Shown here: positions 1 through 64,000 of the stretch, piece after piece | How positions within the stretch are numbered: position 1 is the stretch's first letter | Layout of the letters: each line of letters begins with the position of its first letter | From: Heterodontus francisci | Lineage: Eukaryota | Length of the DNA: 64,000 bases | NCBI RefSeq assembly: GCF_036365525.1 | Contig: NC_090378.1 | Location: 73,330,413 to 73,394,412 of the forward strand | Direction: 5' to 3' | Program-made: the position numbers and the translations under genes | The notes under the pieces: model-generated | Told to the model about the DNA's origin: nothing | Seen by the model: the letters and a program-made list of their open reading frames with translations, nothing else | Database searches by the model: none

Positions 1-2335
1 AAGACGTAAAAGATTCAGGCAAAACACCAAGGCAGCAGAGAACAGGAAATAGTCCAAGCCAATCCTGAACATGGACTCAACAGTGGAAGGTCTGAATAGC
101 CTCCTGTTGTACCTACTTTATGATATACAGCTGTGGAAAATAGTCATTACAACGTAGCCTACAACTTTGCAGCTGTGGTTACATAGGATTAGCATTGCAC
201 TTCCATGTGTGTAATCACACAGGCAAACAGTCAATAAAGGCCCTCTCTTTTATTAACATGCTCTGATATAACCTGCATTGTTTACAGTTGTCTGATTACT
301 AAAACAGTACACAGATGCAACATGCTTTGTGTACTTGGCTCCTGAAAATATACAAAGGGACTCTCCTACATATAAACAAGAACCAATAACCAGCTATATA
401 ATGGAGACTCTTTGAAAAAATAAATGCTACTATATTTTCATTGTATACAGGCTGGACAGGAAAGTGTGATTCGTAAGCAGGTGGGACTGAAGGCATAGTA
501 CAAAGTCTGATTGGCTGCACACTGCTGGACAGTGACAACAAAAATGGCAATTCACTTAATATGCTACAGTTAAATCAGGCCAGTCTACCAAAATGAAGCT
601 GGATCTTAAAAAGGGATGTTTACCAATCTGTAAAACTGAACTGTGGGTACTGAAATAATTTCCTGCCAATGTCAATCTTAGATATATATTAATCCAGATG
701 AGAAGCAGTGTTGGGTTACAATTATATAGCAATTTAATGGGGCTTTTTCTCATCAACAGGCCTCTATGGGAGTTACACAAGAACCTAACCAAATCAATAT
801 AAAACACCTGCAAATTAGCAATGTTCACTAAAAGAAGCCCTTCCATCAAAATATAACCCTATCATGGAGTGACAATGTCTTCACTTTCACCAACTGAATT
901 ACATATGCAAATTAGATCAATAGTATAATTTACTTCATATAAGAAGTTCTTATCAGTACCTGTCGTCTGATCCCCACCATCCACTCCACCCCACCCCACC
1001 ACCCCACACACAAACAGCAATTGATTGGAAGATCAGGCAGAAGCAGGAAGCAATTTGGTTGCACTCTGTTGCATCTTGAATTCCACGTTGCTTTCTAGTG
1101 GTACTTTGCAGTGGGAACTTTTGTTATCTTATTGGGCCATCTCTTTACCCATCCCCAGAGTGGTGCAACGCTTACCAATAGCCGAAGAGCCCACTTCCTC
1201 TAAGTTATGACACTGGGTCCAGGAATATGGTCAGGGTGAGGAGACAATTCCATAGTGGAATCACCTTTGCCCATGCAATAACTAGACAGAAAGTTTAGGG
1301 CAGCTTCTCCATAATATTACCATCTTTGAATTATTGACGAAAATTGAGCAGTCACCCTCTCATTTTTTCCACTGGCACAAGAAAGATGAATTTGACTATC
1401 AGTGAAATCTATCCGAGCAGACTAACAGTTAACCACAGAGGCTGCTGTTGACAGTGCAGATGTTTTGCCCTAAAGAATCAACAAGATTATTTACTTTGAA
1501 AAGTATGCACCCATGTACAAATGAAATTTCCATCTCAATTACAAATCTACTCTAACAGTGATCTAGGAAAACTGTGTTCAGTGTTTGTTTTACAAGCCCC
1601 TTGAAGTATCACCAGATTGCTGTCTGAGCAAAACTTGGTGACAACCAACAGTGATTGGCTTCCCTTTTTGTTTCATTTGGTAAGTGCACAGTCTTGTATG
1701 ATACTGAGCTATATGGATGGGGAATATCCCAGGTTTAAGTCCTGCTCAGTTACATGATTTCAGTCAAGTTGGCTTTAGGGGTTTTGCAACTGGTTTCAAT
1801 TCCTCATGTTAAAGACCATGGGAACACCACATGGCATTAATATATTCTTTCCCTTCTTTCCCTAATTTTCTCCTCTTTTCCTCTCATCACAGCCTTCAGC
1901 TATAAAATTTGAAGTGTTCCTGTTGTTTTCTCTTCCTAGAAAATGAAAAAAGAGATAACAATGGAAGCGAGGGTATCCCAGCATTCAAAGCAATTGCAAA
2001 TGCTCTCTATTGAACATCTAGATCTATAGATCTAAGAATGGGCTTTTACTGCTGTTATGAATTATGGAAAAACCCCATTCCCTTCCTTGCTTCTTCTCAC
2101 ACTGGCAGGAGAAAGCAAGAGAAGCACTAGAAAATACTAGGCAGAGGCAGACTACATGTACAAGCAGGAGATTATGATTTTGAGGCATGGGATAGGATAT
2201 CTTTTTCCAAACTCGAGTTCGTAGCTCAGTGCTCTCATTCCTGACTGCAATCTAATGATCCCTGCTGGAAAGTACCAACTGTGGATGCCAAGTGAGGGTG
2301 TTCCTTGTGGTTGAATAGTCTGTTGACACTCGCTG

Positions 2336-2363
2336 TATATATATATATATATCATATATATAT

Positions 2364-2397
<34 letters not shown>
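2336..2397. repeat. (TA)n microsatellite
   Basis: Interrupted TA dinucleotide run. Confidence 0.95.
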
Positions 2398-2399
<2 letters not shown>

Positions 2400-3738
2400 T
2401 GGTTAATCTGGTTGAAATTCTGGAAGTTGCAGACACTTGTGGACATAAACCCCAACATGGCACCATGCTCTCACAAGAGATAGGGAGTAATCTGGCAACT
2501 TTTTTTTTTGCTTGGAGCAGCAGAGCAGCATTATTTACAGTGACACAATAAGGTGTTTTAACACAACTTATAGAATTTACATTAGTTGCTTGGAGAAGAT
2601 TTTAAAGAGTTTTGCCAAGTATTTTTCACAATAAATAGGGATTATACTGTTGCCTGTTTTCCCTAAAGTTTGGAAATATTATACAGAAAAATTGCACATA
2701 AAAATGACAACACGATTTAACCCACCCCCCAGAACAGGATGAGGAATCCAAGATATTGAATGATGACATTACATCAGATGAGTGAGGAGGGAGTTATAGC
2801 ATGTGAGTGATGGAGTATAGAATGAGTTATGAAGGCCACCATCACCTCGTACTATAAATCCTAACCAACAGTACATCAGTTTTGCAGTGATACGATTAAT
2901 GTAGGATGCATTACCATTGGCTTAGAACATCCAACAGCATTGTATTACACTCAAAACTCATGGTTAACTGTACAATGATTAAATAATTATTGGTCACATG
3001 ATGTTCTTAAATTCAGTTCAGAGACTTCCGTAAATTGAATCAGCGACATGCTCTACATTCCCTCATGCATGCCCATCGCCCATCATTGAAGCAGCAGCTT
3101 GAAAATACTATATTTATTAATACTATTAATAACTCAGTTTTCAGAATTTCTTTTATGTTAAATTCATTTCAAGTCCCCTTTGCCACATTGTGATAGAAAG
3201 TAGCTTTGGGTCTGTGCTTTCCACATGGCAAACTCTCAATCAGTGCAATAAGTTTAAGGTCCTGGTAAAAGCCCAGTCCTTCCCCACATAGAAAGCAAGA
3301 CAACCCTAGGAGACTCTCAAATACTCCCTGTCAGCATGGCAGAAAAGTACCTTGGACAGAGGCTTGGCACCAGGGTTACTGCTTACTTTGTTGAATATGG
3401 AGTGGTTCACAGATGAAATAAAGGTTAAAATAACTTTTGGAACATTTAACAAAATGAATCTATATATAAAATTTGCATCAACAGTTGCAAACCAGATTAA
3501 TAAAGATGCAATTTTCAAATACCTTCAATCAGACTCACTATAATATATATATATATATAATTTATAAATATCTCAGCATAATTGAGTTGCAGTAGTAAGT
3601 TGCAGAAAATTGTAACTGGGTTTGTTTAGCAATTTGACTTGACCTTATCTTTTAATAGGGAGGGTGAACCAGTGGGAAGAAAGGTGTGATTCATACATTC
3701 AAAATGGAGGATGTACAAGGGCATGATGGTACAATGCT

Positions 3739-3744
3739 TTTATT
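3739..3744 (-). promoter_or_regulatory. Candidate polyadenylation signal (AATAAA) for the short isoform
   Basis: tttatt on + strand ~270 nt past the TAG; others at 3113-3118 and 249-254. Confidence 0.3.
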
Positions 3745-4016
3745 TGATCAACGTAAACAGGGAAAAGGTAATAACTTAAAATGGAATTATATTTTTCCCC
3801 TCATGGATGCATGCAACACATTCTGGGTCATGACCTTTAGGAGACAGAAAGAAAACTCATAACATATATGGTACAATCATGATTTTCTGAATCCAGCAGT
3901 TCACATTGCACATGTTTAGTTAATAAACAGTAAAAACCTATTTGCATCAAGCAGGCATTTCCTGTTAGCAATATTTTCAAGGTAACCACCATCCCACACT
4001 CCGCTGCACCAGCACG

Positions 4017-4236
4017 CTATGTTGCTTGGGCGCAAGACCCCTCATCAGAGGAGGCCACATGCTCTTGCAGACTTCCCAGCCTGTCCATTCCCCCACCTCC
4101 AGAATCTGCTGGCATCTCAGATTCCCTCTCCAGCCTGCTGATCTGCTCCTGGCTCCTCCTGAGGGCCTCTTCCAGTTGTCCGCGGAGTGCCTGTACAGCC
4201 AAAAGCTCGGCCTGCAGCGTCTCTTCTCTGCTGGAG
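4017..4236 (-). CDS. PDE4DIP: PDE4DIP exon SSSREETLQAELLAVQALRGQLEEALRRSQEQISRLERESEMPADSG; internal donor at 4096 (long isoform, exon 4097..4236) or read-through to TAG at 4017 (short isoform terminal exon)
   Basis: tttacttag|C acceptor (phase 2); GGA G|GTGGGG donor; open frame continues GGMDRLGSLQEHVASSDEGSCAQAT*. Confidence 0.85.
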
Positions 4237-7200
4237 CTAAGTAAAGACGTGAATTTGGAGACAAAAATCAACTGTATCAAACTATCGCAGACAGTACTTG
4301 ATGAATGGACAATAGATACTAAGAGGAATTGGGGTAGGGGGCACACTCAGCTATAGAGTGATTTTGTTCTGGTCCTTCCACTTCCCCAAACCCTTCAAGT
4401 GGTATTAGGCCTGTGACAAACTTAACTTTTCAGCTTAAGAATTCAATAAAATTCAAGTGCTGGTTACCACAGAAGCTGATCTTGGGAGCAAGAGTGGAGT
4501 GGAGGGGGAAATGAGTCTGAATTCAGAGCTCTCAAAATTGACTGAATTTTAGTTGGTGGATATGTAGGAGATTATGAAACAAAAATCACAGGGCTTCAGA
4601 TCAGGTTTCATCCAGAGATAGAGTTTGCAGTTGATGTAAATGTGGATTTATTGCTTGTTGGGGAATGTGGTGAACACAGTTTTGAAGACTGGAACAATTA
4701 AATCTTATATATTAGCAAATGCTTCAGAACCAAGATAACTTCAGCTACAGGATTATTACAGACCAGATGAATGGCCCTGTAGCACTTTTACAATGTCGAA
4801 TAGAACAGGTATAGTGATTCACAGCTCACTGCCACACATCAAGACATACATGCAATCCTGTAACCCTTGTCCTGCACAATTACTCACTCAACCAACAAGG
4901 TTAATAATAAAACTGCCCGCTGGTGCAGGTATCAGAACATATACTATGCAAATAAACATCTCAATCCTCAATGAAATGCCAGTTATCATTTATTTTTGGA
5001 TGTGGTGCAGAAAAGAAAAACAAGGAATTATACCAATTACTCTAAACAAGTTCCTCATCCCTACAGATCAGCTGGGCTGTATGCTTGGTATGCCAAGATG
5101 TCATTTTCAAGGTAACCACCACCCACACTCCACTGCACCAGCATGCAGTTAACAGTAATTCATAGGCTTTCTTTTAAAAAACGCACAGATTTATGTGCCG
5201 CTTTGGACAAGACAACAAATATAACAGCAGGACTGTGCAGATGGTGTATGTGGTACTTATCAGTGTCGTACAATTCTATTCATTTCCATGTTTCCACTTT
5301 TATAATAATCAGTATGGAAATGTACAAAAACTCATTTTTACCTTTGGAGATGTCAAGGAGTCAAATTGAGCACTCCTACTTCTAAAAGTGGTAACCAGTA
5401 TTAGCTATTTACACAGAAGTGCAAAATTACACACACACTCTCTCACGATGAATGCACATGCACGCAGACTACAAATGTTCTGCACTGGCTAGGTCCTTTT
5501 CTTACCTGTCAGTTTGAGTGTGGAATTTAACAAGGCTGTTGTAGAGTTGTCGTTCCGCACGAAGAGCTTCGCTCAGTCGTGACTGCTCCAGGGTCTGCTC
5601 TTCAAGGGCACAGATCAACTGCCAACAAACATTGGTAACCGTATAAGAATTAGGGAAGCATCACGTACTGTTTCAGAGAATGAGATGGATGATTCAGGCT
5701 ATTTGGACACACTTATAACTTCCACTGTAGGTACTTAATTTGCAGATTTTCAGCTTGGGTGCTAGAATGAGCATTACAATTGGTTTTTTTGAGCTCACTG
5801 GTTATGAAGGGGAATATTAACCATTTCCAATCACCATCCAGCAACCTCTGCTGGAAGTACACGTACAGACATCAGATGTAGAGAAGATCAGGTTTGGTTG
5901 TGATACTCCCTTTACCATGTAATTGAATAACATGTGGGCGTTCACTGTCACATATGAGTGATAGTCAGTTTGCAGCACTACCAGATGATAACCAATGTCT
6001 GTTGACCATACCCAAACAAAGAATGGTCAGTAGAGGAAGGAAATTGGGGAGAAAAAGATTATATATATATAAAAAAAGAGAGACTTATAACCAATAAACT
6101 CCTAATGGGATTAAAAGAATGAATTCTTGATTCAATCTTTTTTTTAGTCATTTTTGCCCTGTTATTTTTCAGTATTCTCAAACTTCTGATAGTTTCAAAT
6201 ACAATCCAGGTTGATTCCCATTCCATTCTTCTTCATAGATCATAAAAAACAGGAGCAAGAGTTAGCTATTCGGCTCCTCGAACCTACTACGCCATTCAAT
6301 AAGATCATGGCTGATCCGATTGCAGCCTTAACTCCACTTTCCTGCCGGCCCCCCCATAACCCTTGACTCCCTTCATTGCCTGGGACTTCCCAATCTCCAC
6401 TCACTCCAAACAATGCTGGTGAGATATAGGGGAAATTGCCTTATTATCACTGTAGCACCACTTTACGTTCAAAGAAAAATTACTTATGTACTCCTGATAA
6501 CACTTACTCATTCTGGAATAGAATCCTATGACTATCCACTCAGTCACCAGATCATCCTACGTGTCTATTTTTTAAGGTCCTTTACTTTTCCCAAACCCAT
6601 GACTCTTGACTCACTGATGAACACGAGTTGATCCAATTCCTATTTACTGTGTACAAGAAGACTTAAAAAGGGAGTTGGAACCCAGCAGAGTTCAAGCCTA
6701 CCTTGATACAAGTGTGAAAACTCCACTAAATTTTCCATTACACCTCTCCTGTGCACATGTGCACATACACAAATACCTGATTTAGCGCATATACCTCATG
6801 GTGTTTTTTTCCTCTGATTCTCTGTGTAGATGATTCCATGTTTGCCACTCGGTCCCGCAATACTAGGAGCTCCTGTGTAAGCCTCTCCATTGCTGGAAAT
6901 TCACATGGCTGAACCAGCTGCATCTGCAGATCCTGTGGTGCACCAAGACAAACATCATCATTTCAACTTTGCAACAATTCAGTTGGTGAATTACACACAG
7001 CACCAAGTCCTGGAATTTGTTTATCCAGATGTGACCAGTTACATTTGGCTCTACTGGCCTTCTAAAATTTCTTATTTAGCTAGATGATGGTTGAACAAGA
7101 TCTTCTCAAAGAGACCAGCAGGTTGGATGGTTTTTTCCCATTGTAGTGATTCAGGTTTGGATTCAGTCCAGATTGATCAGATGATTTGTTCATCTATCCG

Positions 7201-10200
7201 TTGACCACCAGAGTCCAACATGAAATCAGTCTGCATAAGCTCTACTTCACACTTCCTAGTGAGCCTGTGCTCAGAGCACAAAACTGTTCCTAATTTGTCA
7301 CAAAATTAGTAACTTCACTAACAGATAGGTGACCAAAAGCTTGGTCACAGAGAGTATAATTCAGGAAAATCGGCATGATTTGTCAAAACAGTTGCTTTTC
7401 CTTACAATTTTTGTCCTTCAATAAGCCAAATCACAACGGACCTTAATACACTCCTCCTTGATGCGAATGTTGTTTGAGAGAGCTTCAATCTCCACTGTCT
7501 GACGCTGGAACTCTCTTTCTTGGTTGGAGAGAGCAGACTGCAGTGTGGCTAGCTCAAGCTGAGAAGGAAAAAGCATAAGCTATATTCAGATACCTACCCT
7601 CTATAATCACATAGCAAAGATGGAGGCTGGTAATATATAAAACTTGAGGGAATATTTTACTTTACCATCTCTAATCTAAAATCAAAGCCATATGTCCCCA
7701 TTAACAGAAGGAAATGTCAGCAGCATTGCCAACACCCGTGATTCACTCAAATCCCAAAATCTACAATTTTTTTAATACTCATCATTCATGCAGGAAATTT
7801 AAAAATATGGTCTATGCTGCAAGACACTAAAGTTAGAAAGAATAGGAGAGAAGCCAAGATAAATCAAGGAATAGTTGTTAAATGAAGCCAAATAAGTTTT
7901 AAATGAGTTGATTGTAGGAGGAAAGGTGTTTCACAGTTCGGAGATCTTGAAAAAGAATGAGTTAGAGTCATAGATGGTTTATTCAATCTTAATTTCAATA
8001 TAATGAGGAATGGAGTTTACTGCAGTTTGCTGCATCTGCTGTGAGTAACTTGGAACACATTCCATTTTTTTCCCCCCAAAGCTCTTCATTCCTACTCTCT
8101 GAACCGTTTTCTTCTTTTCTTCAGCTGTGTTTTCCTCAGCTCTTCAGTCTGCAGCTGTTCGTTGTCAATCCATCAAATTCTGAGAGAAAAACTTACCTAA
8201 CTTTTTGTAAGGTGAATTTCTTCTTTCAGTGTGTTCCCTCTTTCATCAGTTATTCTGAGTAATAAAACTGTATGGATATTGATCCAGCTATACCTCAGTC
8301 TGCATCCACCTGAATGCCTGAGGGTTCCTTTTTCCAACAATCTTTAAGCCTTTAAAACCTAAGTGTTATTTTCTTGTTTTAAATTTCCACACCAGTTTCT
8401 TCCCATTATTTCTTTAAAGCACCAACTATTTGTCATTTAAATTAATATCAAGTATTGGCAGCTATTTGACCATGGAAACATAAGAGCCTCATTCAACATT
8501 AACACACATGCATTTTGCAGCAGGGGTGACAGGACACTGATCAGGAGTGGGCAACCTGGGTGATTTTCATCCTCCCTGGCTGACAGCATCAAGATTAACT
8601 ATAGCATCACTACTTCTCTCCCACTAACAGCACAAATCTGCGACTCAAATTTGTATCAGAAGATCTCTGTACTTCCCCTTTAAAGTCATGAATCCCCCAC
8701 ACCACGATTTATGGTGAGGAGATTTGAACCAAAATGACCAGTTGGCATGGCTTTTAATACCATACCCCAAATCTGGGAAGCTCAAAATATTTTGCCAAAC
8801 CCAGAAACAGTGATGTTAAAACTCACCCTGGTCTCTTTCTCTTTCCTCAAAACAAGCTGCAATTCCTCTTTTACCTGGTCCAGCTCAACCTGCCTGATGT
8901 CTTCTTGTTCTGAGTCAGCCATTGCTTCATCTCCATCCAAGGTTGCCTGTAGTGCTGTTAACAAGAGAAAAGAGAGGTCACTTCACACTGCGTGTAACAC
9001 ATTGGAAACAAACTTCAGAAGCATTAAACTCATGATAGGCTTTTTTGTGTTCTACACATTGTGCATTGGGAAGGCAGTAGTAGAGCTGAGTGACCTAGAT
9101 ACTGATTTACAGCATCATTCAGTTTCCAGTGGGTTCTATACTGGAAGAGGAGGAAGCTGATTAAAGCTTTTGATTATTACTATCTGTTTCATTCAGTAAT
9201 CTGTCCCATGTTTGAGCACAGAACCTGCTGGAAACTTCAGTGAAGCCACATTGTTACACCAATCAGGTGCATACCTTACGTGATTTGTAAGCAAAGTGTG
9301 AAAACTAGAAAACCAGCCCCAAAAGTCCAGTACAGCAGACCCAATTGCATCAGTGAGACATTTCCCACACTCTACATTCAAAGCTGAGAGAAATCATACT
9401 AGCAACTGAATTCCATTTAGTATTGACCAAAGTACTGCGAGCACTCAGCATGGAAATTGTCTGCTCTTACTTTACCCACTTCCTGTCTATCCATTGCTAC
9501 TTATACTGCATTTTGGATGCAGCTAGTGACAGCTGAAGATCCGATCTTGGTGCAGATGATGGGTGCTGCTTATATTTTGCCACCATTGATAATCAATACT
9601 CAGATGCAATCGGCAAAATTCTGAAAAGTAAATGGATATAAAACTTATTTTGGGAATGAATGACCTATGATTAGGGCTTAATTTCACCCACCTTCCTTTT
9701 CATTTGTATTCTGCTGGGTGTCAATGGGCTCAGAAGCCTCCATTTTCTCAGGCTGGAGGGAGGGCTCATTCTTGCTCTGACCATCCTGCACCAGCTCCTG
9801 AAGAGGTTAAAGAAACAGCTCAGATTAACTGGTTAAAAATAATTACCCCCTCCAAGAAAAAAGGTCACAACTAGAATCACAGATGGTTACAGCACAGAAG
9901 GAGGACATTCGGCCCATCGTGTCCATGCAACTCACCTTGTCCCATTCCCCTGCCTTTTCCCCCTAACCCTGAAAATGTTTATTTCCAGATAATTTTCCAA
10001 TTCCCTTTAGAAAGTCATGATTGAATCTGCCTCCACCACACTCTCAGGCAGTGCTTTCCAAATCCTAAACACTCGCTGCGTAAAGAAGTTTTTCCTCATG
10101 TCGCCATTTCTCCCTATCTACTCTGTCCAGTTCCCTCATGATTTTGAACACCTCTATCAAATCTCCTCTTAATCTTGTCTTTTACAAGGAGAACAACCAC

Positions 10201-13200
10201 AGCTTACATACAAACATACAAATTAGGAGCAGGAGTAGGCCACTCGGCCCCTCGAGCCTGCTCTGCCATTCAACAAGATCATGGCTGATCTAATTGAACC
10301 TCAACTCCACATTCCCATCTACCCCCGATAACCTTTCACCCCCTTGCTTATCAAGCTTCTCCGATCCATCCATGTAACTGAAGTTCCTTACTTCTGGAAC
10401 CATTTTCGTGCATCTTTTCTGCACTCTCTCTAATGGCTTCACATCTTTCCTAAAGTGTGGTGCCCAGAACATAATACTCCAGGTGAGCCTGAACCAGTGT
10501 TTTATACAGCTTTATCATAACTTCTTTGCTTTTGTACTCTATGCCCCTACTTATAAAGCCCAGGATCCTGTATGCTTTATTAACTGCTTTCTCAACCTGC
10601 CCTGCCACCTTCAATGATTTGTGCACATATATTCCCAGGTCCCTCTGCTCCTGCACCCCCTTTAGAATCGTATCCTTTACTTGATATTGCCTCTCCTCCT
10701 TCTTCCTACCAAAATGAATCACTTCACACTTCTCTGCATTAAACTTCATCTACTACTTGTCTGCCCATTCCACCAGCCTTGTCTATGCCCTCTTGAAGTT
10801 TATCATTATCCTCCTCACAGTTCACAATACTTCCAAATTTTGTGTCATCTGCAAATTTTGAAATTGTGTCCATTGCAGCCAAGTCTAGGTCATGAATATA
10901 TATCAAGAAAAGCAGGGGTCCTCACACTGACCCCTGTGGAACCCCACTGTATACTTTCCTCCAGTTCAAAAAACAACCATTCACCACTACTCTGTTTTGT
11001 GTCACTCAGCCAATTTCGTATCCATGCTGCTGCTGTCCCTTTTATTCCATGGGCTCTAAATTTGCTGTTAAGCCTGTTATGTGATACTTTATAAAACGCC
11101 TTTTGGAAGTCCATGTACACCACATCAACCACATTACCCTCATCAAAAAAACTCAAGGCAGTCAGCTAAACATGATTTGCCCTTAACAAATCTGTGTTGG
11201 CTGTCCTCAATTATTCCACATTTGACCAAGTGACTATGAACTTTGTCCCAAAATATCGTTTCTAAAAGTTCTCTCATCACGGAGGTTAAACTGACCGGCC
11301 TGTGGTTGCTGGGCTTATCCTTACACCCTTGTTTAAAAAGAGTGTAACATTTGCAATTCTCCAGTCCTCTGGCACCACCCCTGTATTTAAGAAGGTTTGG
11401 AAGATTATGGCCAGTGCCTCTGCAATTTCCATCCTTACTTCCCTCAGTATCTGTTGCATGATTGCCTTGAAGAATGATGGTCTTTTAAGATTTTAGTATG
11501 CTAATGAGCCAAGTACCAAGATGTAATCATGTGACTACAAGCCTGAGGCACTCTGCTACTGTAACACCTAGAGGCAAGCTATGTAGGTAGTTAACTCTGT
11601 ACTATGTCGAATAGCTTAGCTGTAAACAAACCTGTTTGAGGTCTTCAACAACCTGGACTCCACATATCTCAGTCATGTTGCATCAGACAACATAAAAACA
11701 ACTCATTATATGGTGGCAGCTGTCCTTGGATGCATCCCATCCAGTTCTGGTGACTTATCAACTCTCAGTACAGCCAGCCTATCTAATATCTCCTCTTTAT
11801 CAACTGGTCTTCAGAATTTCCTTTTTGTAAAATATCAAAATGTGTTTTACAACACAACATTGTGACAGAATCTGGTATGAAATCTAAGAAATGATTCAAT
11901 AATCAGACACTCCAGGCAGGGAATGCTTCACGAGAAATCCCAAGTGGCAGCCCATGATTTTCCATCCATTAAGCCCAAAGTTCTGCAAAATGTACTCCTG
12001 ACACGCGTGGCTCCCTGGGAGCGCTAGACTGCAAAAACATGCTACCAGTATATAGTGCAGCCCTGCTCTCAAGTAAAAGGTGAATAAATCGTTGGCCTAT
12101 TTTAAAAAAAAAAGCAGTGATATTATATCAGATATCAAACTGAGCTTCTGTCTATTCCATTGATTCAGACGGATGTTAAATATGCCAGGGCACTATTTGA
12201 GGAAGAGCAGGAAATTCTTCTGGTGTTCTAGCTAACATTTCTTCCTCAGCCAACACCATCAAAAACAGATCAAATAATCATTCATCTCACTGATGTTTGC
12301 GTGAACTTGCAACCACGGTTTCCATTAGCTTCCTGACACAATAACAGTCACCACACTTCAAAAAATAATTAATTATGTGAGGCACCTTGAGGTGTTTCAA
12401 TCTAATAAATCTCTATGTAAATGTTAAGTATTACTATATATCTCAAAGATAATAGATACTTTTCTTTTCTTAACCCTGGTGCTCTCTTTGCCTCATACAT
12501 CACTGTATACTGAGAGTGATTACGTTACCTGCTCCCAGGCATCAGCCTCAGACCTGCAGTATCTTCTCTCTCTCATTTTTCTTCAATTTTCTTCTATCCC
12601 CCATCAAATTTTCGATCTCAGCTGCTGACTTATGTTGGGAAGCATTTACTTGAGCATTATCAGTCCTCCTGTACCTGACCCAACAAGCCATTCTTCCTGT
12701 GAGAGCCTGGACAACAAGCACTAGCAGCTATTTTTCATGGGGAGGGAGTGGTGGAAGATCCAGGAAAGGGCACGGAATTGTAGTTAAGCCTGATCCTATC
12801 TTCACTTACATCCATCCAAGTCCATTCTTCCAAAAGGAATGGCAGATGTTACTGGATAATGATCAGAAAGGGAATCCTGGCTGAATTCTTCCTCTTTCAA
12901 ACTGAAAGACACTAAAGATAATTGTCCTTGCTAAGATCAGCTGACTCAGCACAATCCAAGGAAATAGTGGAAAAGATGGCTGCCAAGTCCTGGACTTACA
13001 ACAATCAACAAAATTACATCAAAACTTAAGGACTGTTTCAAATCTGGAATTTTATATAGAATTCCATACAATGGGAGAAAATGGAAGGAAGTTAGTTAAC
13101 TGTATCCAAGTTTGTTTCAGTTTGAACAGAGTTTTTCTGTTGTTAGCAATCATCAACACTGTAATGAGACCATTCTACAGCAGCAACAGCATTGGGGTCA

Positions 13201-16200
13201 TGGACTCAAGCAATAGTAGGTACACAATGGACCTCAACCTTTAATTGCCAATGTTTGTGGCTCAGGCGTGTCACAAGTGCATGAGCAGCTGGCTTGTTAC
13301 AAGTGCATGAGCAACTTGTAGTTGCTCATAATTCTGTTGTTACAGGTAACACTACTTTCTTTGGCTCACATACCTCTATGTACAGCTATATTTTGTATTT
13401 GTACTGCCACAAACTTTACTTTGTGTCTCACTCCCAATTATACAGAAAGGGAATTCTATAAAGCAGAAGGACTGCTGAACTCAGCAAAGGGCAAGATTTA
13501 TTTGTTGATCCTTCAAACTTCAAGGACTTACATGGATTAGTCGATCTTTTTCCTGAAGAAGTTCTTTGAGGCGGGCTATTTCTGTTGGCATCTCCAATGA
13601 GGAAACATTCTGCTTGGTGAAATTTACTACTTCGCGATCCTTCTCCACCAACTGGCGACGCAATGCCTGCAACTCATGGTTCTTCTCCACAAGAGTACGT
13701 GTCAACCTCTCTGCTGCATCCTGAGCAACAGAAAAAATAACACATAGGAAATTATATTTAAAACCTATCTCATCTGACCATCAGCAGAGATAGTGGCAAA
13801 TTATGTATCCCAGCTTGGCTCAGTTACTAACACTCTCGCCGCTGAATCAGAAAGTTGAGGGGTTTGAGCCCTACACTTGACTACCTGATCTAAAAATGAC
13901 ACTTCAGTGCATTCTTAATGTAATTTTGCACTGTTAGAGGTGCTGCCCTTTACATGAGACATTAAATAGAGGTTGTGTTCGCCAGTTCTGGTGGATGTTA
14001 AAAAGTGGCCCTACTCAAAATTAGCTCAATTGCTAATTTATTGATTGCAATTTCACCTGGTGATGCATTGCCAACTGACTTTATTCCTTGCTGTAAAATT
14101 TTCCAAGATGATGGTCGAGAACTGGTACTAAGCAACATGTCTCCACCTGATTCTTCAAATGTTATCCTACTGTTTCCATGGATTCTTGCATTCACTGCAA
14201 TGAAGGCATTGTTTACATCACCTAATCTGATCTTTCTAGTTTTGATTAGTTAACTGAAAAAAAAATCTACCTTATCATACCATAGATTTTCAGAATCTAG
14301 TTGTTAATGCATTGAGGATACCCTCCATCATGTTGTGTGGCACTATCACCGTGCTAAATGGAATAGATTTTAAACAGATCTAGCCATGTAAAACTGGGCA
14401 TCCATGAGGCGCTGTGGGCCATCAGCAGCAGCAGAATTGTACTCAACCACAATCTGTAACCTCATGGCCCGACATATTCCCCACTCTACCATTACCATCA
14501 AGCCAGGAGACCAACCCTGGTTCAATGAAGAGTGCAGGAGGGCATGCCAGGAGCAGCACCAGGCATACTTCAAAATGAGGTGTCAACCTGGTGAAGCTAC
14601 AAGCCAGGACTATTTGTGTGGCAAACTGCGTAAGCAGCATGCGATAGACAGAGCTAAGCGATGCCATAACCAACGGATTCGATCTAAGCTCTGCAGTCCT
14701 GCCACATCCAGCCGTGATTGGTGGTGGACAATTAAACAATTAACTGGAGGAGGAGGCTCCACAAATATCCCCATTCTCAATGATGGGGGAGCCCAGCACA
14801 TCAGTGTGAAAGGTAAGGCTGAAGCATTTGCAACAGTCTTCAGCCAGAAGTGCCGAGTTGATGATCCATCTCGGCCTCCTCCTGAAGTCCCCAGCATTAC
14901 AGATGCCAGACTTCAGCCAATTCAATTCACTCTGCGTGATATTAGGGAACGAGTGAAGGCATTGGATACTGCAAAGTACTGAAGACCTGTGTGCCGCGCT
15001 CCTAGCCAAGCTATTCCAGTACAGCTACAACACTGGCATCTACCCGGCAATGTGTAAAATTGCCCAGGTATGTCCTGTACACAAAAAGCAGGACAAGTCC
15101 AACCTGGCCAATTACTGCCCCATCAGTCTACTCTCAATCATCAGATAAGTGATGGAAGGTATCATCGACATTGCTATCAAGCAGCAGTTGCTTAGCAATA
15201 ACCTGCTCAGTTTGGGTTCCGCCAAATCCACTCAGCTCCTGACCTCATTACAGCCTTGGTTCAAACATGGAAAAAAGGGCTGAACTCAAGAGGTGAGGTG
15301 AGAGTGACTGCCCTTGACATAAAGGCAGCATTTGACCGAGTATGGCATCAAGGCCTGAGCAAAGCTGAAGTCAATGGGTATCAGGGGAAAACTCACTGCT
15401 GGTTGGAATCATACCTAGTGCAAAGGAAGATGGTTGTGGTTGTTGGAGGTCAATCATCTCAGCTCCAGGACATCACTGCAGGAGTTCCTCAGGGTAGTAT
15501 CCTAGGCCCAACCATCTTCAGCTGCTTCATCAATGACCTTCCTTCAACCATAAGGTCAGAAGTGGGGATGTTCGCTGATGATTGCACAATGTTCAGCACC
15601 ATTCGCGACTCCTCAGATACTGAAGCAGTCCGTGTAGAAACGCAGCAAGACCTGGATAATATCCAGGCTTGGGCTGATAAGTGGCAAGTAACATTCATGC
15701 CACATAAGTGCCAGGCAATGACCATTTTCAACAAGAGAGAATGTAACCATCTCCCCTTGACATTCAATGGCATTACGATCGCTGAATCCCCCACTATCAA
15801 CATCCTAGGGGTTACCATTGACCAGAAACTGAATTGCAGTAGTCATATAAATACCGTGGCTACAAGAGCCTCCTGACACCCCAAAGCCTGTCCACCATCT
15901 ACAAGGCACAAGTCAGGTGTGTGATGGAATATTCTCCACTTGCCTGGATGGGTGCAGCTCCAACAACACTCAAGAAGCTCGACACCATCCAGGACAAAGC
16001 AGCCCGCTTAATTGGCACCCCATCCACAAACATTCATTCCCTCCACCACCGACACACAGTGGTAGCAGTGTGTACCATCTACAAGATGCACTACAACAAC
16101 GCATCAAGACTCCTTAGACAGCACTTTCTAAACCCACGACCTCTACCAACTAGAAGGACAAGGGCAGCAAATGCATGGGAACACCACCACCTGCAAGTAC

Positions 16201-19200
16201 CCCACAAAGTCACACACCATCCTGACTTGGAACTATATCGCTGTTCCTTCACTGTCGCTGGGTCAAAATCCTGGAACTCCCTTCCTAACAGCACTGTACA
16301 ACACATGGACTGCAGCAGTTCAAGAAGGCAGCTCAGCATCACCTTCTCAAGCCCAATTAGGGATGGGCAATAAATGCTGGCCTTGCCAGCGTCGCCCACA
16401 TCCCATGAATGAATAAAAAAAAATCAGGATAGCCAACAGTCTAGACACCTGCAGGGGGTTAGTCAGAAAATGACTCCTCCATAAACAACAGTACATAAGG
16501 GTGTTTATTGAAGATGCACATAAAGTGCATTATAGGGAGGGTGCTTTATGTGATTTCTCTATTACCAAAACAGCCATACAAAATTGTATCCCATTTCACA
16601 AAGTGGCATGTTAAAGACAGAAGTGCAATTGAAAAGTGCTTAATATAGTTTTTCAAAGGGAGTTATAAATAATGTGCATAGTATTGGTATGTAATTAATA
16701 AGGAAATGACATGAGATGTCTATTACAAAGATAAGTCAAAGAAAATTATTGGAAACGTGTTTTTTTAAAGGAGAAGGGGAGCCCTAAGCAACTGGTGTTA
16801 TATCAGCAGATTGTGATACACAAGGGCATGGTGCTATGGATCTTTAGATGTTTAGAGAAATAAGCCACACAGAAACAGGAACAGAGTATTCAGGCAGTGC
16901 ATTACCTTCATCTGCTGATCATGGGAACTGATGGTTTGCAGCAGTTCTGCTACCTCTTGCTCGTGATCAACCGCCAATAGGCTTCTATCTGTGAGCACTT
17001 CCTGCAGCATTCGCTCCTTCAGCTGCAACCGCAGTCTCAGCTGTTCCATCACCTCATCGGACCCAACGCTAACCTTATTCATCAACACTACAGTCAGATC
17101 CTGCCAGGGAGATGTGAACAAAAAAGCGGCACTTCAGAGTGTGGATTGGTGTTCTGAAAAAACTTGTCACTGAGAGACAATCATGAATTATATCTTATTT
17201 GGGAGTTACTCTCAGAAATGCACGAACACATTGCACCATGGTAGGCACCCTTACTTTCCGACAAAGACATTTCACTTCCCTTGATAACCCCTAACTATCA
17301 AGCTCAGGTAAAATGCCTGTGTGCACTTTTTAAGCATGCTTATTAACTTGTTTACACAAAACCAGTCATCCACATTAAATAGGGCACAAAGGAATTTTAT
17401 GGGAACATACTAATCACTGTGCTGCCAGAGGGATGAATATTTATAGAACCAATAATTCCAGTCAAGTTCAATTGAGATGAGGAGAAATTCTTCACTCAAA
17501 GGGTTGTGAATCTTTAGAATTCCCTACTCCAGAGAGTTGTGGATGCTCAGTCATTGAGTATATTCAAGACAGAAATCAATAGAATTTTGGATATTAAGGG
17601 AATTAATGGAAATGGGGATAGTGGAGGGAAGGGGGAGTTGAGATAGAGATCTGCCATGATCATAATGAAAGGTTGAGTGGGCTCCAGGGGCTTACTCCTG
17701 CTCCTTTTTTTAAATCTTAGATATCCTATAGTTTGAATAGAGCCCTTTTACTTTCCATGTGGACAGCCCCACTTGCTAACAGGATCTGGGTAACCGGGGA
17801 GGAAAGTACAGTAATGCTGAATCTAAGAAAGGGATTCTGAACAGACAGAAAACACATGGAGCAACAGCTCTTCTCAGGGTTACAGCACACCAGAATTTTG
17901 CAATATATAGACCCTGGGCTGCATTATGAGCATCACTACCTAACTGTAAAATATTCAAGCACGAACCAACTGGTTGATCACTGCAAATTTGTGCAATTGT
18001 TTTTCATAAAATGCATTATTTTCAGAAATTTATTTTGCCATATCACCATGAATAGGATTTGTATTGTCAAAGCTCTGACTGAGTTTTTCTTTCTGTGGCC
18101 TAGGCAGTTCCCTACCTCTACCTCCTTGTTGCAGTTGTGCAGTGCTGCCTGGAGCTGACTGTTGACTGCGTCCTTTTCCTTCAGGGAGAGGACATGCTTC
18201 TCCTCCACCTCCTGCTTCAACCACTGCAGATTCTTGTATGTCACTGTAATCTGTTCTAACTCCAGGTCCTTGCCTTTCATGAGGCTCTCCAGACTCTGAA
18301 AATTGGAGGATAAAAAGATCACAATCACAAGCTCAGTTCAGATCCAAGCCATTCGGCTCATTAAGTCTCATCTTGCACAACACTACATATTAAAACAGTC
18401 TTACATGCTACAAGCATCAAAAATACAAAGAGAATCTAAATCTACTTTACTGAGTGTTTCGTCATTGTTTGAAAACACTGTCAAGGGTCGCTCACACATA
18501 GAAAATCAGTGAGGCAACAACCAACCAATTGAGTGTTCAAGCATAAGCTCTCGAATTGCACAGAACTGCCCGAATGAAGATTTTAACTAATTTTTTTTTT
18601 AAATGAACATTTCTCAAAGTAACTGTACTCCTCTCACCCACCCTTACTTTCTAGTCAAGAGAACATAAAAATGTAGTAAGTACTCCAGTCAACCAAAATC
18701 TTTTTACAAATCGTTTTGGATTGCTATTCAACATGATGCTTGACCAATAATACTGAGGTCCTCTTGTAGATTTAAAATCAGCCATCTGCCATTTCAGATG
18801 TGGCACAGATATTCTTCACAGTTGTTTAGTTTGTAATGCAGCACAACAGTAGGTACTCTGTACATTTAAAGGGACTCTCTGGATTCCAGCAATTCCTGTT
18901 TAACACAGGACCAACCCCCACCTCCCATCACCTCACCCTTCCATTACTTTATCTGCCAACAGCATTGATGTACTTTTGGCATTTCATCAGCTAAGTAAAA
19001 ACAAACGTCTGTATAAGCCTTGGCTCAGTGGTATCAGTCTCTCGCCTTTGAGTCAGAAGGTTAAGGGTAAAGCCTCATTTCAGGACTTGATCAAATAATC
19101 GAGGTGGACATATCAGTGAAGTGCCGAGGGAGTGTTACACTGTCAGAGGTTCTGTCTATCAGATGAGACTTTAAACCAAGGGTCTATCTGCCCTCTCAGG

Positions 19201-22200
19201 TGGATCAAAAAGATCCCATGGCACTATTCAAAGAAGAGCAGGAGACCTTTCCTGGTGCCATCATTTATTCCACAACCAACCAAGAACAAATAACATGGTC
19301 ATTCATATCACTGCTGTTTGTGGTGGAAGGTTGCATATGCAAGTACAATCTTTTTCTTTAAAGTGACTGCTCAAATCTCAGTCACTGCAGCCACTTTCTG
19401 TACTGATAGGATCATTAGCAGTTTCTCATCACTAAGTGACGAGATCACACAGCTTGCTGCTTCTGGCTAAAGTACACAAGTAAATAATCAAAGTTAACAC
19501 CACAGGGCTTTGTGAATTGGGATTTTTTTTGTGATGAAACAAAAGAGAAGTTTTATGGATGTTAACAATTTTCTTTGACTTTGATTAAAAAATGAAAACA
19601 AGGTTTAGGACACAGAGTTTAGAGATTTCATGATTTCAGCCAGCAGCTAAAATGATGACATCACCATGTGATGATAAAAGGTTGCCAACAAATTCTGCAT
19701 GCAATAAAATGGCTGCATTCAATGACAAGGATGCAACATAATTGTAAAGATAAAAGCATGTCAATGCTGGGCAGTTGTTATGCAAGAAGGACAGAATTTT
19801 CCCAGCGAGTTCCAGTCTGTGCGGAATGGGAAAGTCCCGGAAAATGACGTTGGGTCAGAATCCTGACGTCATCCTGCCTTTTTCCGGCTTTTCCTGGGGT
19901 GTGGTCCGAGTCCTGCGGGGAACCCCCATGGGTCTGGTGGGATTGCAATTTAATAGATTAAAAAGGCCTTTTTAAGCATGAATTCTTCTTTTCCCAACAG
20001 CACGTGGCTTCCATGCTGTGTCTGCAACTCTCCAGGGTCACCGAGGCAAGTGCACAGCAGGAAGAGCTTCTTCAGTGAAACTGACAGGTTGGGAAGGGTT
20101 TGACCAGTTAACTGAAGAACTCCAGCCATGGCCAATGGGAGACTGCTGTTCAAAGCACTTCTTCTCTTAGACAGTGCAGTCACTTCTTGAAAGCTGCTTG
20201 CTAACTTCCTGAAAGACACTTCACCTGTCTAGCACTTCATTCATATTCAGCTGCAGTTTCCTGCTGCCAGCCTTCCATGCATGTTGGCAGCATATGGAAC
20301 TCCACCTTCCACTTCTGAAGAGAGGCAAAAGCAGAGGCCACACCCCCGCCAACAGATCCAGCAGCAGCAGAAGCAACACCAGCAACTGCCTTCTCCTCAG
20401 CTGCATACCCCTCCACAGGGCTGATGGGATGGACTTTGAGATCCAGCTGGAAGGAGGTGAGACTCCCAACACAGGGTCTACAAGCAGAGGATCAATGCTC
20501 TCAACATGTTTCAGAAGGCTCAGGCTTGCAAGGCACGTCACTACTGACATATGCAGCCTCCTGGAATGAAAGCTCCTTCCCAGTGGAGCAGGTGGGAACA
20601 CATTGGCAATGGCTGACAGAGTGCCTGTCACTGGAGGGCCAACCGCTACCCTGCACCATCACCCTCCCCGCCCCCAGCCCTGGGTCTGTGCCTCTTGCAA
20701 AGTTGTGTGCTCTCTTCATCTGCAAGGAGAGTAAGCAAAGAGGTGTAAATGTTCATAATAGCTTGTGTGGAAAGGAGGGAAGGCAACATTTGTGGGGGGT
20801 GCTGTGAGGCATGGATGTGAGAGGAGAATAGGCTGTGGGTGTGAGTGTAGGCTGTTCAGATGGGGATGTGAGGTGCCTAGAGAGAGAGGAATGAGTGGAG
20901 TTGCAAGGTGTTCTGAGGAGTGCTGTGTAGGAGAATGCTGGGAAAGTCAGAGTTTGGTGCTTGGCACCTCAAAGTGTTATGCCACACATCTTTCCCACCC
21001 TCCAGAGGTCCTGGATTCTCTTGGTGCACTGTCTCCAGATTGGAGGGACCACACTCCTGCCACTGACTTCCTCGGCCACTTCTATCCAGGCCTGTTTGTT
21101 TGGAGAGGTTGTCCTCTTCCTCCTGTCCTTGGTAGAGTTTGCCTCACTGCAGCCTCTCAGATCCTGCAGCAGGACCTCCAGGTAACAGAGAGGCCCAGGG
21201 AGCAATTTTCCCAATCTCCTCTCCGTCCCTATGGTTGCTGTAGCCTCAAAAATCCAAGTGCTGGTGTGCCCATGTAACCCATGGTGATCCCTTAATTAGA
21301 AATCCTTCCTTTGTTAGAATGGACATATCATCCTGCCCACCCTTCCTAGTTGGCCTAGGAGCCCAGAGGCGGGATACTAATGCCATTGCTCTGGGAAAGA
21401 GGCTCAGCAATGGCCGTCCATTGAGAAATCGGGTTCCAACCCGAAAATGGCCCCGTAGTTTTGGCAGGGACTAAATAAACAAGATTCCGCTGAGCATCTG
21501 TGCATTAAACAGAATGAAGTAGAACCTGTATGACCTCTTTCACTTATCTGGTTGAACACTCTACGTTATTTATTTCTGGCGTAAATAAATGTAGATATGC
21601 AGTGTGTCCACTTACATTAATAGTCTCTTCGTTATTGGAGAAGATGCAGCGGAATCTCTCCAGATCCCTTTCTTTCTCACGTAGAGCAAGGTGCAACTTC
21701 TGGATTTCACTCTCCTTTTCTTCCAAGGTACAGAACTTCTCATCAATGGCACGCTAGAAAGAAATTGTATAAGTGGTCTCCAACTCGTTACAAAATATGC
21801 TCTCCTGATTCTCAGAAAGTTTGAAAATTGAAGAGATCTTGAACTCTGGGACCTGCACTCTGTAAAGTATTTTGGAGCAGTGACAAATGAATAGCAAATG
21901 AGTAGTGAATGTCTTGGGAAGTTTTACTATGTCAAAGGTGCTATAGAAAGGCAAGTGGTTGTAAATTATGATGCTGTAGTACTAATTTTCTGCCACTTGA
22001 GACATTTCTAAAATCCTCCTTTTGTCAAATAACCTACTCATTACTTTTCCAATAAACTACTGAATGGACAAATGCAACTTGTCCAAGTACCTGAAAGTTT
22101 TGACATAAGAAAGAATGGAATTAAAAAAGTATATTCTGCCTATCGAGCCTATTTTCTTCTTCATACGTTTTAAAAACTCTCCTTTGATGGACTCCACCAC

Positions 22201-25200
22201 ACGCATTTCGGGCCCAATTATAACTCTGTGCAAGTGAATGGGTTTTGAGAGTTAAAAGTCCACCTTTAATTACCTGAAGGAATGTTCATCAAAAATTGTC
22301 CAATTTCTAAAAGTAATCAAGCAAAAACCAGCACATTATTTTGTTATTCTTTCATGGGATGTGGGCATCACTGACAAGGCATTTGTTGCCCATCCCTAAT
22401 TGCCCTTGATAACTGACTGGCTTGCTGTGCCATTTCAGAGGGCAGTTAAGAGTCAACCACATTGCTGTGGATCTGGAGTCACATGTAGGCCAAACCAGGT
22501 AAGGACATTAGTGAACCAGATGGGTTTTTACAACAATTGATGATAGTTTCATGGCACCATTATGTTAGGGTCTGAAGTTCTGTTAATGGATGATAAATAC
22601 CTGTAGTTCAAAATAATAGGGTGAACAGGTGTTGGTGTTAATTAGTTAATTCTATCCAAGTGTGTATATATAAAGAGCCAGCCAGCACTGGCAGGTTGTT
22701 TGGACAGCAGAAGTAAGCTCTGTGGCAAGCAATAAACAATCTTCACCAAACATCCTAGTCTCAGTGTCTTCTTCATAAACAGGCTTGGAAATTTCTCTAA
22801 CACATTACTGAGACTAGCTTTCAATTCCAGATTGTTATTAATTAATTGAATTTAAATTCCACCAGCTGCCATGCTGGGATTTGAACTCGTGTCCCCAGGG
22901 CATTAACCTGGGCCTCTGGATTACTCGTTCAGTGACATTACCACTATGCAGTTGCCCATCTCGGACACATCAATTTGCGCTGTGTGGGGACAAATGTTCC
23001 TTTAATCTCAAGTCTCCCTTCAGGCATGTTAATTTTTGTCTTCTAGCTTCATGCTGACAACCCATTTTGTACAGCTTGTTTCTACCAGCAATATCTATTG
23101 TTCCCAGCATTAGCTCAGTTGGTAGCCCTCACTCCCTGGTATGGTTTTAAATCCAATTCATGTACTTGAACACATAATCTAGGCTGATGTTCCTATGTAG
23201 TACTATGGGAGCTTTGTATTGTTAAATATGCCATCTTTTAAATGCGACATTAAACCAAGATCCGATCTACTTTTTTTTTATAGAGATACAGCACTGAAAC
23301 AGGCCCTTCGGCCCACCGAGTCTGTGCTGACCATCAACCACCCATTTATACTAATTCTACACTAATCCCATATTCCTACCACATCCCCACCTGCCCCTAT
23401 ATTTCCCTACCACCTACCTATACTAGTGGCAATTTATAATGGCCAATTTACCTATCAACCTGCAACTTGTTCTGGGAATTCAAGTAGAAGTTAAGGCTCC
23501 CATGGAATTATTCAATGATCAAGGGGATTTGCTGCTGTTCTGGTCAACATTCCTGCTTCAACCAACATGACCTGTAAACAGGTTAACTGGCTATTCATCT
23601 GGCTGTTTTCTGGAATATTGATGATGCAGAACGTCTGTTACGGTTGTCTATAACCTCAATCTCTGATCTTTTATTGGAAAAAAAAAGAGATTTTTTTTTC
23701 GAATGCAATCAGTCCTGCATCTCTCTGCTTATAACTCGGCCCTAAGTCAGAATCATCCTTGCCTGATTTTTTTTTCTTCCCCAGTGTTTCAAGACAATCA
23801 GTACAACTGTAGAACTCCAGAGGCCTGATGTGCCTGAGAAATAGTTTATCAAATCTGGTTTGCCTTTCCATAGCAATGATCTCAGCTCGTTGAATACATA
23901 TTGAAATAAACAATCATTAAGTGTGTCCCAGGTTAGTTAGACTCTGTTGGTACCTATAACTTCAGGAAAATCCCTTATCCTGAACACTATATTCAAGTTT
24001 AACCAACCCACATATCTACATCTTTGTCTCATCAAACCGTGAATTGGTTCATTTTGTGGAGGATTTATTGTTTTAATTAATGTTTTTTCTTGTATTGTTT
24101 ATATACAACTATTTATTCAAACTGTTAAGAAAACTATAAAATCTCAAGAAATTGTACTGAGCAACTCTTTGCAGTTAGAAATTCTTAAAGTATTTTTCCC
24201 CTCTCCCTCTACTTTGCTAACACACACAGCAGCAACTTTCTACTTTCTATATCCAATGGGGTAGCTTATCCTTTCAGCACTTATGGGATCCACTAACAGT
24301 GTCAAATTCAGTATTTAAAATTTACACATTTTTATCTATAATATCTCATGAGAGTCTTTACTTCACAAAAAAAATCACATTTTTAACTACTAATTTCCAA
24401 CTCATGGTGCTACCCCTGAGGGGGTGATGTGGTAAGGGGAGGATATCTCATCTGGCTGCTTTCTTATGCATTCAGAAGCATGTCTTTTAGGGTCATTTGA
24501 GGATTTTGCTAAAATAGCACAAAAAAATCCTTCATTTGGTTACAATGTCTCTAATGCATAATTGCCAGGGAAGGTTTTCTTCATCCCCTCAGACTGTGTA
24601 ATATGGTGCAGAGATGTGAAATAACATTTAAACAAAAAGGAGGATTACAGGAACCCTACTTTCAAAATAGAGACATCCTTTTAATTTTGTCATTAACAAG
24701 TTTAATAGAATAGTATTAGGAAAGCATTTTGTAAAGGAAGCCTGGAAAGATACAGCTGAGGAAGAAATGGCAAGATCATTTGTACATTAAACAGAAGCAA
24801 GATAATCTGACCTACCTCCAAAGCTTTATCTCGCTCTTTGATACGCTCTCGGAGTTTATCTACCAGTGCGCCTCTTTCTTCTCCACTTTGTTCCTCATTC
24901 TGCTGGCAGTCAAAGAGTTCAATATATTGCTACGAATATACAAAGAGAAATCCTTGGAACAAAGATTGTTTTACAACAGAATCCTTTCACCTTGGGACAC
25001 CTGGCTGTGATTCCAGTCCAGGCTGCTAAGATTACAATATCTCTGCACTGGCTGGTAAAAGATCTAAATGAAAAGAGTTGATGCTGTGCCAACCCAGCTC
25101 CCTATCAACATAAAGCATATCAGTCAAATCTCCATATTTCCATACTCATTTTGAAACCTCACTTGCTCACGCACCAAGAAGGATTGGTGTCAGAAGCAGA

Positions 25201-28200
25201 AAAATGCCTTTGTTCAATATGTCTTGATTTCAGGAAGGTTCAGGCAAATTGTGGGACAGTGTAATGGGAGTTTTTACACAATGGCCCATATTTTGCTGTA
25301 GAAATAATCGCTGAAGCTATTAGCACTCACTGTTATTAAAGTGTAAATCAGACAGCAACTTATGGCGACCGTGGAAATTTGGACATTGCTGTCCAAGTTA
25401 CCCTGCTCCTCCAGGAACATCACTTTGCCAATATCTCGCTGACAAGCTCATCATTAAAACATATGGAAGGGTATAAAGTTTCTGTACATAGGTGATACCC
25501 ACTAAACACTCCAGAAAAAGTTCGGATTTGTCCAATTCCGCGTAAGTGAATTTTTAACAGAGTGGAGAGTCGTATTTACTACCAAATAATCTCTCTGGCA
25601 CGGAAAATTAAGTTTTACAAGGGTGCAGTCTCATACCTTCAGATTTTAACTATTGGTGGACATTTAAAAAAAAAATTAAATAAAATGTTTCTTTGAAACG
25701 TTTTCTTTCTGTCTCTTTTATCTCTCTCTCTTAATCCAATACTTCTTTCCTTCTTTATTTTCCTTTCTGTACATGATTTTACATTGAATTAAATATTCTT
25801 ACTAACACTTCCCGGTTCAGACTCTGCATGCCTCTGTAAGGATTCTTCAGTCTGATTGGTTATGTAGATATACAGTTGCTTGCTCTGTTCACACAGGTCC
25901 CAGATCTGGTGTAGCGGATGCTTTGTTGAAATGGATTTCTAATTAAGGCAATTTAGAGTCATAGAGAGATACAGCACTGAAACAGGCCCTTCGGCCCATC
26001 GAGTCTGTGCTGACCATCAGCCACCCATTTATACTATTCCTACATTAATCCCATATGCCCCACCACCTTCCCTCAATTCTCCTACCACCTACCTACACTA
26101 GGGGCAATTCACAATGGCCAATTTACCTATCAACCTGCAAGTCTTTGGCTGTGGGAGGAAACCGGAGCACCTGGCGGAAACCCACGCCGTCACAGGGAGA
26201 ACTTGCAAACTCCGCACAGACAGTACCCAGAACTGAACCCGGGTCGCTGGAGCTGTGAGGCTGCGGTGCTAACCACTGCACCATTGCAAAATCCAATGCA
26301 AAAGTCCATAAAAAGTCTGTGTAACTAATAGCTGGCACCATTCAGTCACTGCAGACTGCAAAATCCATGTCATCTTCTGATTTGTGAGAAGTCTACTACT
26401 TAGTAAATCACACTTTTTGACAAATAGTTAATAAAAAGAACCTACATTTATGCAGCACTTTATCACATGTTTCAGAAACATCCCAAAGCATTTCACTTAC
26501 ATTGAATTCGCTTTCCAAGTTAAACTTTTTAAACATATAGGTAAAAGCAGCAGCCACTTTCCAGCCAAAAACTGCATTAGAGTTTATCTTCTTTGAGGTA
26601 TTGGTTAAGGGGCAGGTGCTGGGCAGGAAAGTAAGAGAACTCCCTACTCATTTCTGAATAGTAGCATGGAATCTTTAATGTCCACCTGAACCACCAGCAC
26701 AGATAGCGCCTCTGACAAATCAGCACTCCCTCAATACTGCATTGAAATGCGCTCATGCCCCGGAGTGGCAAAACCTTTTTGCTCAAGAGTTAAGACAACT
26801 ACCAAATTGACAATGCTGCAATGCACACACTCTGTCCAACAGCACAGGGGCTCGATCCACCTCAGGGACTCTACCAATTTTGCTTCTGAACCATCTGCCT
26901 GAATGTGTTACTCTGGCAACCTACCCTCAGGATTCTCCTCACTTCCAGTAAGGAACAACTTAGCCTGCACTCTGCTCTTCCCTCGGATGGCTGAGGTGAG
27001 AACTCTCTACACAAGTGCTAAACAACATCATGGAAGGTGTTTAAAAAAAAAAGCAGCCAGGATCTTGCTTCTGACTGCTATCTGGTGACCCCTCTTGGAA
27101 AGTGTGTGTGAGGATACTGGATAAGACTCAGCTGTGATACACTCAGTGGTTGAAAAGTCCACTGAAACTCACTGTACAGACTCACACAAGAATGAAGTAT
27201 GGGAAATTCAAGAAGGTACTGGAGGGCTGCCAGTAACAGTGGAAGCATATCCCAACAAAATGTGCCAACCTCAACAGGGATGGGGAAGAATGAAAAATAA
27301 TCCTGGGGATGGGATGAAATTAATGGAGGGGAAGAAGAGTATCTATCTGTAAGGCAAAGAATACTGGACTGTGTTGCTGTGAGGATTGGGTGCCTCATTG
27401 TACCTGCAGGAAGTGCTCTTTGTCCTGTAATCTCTCTTTCAGGCACTGGATGTTCTCCCCCTGGACATGGACTTCACGCTGATGCTCTCTCTCCAGGGCT
27501 TGATAGTGCTGTTCCTTCACCAGGAGCTCCTGCCGGACCTGTTGCAGTGAGCTGCGCAGCTCCTAAAACAAACCACAAACAACTAAATTGACTGGCAGCT
27601 TTCCACATAATGAATACCGATTCTCTGTATAAGAGGGCAATCAATGAAACTGTATGGTAATTTAAATCCATAATATCGTTATGACAGTTGGGAGACTTGG
27701 AGGTAGATAATCCACTGCATTTCACCAACATCTACTCTAATTTTTTTACGTTGCGTGTAGCCTATTCATAAGTGCGTGGGCCCTTTAAATTTTTTTACCA
27801 CGCCGCACAGTAACTTAAAGAGGCTGAATTGTGCTCTGTCTGCATGGGAACTTCCAGGTTGTTGTGTGGTGCGCAGCTTAGAAGGAATGCTTCTCTTTAC
27901 CTCAAGGACTTGGCTTCAAATCCGGCCAATGTATGGTGTGAAAGTCTCTTTTGTCTCAGGTAGTGTCAACAGAGTTCTAAGTGTTTTTTGGCACCACTAC
28001 TTGGCACAAATGGACAATCTCACAGGCAGGCCGGAGGGACTGGTTCAGGTGATGGAAAAAGTTACACCGGTGAATTAGAAGGTTCTCTTCCTTGTTGGGA
28101 GCTGAGGTAGAATACAGAGATCTGTACTCCATATCCAGTGTGCTGACCTAACAATACTTGGTCCTTAATGGTGGAATTTTAGTCCCAGCAGTTTCACTGG

Positions 28201-31200
28201 GTGCGGTGGCCACTGCTAGGACTACACCCAGCCATTAGACGCAAGAGGAAGGACGGCCCCGAAACTCACCTAAGTTTTTAGGGCCTCGCTGGGTACAATC
28301 GGTCGGCCCCCCCACCACCCCACTGCACCACCCCCCCCCCCACCCCCGTCTCCCACTCAATTTTACGCCCCCCACCACCACCAGCCCACTCGTTGGGGGC
28401 TGAGAAATTCGGGCCCGTGTTTTCACTCCCCAATACATGCATATTTCAAATTGATGAAAAACAAATGACAAAAAGCTAACCGGGCCAGAAAAGAATCTTA
28501 GTCAACATGATGCATGCAAGGAAAATGCACCCTTGGGAAATCAAGATGTGGTTTAAAACACCAAATGCTTACTTGATTGTGCCTGATGGTGACCTCTTTC
28601 TGCTGATACATCTCTTCCAGTTCAGTCTCGATCAGCTCTTTCCTCCGTGTGACTTCAGTCAGCTCGTACTCCTTCTGGCGTATTATCCTCTGACTTCGCT
28701 GCAACTTCAGCTGATTGGAAAAGGAGGTACTCTGTAGTTCCAGCAGCTCAGCTTGTTGTTGGGCATGTGGTGGTGCCAGCTGTCCGTCAGTGCTCTGACA
28801 GGATGCACAACGCTACAACCCAGAGGAAAGTGTATGGAGTAAAGTGGAATGAGAAATAGGAAATATACATAAGGAATAATGAGGACATAAAGGCTTTTTC
28901 ATCTTTCAAATCTTCAGTGGAATGCTTTACATCATCCTTTCTTACTTCAACACCTTGTAAAATTATCCCTTATCATCATCGCACATTCCCTCCATCGCCA
29001 GGTAAAAGAAGTCAGGCAGTGTTGCACTGTTGGAAGTGCCATCTTTCAAATGAAACGTTAAACTGATGCCCTGTCCGCCTTTTACCATCTGAAGGTGGTC
29101 TCACAGTGTTCTGGACAACATTTATCCCTGAACCAACACCACTACAAACAGATTAACCAGTATTTTATCTCATTTCTGTTTGTGGTATTGTAGACTGCAC
29201 AAATTCCCTACTTTATAAGAGTGATTAAACATCAGAAGTTTTAAAGAAATTCTTTCATGGGATGTGGACATCACTGGCAACGCCAGCATTTGTTGTCCAT
29301 CCCTAATTGCCCTTGACAACTGAGTAGCTTGCTAGGCTATTTGAGAGGGCAGTTTTAAGAGTCAACCACATTGCTGTGGGTCTGGAGTCATGTGTAGGCC
29401 AGACCAGGTAAGGATGGCAGATTTCCTTCCCTAAACAACAATAGTGAACCAGATGGGTTTTTACAATAATCGATGATAGTTTCATGGCACCATTACTGAG
29501 ACTGGCTTTCAATTCCAGATCGTTACTAATAAATTGAATTTAGTAATTAATTGAATTTTAGATTCCACCAGCTGCCGTGATGGGATTTGAACCAGTGTCC
29601 CCAGGGCATTAGCCTGGGCCTCTGGATTACTAGTTTAGTGACTTTATCACTACACCACCATCTCCCTAATTAATTGGCTGTGAAGCACTTTTGGAGGTCC
29701 TGAGGTTGTGAGAAATGTTATGCAAATACAAGTGCTATTCAGAACACCGAAACTTCCTGCCATTCTTCAGGTAGTGAGAGGCAGCCACAGCATCAGTTTA
29801 ACATTTCTTCCGAAAGATGGCACTTCCAACAGAATGCAAGTTTGTTCTTTCAATCTGAATGCTCAACTCTGACAGCAGCCATTTGCTGCTCTGATTAGAT
29901 CATTAGCAGCCTCTCATCACTTGATGCAGTCACACTGCTTGCTACTGGCTAAAATACTTAACAAGTAAATGATCAAAGTCAACACAGCAGGGATTTATGA
30001 TTATTTTATAAAATGTTAAAACAGAAGTGATATTTGTGATGCATGAATTATTATTGTGTACTATGCCTCAACCAATACCACTAAATTATTTGGTAATTTA
30101 TCTTCTTGCTGATTGTACATGGAGCACTACTGGAAAATGATGATCACATTTAAATTTTAAAATTCTCCCTGGGATATAATGTCCTGACCACTGGCAACCT
30201 TCTGGTACCCCATGCAAGTGGGCATTCTTCATGTGCGAATCTAGAGAATAAGTGTCAGCAGGGATCAAGAGGCAACATTCAGGAACGAGAGGCCTGGCTA
30301 ACTTTATTTCTCTCCCAAGTTCAGCAGCTAATTGTGAGGGAACTGCATTTTCTGATCTTAGCACTACTCCTCTGAAGTCAGCTAACTGATCACTCCCCAC
30401 TGAGATAAATAGTCTAAATGAGATCAGCCAACTCACAACCACCACTAAAATTAGCTGACTTAAAATCCCCACTGCAATCTCTCTGGCGTGTATGACTCTG
30501 CAGCATCCTGGCAGTGCACTGGCCCACTTAGCTGTTTGAGCCCCTTTTCCCCCAGTTTTCTTTTCCTGAAATGAAAGAACCAAATAAACAAAATGCATAA
30601 AGGGGTAAAGGCAGGGTTACAGTTTTAAGGCTGTAGATTATGAAAGAATGGGAATTTAGGGATATGTTGGTTTCCATGGTTTTGAGGTCCTGGGAAACAA
30701 TGAGTTAGAGTCAGAGATGGTGCGCTGTAACTTGATATCAACACGATGGGATAAGGAGGCATAAAAGTATCTATGATGATATACTTGGAGATTATAAGGA
30801 ATGAGTGGGGAAGACATATTTGGAACTGCTTTGGAACAAGACAGAACCTCTGAGGAGCACTAAGTACAGAACCTCAGACAGAATTAGTGAAAGATAAGCA
30901 AGGTTTGAAGTACAGAGTGTGCAGTCCAAGGTTATTTAAGTTACCCTTTTACTTGGCACCTACCTTCAGATTTTCAAGCTGACTTCTGTGAAGTATCTCC
31001 CTCAACTTGGCCTGAGTCTCATTCTGACTATTGATTACACGATAAAGCTCTTCAACCTGAGGGTGGAAAAGGTGACAAAGACATGAGAATTTCAAAGGTT
31101 ACAAAATATACTGATATTATTACCAACTACAAAACCATCCACAGGTATCAGGCTGTTATTGCTAGTCCTCAAGAGAGAAGATTCTCAGTAGTTGCTATTT

Positions 31201-34200
31201 CTGGCATTAGAATATAACAATGATTCTCCTAAAAGCAGCAAGGATAGAAAATCTTCCCACTACGTCGCTAGGACTTCCGTGGAGGAATTCTGCTAAAATA
31301 GCAGACAGTGGAATGTCGTCTAGATGCGGTTTTTACACTAATATCACCAGCAGTCAAGGTTAGACTCAAATTTTAAAAAGCAAACAGGTAAATAAATGCA
31401 AGTCCTTTCTCCAAGTTCCAATAGAACTTTCCAAGTTTAGGAAAATTACCCAACCCCTCTCCATGGCTTATAGTATACTACCTCCAAACTCAATTCTGGG
31501 CCTCTTTCAGCTCAAATTAAGGTAACCTACAGGCCAGAAAGTCTTCATGCATACAGTACACAGCCAGAATTACACTCTCGTCTATGAAAAGACTGCATAG
31601 GCTGCAAGTTGCATGGAACACTTTGCAGCTATCCTGAAATGAAATTGAACTTGGAATTCTGCTGACACTTGGATTTTCTAATTTTGTTACCAGCATGTTG
31701 AAGCGTTAATGAAATTTAAGGAACAATTTATGCTTTTACCCATTTCCATGCCCTGTGAGTGGACATGGCACACCACGAGTGCACTAACCTATTGCACCAA
31801 CAGTCACTTCTTTTTAACCAAGGATAATATTTTTAAAATGAATTATCACAGGCTTCTCAGTGAATCTGCCTCTGCAATTATGTGCGGCGCTGCTGTCAGG
31901 GTTGAGCTTTATTAGACACAAGCATGGTTTAGAGATTGCCCTTTAACACAACAGTTTGATTATTTTACCGTGCTCACTAGTAGTGGGACTATGCCAGCAG
32001 CAGACTCTTACTCAATTACTCCTGCAGCGTTAACACTAACCTGTGTAAAAGTGCTGCACAATTCCTACAGCAGTGAAGGTTAAGGGAAACCTAGTAGAGC
32101 TATTCAAAATTGAGGGGTTTTGATAGAGCACATAAGGAGAACCTGTTTCCTCTGGCAAGTGGGTCAGTAATCACAGATTTAAATAATTGGCAAAAGAATA
32201 AGAAAGGAATTGAGGAGGAATTTTTCACAAAGAGGGCTGTTGTGGTCTAGAATGCATTACCTGAAATGGTGGTGGAAGTACAATCCACTGGAACTTTCAA
32301 AAGACAAATGTATAAGTCTTTGAAGATGACTAATTTGCAGGGATATGGGAAAACAGTTGGGCTACTGGACTAAATTGGACACGTATTTCAAAGAGCCTGC
32401 ACAGGCCCGACAAGTCAAATGGCCTTCTCCTGTGCTGCAAGACTCTTTCAGCAGAATTTTCCTGGCCTCAGGGTGGCGGGTTTGGAGGTGAGGGGTGGGG
32501 GGAGTTGCCAGGAAAATAGTAGGGAGCCACGTCGGGACAGCCACCGGTGACGTTTCCCAGTGGTGGGCAGGAAATGATCATCTGCCTAATGAACAGAGGC
32601 AGGCAGCGAATCTGTGTATTTAAGGCACCAATTAGGGGCCATTTAGAGCGCTTGCCGGCACTTTGCTAGGAGCAGAGTGGCTCCCCTGCTGCCTGCGGAG
32701 GTGGCCTCCCTGCAGCAGTCTGGGGTCCATCTGAGCCAGAGGCTCCATTTCTCAAAAAGGAGGCTGCTCCCCCCTTTTCCCCAACAAGCCATCTGGAGGG
32801 GTTTCTCCTCTGATTCAAGGGGCTTGCCTGTTTGGCCCCTTGAAATTTTATTTCAAATTTACCCCTTTGAGGGTGCCTTCATGTTGAAGCACCTTTTCGA
32901 TCTCATACCTACCTCGGCAGCGCATACCTCTCCCAGTGGGGCTGCCGACCCCGTGATTGGGCATGCAACATCAGGTTGCTCACCCACTGTCTTTAATTGG
33001 GTGGGAATATCTCTGTGCCAGTCTTCCTGCCAGCAAGTGCTGGCTCAGGACCCCCATTTGGTCATGACATCAGGGTCCCAAAGCCCGCAGGAAAATTCAG
33101 CCCTATGATTTTATACCATCACAAAATTTTAGATCCTTTGAGTCAACTCTCCATGTGACATTTCTCCTCTAGCGTTCACATTTACCTCCTTCTCCTTGTT
33201 TTTCAAAGCCTCATTCAGCCCCAGCTGGGTTCGTTCCTGTTTCTGTGCTGCGTAGCGCACTGCCTTTAGTTCACTTTCCATTTCTCTTAGATTCTCCTGC
33301 AGCATCTGGAGAAATGAAGTCATGAGAGATTTACCACATGTACAAAGAATGGTGGGAGAAAGTTTTTTAAAACCTTTCCTCTCTTACGTTCTTTTCTGTT
33401 TAAAAAACACTTAATTATCCAGACTAGACTATGGTGCAGTCAGTGATTTTATTTTTGCTCTATGGGCTGTTTGATGGTTATACTATTAAAAACCCCAGCT
33501 GATGGGAGATCTGACATTGGACTCCACAAAAACAGAGTGAAGACAATGAGCCTTCAAAGGTTTTAGCTGCAATCGTGTAGTCTGGAGGAGTTAAAGATCA
33601 CATAAGAGAGGGATTTCTCCTATTCACTACTTGCACCATTTTGGGGAAAATAATTGAAGTTCAACTGTACTTCAATCTGGTATTTCCATGGCCCTTTTCA
33701 GCAAGGATGTCCAACCTGCAGCACTAGGGTCACATGCATCCTTTGAGGCCCGTCAACCCAACTCTCCCAGCACAAGCCACTCTGTGCTATATACCTTATT
33801 TCTTATCTGCTGGCTCGTCCTGTTAGAATTTTGTGTGCCTGAAGATTTGGAAAGGACTGTTAGTACTACTCCCTCACTGGTTCATTAATCCAAATCAAAA
33901 GAGCAAGATCTGTTAGCATCTGCAACATGAGACATACGTAAATTAATTCTGAACATAGATTTAAACTTGGTATATGGTCCCTGAAGCTCCATGGTACACA
34001 ACTGTGTTGTACAACCATGAGTGCAAATGTTTGGACACCCTTAGTTTAGAGCCTCTGAGGCAGACTGCCAATTTCTAACAAGTATGGACAGTTTGTGCCC
34101 CAGTCCCATGCCTGGGGCGAGACTGTACAAACTTATTTTAGGGTGTCAGCCATGGCTCAGTTGGTAGCACTCTCCCCTCTGAGTCACAAGGTTCTAGGTT

Positions 34201-37200
34201 CAAGTCCCATTCCAGATACTTGAGCACAAAAATCAAGGCTAACACTCCACTGCAGTACTGAGAGAGTGCTGCACTGTCAGAGGTGTCATCTTTCAGATGA
34301 GATGATAAACAGAAGCCCCATCTGCCTCCTAGGGTTGATGTAAAAGATCCCATGGCACAATCTCCTGGCCAACATTTATCCCTCACTCAACATCACAAAA
34401 ACAGATTATCTGGTCATTATCTCACTGCTGTTTGTGAGAGTTTGCTGTGGATACTGGCTGCTGTGTGTCCTAGATTACAATAGTGACTACACTTCAAAAA
34501 TATTTCATTGGCTGTTAAGCGCTTTGGGATGTTTGGTGGTCATGCAAGTTTTTTTTACGTTAGATCTTGAGAACTTCAACAGTGTGAGCTAGGTTTGAAT
34601 CCATGATACAAAGATATACATGTACATATGTATTTATAAAAATATACATGTAAAATGTAGAATCCTGAGTTTTCCTAAAAATAACTTTGTTTTGTACAGT
34701 TTGATGCATAACATTCTAAATTTACTGTAACTCCACACCTTTGGCATCAATTAAATGCGCATCACTGCAAACCTTCAGCTCATTAAATAGTACTGAGGAG
34801 GCAGCACGTTATGATTTTAAAAGGGAGATTATACTGTGTGACAAACCAAATAGGCTAAAAAAGCTGCCAGTTATTCATTACATTGATGTATCTGATGTGA
34901 GTGAGATTCACACATAATGTGCTTGCAGGTGGTGCCTCAAATATTTCTACACAGCTTCTGAGGGGTCAATGTACGATGATTAGGACATAGTGAGGGAAAA
35001 TGGCTCCGAATAATGTGTTGCCTCATTGGTTCTGGTCTCACACCTGCAGCAGCACTGCTCAAGAACAATTTAGATCTGCATGTCACTTACACACCAAACA
35101 TCCATCACTCCTAGTCGCATGTCAGCTCACCTTGTTGGCAGACTCAGACTCCTGGATTCTGCCCTGCAACCCATGTACTTGGACCTGGGCTTTCTGCAGT
35201 TCACTGACGCACTGTCCAGCTGCTGACTCATACTGGTTCAACTGCTGCTGCTGCTCCTCAATCAGGTTCTGGGGGAGCAAAGGTTAAATATTTGCATAAA
35301 TGGTCAAATATTTCAGCACAGTGTCGACACAGTGCAATCTCCCAGTCACCCCATATTTGTCCAGAGATCCATATATTCTGTGGTAATTGTTTCCATTATT
35401 TCACACTGTCCACTTTGTCCTAAGCAAATCAATGAAATTAATAAGAATCCCATATAACAAATAAACACTGACTGAAACATTGCCTTGGCGCTCAGTGTGA
35501 AATGCTTCACATGGTAATTTTTTGTTTGGGCATTGGTGCACGGGACAATTTATTTCGAAGTATAACATGGTTCAAGAACTGAGAATTTTGAAGCATTTGA
35601 AGTCAGTGGTAAAGTGTAGTCATGCATTCAATAAGGATGTTCAGTACTCTGTGGATATCATATACGGTATCATAATGGGGAACTGATGGTACCGAGAAAA
35701 AAATCACTCCAACTACTCTGTAATTCACACATTAATACAGTCTGATGCACAAATATTCAACAGCGTGGAAAATCAGAACGGAGTCAATTCCTCACCTGAG
35801 GTGCATATATTCCCCACTCTTGCCCATGCATATTTGAGTCACTGAAGTCCAATCAGCAGCAGGAACCTTGGCTATTTTCTCCCTTGCCCAACACAACCAC
35901 TGAGGCCAATTACTGCTCCTGTTGAAATCAGCTAAAACTATGCTTCAACCTTGGTTTCTATTTGTCCTATATGGCTCGGTGTCACACCAGGCATTGCACT
36001 TATCCACTGAGACAGCAGGCTGTCCCAAATTAATGCTAATTTATTAGCTTGATATCAACAGAGCACAGGAAAAAATGCTGTAGAACACAAGATGAATGTC
36101 ACTCATTTGAGTAGACCATCAGTTTATTGTTCTCAACTTGTGGTACGAACAGTAAACATGAGGAACAGCCAGGTGACTGATCTCATTAAATGGAAAATTA
36201 TCACGGTATTTTTAATTAATAATAAAACAAGATGTCTTGACAGCAGGGGTGCTGTACTGCTACTACACTTAGCCAGAACAGGAGGAACTGGCAAAGCAGG
36301 TGTTTCCAAATTTGCATGCACACCAGCCGATCTGTTGTGCTCCACCACTGCCAACTTCAACCTCCTGGTCCTGAGACTCAAACACAGACACTGGCTTTGT
36401 AGACATCACCACATGCACTGTTCCTATCCTGAGTCAGAAATAAAAAAGACAAAATGGCATCATCTGCAAGAGAATGCGAAACGCTCCAAATCCTGACAAA
36501 GCTTAAATAACTTTGTGCACAATTGTGTACACTGTTCCTCCCTAACCCATGGCAATCTCTATAATATGATATTATAAGTCCAAAGTCAAACAATGGCAGG
36601 TTAGAACAGTAAAAATCATGACCTGAGTTTAGAGGTTTGTTTTGCTGATGATACAAACCTTAATAACAAGGTTATTAGTATTTTAGTTTTAGTATCCTCT
36701 TTGCATTTCCACTCAATGCTGAACCAGACCTAGGCAGCCATCCTCAGGCCTGGGAACCTAAAAGCTTTTTGAGCTAAATGTCAGTGGTAGTCGCTCAGAC
36801 CAGCTAAATGGAGGAGGCTATGTGATGGTTCACAGCTGTTACTGAGCATTGAGTGGGGAAACATAGGTAACTATAAGAAACAGAAAGAAAAGGAGAGGCA
36901 TCAGAATGTTCACTAGGGCTGATCTTCTAATGTGACACCTGGAATATAACAAAAGGACTTGTTTCCCATTGGGCTGGCAGTAATGTTCCAGCAGGTTTTG
37001 AGCACTAGGCTGTTATTGTTTCTTTAATTGTCAGTTGCCTCATATCCTGCTAGAACCATAGATTGCCCAACTGCTTGGTGTTCCTGCTCCTTCCCTCATC
37101 AAATTTAAGAACCAGTCAAATGTGACCTGACTTTATTGTGTAATCGTGTTAGGAAGACAAGTGTAGGCAGCTTTACTAATGAATACTCTATTAGTGCCTT

Positions 37201-40200
37201 TATAAGTTCTCAAAAAGACATTCAGACTTCATTAACAAAAGCTCTTGCAAAGGAAAGTAGTAACTAAATTATTTAGTTTGGAGATTATCTCACTAAAATA
37301 AGATAAACATCTACATACACTGGTGCAGTAAAATTGGTTTCAAAAAATTCACAGCTCCACTGCTGGCTCAGTCTGCAAGTATACCTCCTACTGTGTCGTG
37401 TGCCATACAGACTAGGAAAATCCTCAGGTTTAGTCCCTGGTCTATTAAGTTTGCTGTTTTCACCGAGGCAACAGTAAGAATGTTACAATTGAGCTTAATG
37501 ACCACAAACTATTCACAGCAGGAGAAATTTCACTTTGCTATCAGTAAATGGGCAGTGGCTAAAAGATTGGTCTCACTGTGATGCCTCTCCCATATTGAAA
37601 GAGCATGCCAACACTCAATATCTAGGCCCACACAAGAATGCTTGCACCACAGTAGATGTCACCAGATTAGGAGGAAGGTAGGAAATTGCATGTGATAGCA
37701 ATGTCACGTCATTATCAGAACCAGTCAGTCCAATGTTTGATGGATAGCGTTACTAGCTGACGCCCCAAAGCATTGCTCAGTGTGTTGGCATTTAAGCCCC
37801 ATGGCCTTGCTCAGTGTGATGTAATTTATGGTTTTGCAGTGGAGAGGAAAAGGGTGCTTTAGAAGCATGAAAAAAATATGGAAAAAAAGTACTTGTAAGA
37901 AGTGCTTAGACACTGTTAGGCAAGTGTTTAAGCAGTTTTTAAAAAAAACATTCCTGGCACTGGAAGCAAATCAGTAATTTTTGGATTGAAACAGAAAACA
38001 TTGGAAACAATCTCCACAGATGCTGTCTGACCAGCTAAGAGAAACAGAATTAACATTTCAGGTTGATGATCCTTCATCAGAATTGGGGGATGGGCACTGC
38101 ATGCATGACAGATTTGGGCTAGACAGAAGACTTAAATTTATATGTAGATGGATGGATAGATGCTTCCCAAATTTGACCATTTTTAATGATTTCTACATAA
38201 ATTTGCAGTGTGGTTATCACAACAATAATTCATTATGAATTAGTGACATGGAGTCCACAATTGCTGTCTTAATGACAGCCTCCAAAACTAGACAAAAAGA
38301 ATCCCACTATTCCCCCCTTCAAACAAAATTACAACCAGAGATAATACATATGTATTATATGTATATGTATCATCAGGTGAAAACCAGTAAAATAAAACTC
38401 AGTGGAGCTAAGGGAGTGAAATTAATCCTTTTGATAATTTAATTGTATTTTGAGCATATAACTTTTTTTGCTAAACTTATCGACAGGAGGAATTCTGCAG
38501 CCACAGAGTAAAGGATTGGTGTGAATTAAATTGCTTTAAGAAATGAGAGACAGAGTGTGATTACAGTGCTGCCACCTAAACCTGGGTTGCAAAGCCTGAT
38601 CTAAACCAATTTAAATATTGCTCACATGAGTTTATAGTATCATCTGGGCCTCTTAATTAGAATACATTATTATAATCACTTCTAGGGTATGCATTATTAT
38701 GTGATATACAGCAAGATGACAACAGTTTCACAGATGATGAGTTTAACAAGTTTTAATTGATTTCTTTCTCCGCATAAACAATGCTGACTGATATGGGCAA
38801 TTGTCGGTCTATAAACCAGTACCCATGGCATTCAGTGGGTTACTAGCTACAAGTTTAGCATGTTATATAAGAGGCCACATGCAGGTTTTGTTGTCCTCTT
38901 GTTGGAAATGGGACTCACTTAGGAAGTAACTTGTTTCTGTAAATGGGCAGGTGGTAGAATTGGTATTCTGGGGGGCGTGAGATCAAATAGGTTGAAGGGA
39001 CTTCTTTATCTGAACCCATTTGTACACTTCTGCAACCCTAGATAGATGACTGGGCAGGACTATGTAACTGATCAGCTGCAAATCAGTGTCGCTTTTGCAG
39101 CATTACAGATCGTTGCAGCGATGAGCTTCCATCCCTGTAATAAGGAAACCATTTTTACATCTACAATAGGGTCTATTTTCTACGTAATGTGAGAGTCTCC
39201 GGGTGCACTCAAAGTACTACACTGAAATAACAGTTAGTGTGGGAAGACTGCACAAGTGCAGGTGCTCAAAATTTGTAGCTTTAAAATTTAAGTTTCTTTA
39301 AACCTTCCCAAAAACCACACTAAAAGCTCAATTCTGGCTTTGTTGTCACCATGGAGGTTGAACCCATCTCTCGAGGTGCATCCCTGCGCTTTCTGCAGCC
39401 ACCCTCACTACATCATTTTTGCTGGACTGGTGCTGCAAGAATCAAACTGCCGCCAGAAGCAGCAGTGGTGGAATGTAAATGCAGTGCTCAATGTTACTGC
39501 CAGGCTTCACTATCGGGACACCAAATATGATAATGATCTCATGACCAAATTGTGGAACATGGGAAAGAATAGGTAGCCTCTGAAATAACACTAGGATAAA
39601 TTCATTGGATCCCCATTGTGCTGTGCTTGACGGGAACACCTGGCAAGAGAATCTGCACAACAGTGTTGTAGCTCTATCTCTGACCCACACTCTCAGGTAC
39701 AGCTCCCTGCTGGGAGAAGGAGATCAGTGAATTGACTCTACTATTTCAAAATAATCCTTGCCAGCACAAACCACTGTCTGAAATCAGCATATATTTATGT
39801 TACAGTTTGTGAGCTGTTGGCTGAAGAGCATCACTACAGATGTTTAACTCTTTAATGCTCCTTAAATTGAAGCACTCATGATAGAACAGATGAATGTTGA
39901 TGGACAGGATAAGCAGTCAAGTGAAACAATTTTACTTTCAGGTTCATGAATCTCTCCCAATCATCCTCTGTGAAGCACCTCAGGATGTGTTTTATATTAA
40001 GAGTGCTATTTAAATTCAAGTTGCTGTTGACATCAACAAAACAAAAAAACACCCATAATTCAGCAATCTCACTGGAGGAGAGCAGGATGGTTAGTGTGGA
40101 TAAATCTGAGGTGAGGAAGCACGTTATCTGGACAAAGCAGATGGTGTTTTGCTCTGCAGCTGTGCCAAATCTGGGATTGCTCGATGTCGACATTCAGTTA

Positions 40201-43200
40201 CATGCCGCAGCACGAACATCCATCATCCAGATGAACACAGAAACTCACAGACACAAAAAAGTAATCACAATGTAACAATGATTTCAGCTGATCAATTTCA
40301 AGCATGAATGACTCACAGACATGCTTATACATCACAAAGCTAAGATAACAAAATTCAATCCCTGATCTGTCATTTCCACTGATGTTACTGGTGCTTGTTC
40401 AACTCATTTGAGGAAGGTTGTGGGGAGGGGGGAGAAACTGGGCTTGCAATAGATGAGCTACATTCTCAAAGGGTGGCAGGGAAGTCAATCTGAAGACCAA
40501 GCTGGCCTATGAATGTTTTTTTTGCTGCACTCCCCTGCACCCCCAACTTTGACTTAATGGCAGTTGGGAGAGGAGATTCCTGCCTGTCCTGCCAGTTGGG
40601 AGTGATGTATGTGCCTTTCTAGGAGTAGAAAGAGGAATTGCAAGGGCAGAAAGCAACTAAAAGTGTCTTAAATACAAACATTTTTTATTCAAAGGGACAC
40701 TGTGGAAACTGGTGATACAGTAGATTAGACTCTACCTTTCACCTCAGATGCCTGGGCTCAAATCTAGGTCAGTCCAATGCCAAGAAAGTGTTCTCTGTCC
40801 ATTGGCTGGAAAGATTGCATGTGCAATGAGTTTGGGCAGTCTCAATTCATTTCTTAGAGAGTGTAAGCGTACAATGCAAAACTGGCACCAGTTAGCAATC
40901 TCACTCAGACAGACTGATGTGGGAAACAGAAGAAGTTACACTTTGGTATATTGGGGATATTCTTCTGAGGTTAGAGCAAAGGCACATTGTTTGGGTAGCG
41001 CAGAGGAAGCTTTACTCTGCATCTAGTCTTGGTACATCTGACCTGGGACTACTTGATGCTGACACTGGGGTTTCGATTTTAATTGATTCAACAGGCAGAA
41101 AGCAGGCGAGGGGGCAGTGGACTTATTCACTCTTTTGCTGCCCTGATCTGGCTGACTATAATTTTAAATGGCAGATGACAAGGGCTCCTGTCCCAAACCA
41201 ATGGAGTCCTTTTATAATTCTCCTCTGATGAAATCACTGGGGCTTGATCTGCTTTTTTTTTTAAACCAGAGGCCTGAGCAGTGGTGCATTCCCAACTTCC
41301 CTGCCAGGCCAAACCAGCTGGGGAACAGCAGCTGGGGTCAGAAGAGGCACAACAAGTTGCCTTAAAAATTTTATTTGGTTCCTTGTGGGCTAGGAGTGCT
41401 TCTTTGGGCCCCACTAGGAAGTCTTGTGCCTCCCCCTGCAATTCCCCAATGATCCACTAACTTGCCCCAGGACCATTGGCTCCCTGCTAGCAGGCCCCTG
41501 CCACCCAATTTTAAAGGCCAGGCAGCCAGTTCCTGCAGACTTAACAGTCATTTTGGTCAGGAAGTGGAACAACAACAAACTAATGAGGCCCGTCCGTTAA
41601 AATCGGTTGATCCTGACTGCTGCTCCCAGGCACATCACTTGCTTTGTTGTGTTCCTGCCCAGGAGTTAAAAAAATCAAGAGATTAGTGTCTACAGTGGAA
41701 AGTCTTCCATTCTCCAACACTGACTTTCCTCAACTTGATGAGCACAATTTTGTTTTAAAATGGACACTGAACTCCAATTATATATAAACTTCAAAAGGAA
41801 ATTTAATGCAAAAGGTACCCAAATTCATGCTAAGTGACTAAAATAAGAAAACACAAAATAGGACACCGCATTTAAAATGATGCCCACATTACTCTTGTGC
41901 ACACCCTCTCATATCCTTAGGTCTGTAACTGCTGCATAGCTGGAGGCCCACGCCTTTCAAGCCCAATGAAACAAGAAACAACAACAAATCAATGCAGAAT
42001 ACATTAAATACTCCACAAACCCTGTCATCTATGTTGATCAATATCTTTCATTGGACCATTTACACATGGCAGAAACTTTCATTATTACTACCAAGATGTG
42101 TAGCATTATAAAGAAAAGCCCTACATTTCACATGTGAGCTGTTTATCAAACAACCATTGATGCTGGAGTGGGGGGGGGGGGGGGGGGGGGAGTGGATCAT
42201 TGAAGAGAAAGTTGAGCAACAACTTTAAAATCCTCAAAAGTTACAGATTTGTCTGACAATGCTGAAACCTCTGTTGCTTTTGACTGCTAAAATTGGGTCA
42301 TTGGAGTAATAAGAAGACAACAAACATGACAGTCACACTTCAAGTACCTGAGTGCGAATTGGAATATATTCATCAAGCAAGTCCTGCAGGAGGTCTTCAA
42401 GATCTGCCATATCATCAAAGTTGAGATGCATCCTGGGAGGTTCTATGTATTTGCTGGAGAATTCATAACCATTGTTCTGTAGATGAGATCTGGAAATCCC
42501 ATCGCCCAAACTGCCACTTGACTGAGAGCCCAAAGGACTGGGCCTGACTGGAATTGGCAATTTGCTGCCTTTTGGGCTCTGAACAGGCCTGTATTCAACA
42601 TTCCTGACTAAGCTAAGTACAAAGTCCAGCTTTTGGCTGTGCAACAAAGGATGGGTTGCTGGGGTATCAGAAAAGTCCGATTTGGGACTTTTGTCATCTT
42701 TGGCACCTTTTTCTATTTGTACCACTTCTCTATTGGGTGCAGGACTGGACTCCACTGCTGCACTAAGAGATTCGACAGAAGAGGCTGGAGATATTTTATC
42801 CAGAGAGTCAGCATAGACAGAAGTCCTTGAATCACACTGTCCAATGGACATAGTCTCGTGTATGACTGGCATTGTGAGTCCTTCCTCAGCAGTTATGCTG
42901 CCCATCACACTACTTCCGGACCTGATGGACGGATCACCAGATACAGTCTTTGCCAATTTCCGAGGGACTCTGCAAACTGCCTCATAGTCTGCATCGGTCA
43001 CACGTAAGGCTGAACAGCTGCGACACTTCCGGGATTTGTAGCTGGAGATCTCTGAAGTCTGGCAGCTGTGAGATTCCATGGTTTCTTCCCCATGCTCTGT
43101 CCACGATTCAAATCCAGAATAGACAAAGTCATCCTGGAGCAGAGCATGGTACCGAACATCAGAAAGATTTGAAACATCCACCGCGACATCCTCCCCCTTG

Positions 43201-43523
43201 CTGTCAGTGCTTGGCTCCTCATTATTTTTACGATAAAGACTAGCTATGCAGTGCTTGATCCGATCCTTCTCTACAAGCAGCTTCTGCAAACGTTCAATAG
43301 ACAGTGCCTCAATCCTTGCAATGACTGTGTCAAACCTGTAGATACGATCTAACATGAAAGCACATTTGCTGCAAGCAAACTCTGCCTTTCCATCTCGGGA
43401 CACCTCTTTGCCCAGTATGTGGGATAGGATGACCTGTAGGTTGAGTTTGGAAGCTGTGTGAAAGATCCATCGCCGCTGGTTACCACACAGTTCCCGGGCA
43501 CAGATCCTACAAACCTCCTTCAT
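4017..43523 (-). CDS. PDE4DIP: Myomegalin / PDE4D-interacting protein, short MMG8/SMYLE-type isoform, 17 exons, ~1181 aa: complement(join 42348..43523, 35131..35268, 33186..33305, 30964..31056, 28573..28794, 27404..27562, 24816..24929, 21616..21753, 18116..18295, 16906..17100, 13532..13720, 9692..9797, 8827..8954, 7442..7558, 6795..6932, 5506..5618, 4017..4236)
   Basis: Exons read by hand on the minus strand, all flanked by AG/GT. Phases add up to 3546 nt with no internal stop. Peptides follow the recalled human myomegalin sequence in order (MKEVCRICARELCGNQRRWIFH..., RAIDEKF, DLQMQLV..PAMERLTQE, AERQLY.SLVKFH). Confidence 0.9.
5103..5146. repeat. 44-bp direct repeat of 3973-4017
   Basis: attttcaaggtaaccacca(t)cccacactcc[g/a]ctgcaccagca[c/t]gc. 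Confidence 0.9.
5506..5618 (-). CDS. PDE4DIP: PDE4DIP exon (LICALEEQTLEQSRLSEALRAERQLYNSLVKFHTQTD)
   Basis: ttggcag| acceptor, AG|GTAAGA donor, 113 nt phase 0-2. Confidence 0.92.
6232..6372 (-). mobile_element. CR1 LINE 3' end fragment
   Basis: Homologous to 10206-10353 and to the reverse complement of 63190-63268 (ccattcaataagatcatggctgatc). Confidence 0.7.
6795..6932 (-). CDS. PDE4DIP: PDE4DIP exon (DLQMQLVQPCEFPAMERLTQELLVLRDRVANMESSTQRIRGKKHHE)
   Basis: ccacag| acceptor, GAG|GTATAT donor, 138 nt. Confidence 0.92.
7442..7558 (-). CDS. PDE4DIP: PDE4DIP exon (LELATLQSALSNQEREFQRQTVEIEALSNNIRIKEECIK)
   Basis: ttccttctcag| acceptor, AAG|GTCCGT donor, 117 nt. Confidence 0.9.
8827..8954 (-). 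CDS. PDE4DIP: PDE4DIP exon (ALQATLDGDEAMADSEQEDIRQVELDQVKEELQLVLRKEKETR)
   Basis: ttctcttgttaacag| acceptor (phase 1), AGG|GTGAGT donor; resembles recalled human KEELELMAKKERESQ. Confidence 0.88.
9692..9797 (-). CDS. PDE4DIP: PDE4DIP exon (ELVQDGQSKNEPSLQPEKMEASEPIDTQQNTNEKE)
   Basis: ctcttcag| acceptor, G|GTGGGT donor, 106 nt phase 0-1; its phase matches the next exon's aacag|CA acceptor. Confidence 0.8.
10206..10353 (-). mobile_element. Short CR1 3' tail inserted in the older CR1
   Basis: TSD agctt at 10201-10205 and 10354-10358; acatacaa-type microsatellite tail. Confidence 0.75.
11452..11724 (+). mobile_element. LTR plus primer-binding-site remnant inserted in CR1
   Basis: Starts TGTTG, interrupts CR1 (cagtatc|cttggatgcatccc), ends with TGGTGGCAGC (PBS-like) at 11711-11720. 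Confidence 0.55.
13532..13720 (-). CDS. PDE4DIP: PDE4DIP exon (DAAERLTRTLVEKNHELQALRRQL...LLQEKDRLIH)
   Basis: ttgctcag| acceptor, CAT|GTAAGT donor, 189 nt. Confidence 0.92.
14309..16423 (+). mobile_element. 5'-truncated non-LTR retrotransposon (CR1/Jockey group) with disrupted RT
   Basis: ALDIKAAFDRVWH, GVPQGSILGP, MFADDCT motifs across several frames; 3' tail caattagggatgggcaataaatgctgg...catgaatgaat(A)n. Confidence 0.92.
16906..17100 (-). CDS. PDE4DIP: PDE4DIP exon (DLTVVLMNKVSVGSDEVMEQLRLRLQLKERMLQEVLTDR...HDQQMK)
   Basis: ctggcag| acceptor, AAG|GTAATG donor, 195 nt. Confidence 0.92.
17472..17715 (+). mobile_element. CR1 LINE 3' end
   Basis: gagatgaggagaaattcttcactcaaagggttgtgaatc... 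homologous to 63020-63268. Confidence 0.8.
18116..18295 (-). CDS. PDE4DIP: PDE4DIP exon (SLESLMKGKDLELEQITVTYKNLQWLKQEVEEK...LHNCNKEVE)
   Basis: ttttcag| acceptor, GAG|GTAGGG donor, 180 nt; within ORF 17978..18328. Confidence 0.92.
19789..21491. mobile_element. Internally deleted PIF/Harbinger DNA transposon
   Basis: Left end ggacagaattttccc; + strand transposase remnant (FRRLRLARHVTTDICSLLE); - strand Myb/SANT-like remnant (LEVLLQ..KQAWIEVAEEVS..WRQCTKRIQDL). Confidence 0.75.
21616..21753 (-). CDS. PDE4DIP: PDE4DIP exon (RAIDEKFCTLEEKESEIQKLHLALREKERDLERFRCIFSNNEETIN)
   Basis: ttctag| acceptor, AAT|GTAAGT donor, 138 nt. Confidence 0.93.
22345..22957 (-). mobile_element. tRNA-derived SINE with a 3' tail shared with the 14.3-kb LINE; interrupted by a solo LTR
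   Basis: Head tagtggtaatgtcactg..gagttcaaatcc (A/B boxes); tail caagggcaattagggatgggcaacaaatgc; uninterrupted copy at 29249-29666. Confidence 0.85.
22563..22802 (+). mobile_element. 240-bp solo LTR
   Basis: TGTTAG...CTAACA termini, 5-bp TSD CATTA, TATATATAAA at 22665, AATAAA at 22731. Confidence 0.85.
23271..23465 (-). mobile_element. 5'-truncated HE1-like SINE with poly(A), nested in a Deu-type SINE (~23102-23640)
   Basis: Homology to 25965-26140; T-run at 23271. Confidence 0.8.
24816..24929 (-). CDS. PDE4DIP: PDE4DIP exon (QYIELFDCQQNEEQSGEERGALVDKLRERIKERDKALE)
   Basis: ttcgtag| acceptor, GAG|GTAGGT donor, 114 nt. Confidence 0.9.
25957..26287 (-). mobile_element. HE1-like V-SINE (shark tRNA-derived SINE with CR1-type tail)
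   Basis: tggtgcagtggttagcaccgcagcctcacagc..ccgggttc head; V-domain gtgggtttcc..ggtgctccggtttcctcccaca; tail gggccgaagggcctgtttcagtgctgta. Confidence 0.88.
27404..27562 (-). CDS. PDE4DIP: PDE4DIP exon (ELRSSLQQVRQELLVKEQHYQALEREHQREVHVQGENIQCLKERLQDKEHFLQ)
   Basis: ttttag| acceptor, CAG|GTACAA donor, 159 nt. Confidence 0.9.
28573..28794 (-). CDS. PDE4DIP: PDE4DIP exon (STDGQLAPPHAQQQAELLELQSTSFSNQLKLQRSQRIIRQKE...TIRHNQ); alternative in-frame acceptor at 28812
   Basis: CAA|GTAAGC donor; acceptors tgtcag| (222 nt) or ttgtag| (240 nt), both phase 0. Confidence 0.88.
29249..29666 (-). mobile_element. tRNA-derived SINE, full-length copy of the same family
   Basis: End-to-end homology to 22345-22957 without the LTR. 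Confidence 0.85.
30964..31056 (-). CDS. PDE4DIP: PDE4DIP exon (VEELYRVINSQNETQAKLREILHRSQLENLK)
   Basis: ccctcag| acceptor, AAG|GTAGGT donor, 93 nt; matches recalled human EELYQVIEGQNDTMAKLREMLHQSQL. Confidence 0.92.
32080..32440 (+). mobile_element. CR1 LINE 3' end (old)
   Basis: CR1 ORF2-end and 3' UTR signature (...aaatggccttctcctgtgctg). Confidence 0.7.
32449..33103. mobile_element. Non-autonomous Harbinger-type MITE
   Basis: TIRs cagcagaattttcctg / caggaaaattcagccc. Confidence 0.7.
33186..33305 (-). CDS. PDE4DIP: PDE4DIP exon (MLQENLREMESELKAVRYAAQKQERTQLGLNEALKNKEKE)
   Basis: ttctccag| acceptor, GAG|GTAAAT donor, 120 nt. Confidence 0.92.
34143..34555 (+). mobile_element. SacSINE1/Deu-domain-like SINE; related copies near 12120-12430, 13810-14005, 19015-19350, 26430-26810(-), 29015-29735, 46280-46870(-), 48790-49010, 51150-51350, 53330-53530
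   Basis: tggctcagttggtagcactc..ggttcaagtcc head; ctttcagatgaga..aaac, gtaaaagatcccatggcac, ctggccaacatttatccctca core. Confidence 0.8.
35131..35268 (-). CDS. PDE4DIP: PDE4DIP exon (NLIEEQQQQLNQYESAAGQCVSELQKAQVQVHGLQGRIQESESANK)
   Basis: ctcccccag| acceptor, AAG|GTGAGC donor, 138 nt phase 0-0, coiled coil. Confidence 0.9.
37985..38085 (-). mobile_element. Degenerate PLE pseudo-LTR fragment with hammerhead remnant
   Basis: Reverse complement ctgatgaaggatcatcaacctgaaatgttaatt; homologous to 45135-45264. Confidence 0.6.
40700..40915 (+). mobile_element. Ancient LF-SINE-like remnant (weaker copies ~7130-7330, ~27860-28030)
   Basis: cctttcacctc..ctgggctcaaatc..gtgcaatgagtttgggcagtctcaattcatttcttag resembles the recalled LF-SINE consensus. 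Confidence 0.45.
42170..42190 (+). repeat. G21 homopolymer
   Basis: 21 consecutive G. Confidence 0.9.
42348..43523 (-). CDS. PDE4DIP: PDE4DIP internal first coding exon (SMYLE-type N-terminus, 392 aa; CRIC/CSKC motifs, SKLPIP EB-binding motif)
   Basis: ORF 42333..43652 from its Met44 (ATG at 43523): MKEVCRICARELCGNQRRWIFHTASKLNLQVILSH...; donor CAG|GTACTT at 42347. Confidence 0.95.
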
Positions 43524-43849
43524 TCTCCAACATGGAGTTAACTGTGCACTAAAAATGATAAAATGCACAAGGTCAACCAGCCATAATACTAAAGCTGAAA
43601 TATAAATATCACAACCTTGGTCTATCCTATACAACGGGCCTTGACCTTTCACCTAGGTTTCTCAATAAGTAAAAGACCTTTTATATCAATAAGTAACGTT
43701 TCAGTACTAAAGCTTCAAATAACCAGGCCAGCAGGAAGTCGACCTACAAGCAGTGCTTGTAATCAAACCACCGAAATTACACAACCTCCTTTCCAGGGCC
43801 TATAGCTGGGTTCTGCTTCAATGCTGGGTTGTCAGTCACTCAGTTCGGT

Positions 43850-44780
43850 CGATGGTTTCTCCCTGGCGCCAATTCAGATATGTTTAACACCAGTTTTGGC
43901 GCTTCCTAGAACCATCTCAAAACGTAGAACGGAGGCGCCACCTCACATCTCGATGCAAATATCACGGTTTTAAATTTATCTTCCATAAACATACACTGCA
44001 ATAAATTATCAATTAAAATCAGCACATCTCATATAATTCACTGATCCGTGGTTTCCTGTGTCTCCAGTGAAAGGCAATGCAATTACAGGTGAATCAAAAA
44101 GCGAACAGTGCTTTGTACGTTTCCCAGAAACAAGATTCCGCCCCCACCCCCTAAGAATTCAGGGAGTATGCCGATGGTTTAAGGCAAACCGAGTGTCATT
44201 GTGATCTATAAAATCCCGGGTCCGGTGAATGCACATCAGCCTGTTTTATTCTTGATACATTTCTGAAGTATCTCAGTGCCGACTGGAACACTGCATATGG
44301 TAGGAAATATCTCTTAATTTACTCCAGCAGCTTCGACCAGAGGAAGAACCATGTCACGACCGAGGGCAGACAATCACACCATCATCCTCTTATCTCTGCT
44401 GCTCCCAGTTAGAGGTGAAGGGGAGAGGAATTTAATATCAGAGCTGGGGCACCGCCCACTGAGTATCAAACAAAGCTGCAGTTGACGAGTGACGGGACAG
44501 ACTGAAGGAGATTCTCGCTGCTGATATTGTTCGAATTGATTAAATCACGTCCCGTTATGTGGGTTTCCCGGATACAATGTCACTAAGACGGGAAACTGCT
44601 GCTTGCAACCATCTAACCCGGCAGTGATGTGGCAACACTGTAGCTGAAGCTGACAGTGCTACAGGGATCTGGGACAAACCATCTGCCACTTGGGGGAGGA
44701 CCCGCTACACTCTGCGCGTCTTAAGCTGAATGCAGGGTCACATACTGCGCTGCCATTTACGACGAAATAACCTTATGGGT
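43850..44780 (-). promoter_or_regulatory. Putative internal promoter / 5' UTR of the short PDE4DIP isoform
   Basis: No recognisable repeat, visibly more CpG than the surrounding introns, directly upstream of the internal ATG exon; TSS not determinable. Confidence 0.35.
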
Positions 44781-44918
44781 TAAAATTCAATTCCGGGAGG
44801 TATGCCACAGGAATGAGAATTCTGCAGCCATCTGAAAGGAAGGCTTCTATCTTAAGTCGCACCCGACTGTATTGTGGTATGGTTCTCTTCCTGGTAAGGC
44901 GACCACAATTAACATGCA

Positions 44919-45264
44919 TATATAAAACCAAAATACTGCAGATGCTGGAAATCTGAAATAAAAACAAGAAATGCTGGAACCACTCAGCAGGTCTGGCAGC
45001 ATCTGTGGAAAGAGAAGCAGAGTTAACGTTTCGGGTCAGTGACCCTTCATCGGAACTGGTCGGAGAGAGGAGCAGAACTTCTTCAAGGTAGGCATTCCTG
45101 GAAGAGAAGTGGCAGTGAATTAAACACTAAAATAAAAGCAAAATACTGCGGATGCTGGAAATCTGAAATAAAAACAAGAAATGCTGGAACCACTCAGCAG
45201 GTCTGGCAGCATCTGTGGAAAGAGAAGCAGAGTTAACGTTTCGGGTCAGTGACCCTTCATCGGA
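44919..45264 (-). mobile_element. Young Penelope-like/retrozyme-type partial tandem (210-bp period) with 14-bp TSD
   Basis: Two near-identical ~130-bp direct repeats (from ~44925 and ~45135); flanked by acaattaacatgca at 44905-44918 and 45265-45278. Confidence 0.8.
45021..45057 (-). ncRNA. Minimal type I hammerhead ribozyme motif (PLE-type), copy A
   Basis: Minus strand: AGTT-CCGATGA-A-GGGTC ACT GACCC-GAAAC-GTT^AACT. Helix I AGTT/AACT, helix II GGGTC/GACCC, palindromic ACGT helix III; core has a U4C variant. Confidence 0.7.
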
Positions 45265-45266
45265 AC
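45231..45266 (-). ncRNA. Minimal type I hammerhead ribozyme motif, copy B
   Basis: Same core as copy A, offset by 210 nt (upstream on the minus strand); helix I GTT/AAC. Confidence 0.65.
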
Positions 45267-45275
45267 AATTAACAT

Positions 45276-45773
45276 GCACCTCATTTATCGATTCGGTACG
45301 CGACAGCCTACCGGACTGAACAATGAGTTCAATAATTTCAGAACATGATTGGTCCTTTTTCAGTTTTACATTGTATTTCATTTTATTTTGTTTCATCATT
45401 ACATTTTTTTTAACCATGTGCCTGTCCACTTTAAAACATTTTTTCATGTTTTTGCTTGTGGCTGGGGCTTTACTTGTTCTGCCAGTTAATACCCTCTCTG
45501 CACTAACGCTTTGTATTTCACCACATCTTTAACACACTCTTTACCTTTGCCCCATGACCTTGTCAGTTATTCTCTGTGACCCTCTGTCCTATCAACATCT
45601 TCCCATTTGTTCTCTTTTGACCCACCCCCACTTTATTTGCTTAAAACCTATTACATTTCTAACCTTTGTCAGTTCTGATGAAAGGTCCACTGACTTGAAA
45701 TGTTAACTTTGCTTCTCTCGCCATAGATGCTGCCAGACCTGCTGTGTATTTCCAGCACTCTTTTGGTTTTATT
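45276..45773 (+). mobile_element. 5'-truncated Penelope-like element (GIY-YIG ORF C-terminus, 3' UTR, pseudo-LTR)
   Basis: 45277-45348 encodes HLIYRFGTRQPTGLNNEFNNFRT*, typical of a PLE ORF end; hammerhead-bearing repeat; TSD acaattaacat at 45265-45275 and 45774-45784. Confidence 0.8.
45671..45708 (+). ncRNA. Degenerate hammerhead motif, copy C
   Basis: AGTT-CTGATGA-AAGGTC CACT GACTT-GAAAT-GTT AACT; canonical core but helix III C>T. Confidence 0.55.
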
Positions 45774-47419
45774 ACAATTAACATATCTTTCTCCAGCTCA
45801 GTTACATGTAGCACCTGGCACCGTGTGCCAATGCATTGGCTGCAGCATTGGCTCGCATCCCAGCTACCGGCTGAAGAACACATTTAAAAAAAAACTTCAA
45901 ACGGAAATTTGTTTCCTCTTTATCATGGATAAAAGACTGACTATTGTGAAAACGCTGCACGTTTCAACAGGCTGGAGCGATAATCTTGTTTCGAGCATGA
46001 TCGGCTTGGCAAACACATTGCGTTGTGCGAGATTGGTGCGCACTGTGAGAAAATCCCCAGCGGTTGACGTTGCAGTCACTTTAAAAATACAACTGATCTC
46101 GCGCACCCTTAAAATATCAGTTTGTAATGAATGTTCCTAATGTCTCACATCCTGTTTTAAGTGAAGAGGTTTGAATTTGTCAAGATATAATCTGATAATC
46201 CATAAAAAGTTACAATACAACAATTTTTTAAGTTACAAACATTGTTGCGACTTTAAAATGGTGATGCTTAACAAAAAGAAAACGCTTGTATTTATTAAAG
46301 CACCTTTCATGACCTCAGGACCTCTTAAAGTGTTTTGCAGCCACAAGTACATTTGAAATGTAGTAACTGTTTGTATAGAAATGCACCAGCCAATTGGCAC
46401 AGGGCAAGGTCCCACAAACAGCAGTTAGATAAGTAACCAGATAACTGAAGCCGTTACCAGGGACGCGGCGGCCGCCCCCTCTTCAGCATCGGGGGCGGCC
46501 ACTCCACCCCCTCTATTTAAATGAGTCTCCGCGCATAACATCAGGGACAGCGCATCCTGCGGAATGCATGCTGCCATCAGAGTGCGCCGCCATGAACTGC
46601 GCGCACTCGTAAAATTCAGGCCGTTGGCTTGTCACCACATTCTGAAGGGCAGTTAAGGATGGGTAGTTAAGTAAGGGTGGTGATGTTGGTTGAGGGATAA
46701 ATATTGGCCAGGACACCTCACCTGCTCTTATCTGAATACTACCATGTGATTTTTCTTTTTATGTCCACTTGAGAGTGCAGATGGGGTGTCAGTAAAACAG
46801 TGCAGCACTGAAGTAACACCTCGATTATGTGCTCATGTTTCTGGAGTTGGGTTTATACCCATGACCACCTAACTCAAACAAGAGGATCAGATGGTAAGAG
46901 CATCAGTTAGAGATTTGGATGAATGTTTTACTTTTTAAGTGTATATAAAATGGGAGATTACGTTTAGAGCTATGGAGAAAGCGCGAACCTACAGACTTGA
47001 GCTATCGTTATATGGAGTGTTGTATTTCAAGGTGTAGAGCACACGGAGATTCTTTTTTGGTATTCATTGACTTTGTTCTGAAGCTTGTCGATTGTCTGGC
47101 CTCGTCCTGTTGTTGAAGGTGAAAAGAGTGGACAAGGATCAGTGTGAAGCACTTTTACTTGGAAACACTGCTGTGCAGATTTACTTCCTGGACGAGACAG
47201 AAGCCCTGCAACGATAGACAATGATGAAACAACATGTGGGATGATTCAGGCAACTGTAGCTGTAGATTCACTGTGGGCAGTTTGGTACCCCTGTTGCTTG
47301 CTACTGGGCGTCTGAAGCCACATTATCATTCAGCAACTCCCCAAATAACTGAGCATCCATATTTTGGATTTACACTGCTCACTGAATGGTGTCAGTATTG
47401 GCTCAATGGGTAGCACTCC

Positions 47420-47976
47420 ATTGTCCTTTTAGGGGAGAAAACCTACTCTGGTCTATATATGACTCGAGACCCACAGTAGTGTGGTTGATTCTTAACTGCC
47501 TTCTGAGATGGCCTAGCAAGCCACTAATTCAGTTGTTTCAAGAAGTTGGGCTGAAGTTTACCGGCCCCTCGACGCCACAGATTGTGGCGTGGGGGCTGGT
47601 AAAGTTCTGCAGGGAGAGGCCCGCCTTAACCCGCGACTTCGAGAAGGGCCCACTACATATTACCGGTGGTGAGGGGACCTCGGTGCAGCCCCCCCCCTCC
47701 CCGTCACCTGGCGGCGGACCTTTCACCTCCATTTTAAAATTAACCCTAATGATACTTAAATTAACTTACCTGCAGGTGGCAGCTGTCCCATGCTGATTTT
47801 ACGGCCTCCTTTCAGCCTTTGGGATGCACGCTACAATCAGAATGCGCCATGAACTGCGTGCACTCATAAAATTCACGCCATTGGCTTGTCACCACACTCT
47901 GAAGGGCAGTTAAGGATGGGCAAATAAATGCTGGCCTGGCCAACAATCCCCACATACCATGAATGAATGAAAAAAA
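47420..47976 (+). mobile_element. SINE body and LINE-derived tail hosting the MITE
   Basis: Reverse-complement homology to 22345-22500; ends gggcaaataaatgctggcc...catgaatgaatg(A)n. Confidence 0.7.
47548..47879. mobile_element. Harbinger-type MITE inside a SINE
   Basis: TIRs gggctgaagtttac / ataaaattcacgcc; 3-bp TSD gtt/att. Confidence 0.7.
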
Positions 47977-48119
47977 ACACCTCAGTGGGGAAGGCATTAG
48001 GAAAGATGCCCAAAGTATGGTTAGCCTCTTAACCAGGCCATCTTGCTACAACTGATTGCAGTGCAAAGAGTAGCCTGTCATTTAATAAAATAAACAGAAC
48101 GTGACAGAACCTTCAAGAC

Positions 48120-48560
48120 AGTTCACAAGATACAGAACAAGGAACTGTGCTGATAGCAAGCCAGTTATTATCCTATGACATTGATATCGTTGCACTGAAC
48201 CTGGAGGGAATGGGGCAACTGCTGAAAGATGGCAATGGCCTTACCTCCTTCTGGAGGGGTTCAATAGTTAAGCCACCAAGTGCTATTGCCACATGATTTG
48301 TGATTCTTAAATATCACTGCAAAGTTGGATTTTCTCAGAAAAGATTCTGGCTGTGAGACTGAAACAAAAAGAATGCTAGCAATATCATTAGTGACTTTGC
48401 ACCAATGATTTAGGTGATGTGATCGTTTAACATCATCAGCAGACAAACTGATCTTCATGGGAGATTTCAATGTTTAGGTTGGTAGGAATGCCACCAGCTG
48501 AAATGATAAGTTGGCTCAATGGTATTGTCCTCACCTCTTGAACTCCCAACCAATGGATTT
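48120..48560 (+). mobile_element. Ancient RTE-clade LINE endonuclease fragment
   Basis: Decayed peptides TVLIASQLLSYDIDIVAL..GMGQLLKDGNGLTSFWRG and DKLIFMGDFN. Confidence 0.6.
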
Positions 48561-48574
48561 AGCATACCTTTTTT

Positions 48575-48782
48575 TAAATTCTTTCACGGGATGTGGGCGT
48601 TGCTGGCTAGGCCAGCATTTATTACCCATCCCTAATTGCTCTTGAGAAGGTGGTCCTGAGCCGCCGCCTTGAACCACTGCAGTCCTTGTGGTGTAGGAAG
48701 AGAATTCCAGGATTTTGACCCAGTGACAGTGAAGGAACGGCGATATACTCCCAAATCAGGATGATGTGTGGCTTGGAGGGCC
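48575..48782 (-). mobile_element. 3' fragment of the same LINE family
   Basis: Reverse complement of 16210-16420 (HHPDL..YRRSFTVTGSKSWNSLP). Confidence 0.85.
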
Positions 48783-49227
48783 TGAGTGTTCAGTCCAATA
48801 TTTACGGAGTGTTGCATGGTCAAATGTAGTCTTTCGAATGAGATGTCTAATTAATCTGCAGGTTCCGATCCCACAGCATAAATAAAAGAGCAATATTTAT
48901 TCCTCAATCCACATCAATAAAAATAGATTAACTGCTTGACTGATCTTGCTGTACAAAATTGCCTGCTGTGTTTACCTACTTAACTGTGACTACACTTCAA
49001 AAGTAATCCATCTCTCTCCCCCTTTTTTCAATTAATTGGTTAGATGACAGTCTCAACTCATTTTAATCCCTGACAAACAGCCATGTTTCCTCATAACCAA
49101 ATTCCAGTTTAATGGAAATTACTTACAACAATTTTTGTTCTCATTAAGATCTATTGGGAAAGCAAGTAGTTTCCTCATACCTCTGTCTGTATTTTCTTGG
49201 AAAATGTTACTTCAGCTATAGCCTCAA

Positions 49228-49680
49228 TTTAGTTTGCAGTTCTGGTCTCCATATCTAAGGAAGGATATTCATGCTATGGAGGCGGTACAGTGAAGGTCCA
49301 TTAGATTGGTTCCTGAGATGACAGGATTGTACTATGATGACAGGCTGAGTAAATGGGGCTTATACTCTCTGCAGTTAAGAATGAGAGGTAATCTCATTGA
49401 AACATGCAAGATTCTGAAAGGGCATGACAGGGTAGACACTGAGAGGGCGTTTCCCCTGGCTGGAGAATCTGGAACATGGGTCACATCCTCAGGATAAGGG
49501 ATCAATCATTTAGGACTGAGATGAGGAGAGATTTCTTCACTCAGAGACTTGGAATTCTCTGGACATGGGGAATAGGCAGGAAAGTGGAGTTAAGGCAGAA
49601 GAATAGCTATGATCATATTGAATGTTGGAGCAGGCTTGAGGGGCTGTATGGTTTACTCCTGCTTTTAATTTCTTATGTTC
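49228..49680 (+). mobile_element. CR1 LINE 3' end
   Basis: Peptide VPEMTGLYYDDRLSKWGLYSL..RMRGNLIETCKILKG; CR1 tail. Confidence 0.85.
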
Positions 49681-49864
49681 AATCAATAGCTAGTTAATTT
49701 TGCTGAGTAACGTAAATCACAATTGAACATCCTTGTGAAAAAATGAAGACTTGAATTGGTACAGTGCCTATGTCTCAAAAAAGCCCCAAAGTGCTACAGA
49801 GAATGAACTAGGGTACAGGAACTGTTATTACATGTGGAAATATAGCAGTTATTTTGCACTCAGC

Positions 49865-50950
49865 GAGGACTCACAAAAAGCAGAGATAAATGGCATGGTG
49901 AGCTCCTGGTAGGCCACCTACTCCAAGAGGGACCCACCAGTGTAAACAGAATACTGGCAATACCACAGCACTGTCCTGCCAGAGGCAGGAGAAGCGGCAA
50001 GGGATCATCTGAGCTCCAGGACAGCACTGTAGGAGTTCCTCAGGGTAGTGTCCTAGGCCCAACCATCTTCAGCTGCTTCATCATAAGGTCAGAAGTGGGG
50101 ATGTTCGCTGATGATTGCACAATGTTCAGCACCATTCGCAACTCCTCAGATAGTGAAGCAGTCTGTGTAGAAATGCAGCAAGACCTGGACAATATCCGGA
50201 CTTGGGCTGATAAGTGGCAAGTAACATTCGCGCCACACAAGTGCCAGGCAATGACCATCTTCAACAAGAGAGAATCTAACCATCTCCCCTTGACATTCAA
50301 TGGCATTATGATCTCTGAATCCCCTACAATCAACATCCTGGGGGTTACCATTGACCAGAAACTGAACTGGAGTAGCCATATAAATACTGTGGCTACAAGA
50401 GCAGGTCAGAGGCTGGGAATCCTGCGGCGAGTAATTTACTACCTGACTCCCCAAAGCCTGTCCACCATCTACAAGCCACAAGTCAGGAGTGTGATGGAAT
50501 ACTCTCCACTTGCCTGGATGGGTGCAGCTCCAACAACACTCAAGAAGCTCAACACCATCCAGGACAAAGCAGCCCGCTTGATTGGCACCCCATCACAAAC
50601 ATTCACTCCATCCACCACCGACGCACAGTGGCAGCAGTGTGTACCATCTACAAGATGCACTGCAGCAGCGCAGCAAGTCTCCTTAGACAGCACCTTCCAA
50701 ACCCGCGACCTCTACCAACTAGAAGGACAAGGGTAGCAAATGAATGGGAACACCACCACCTGCAAGTTCCCCTTCAAGTTACACATCATCCTGACTTGGA
50801 ACTATATTGCTGTTTCTTCACTGCCGCTGGGTCAAAATCCTGGAACTACCTCTCATGGACTGCAGCGGTTCAGGAAGGCAGCTCACCACCACCTTCTCAA
50901 GGGCAATTAGGGATGGGCAATAAATGCTGGCCTAGCCAGACGTCCAAAAA
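49865..50950 (+). mobile_element. Internally deleted copy of the same LINE family as 14309-16423
   Basis: ORF 50095..50736 nearly identical to 15256..16373 peptides; same 3' tail. Confidence 0.9.
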
Positions 50951-51741
50951 AGGGATGTTAAAGAGGTTGAAGTACCCTGAAGATCAGACTGTATCTCCCA
51001 CTGAAGGTCTCAGCTAAGTATTTAGGGATAGACTAGAAGATAAGGCAGCTGTATTATCCTAAAAGTGGCAGCTTCAGGAGAGTTTTCAGGACTGTATATT
51101 TTAGCAATAAACTTAAAGGATCCCAATATGTCAGAAGTTTTTTTTGAAGTGTACAATGAAGGAGTTTTGCATTCTGTCAGATGAGACATTAAACCAAGGA
51201 TCCATCTGTCTTGGTCAAGGCACAGGATGAATTTCCTGCTCTTCTTCAAATAGTGCCATGGGATTTTTTTTTTTAAATCTACATGAACTACTGAAAGAGA
51301 GACAGGAATTTGGTTTAAGGTCTCCTTCAATGCTGCACTAAGGTGTCAGCCCTTACTGAAATATAGGACTAAAATACAGTCTGGCAGCTAATTTCCAAAG
51401 CCCCGTCTACTTATGAGGTAACTGCCTTCTTACCTTCTAGGCCCTGGTCCTAGCTGAGGCCATTGGTGGGAGATGCACATTGATCTTCAGGGCTCTTTAA
51501 GGAGGTCCTTCACTGGCTCTTCTGTGGCATCCCTGCTGTGGTACCACCGATATTTTGTTCACACTGGTGAGTGCCTCTTGGCAGGAGGCATCCTGCTAGC
51601 ATTTTATTTTTTTTTTAAAAAAGAGTCCCAATCCAGGGAAATGGGTCTGGGTTGGGGTGGATTTGGAGAGACAGGAGGAGAAAGTCCAGCCAATGTTTGG
51701 AGTAGCAGACTGTGACACAGGGGAATGTATGGTCAAATTAG

Positions 51742-52704
51742 TGTTATGACTAAGGTGGGAGGAATGCACTGTGTTTTCTAGTCTCACTTTTCTGCAGGTA
51801 ACAATATATATTTTAAAAATGTTTACCCAGTTACTGATTTGGTCAATCATACATTCTACTCTTTATCCCAGAATAAAATACACCAACCAGGTTTCTTTAA
51901 TCAACAAAATTATCAGTTTATCAAACAAGACTTATCCAGTAAAGAAACAAAGTATTAACACACAGATAGAAATAGGAAAGTTCCCTTTTTAAATTCCTCC
52001 TCCCCAGCCCCCGCCCCCCCACTCCCGCCACAACACACACAATGAGAAAAATACAGAAATTGTCTCTGCAGAGGTGATACAAAAAAATAAAAAAAATTAA
52101 TACTTTGGCCAAATACTTGCTAATTCTTGAAGAAAAAGAGAGAAGATATGGAAGGAAGTCAGTTGTCCCTTTTGGTCTGGCATCCAGATCTACAGAGACG
52201 GGTCACCGGGATCTTTCCTAAAACAATTCTTTCCAGGTGGAATGGAGAATTAATCTGGCAGGTTTTTCCAGCTTCTCAGGAGAGATGCAGCACTGGGGAT
52301 TTTAGCTCTCCCATACTGGAACTTTGCAGTGTATCTTCAAAGAGGTAGAGAAAGAGGTGAGCTGGGTGGTTTTTCCTTGGCAAAATGATCTCCAACTGTC
52401 TTCAAAACAGTTCACTCCCAACTGAACTGATAATGATATCCAAACCGCAAACAAAGTCAAGCTCCTGACCTCCATAAACTTTGACATGTGTCTTCTCTGT
52501 AAACATTTTCCCCAAGTCACTAAGGCTTCTGTTGTTTATTGAGCTTAAAGCACATGATTTCCAGCAAAGGTTGTCTTCAAATATCTCAAGTGTCCTTTCA
52601 CCAAACTTGGTTAGAAATAAAACACATCCGTGGAACCTTTTCAGTTTTAAACACAAGTCCTCAAACAAATACTTAATAAAAAATATAGAAGCACCTTCAT
52701 AACA
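51742..52704 (-). mobile_element. Solo LTR (~960 bp)
   Basis: Perfect 8-bp inverted termini TGTTATGA...TCATAACA; a related element starts at 63639. Confidence 0.75.
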
Positions 52705-53692
52705 CGAGTAATGCAAACTGAAGACATATGTAAGTTTTGAAACATTACAATTCTAAGACAAACTCAAGTTCCAGGTCTGATTCTCCTTTCTCAGCTGAAC
52801 TTGTTGATCTGAACCATAAGAACAGTGGAAGGGCCAGGTGGACTTATAACAGCTGCCTCAGGCCCCCTCACTTAATGTGCTGGAACACTATAATGAGGAA
52901 AACTGTCTCGAAGGCATTAAGAATTTAAGTATAAAAAAAATAATTTGAGTGGTACAATGCTGGTAGTCTCTTATGCAGTGTAGCATTGCCCTCTCAAGGA
53001 ACTGTTTTTGAAGAGCACATGATCAAATTCCACACTGGAGGAACTATCCTCCCCTCCGGAACAACATGACCATTGGAAGTTTTGAACATAACCATCCCAT
53101 AACTCAGCACACTATGATCTGAACCTTCATCAGACATTTGTTTCATACAGTCTCCCTCAGTTTATGGTTCTATTAAGTTGTTTTGCAAGAAGAGATAGAT
53201 CCCTTTTTTAAAGTAAACCATTGTCTCATTAAATATAGCATGGAGTTCCAATGATATATTACTCATAACTTGTGTAAGCAAACAGACACTACATGTGCAC
53301 AATCTCATCACGTATGTGTTGTGTCAGTTTGCCTTGATGGTAGCACTCGAACCTCACATGTAATTGAGGCCTATACTTTACAGCAATATTGAAGGATTGC
53401 CAAAGTTGCCTGTTTTCAGGTGAGATATTAAACTAAAAAAAAAAGGTTTCCCAAGTGTCCAAACCAACATTCATCCCACAACCAATGCCACCAAATATTA
53501 TCTGGGTCATTTATGCATTTGCTGATTGTTGGAAGGCATTTAAGTTGCAGCTTGTTCAAATGAATATTCCAACAGTCCTCATACATACTCAGGTCATTGA
53601 GGAATGAATAAAATACATTTGATTATTTTACTGTGTTTCATTACAGAAAATTTATCTGAATAAACTTGCATTTTCAGGATGTCCCAAACCAT

Positions 53693-54655
53693 TGTTATGG
53701 TCAAGTGAGGAGGAGTCGAAGGCTTCCCTCTTTTCCCTCTCCTTGTTTGACCGCAACAGATTTAATTCTTTTTTTTTAAAGTGGATGTACTGCCAATTCA
53801 GTAGGTGTTTGATTCCTTACTTGATATGATCATAGCAAGAACCAATCGGACAGATTTTCTTGAGTTAACAAAGAAAGAGGTTAACTTTATTGTACCTAAA
53901 CCAAACTAATAAAATAATAAACAACATGCCAACTTTCACTCTCACACACACACTCTGGAGCTTCACACATTTACAAATAGGTTACAGAGTGGGGAAAGGT
54001 AGAGTGGTTGAGCTAGAGTCGATAAAAAAAGGTATACAGTCTCTGGAGTTTGGTGATTCGTCTGGCTTCTAGCTGAATTCAGTGGTCCTGAGGCTTTTAG
54101 TTTGAAGAGGTAGTTGACTGGTTTAGTATGTTTCTTGGAGACAGCAATGCGGACGATTTCCTCCAACGGGGTTTCGGATTGTAGCCGGAGTATGCAAAGG
54201 TGGTCAGTCAAAAAGCAGGATTTGAACGCTTTCAAGCTATAATAGAGAGAGACCCCCACTTAGGGTCTGTTCATGTCAGCGTCCAGTTGTTTCTCCTCTG
54301 CTGCAGAGAAAACACCAGTTTAAAACCAGAGATGGGGAGGGGCTTGTCACATGACAGTCAGTCATTCAAACATAGCAGTTAGCAGTAGTTCTCTGCTTGC
54401 TGAGAGAACAGGTAGTTCCTTTAAACTTCCTGGGTCTTGGTTCTTGCTGGGGACTGAACAGACATTTCATCTCTCTCCTCAGAGTCCTTTGCAATGTAGG
54501 ATACAGTGTAGCAAACTAGGTGATCATCTTAAGCCGAAAGGATGACTTTGCTAAAAGCTTGTCTTATAAAAATGTTTTTTAAAACAATATAAATTCAGAT
54601 CTCCAATCAGTGGATTAAAGAAAATGAACATTCAACAAAACACATTGGCGTAACA
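53693..54655 (-). mobile_element. Solo LTR, copy 1
   Basis: TGTTA...TAACA termini; reverse complement of 56190-57237. Confidence 0.85.
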
Positions 54656-54729
54656 TCATGGATGAATTATTCTGAACTTATTCACTATTCTTATGTAGAT
54701 AAACATGGTAGCACATGTGCATGAGAGTA

Positions 54730-57700
54730 GACCCCAGACGGCCCCACACTCCCCTGATGCCTCCCCTCCAGGTGCTTCTGCAGGCTGCCAGGGAGAGGAG
54801 AACATTATTCCCGAAGGATGGGAGGAGACCTAGCAGCCTAATCAAACAGGCTTGGCTTTAGATAGCAGAGGACGTCAGCAGCTGTGGGGCAACATCACAG
54901 ACAATGCTGCAAGGCGCTCAATGACCTCATCCAGGCTCCGAAAGTGAGTAACTCTTCATGATTCATAGAAAGTTTAAAGCACAGAGAGAAGCCACTTGGC
55001 CCATCGTGTCTGTGCCTTCATCCTCTTGGGCCTTGCATCTGGCAAAAGGAGGAAGATGCATTCTGAGGAGAGCGATTAACCCCCAGATGTGGGCAAAGGA
55101 TCAGGGTATGCATGCAAACTGCCTGTGGCATGGCAAAGTGACCCTGAAAGGAAGCCCCTTGTCATAGTAGAACCTTATGAGGTCCCTGGAAAGGAGCCGC
55201 ATGCAGGAGGCATCTGTGTGCCCCCGTCAGTGTCAGCTGGACAATCAGCAGCTTATGTGTTGGGATCGTTCTCACTGGGTGACAAACAGCTTCTTTCTGT
55301 TTGTCTGCAGGAGACGATTGCACGCAATTGGAGTGGTCCAAGACCGGTGATGGGCTGCCCATCCTCAGTGTACTAACCCCGATGGAGGAGGAGGCCACGG
55401 AGCTGGCTGGACCACAGGATGGCTGAAGCATCGCTGAGTCAGAGGCATCTTCAAGACAGTGTGTAAGGTCACCATGGGGCACAATGGCTCCAGTGATGGA
55501 GCCATGCTAATTATCAGGCATCTGGTGCCCACAGAGGTCTGCAATGTAGGGGTGCGTGCTATGTCGGGAGGGTGTCTGTTCTCTCATGCAGGTCAAGCAG
55601 TACCTACTCAGACTACGGGGGAGCAGGACGGAGCCTCAGAGGGTCCATTGTCACCTCATACTCCTGTACCCTCCACCAGTACAGATAGTTGCACCTCGGT
55701 GGGTTTGTGCTCGTGGTTAGATCTGGACACACAACCTGGTGAGCACAGACTTGATGTGCCTGGGCAGGTGACGGAGGCTGCGATAGCCCAGGCTCATGCT
55801 GTGCATCTGGTGTTGCAGCATCATGGGAAATGCTATAGCGAGTGGTCCGGCAATATCTGGCAGAGATGCCAGAGGCTATGCTTGCCTAAGCGTGGATAAT
55901 GGAGGAGTCCATCCAGGCCTTAAGTGCTGCACTCCTTCATCCCTGCCAACTGTTTCTGTGCTGGAGGCCCTCAGCATGCCGGGGCCCTCTAGGCCCAAAG
56001 TATCCAAAGGATGACTACTAAGATCATCCCTAGCCAAGGGGCAGCAAGGTGTGCAGCATGCCTCTACTTCAGCTGACTGCAGTGGGAGCACCTCATAAGA
56101 GTTCATGTAACAGAATAAAGAAGTACACATAGAATTACAGGTGATTGTGTGTTTTAGATGCACAAGTTAGGGTCTGTTGTAAATATGACTGTTACGCCAA
56201 TGTGTTTTGTTGAATGATAATTTTCTTTAATCCACTGATTGGAGATCTGAACTTGTATATTTTATAAAAAAGACATTTTTTTAAAAAGACCAGCTAAAAG
56301 GATGATTTTGCTGGCAGCTTTATTTAGATACCTAATTTACAACACTGTATCTTACACTGCAATACTTGTGTGGAGGGAGACTAAATGTCTGCTAATTCCC
56401 CAGCAAGAACCAAGACCCAGGAAGTTTAAAGGAACTGCTTGTTCTTTTTTGAAAAAGAGAAATGCTGCTAACTTTTCGGTGGCTTCTCAGCGCAGGCTTG
56501 GAGGGCCGAATGGCCTGTTCCTGTGCTGTACTGTTCTTTGTTCTAACTGCTATGTTTTGAATCAGACTGACTTTCATGTGACAAGCCCCTCCCCATCTGT
56601 GGTTTAAAGCTGGTGTTTTCTCTACTGCAGAGAAGCAACTGGACTCTGACATGAGCAGACCCTAAGTGGTAGTCCCTCTCTCTCTCTCCATTCCAGCTTG
56701 AAAGCTTTCAAATTCTGCTTGTTGACTGATCACCTTTGCATACTCTGGCTACAATCAGAAACCCCATTGGAGGAAATCATCTGCATCGCTATCTCCAAGA
56801 GACTCACACAACCAGTCAACTACCTCTTCAAACTAAAAAAAAGCCTAAGGGCCACTGAATTCAGCTCGAAGCCCGCTGAATCACCAAACTCCACAGACTG
56901 TATACCTTTTTTATGGACTCTAACTCAACCAATCTACTTTTCCCCACTCTGTAACCTATTTGTGTGTGTATGTAAACCTCCAGATTGTTTGTGAGAGTAA
57001 AAGTTGGCGCATTGTTTATTATTTTATTAATTTGGTTTGGGTACAATAAAGTTAACCTCTTTCTTTGTTAACTCAAGAAAACCTGTCCGATTGGTTCTTG
57101 TCATGATCATAGCAAGCAAGTAATCAAACACCTACTGAATTGGCCAGTACATCCACTTTAAGAATTAAACCTGTTGTGGTCAAACAAGGAGAGGGAAAAG
57201 AGGGAAGCCTTCGACCCCTCCTCATCTGACCGTAACAGTGACTAAATAGTTTCTGAAAAGTATAGATGACCTCCCTCCTTTTCCATCAGGCCTTTGGCCC
57301 TTCACAGCAACCCAGCCTCTGTGAAAAGGCTGGGGGTGATACAACATGCTGCAAGGGGTCAACTCTGGAGCCTGGCCAGCTCTGTGCTGCGTGAATGTTC
57401 AATTCAATAAGCCTGTGCATCCTGAAGGAAGGAAAGCAACATGGCTGCATAAAAAGGTATGTCTTTATTGGTCAAGTCACCACTGGCCTTAAGGCTCAAA
57501 GGAAACGTGAATGGATAAGGGCATTTCGAGCCTCCCTTGCAAGTATATCAAGGCCACTGTCCTGTTGTCCCTGGGGTCCTTCATCTGGCCTGGCTTGTCC
57601 ATTTTCCTGCTCCGCATAAGGAGGATATGAGGAGGCAGTCCACTTTGCACTTTCCTCATGCTCTCATTGGCTCCCCCCTCTGCAGTGGGAGGTTGTATAG

Positions 57701-59181
57701 TGCACAACAGCCCACCACGATACGCGAGACCCTGGCCGGGACATAGAAGGGCTCTACTGGACCAATCGAAGCACCTGTATCTCATCTTGAGCAAACCAAT
57801 GTCCTGCTCTATGCTGCTCACGTTGTCCCATGGCAGGCGTTGTAACTCTCCTCTGCATCTGTGTGTGGGTTCCTCAGAGGCATCAGTAGCCATGTCCTCA
57901 GTGGGTAGCCCTCATCTCCAAGGATTGATCCCTGAAGCTGTGCGGGTGGCCAGAAAAGCTCTGGCACCAGGGACTGCCTTAAAACGTAGGCATCATGGAA
58001 ACCCTGGGAAATGTGCACAGACCTGCAGGATCCATCTACAGTGGTCACAAACAAGTTGTACATTGAGGAAGTTGAAGCCCTTCCTGTTGATGAAGGCCAC
58101 TGGCTGGTGTGCAGGAGCCTTGTTGGCCACGTGTGTGCAGTTAATGACACCTTGCACTTGGGGGAATCTAGCGATGGCTCCGAACCTGATGGCCCTCTCA
58201 GCTTGAGAGCTGGGATCTGTGCTGAAGTACAGAGTCGCCAGCCCACCTGAAACGGCATTGGTGACCTCCTTAATGCACTGATGTGTGCTATCTCAGTCAG
58301 TGGACCATGTCCCCAGTGGATCCCTAGAATGATCCAGAAGTGTAGAAGTTCAGTGCCACTGGCATTGGATTTCCACCAAGTACGCTGGGGCACAGCTTGT
58401 CCTATATCATAGAGCACAGGTCAATGATGGCCTCCCTGGAGAGGTGGAGTCTTCATGGTACACAGGTAGTTGAGCCTCAACCAATGGACCTTCTCTGTAG
58501 GGTACCTACTACTCTCTTTCCCCTCTGAACCTTTTTCCACCTGGAGGTTGCTGCTGACCCACCTGTGTGTTCATAGGCTGTTGTGGTGCCACTGTAGATG
58601 CCTGTCCCTCCCTCGCGCTCTGTTGCGCCTCTTCAACGGAGTGCCTGAAGCCTGGATGAATGAGGCCCACAATAGGTGGCCTCTCCCCAAATGCTAGTCC
58701 TTCACTGCCAGCAGCAACGTGCCCGCATCCTCCCAGCGCCCACCCCCCCCCACGCCCCCACTTGTGAGCTTTGCCAAAGTGGCACCTGCCTGTTGCACCC
58801 CTTCCAACGCACCCCCCTCACTGCTGTTCAGACACCATTTCCCTCACTCATCACACAATGCATGATGTCCTCTCTTCACCACCTTGCCAGGCAGTTGATA
58901 GTTGCCCTCCCAATGGCCTCCCCTGGCAGCCAGCCTTGCTCTCCTGCCTCCATGAAGGAAGAGAGCCATTTATAAATTTCAATCCCAACCATAAAAATTG
59001 CTTTCAATTGGCCTCTTGACTATCTTAATTACCTGTTAGCCACTTCACATCGGAACTCCGCCCTCCACAAAATCGGGATGGGATATCAAGACATCGGACT
59101 TCCTGTTCGACATGTCCCATCCCAATTTTTATGTCCCCATGCCTCTGTTCCCATCTCCTGGGTGCACTTACAATTTGGCCC
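54730..59181. mobile_element. Decayed PIF/Harbinger element (Myb/SANT gene +, DDE transposase -), interrupted by an LTR
   Basis: 54760-54950 QVLLQAARER..KQAWL*IAEDVS..KALNDL then gtgagt; 57490-58500 [45 protein letters not shown]; right end caatttggccc. Confidence 0.85.
56190..57237 (+). mobile_element. Solo LTR, copy 2, containing a 69-bp CR1 tail (56474-56542, TSD ctaact)
   Basis: TGTTAC...GTAACA termini, flanks atgac/gtgac, AATAAA at 57045. Confidence 0.85.
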
Positions 59182-59830
59182 TTTGCCATTCCCAACTCTT
59201 CTAAATGGTGCCACAGGATCTTCTACATCCATCTGAACAAGCAGATACTTTCATGGTTTAAGATCTCCTCTGAAATGCAGCATCCATCAGTAATGCAACA
59301 TTTCCTCAGTCCAGATTATGTGCTCAGTCCCTGCAATAGAACATGAACCTACATCTTCAACAGAGGCCAGAGAACTACCACTAAACCAAGTTTGCATTTT
59401 ATGAATAAAGTGAATCCCTTTCATTCTCCACTCTGGACAAATTAATTAAAAATATTTTCTACTTAGAAATACCCAGTGAAAGAATTAAACAAAGTGTTAC
59501 TATGAATTGATGGTGATGCAGATTCAGCTGGTCTCATGCTTTTCCTATGCAAAATAAACAAAGCTGTTTTACTGTACTAAAAATAATATACCAGACCTAG
59601 TTTGTGTTGTAAATGTTGTTGAATCAGATTACACACTTTCAGGAGATAACTGGGTGAATTCAGTAGTCAAAAATAAAAAGTAGAATTAAATAACAGTGTT
59701 CGAGCTCAGTCTGTGCATCTCTTGGTATTAAATCTGTGTTCACTTGCACTGGTGGTGCCAAAGTGAGAAAACTGAAAGGCACACAGTCTCAATGAGATGG
59801 AGTACTTGATATAAAGGAATTCACTCCTAC

Positions 59831-59884
59831 CTGCATTTCCTGTTGGGTCCGCAACTTCTCTCTACCCAGTTCGTCTTGCAAATC
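59831..59884 (-). CDS. PDE4DIP: Probable upstream exon of the long PDE4DIP isoform (DLQDELGREKLRTQQEMQ)
   Basis: Strong ttctctctgttgtcag| acceptor, CAG|GTAGGA donor, 54 nt phase 0-0, coiled-coil composition, non-repetitive context; can splice in frame to 35268. Confidence 0.7.
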
Positions 59885-60164
59885 CTGACAACAGAGAGAA
59901 CCAACTGTTTACTATAGGGCATGGCCTACCATTGTTCAGCAACTCAGTAATTCTCCAAAAAGTCTTTACTTTGCACTTGGCCCAGGAATATAGTCAATAG
60001 AATTTCAGCCTCTAACTCATACACACTAACAGTGCAGTGGCTCACCTCCTACTTGGTTCTCCCTCTGTCAGTGGCATTCTCAAATGAACAGTGCATCCTC
60101 CAGTGTTCCAATGGAGGAGAACCAATTTGCATTGATCGGAAGAAATATGTTCCCAGAAAGAAAA

Positions 60165-61190
60165 TGGGTGGAACTCCAAAATCTAGACCCCCATTGGCTG
60201 TCAAAGTGCATAAAGTAAGATAAGGCATTAAAGGGAAGCTATATCAGCTACTGAGAGCTCAATACTGTCGGAAGCCTAGAGGACTATAGAAAGTGCAGGG
60301 GTGAAAGTGAAAAAGCAAATTAGGGAAGCAAAGAGAGCACATGAAAAAATATTGGCATGTAAAAAAAGGAAAACTCATTTTTTATAAAATACATAAAGAG
60401 CAAGAGAATAAGGATAGAGTAGGGCTGATAAAAGACCAAAAAGGTAACTTAAGGCATAGTCCTTAATGACTATTTTGAGTCTGTCTTCACCAAAGAGGGG
60501 ACAATGCAAACATTGTAGTTAAGAAGAGGAGTGTGAAATACTGGATGGTATAAATATAGAGAGAGCAAATACGAAGGGGCTTAGCATCTTTGAAAGTGGA
60601 TAAATAGCCAGGAAATGTATCCCAGGCTGCTAAGGGAAGCAAGGGAAGAAACAATGGAGACTCTGACCATCATTTTCCAATCCTCTCTGGCTATAGGAAT
60701 TGTGCCAGAGGACTGCTAATGTTGTACCATAGTTTAAAAAGGAAGGAATGGATAGACTGAGTAATTACAGGCCAGTCAGCCTCTTTAGTGGGCAAATTAT
60801 TGGGGGAAAAAATCTGGATATAGTACTAATAGTCATTTGGAAAGGCAAAGATCAATCAAGTCAGCATGGATTTGTTCAGGGAAGGTTGTGCCTGATTAAC
60901 CTGATTACATTTTTTTGAGAAGATAACAAGGAGGATCAATGAGGGAATGCATTTGAAGTAGACTACATGAATTTTAGCAAGGCTACTGACAAGGTCCCAC
61001 ATGGCAGATTGGTCAGAAAAAATAAGAGCCCATGGATTCAAGGTTAAGCAGCAAGTTGGATCCAAAATTGGCTCAGTGGCAGGAAGCAAAGGGTAAAAAG
61101 GCGTATTTTTGTGATTGCAAGGCTGTTTCTAGTGGGGTTCTGCAGGCTCAGTACTGGATCACATCCTTTTTGTGGTATATATCAATGACT
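60165..61190 (+). mobile_element. Decayed CR1 ORF2 (RT); resumes at 63268-63638 after a nested insertion
   Basis: NYRPVSL, QHGFVQGRLCL.NL..FFE, DYMNFSKA.DKVPHGRL; continuation ..DLDLNV..FSDDTK after 63268. Confidence 0.85.
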
Positions 61191-61214
61191 ATAGATGATT
61201 ATCAATGGTATGAA

Positions 61215-63268
61215 TCAATCTAGTCTCCAGTTTAAATAATCTGAAAGCAAGCTTTAAGTCATGGCAGGACAGCTTGGCTCTGTGGAATGCCCATCGTGTG
61301 ACATGTGGGGAGTCATTGACACTTCATGTGGCCTAGACAATCACATGTGCAGGAAGTGTCTCCAGCTACAAAAACTTGAGCTCCACGTTTTTGAACTCGA
61401 ACAGAGGTTTGAGTCACTGTGGTGCATCTGTGAAGCTGAAAATTATGTGGATAGCACGTTTAACAAAGTGGTCACACCGCAGAGGGAGAGAATGGGTGAC
61501 CACTAAGCCATCTAGAAAGACCAGGCAGATCGTGCAGGAGTCATCTGAGTCTATCTCACACACTAACCAGTTTTCCGTTTTGGATACTGGTTAGGGTGAT
61601 GGTTCGTCAGAGGACTGTAGCAAAAACCAAGTTTGTGGCACCACAAGTGGCTCAGCTGCAAGGTGGGGGGGGGGGGGGTGAAGAAGAGTGGAAGAGCAGT
61701 AATGGTAGGTGATTCGATAGGGGAACAGACAAGCGTTTCTGTGGCCATAGACATGACTCCAGGATGATTTGTTGCCTTCATGGTGCCAGAGACAAGGATG
61801 TCACAGAACAGCTGCAGGACATTCTTTTGGGGGAGGGTGAACAGCCAGAAGTCATGGTCCACATTGGTACTAATGACATAAGTAGAAAGAGGGATGAGGT
61901 TCTGAAAGCAGAATTTAGGGAGTTAGGAAGGAGACTGAAAAGCAGAACATTTAAGGCAGTAATTTCAGGATTATTCCCAGTACCACAAGCACATGAACAC
62001 GTGGCTGGAAAAATGGTGTAGGAGGGAGAGCTTTAGATTCCTGGGGCATTGGGACCGGTTCTGCGGCAGGTGGGACCTGTACAAGATGGACTAGTTACAA
62101 CTTAACAGGACTGGGATCAATATCCTCACGGGGAGATTTGCTAGTGTTGTTGGGGAAGGTTTAAACTAGCTTGTCGGGGTAGGGAACCTGAAAGGGAATT
62201 CAGATAGGAGAGAAACAAAGCTGGTTATGGGAAGTAGAAGAGCTGTGAATAAAAGTGGAAAGCAGCAGAAACAAATGCTAGAACCAATCAGGGTCAAAAT
62301 ATAGAATATTGTTAGAAAGGCAGAATTAAAGGTACGCTATCTGAATGCACGCAACAAGGTAGGTGAGTTGATGGCGCAAATAGAAGTAAATAGATATGAT
62401 TTAATTGCCATTACAGAGACGTGGCTGCAGGGTGATCAAGACTGGGAACTGAATATTAAAGGATATACGACATTTAGGAAGTACAGGCAAAAAGGAAAAG
62501 GAGGTGGGGTAGTGCTGATAATAAGGGATGGGATCACATACGTCAACTTGTGGGAATCCAGTCATCACCCCAAATCTGATGGCTCTCTCAGCCTGACTGT
62601 CAAGGTCAGTCCTGTAGTGCATATTATCACCAGCCCTCTTGAACAGGGCGTCGGTCTCCTCCTTGATGCAATGGCCTGGGAGACCCAACATATGTCCCTG
62701 GCAGGTCCCTGGAAAGATCCCAATGCGTAGAGGTTGAGCACCACAGTTATCTTTAGGGCCACAGGCATAGGTTGCCATAAACTCCTATTGGTTGCAAATC
62801 ATCCTGCAGAAGGCCTGTGACGACCTCCCTGGAGAGCCGTACTCTTCGCTGAGTGTTGCTCGATAATCTGGAGGGAGGTGATGTGAGTCTTGTGGACTCT
62901 CTGGCGTAACCAGACCCTTCTTGGCCTTGCCGGCTGCTGATGTTCATGTCTTCGAGCCTTAGGCTGTGGGGTCAGAACCAGGGGACACAATCTCAGAATA
63001 AATGGCAAGCCATTTAAGACTGAGATGAGGAGGAACTTCTTCACTCAGAGGGTGGTGAATCTTTGGAATTCTCTGCCCCAGAGGGTGGTGGAAGCTCAGT
63101 CATTGAGTAAGTTCAAGACAGAGATTGATAGAGTTCTAATTGCTAATAACATTAAGGGATATGTGGATATTGCGGGAATATGGCATTGAGGTAGATGATC
63201 AGCCAAGATTTAGAATGGCACAGCAAGCTCGAAGGGTTGAATGGCCTACTCCTCCTCCTATGTTCCTA
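61215..63268 (+). mobile_element. Nested CR1 with ORF1 (zinc-finger/zipper + SGNH esterase), start of endonuclease and 3' end; middle replaced by Harbinger sequence
   Basis: CPSC..CRKC; VGDS, VHIGTND; DLIAITETWL..GKGGGV; CR1 tail 62961-63268. Confidence 0.88.
62540..62960 (-). mobile_element. PIF/Harbinger transposase N-terminal fragment
   Basis: RRVRLSREVVT, PVALKITVVLNLYALGSFQ, CIKEETDALF, FGVMTGFPQV (HARBI1-like). Confidence 0.8.
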
Positions 63269-63638
63269 TGATTTAGACTTAAATGTAGGGCATGATTAAG
63301 AAGTTTTCAGATGATACAAAAATTGGTCGTGTGGTTTACAGTGAGGAAGATAGCTGTTGTCTGCAGGAAATTAGTGGCAAATGGTATTCAATCCAGAGAA
63401 GTGAGGGTTAATGCATTTGTGGAGGGCAAACAAGGCTCGGAAATAAAGAGTAGGATACTGAAAAGTGTAGAGGAACAGATGGACCTTGGAGTGCATGTTC
63501 ACAGATACCTGAAGGTAGCAGGACAGAGATAAGATGGTTAAGAAGGTATACGGGGTACTTTTTTTGATTAGCCGAGGCATAGAATGTAAGAGCAGGGAGG
63601 TTATGCTAGAACATTATAAATTACTAGTTAGGCCATAG

Positions 63639-64000
63639 TGTTATGACCAAGCTGGGAGTAATGCACTGTTAATTCAGTCCCACTACTCCACAGGTCATAG
63701 CATATCGAATAAAGTTTCCCACCGACCAAAGAATAGCCAAATTAAACACTGTATTTTTCCCCCAGAATAAAGCACACCAAACCAGGTTTCTTTAAGCAAC
63801 AACAACAACATTAACTATTTATTAGAAAAGAAATAACAGATCTTAACAAATGAGGTAAATCTCTGAATTCCTTAACCCTCATGCACACACACACACACAC
63901 ATTCAAAAAGAAACTGGTTAACCAGGGAAAAAGGATTTTTGAGTTACAGCTGTTTCTTAGGAATAGAAGGAATTTAAAAAATATAATTGAGGTTCATGTT
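63639..64000 (-). mobile_element. LTR related to 51742-52704, cut by the window end
   Basis: tgttatgac..tggga..aatgcactgt..cccagaataaa..cacc..accaggtttctttaa shared. Confidence 0.7.

Follow-up and report, generated by a model that had tools for sequence, protein, structure and literature searches.

The window analysed in this work is the whole stretch of 64,000 nucleotides from Heterodontus francisci, which includes exons of PDE4DIP (myomegalin). The exons were mapped by tblastn of whale-shark myomegalin isoforms, which settled their positions. Short motifs of the myomegalin N-terminus were also searched for, and none was found in the window. The insert studied here is sense to PDE4DIP and intronic for the long isoform, and the ATG of the short isoform is 1.38 kb downstream of it. 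The original prediction had placed it in an intron of this gene just upstream of an internal first exon. The tblastn mapping agrees with that context and puts the element in the long-isoform intron (59831-35271), upstream of the short-isoform coding exon. The features of the locus are listed below.

59831..59890, minus strand: long-isoform exon (tblastn), with the next exon at 35271-35128
42342..43523, minus strand: coding part of the first coding exon of the short isoform, SMYLE/MMG8-type (tblastn; Pfam SMYLE_N, E=3e-68)
44919..45266, minus strand: young insertion composed of pLTR, 73-nt spacer and pLTR (1.65 units of 210 nt)
44905..44918, no strand: left TSD copy of the young insertion (repeat search)
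45265..45278, no strand: right TSD copy of the young insertion, in which 45265-45275 doubles as the left TSD of the older copy
45132..45266, minus strand: 5' pLTR copy, starting at the ribozyme 5' edge, with the first nucleotide of helix I missing
45059..45131, minus strand: spacer with an acceptor-like AG (45099-45098), an ATG (45095) and 37 nt of the ORF (MPTLKKFCSSLR) of a likely Penelope-like element (PLE)
44922..45058, minus strand: 3' pLTR copy, terminating at the common 3' terminus of the family
45232..45266, minus strand: minimal hammerhead 1, with U4C core, 3-bp helix I and predicted cut at 45235/45234
45021..45057, minus strand: minimal hammerhead 2, with U4C core, 4-bp helix I and predicted cut at 45025/45024
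45276..45773, plus strand: older, 5'-truncated copy of the likely PLE, head-to-head with the young insertion, with ORF C-terminus, 3' UTR and pLTR
45671..45708, plus strand: third minimal hammerhead, in the older copy, with canonical CUGAUGA core, antisense to the gene
45774..45784, no strand: right copy of the 11-bp TSD of the older element, the third occurrence of the TSD core
38037..38086, minus strand: solo pLTR fragment of this family, decayed, in the sense orientation of the gene and with the same 5' boundary

The young insertion has two repeats of 135 nt (44922-45056 and 45132-45266) with a period of 210. Both repeats are identical except for 2/135 positions (44928/45138 and 44940/45150). 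An exact 14-nt direct repeat at 44905-44918 and 45265-45278 is identified as the TSD. The TSD size is given as 12-14 bp because two of its nucleotides (45265-45266) are also part of the repeat. The last three nucleotides of the right TSD copy (45276-45278) are likely the first three of the older copy. These findings are consistent with the almost identical repeats, 210-bp period and 14-bp TSD of the original prediction, and they support the recent insertion that it suggested. Under the array definition of Li et al. (at least two consecutive hammerhead units; 10.64898/2026.07.22.740005), the locus exhibits two motifs but only 1.65 units, and TRF, run with parameters that differ from theirs, returned 0 rows for a tandem array.

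The spacer likely consists of a PLE 5' UTR followed by 37 nt of the ORF (12 codons). The suggestion that an ORF starts in the spacer is thus retained as likely, with the ATG at 45095 and its 12 codons placed after the acceptor-like AG. The acceptor-like site (45097-45120, minus strand) lies directly before the ATG and scores 4.9, which ranks 30 among the 1714 AGs in 35400-59700. It may denote a 5' UTR intron as in Penelope, or a cryptic acceptor for PDE4DIP.

Each repeat reads GUU-CCGAUGA-A-GGGUC-ACU-GACCC-GAAA-CGUU-AAC on the minus strand, with core C3 at 45263 and 45053. Helix II of both young hammerheads has 5 bp and a 3-nt loop, and it is followed by GAAA-CGUU. The features of PLE-type hammerheads are present in both: G10.1-C11.1 closes helix II, one extra nucleotide follows A9, GAAA comes next, the ACGU palindrome is at 15.2-16.2, U16.1 and U17 (H17) are found, and helix I has 3 and 4 bp. 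The CUGANGA core is not found in either young copy (CCGAUGA), and two older copies in the window are canonical. Judged by their letters, the young hammerheads are assigned to a core variant of minimal type I. The original claim of minimal type I, PLE-type hammerheads on the minus strand is supported, and the cut coordinates it gave (45235/45234 and 45025/45024) were reproduced as predicted sites. The core, the 5-bp helix II and the ACGT helix III that it described also stand, and its helix I is corrected to 4 bp for the repeat ending at 45056 and 3 bp for the repeat ending at 45266. Its caveat on U4C in both cores is supported. U4 is present in 56/56 representative minimal hammerheads of Fig. 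S3 (PMC4209133). The U4C change considerably lowers hammerhead activity in vitro, and it is sufficiently active in vivo for a viroid (PMC3088659). Both young copies have U4C in common, and therefore it came from their source.

The minimal-hammerhead descriptor has 3 matches in the window (the two young motifs and 45675 on the plus strand) and 0 matches in 100 simulated 64-kb sequences of equal dinucleotide statistics. Rfam has 0 matches at the gathering score in the whole window, and its hammerhead families have none at E<=10 in 44800-45900. The hammerhead search that had been proposed as a check was thus positive with the descriptor and negative with Rfam. The basis of the identification is therefore the minimal consensus from the literature and not Rfam. 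The motifs of 35-37 nt are no more stable than shuffles (z of -1.1 and -0.8; MFE of -8.6 and -8.0 kcal/mol). Helix II has a probability of 0.73-0.89 when the young insert is folded alone. Covariation could draw on just 4 copies in the window, where 93% of the cells are paired and 2/11 pairs changed on both sides, and 61/500 shuffles are as high.

Four of 24 sequencing runs were aligned to 43900-46300 at 90% likeness. Run X1 (DNA) has 86,068 contigs on this region and run X21 (capture) has 44,453 of its 11,989,820 reads there, in both cases nearly all on the repeats; neither count is a copy number. The depth of X21 is zero in 18/30 bins, and every one of these bins is unique flank. Loose ends with unrelated flanks are found at 45128-45134 (254/207/315/654 contigs of X1 and 2672/1256/1352 reads of X21, among the ends listed). 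These ends of mixed sequence are in register with the 3' pLTR terminus and mark that terminus in many copies. X21 reads that leave the reference at 45057-45059 amount to 7,524 (1427+4548+1549, among the ends listed), and the sequence beyond these departures resembles the 3' UTR of the older copy and not the spacer. For pieces from other loci, the match breaks off at 45059-45081, beyond which several of them carry different sequence (among the matches listed). The repeat is very abundant and is likely the pLTR of a PLE family. A young subfamily exists, since 3,031 of the 44,453 X21 reads are at least 99% alike.

The anatomy of the locus is that of PLEs. The hammerhead-bearing terminal repeat comes after the 3' UTR and before the ORF start, and the insertions are 5'-truncated, partial-tandem and inverted, with TSDs at AT-rich sites. 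The ORF with telomerase-like RT and GIY-YIG is represented at the locus by just 23 C-terminal and 12 N-terminal codons, and no domain was recovered from them. The C-terminal ORF piece of 27-31 aa has no Pfam, no usable Atlas and no useful phmmer match. The single match of the 31-aa piece is a repetitive protein and was discarded as uninformative. The open frame that spans the junction has 1 match among 185 candidates, which covers the pLTR part only, and none near full length. The ORF C-terminus of the older copy, HLIYRFGTRQPTGLNNEFNNFRT* with its stop at 45346-45348, resembles the ..LxTxxPxGLN tails of GIY-YIG domains in PLE proteins. PLE membership is thus likely and not proven, since no RT or endonuclease domain was recovered; the assignment draws on ribozyme type, anatomy and short motif likeness.

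A translation that is 93% identical to that of the repeat was found inside an unrelated Heterodontus francisci gene model. This model is named 'eosinophil peroxidase-like' and has the translated pLTR near its N-terminus, which may reflect exonisation or else an artefact of annotation. When metagenome contigs, viral contigs and prokaryote genomes were scanned with exact patterns of the family, 0 loci matched, as is expected for a shark repeat. A published description of this shark family was not found in a literature coverage that is incomplete for subscription papers, Repbase/Dfam, and the supplements of Li et al. that list chondrichthyan retrozyme families. The window also has broken ORFs that resemble LINE-type reverse transcriptases at 14392-16373 and 49846-51017 (plus strand), a type that we presume from their translations. 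The ORF pieces at 57818-58420 (minus strand) and 20762-21295 are presumably Harbinger transposase and Myb-like remnants.

The older inverted copy was absent from the original prediction. Its pLTR has 83% identity to the young pLTR and carries a canonical ribozyme core. The young TSD overlaps the older 11-bp TSD, and therefore one site was likely used twice, with the older copy inserted first. The 11-nt AT-rich target contains ATT and appears to have been used twice in head-to-head orientation (44905-45784). A target-site preference of this PLE family is possible. A single insertion event for 44905-45784 was considered and rejected because of the target sequence that lies in the middle, the 83% identity, and the old junction in organism B.

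The flanks in organism B are about 3% diverged (29/981 and 16/571 letters). One contig of organism B extends 44 nt into the older copy, which is apparently shared with this organism. Another contig of organism B, from guessed RNA, departs at 44894, and its next 133 letters are unlike the reference. A DNA contig of organism A reaches 44949, within the young copy. The comparison suggests that the young insert is absent in organism B. Splicing to a 5' exon, or a difference between tissues, could also account for the departure at 44894. The AG at 44894 scores -0.2, which is below 15/15 of the gene's own acceptors (0.5-10.4) in a crude model trained on those 15.

We consider that the 374-bp unit is probably a single young PLE insertion in which the start of an uncleaved RNA was copied twice with a template jump, and that its ribozyme is likely inert in the pre-mRNA. 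In the proposed mechanism, the endonuclease of the element would nick an AT-rich site that an older family member had already used. Reverse transcription would begin at the usual internal site (44919-44922), cover about 138 nt and pass the hammerhead, stopping shortly upstream of it (45058). It would then jump, with 0-1 nt of microhomology, to ORF +37 of the same or another RNA and proceed to 45266, which is the same 5' point. Repair would yield the TSD of 12-14 bp.

The 5' boundary recurs within 3 nt at 45266, at 45058/9 and at 38086 of the solo copy. The spacer-less pLTR-pLTR joint from 45058 to 45131 is found in 4/4 runs (3, 1 and 1 contigs, and 1 read). The 30 nt that precede the cut site are retained in each of the two segments of the insert. 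The segments thus start a little before the ribozyme and not at the cut, and therefore the template was likely uncleaved RNA. An uncleaved linear template accounts for the ends of the insertion better than a circle does. The boundary upstream of helix I is initiator-like; the initiator consensus is YYANWYY, and such motifs are found at 1.1% of positions. The boundary is therefore maybe an RNA 5' end, or alternatively a stall at the ribozyme. In vitro, uncleaved RNA is the main substrate of the anole PLE, which starts reverse transcription internally and cuts at ATT (PMC11167929). Tandem and inverted 5'-truncated arrangements are described as typical of PLEs (PMC8557442, PMC2377424).

Rearrangements of the pLTR are present at low counts in the runs, namely the spacer-less tandem, a 38-nt back-jump and inversions. 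They suggest that template jumps are frequent in the family. Full-length copying of a pre-existing pLTR-spacer-pLTR master would have an identical outcome, and the 2 differences between the pLTRs are compatible with both the template jump and the master copy. Splicing was rejected as the origin of the internal junction, as no donor GT is present where related sequence passes ORF +37 (one record).

The same arrangement could arise if a full-length PLE (pLTR-ORF-3'UTR-pLTR) had inserted and its middle had later been deleted. A full element has this same order of 5' pLTR, UTR, ORF start and 3' pLTR, and the junction microhomology of 0-1 nt would also suit a deletion. However, the downstream breakpoint coincides exactly with the boundary seen repeatedly in other copies and other joints, which a random deletion would not favour, and we regard this origin as very unlikely. 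It is still less probable that the two motifs work together as a dimeric ribozyme, sever the pre-mRNA of the long PDE4DIP isoform and alter the balance between isoforms, and we regard this as extremely improbable. The original prediction had proposed such severing. The sense orientation of the pair within the long-isoform intron and upstream of the short-isoform coding exon speaks for it. A nested double hammerhead with all four helices can be drawn, and its penalty relative to the best fold of insert plus flanks is 17.5 kcal/mol. In the long-isoform pre-mRNA, the older copy is antisense and transcribed first, and the prediction is that it pairs with one young pLTR in a duplex of about 100 bp at -131 kcal/mol. 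The mean pairing probability of this predicted duplex is 0.88, the helix II probability of the ribozyme goes to 0, and the dimer penalty becomes 58 instead of 17.5 kcal/mol. These folds are equilibrium nearest-neighbour predictions. Dimers of minimal hammerheads are reported as slow and of low activity (PMC4209133), and slow intronic ribozymes as without effect on splicing (Fong 2009, as cited in PMC10274809). The predicted antisense pairing, U4C and the 3-bp helix I therefore make severing of the long isoform unlikely, and the claim is not upheld. An RNA-like contig of organism A starts at 44617. The regions 44629-44871 and 45925-46300 are both empty in organism A and both covered in organism B, which would suit severing. 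However, tissue, depth and the guessed RNA label of runs X5 and X9, which are available as contigs only, confound this contrast, and contigs cannot reveal RNA starts. The insert is also seemingly lineage-specific and not conserved. By these folding predictions, the ribozyme of the insert is probably inert in the host pre-mRNA. The anole PLE ribozyme requires protein (PMC11167929); given this aid and the activity of U4C in a viroid, weak folding energies are no proof of silence.

The older pLTR (45668-45773) forms an inverted pair with both 45160-45266 and 44950-45056, and a dsRNA of about 100 bp is predicted in the long-isoform pre-mRNA. This pair is a candidate A-to-I editing substrate.

Another explanation is a multi-copy non-LTR retrozyme, which would be either the 210-nt unit or the 348-nt pLTR-spacer-pLTR, with its own pLTR transcription, dimer cutting helped by protein, and PLE RT acting in trans, possibly from a circle. 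The size and ribozyme type agree with metazoan retrozymes (170-400 nt, PMC7229834), and retrozymes have been reported in one chondrichthyan (10.64898/2026.07.22.740005). This explanation also agrees with the U4C that came from the source and with the young subfamily in X21, and a transcript that starts within the insert would be without the antisense copy. On the other hand, the locus has 1.65 units and no TRF array, and a circle leaves unexplained a 5' end that lies 2 nt from the internal junction. Among the matches listed, 0/24 pieces cross 45058/45059, and 8/9 Xenopus dimers tested by Li et al. were uncleaved (10.64898/2026.07.22.740005). We therefore consider the retrozyme explanation doubtful. 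Its furthest form is unlikely. In that form, the 210-nt unit would be a young shark retrozyme made of PLE pLTR and ORF start with family-wide U4C, its initiator-like start at the ribozyme 5' edge would escape the antisense copy, and a protein-assisted dimer would cleave to a 210-nt circle. The promoter and splice acceptor added just upstream would also have changed the 5' end of the short isoform in this species. The single PLE insertion from an uncleaved template is thus the reading that we prefer.

The locus is likely a short PLE partial tandem that fits part of the description of retrozymes (two hammerheads, a 210-nt period and a long TSD). As it stands, it has little significance, as a shark genome contains a great many PLE repeats with hammerheads. 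Its modest value is that of a clean record of PLE mechanics, with two insertions at one target site, a 5' boundary whose recurrence points to an uncleaved template, and a natural U4C core.

The hammerheads at this locus are similar to the PLE minimal hammerheads described in PMC4209133. Both have one extra nucleotide, G10.1-C11.1 in helix II, GAAA-C-G-U-H and a helix I of 3-4 bp. Both have a loop-less palindromic helix III, and both are found in terminal repeats of a dispersed and abundant family. U17 is common in that source, and CGUU is found in 15/56 of its rows, as in the young copies. The U4C core of the young copies is found in 0/56 of its representative rows, which have no cartilaginous fish among them. 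The motifs are 210 nt apart in this work, whereas those in that source are about 3 kb apart.

The insertions are also similar to the partial tandems of Penelope and Poseidon PAc, as described in PMC8557442, PMC2377424 and PMC11167929. Both exhibit 5'-truncated, partial-tandem and adjacent inverted copies, an AT-rich target containing ATT, and a defined internal 3' terminus. However, the inverted neighbour at this locus is an older and separate insertion (own TSD, 83% identity), and the extension past the pLTR is 73 nt compared to a tail of 30-40 bp in those sources.

Non-LTR retrozymes, as described in PMC7229834 and 10.64898/2026.07.22.740005, share with this locus type I hammerheads, repeats of 150-450 bp, low GC, a TSD of more than 4 bp and kinship to PLE pLTRs. 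About 42-44% of the Xenopus retrozyme copies are intronic according to the same sources. However, the locus differs from non-LTR retrozymes as it has 1.65 units without a TRF array, a minimal and not a canonical ribozyme, and a unit in which the start of the PLE ORF is contained. Retrozymes derived from PLEs have already been described, among them those of one cartilaginous fish, and the link from PLE to retrozyme was proposed by Li et al. (2026) from phylogeny (10.64898/2026.07.22.740005). If the 210-nt unit were multi-copy and circular, the locus would capture the emergence of a retrozyme from a PLE.
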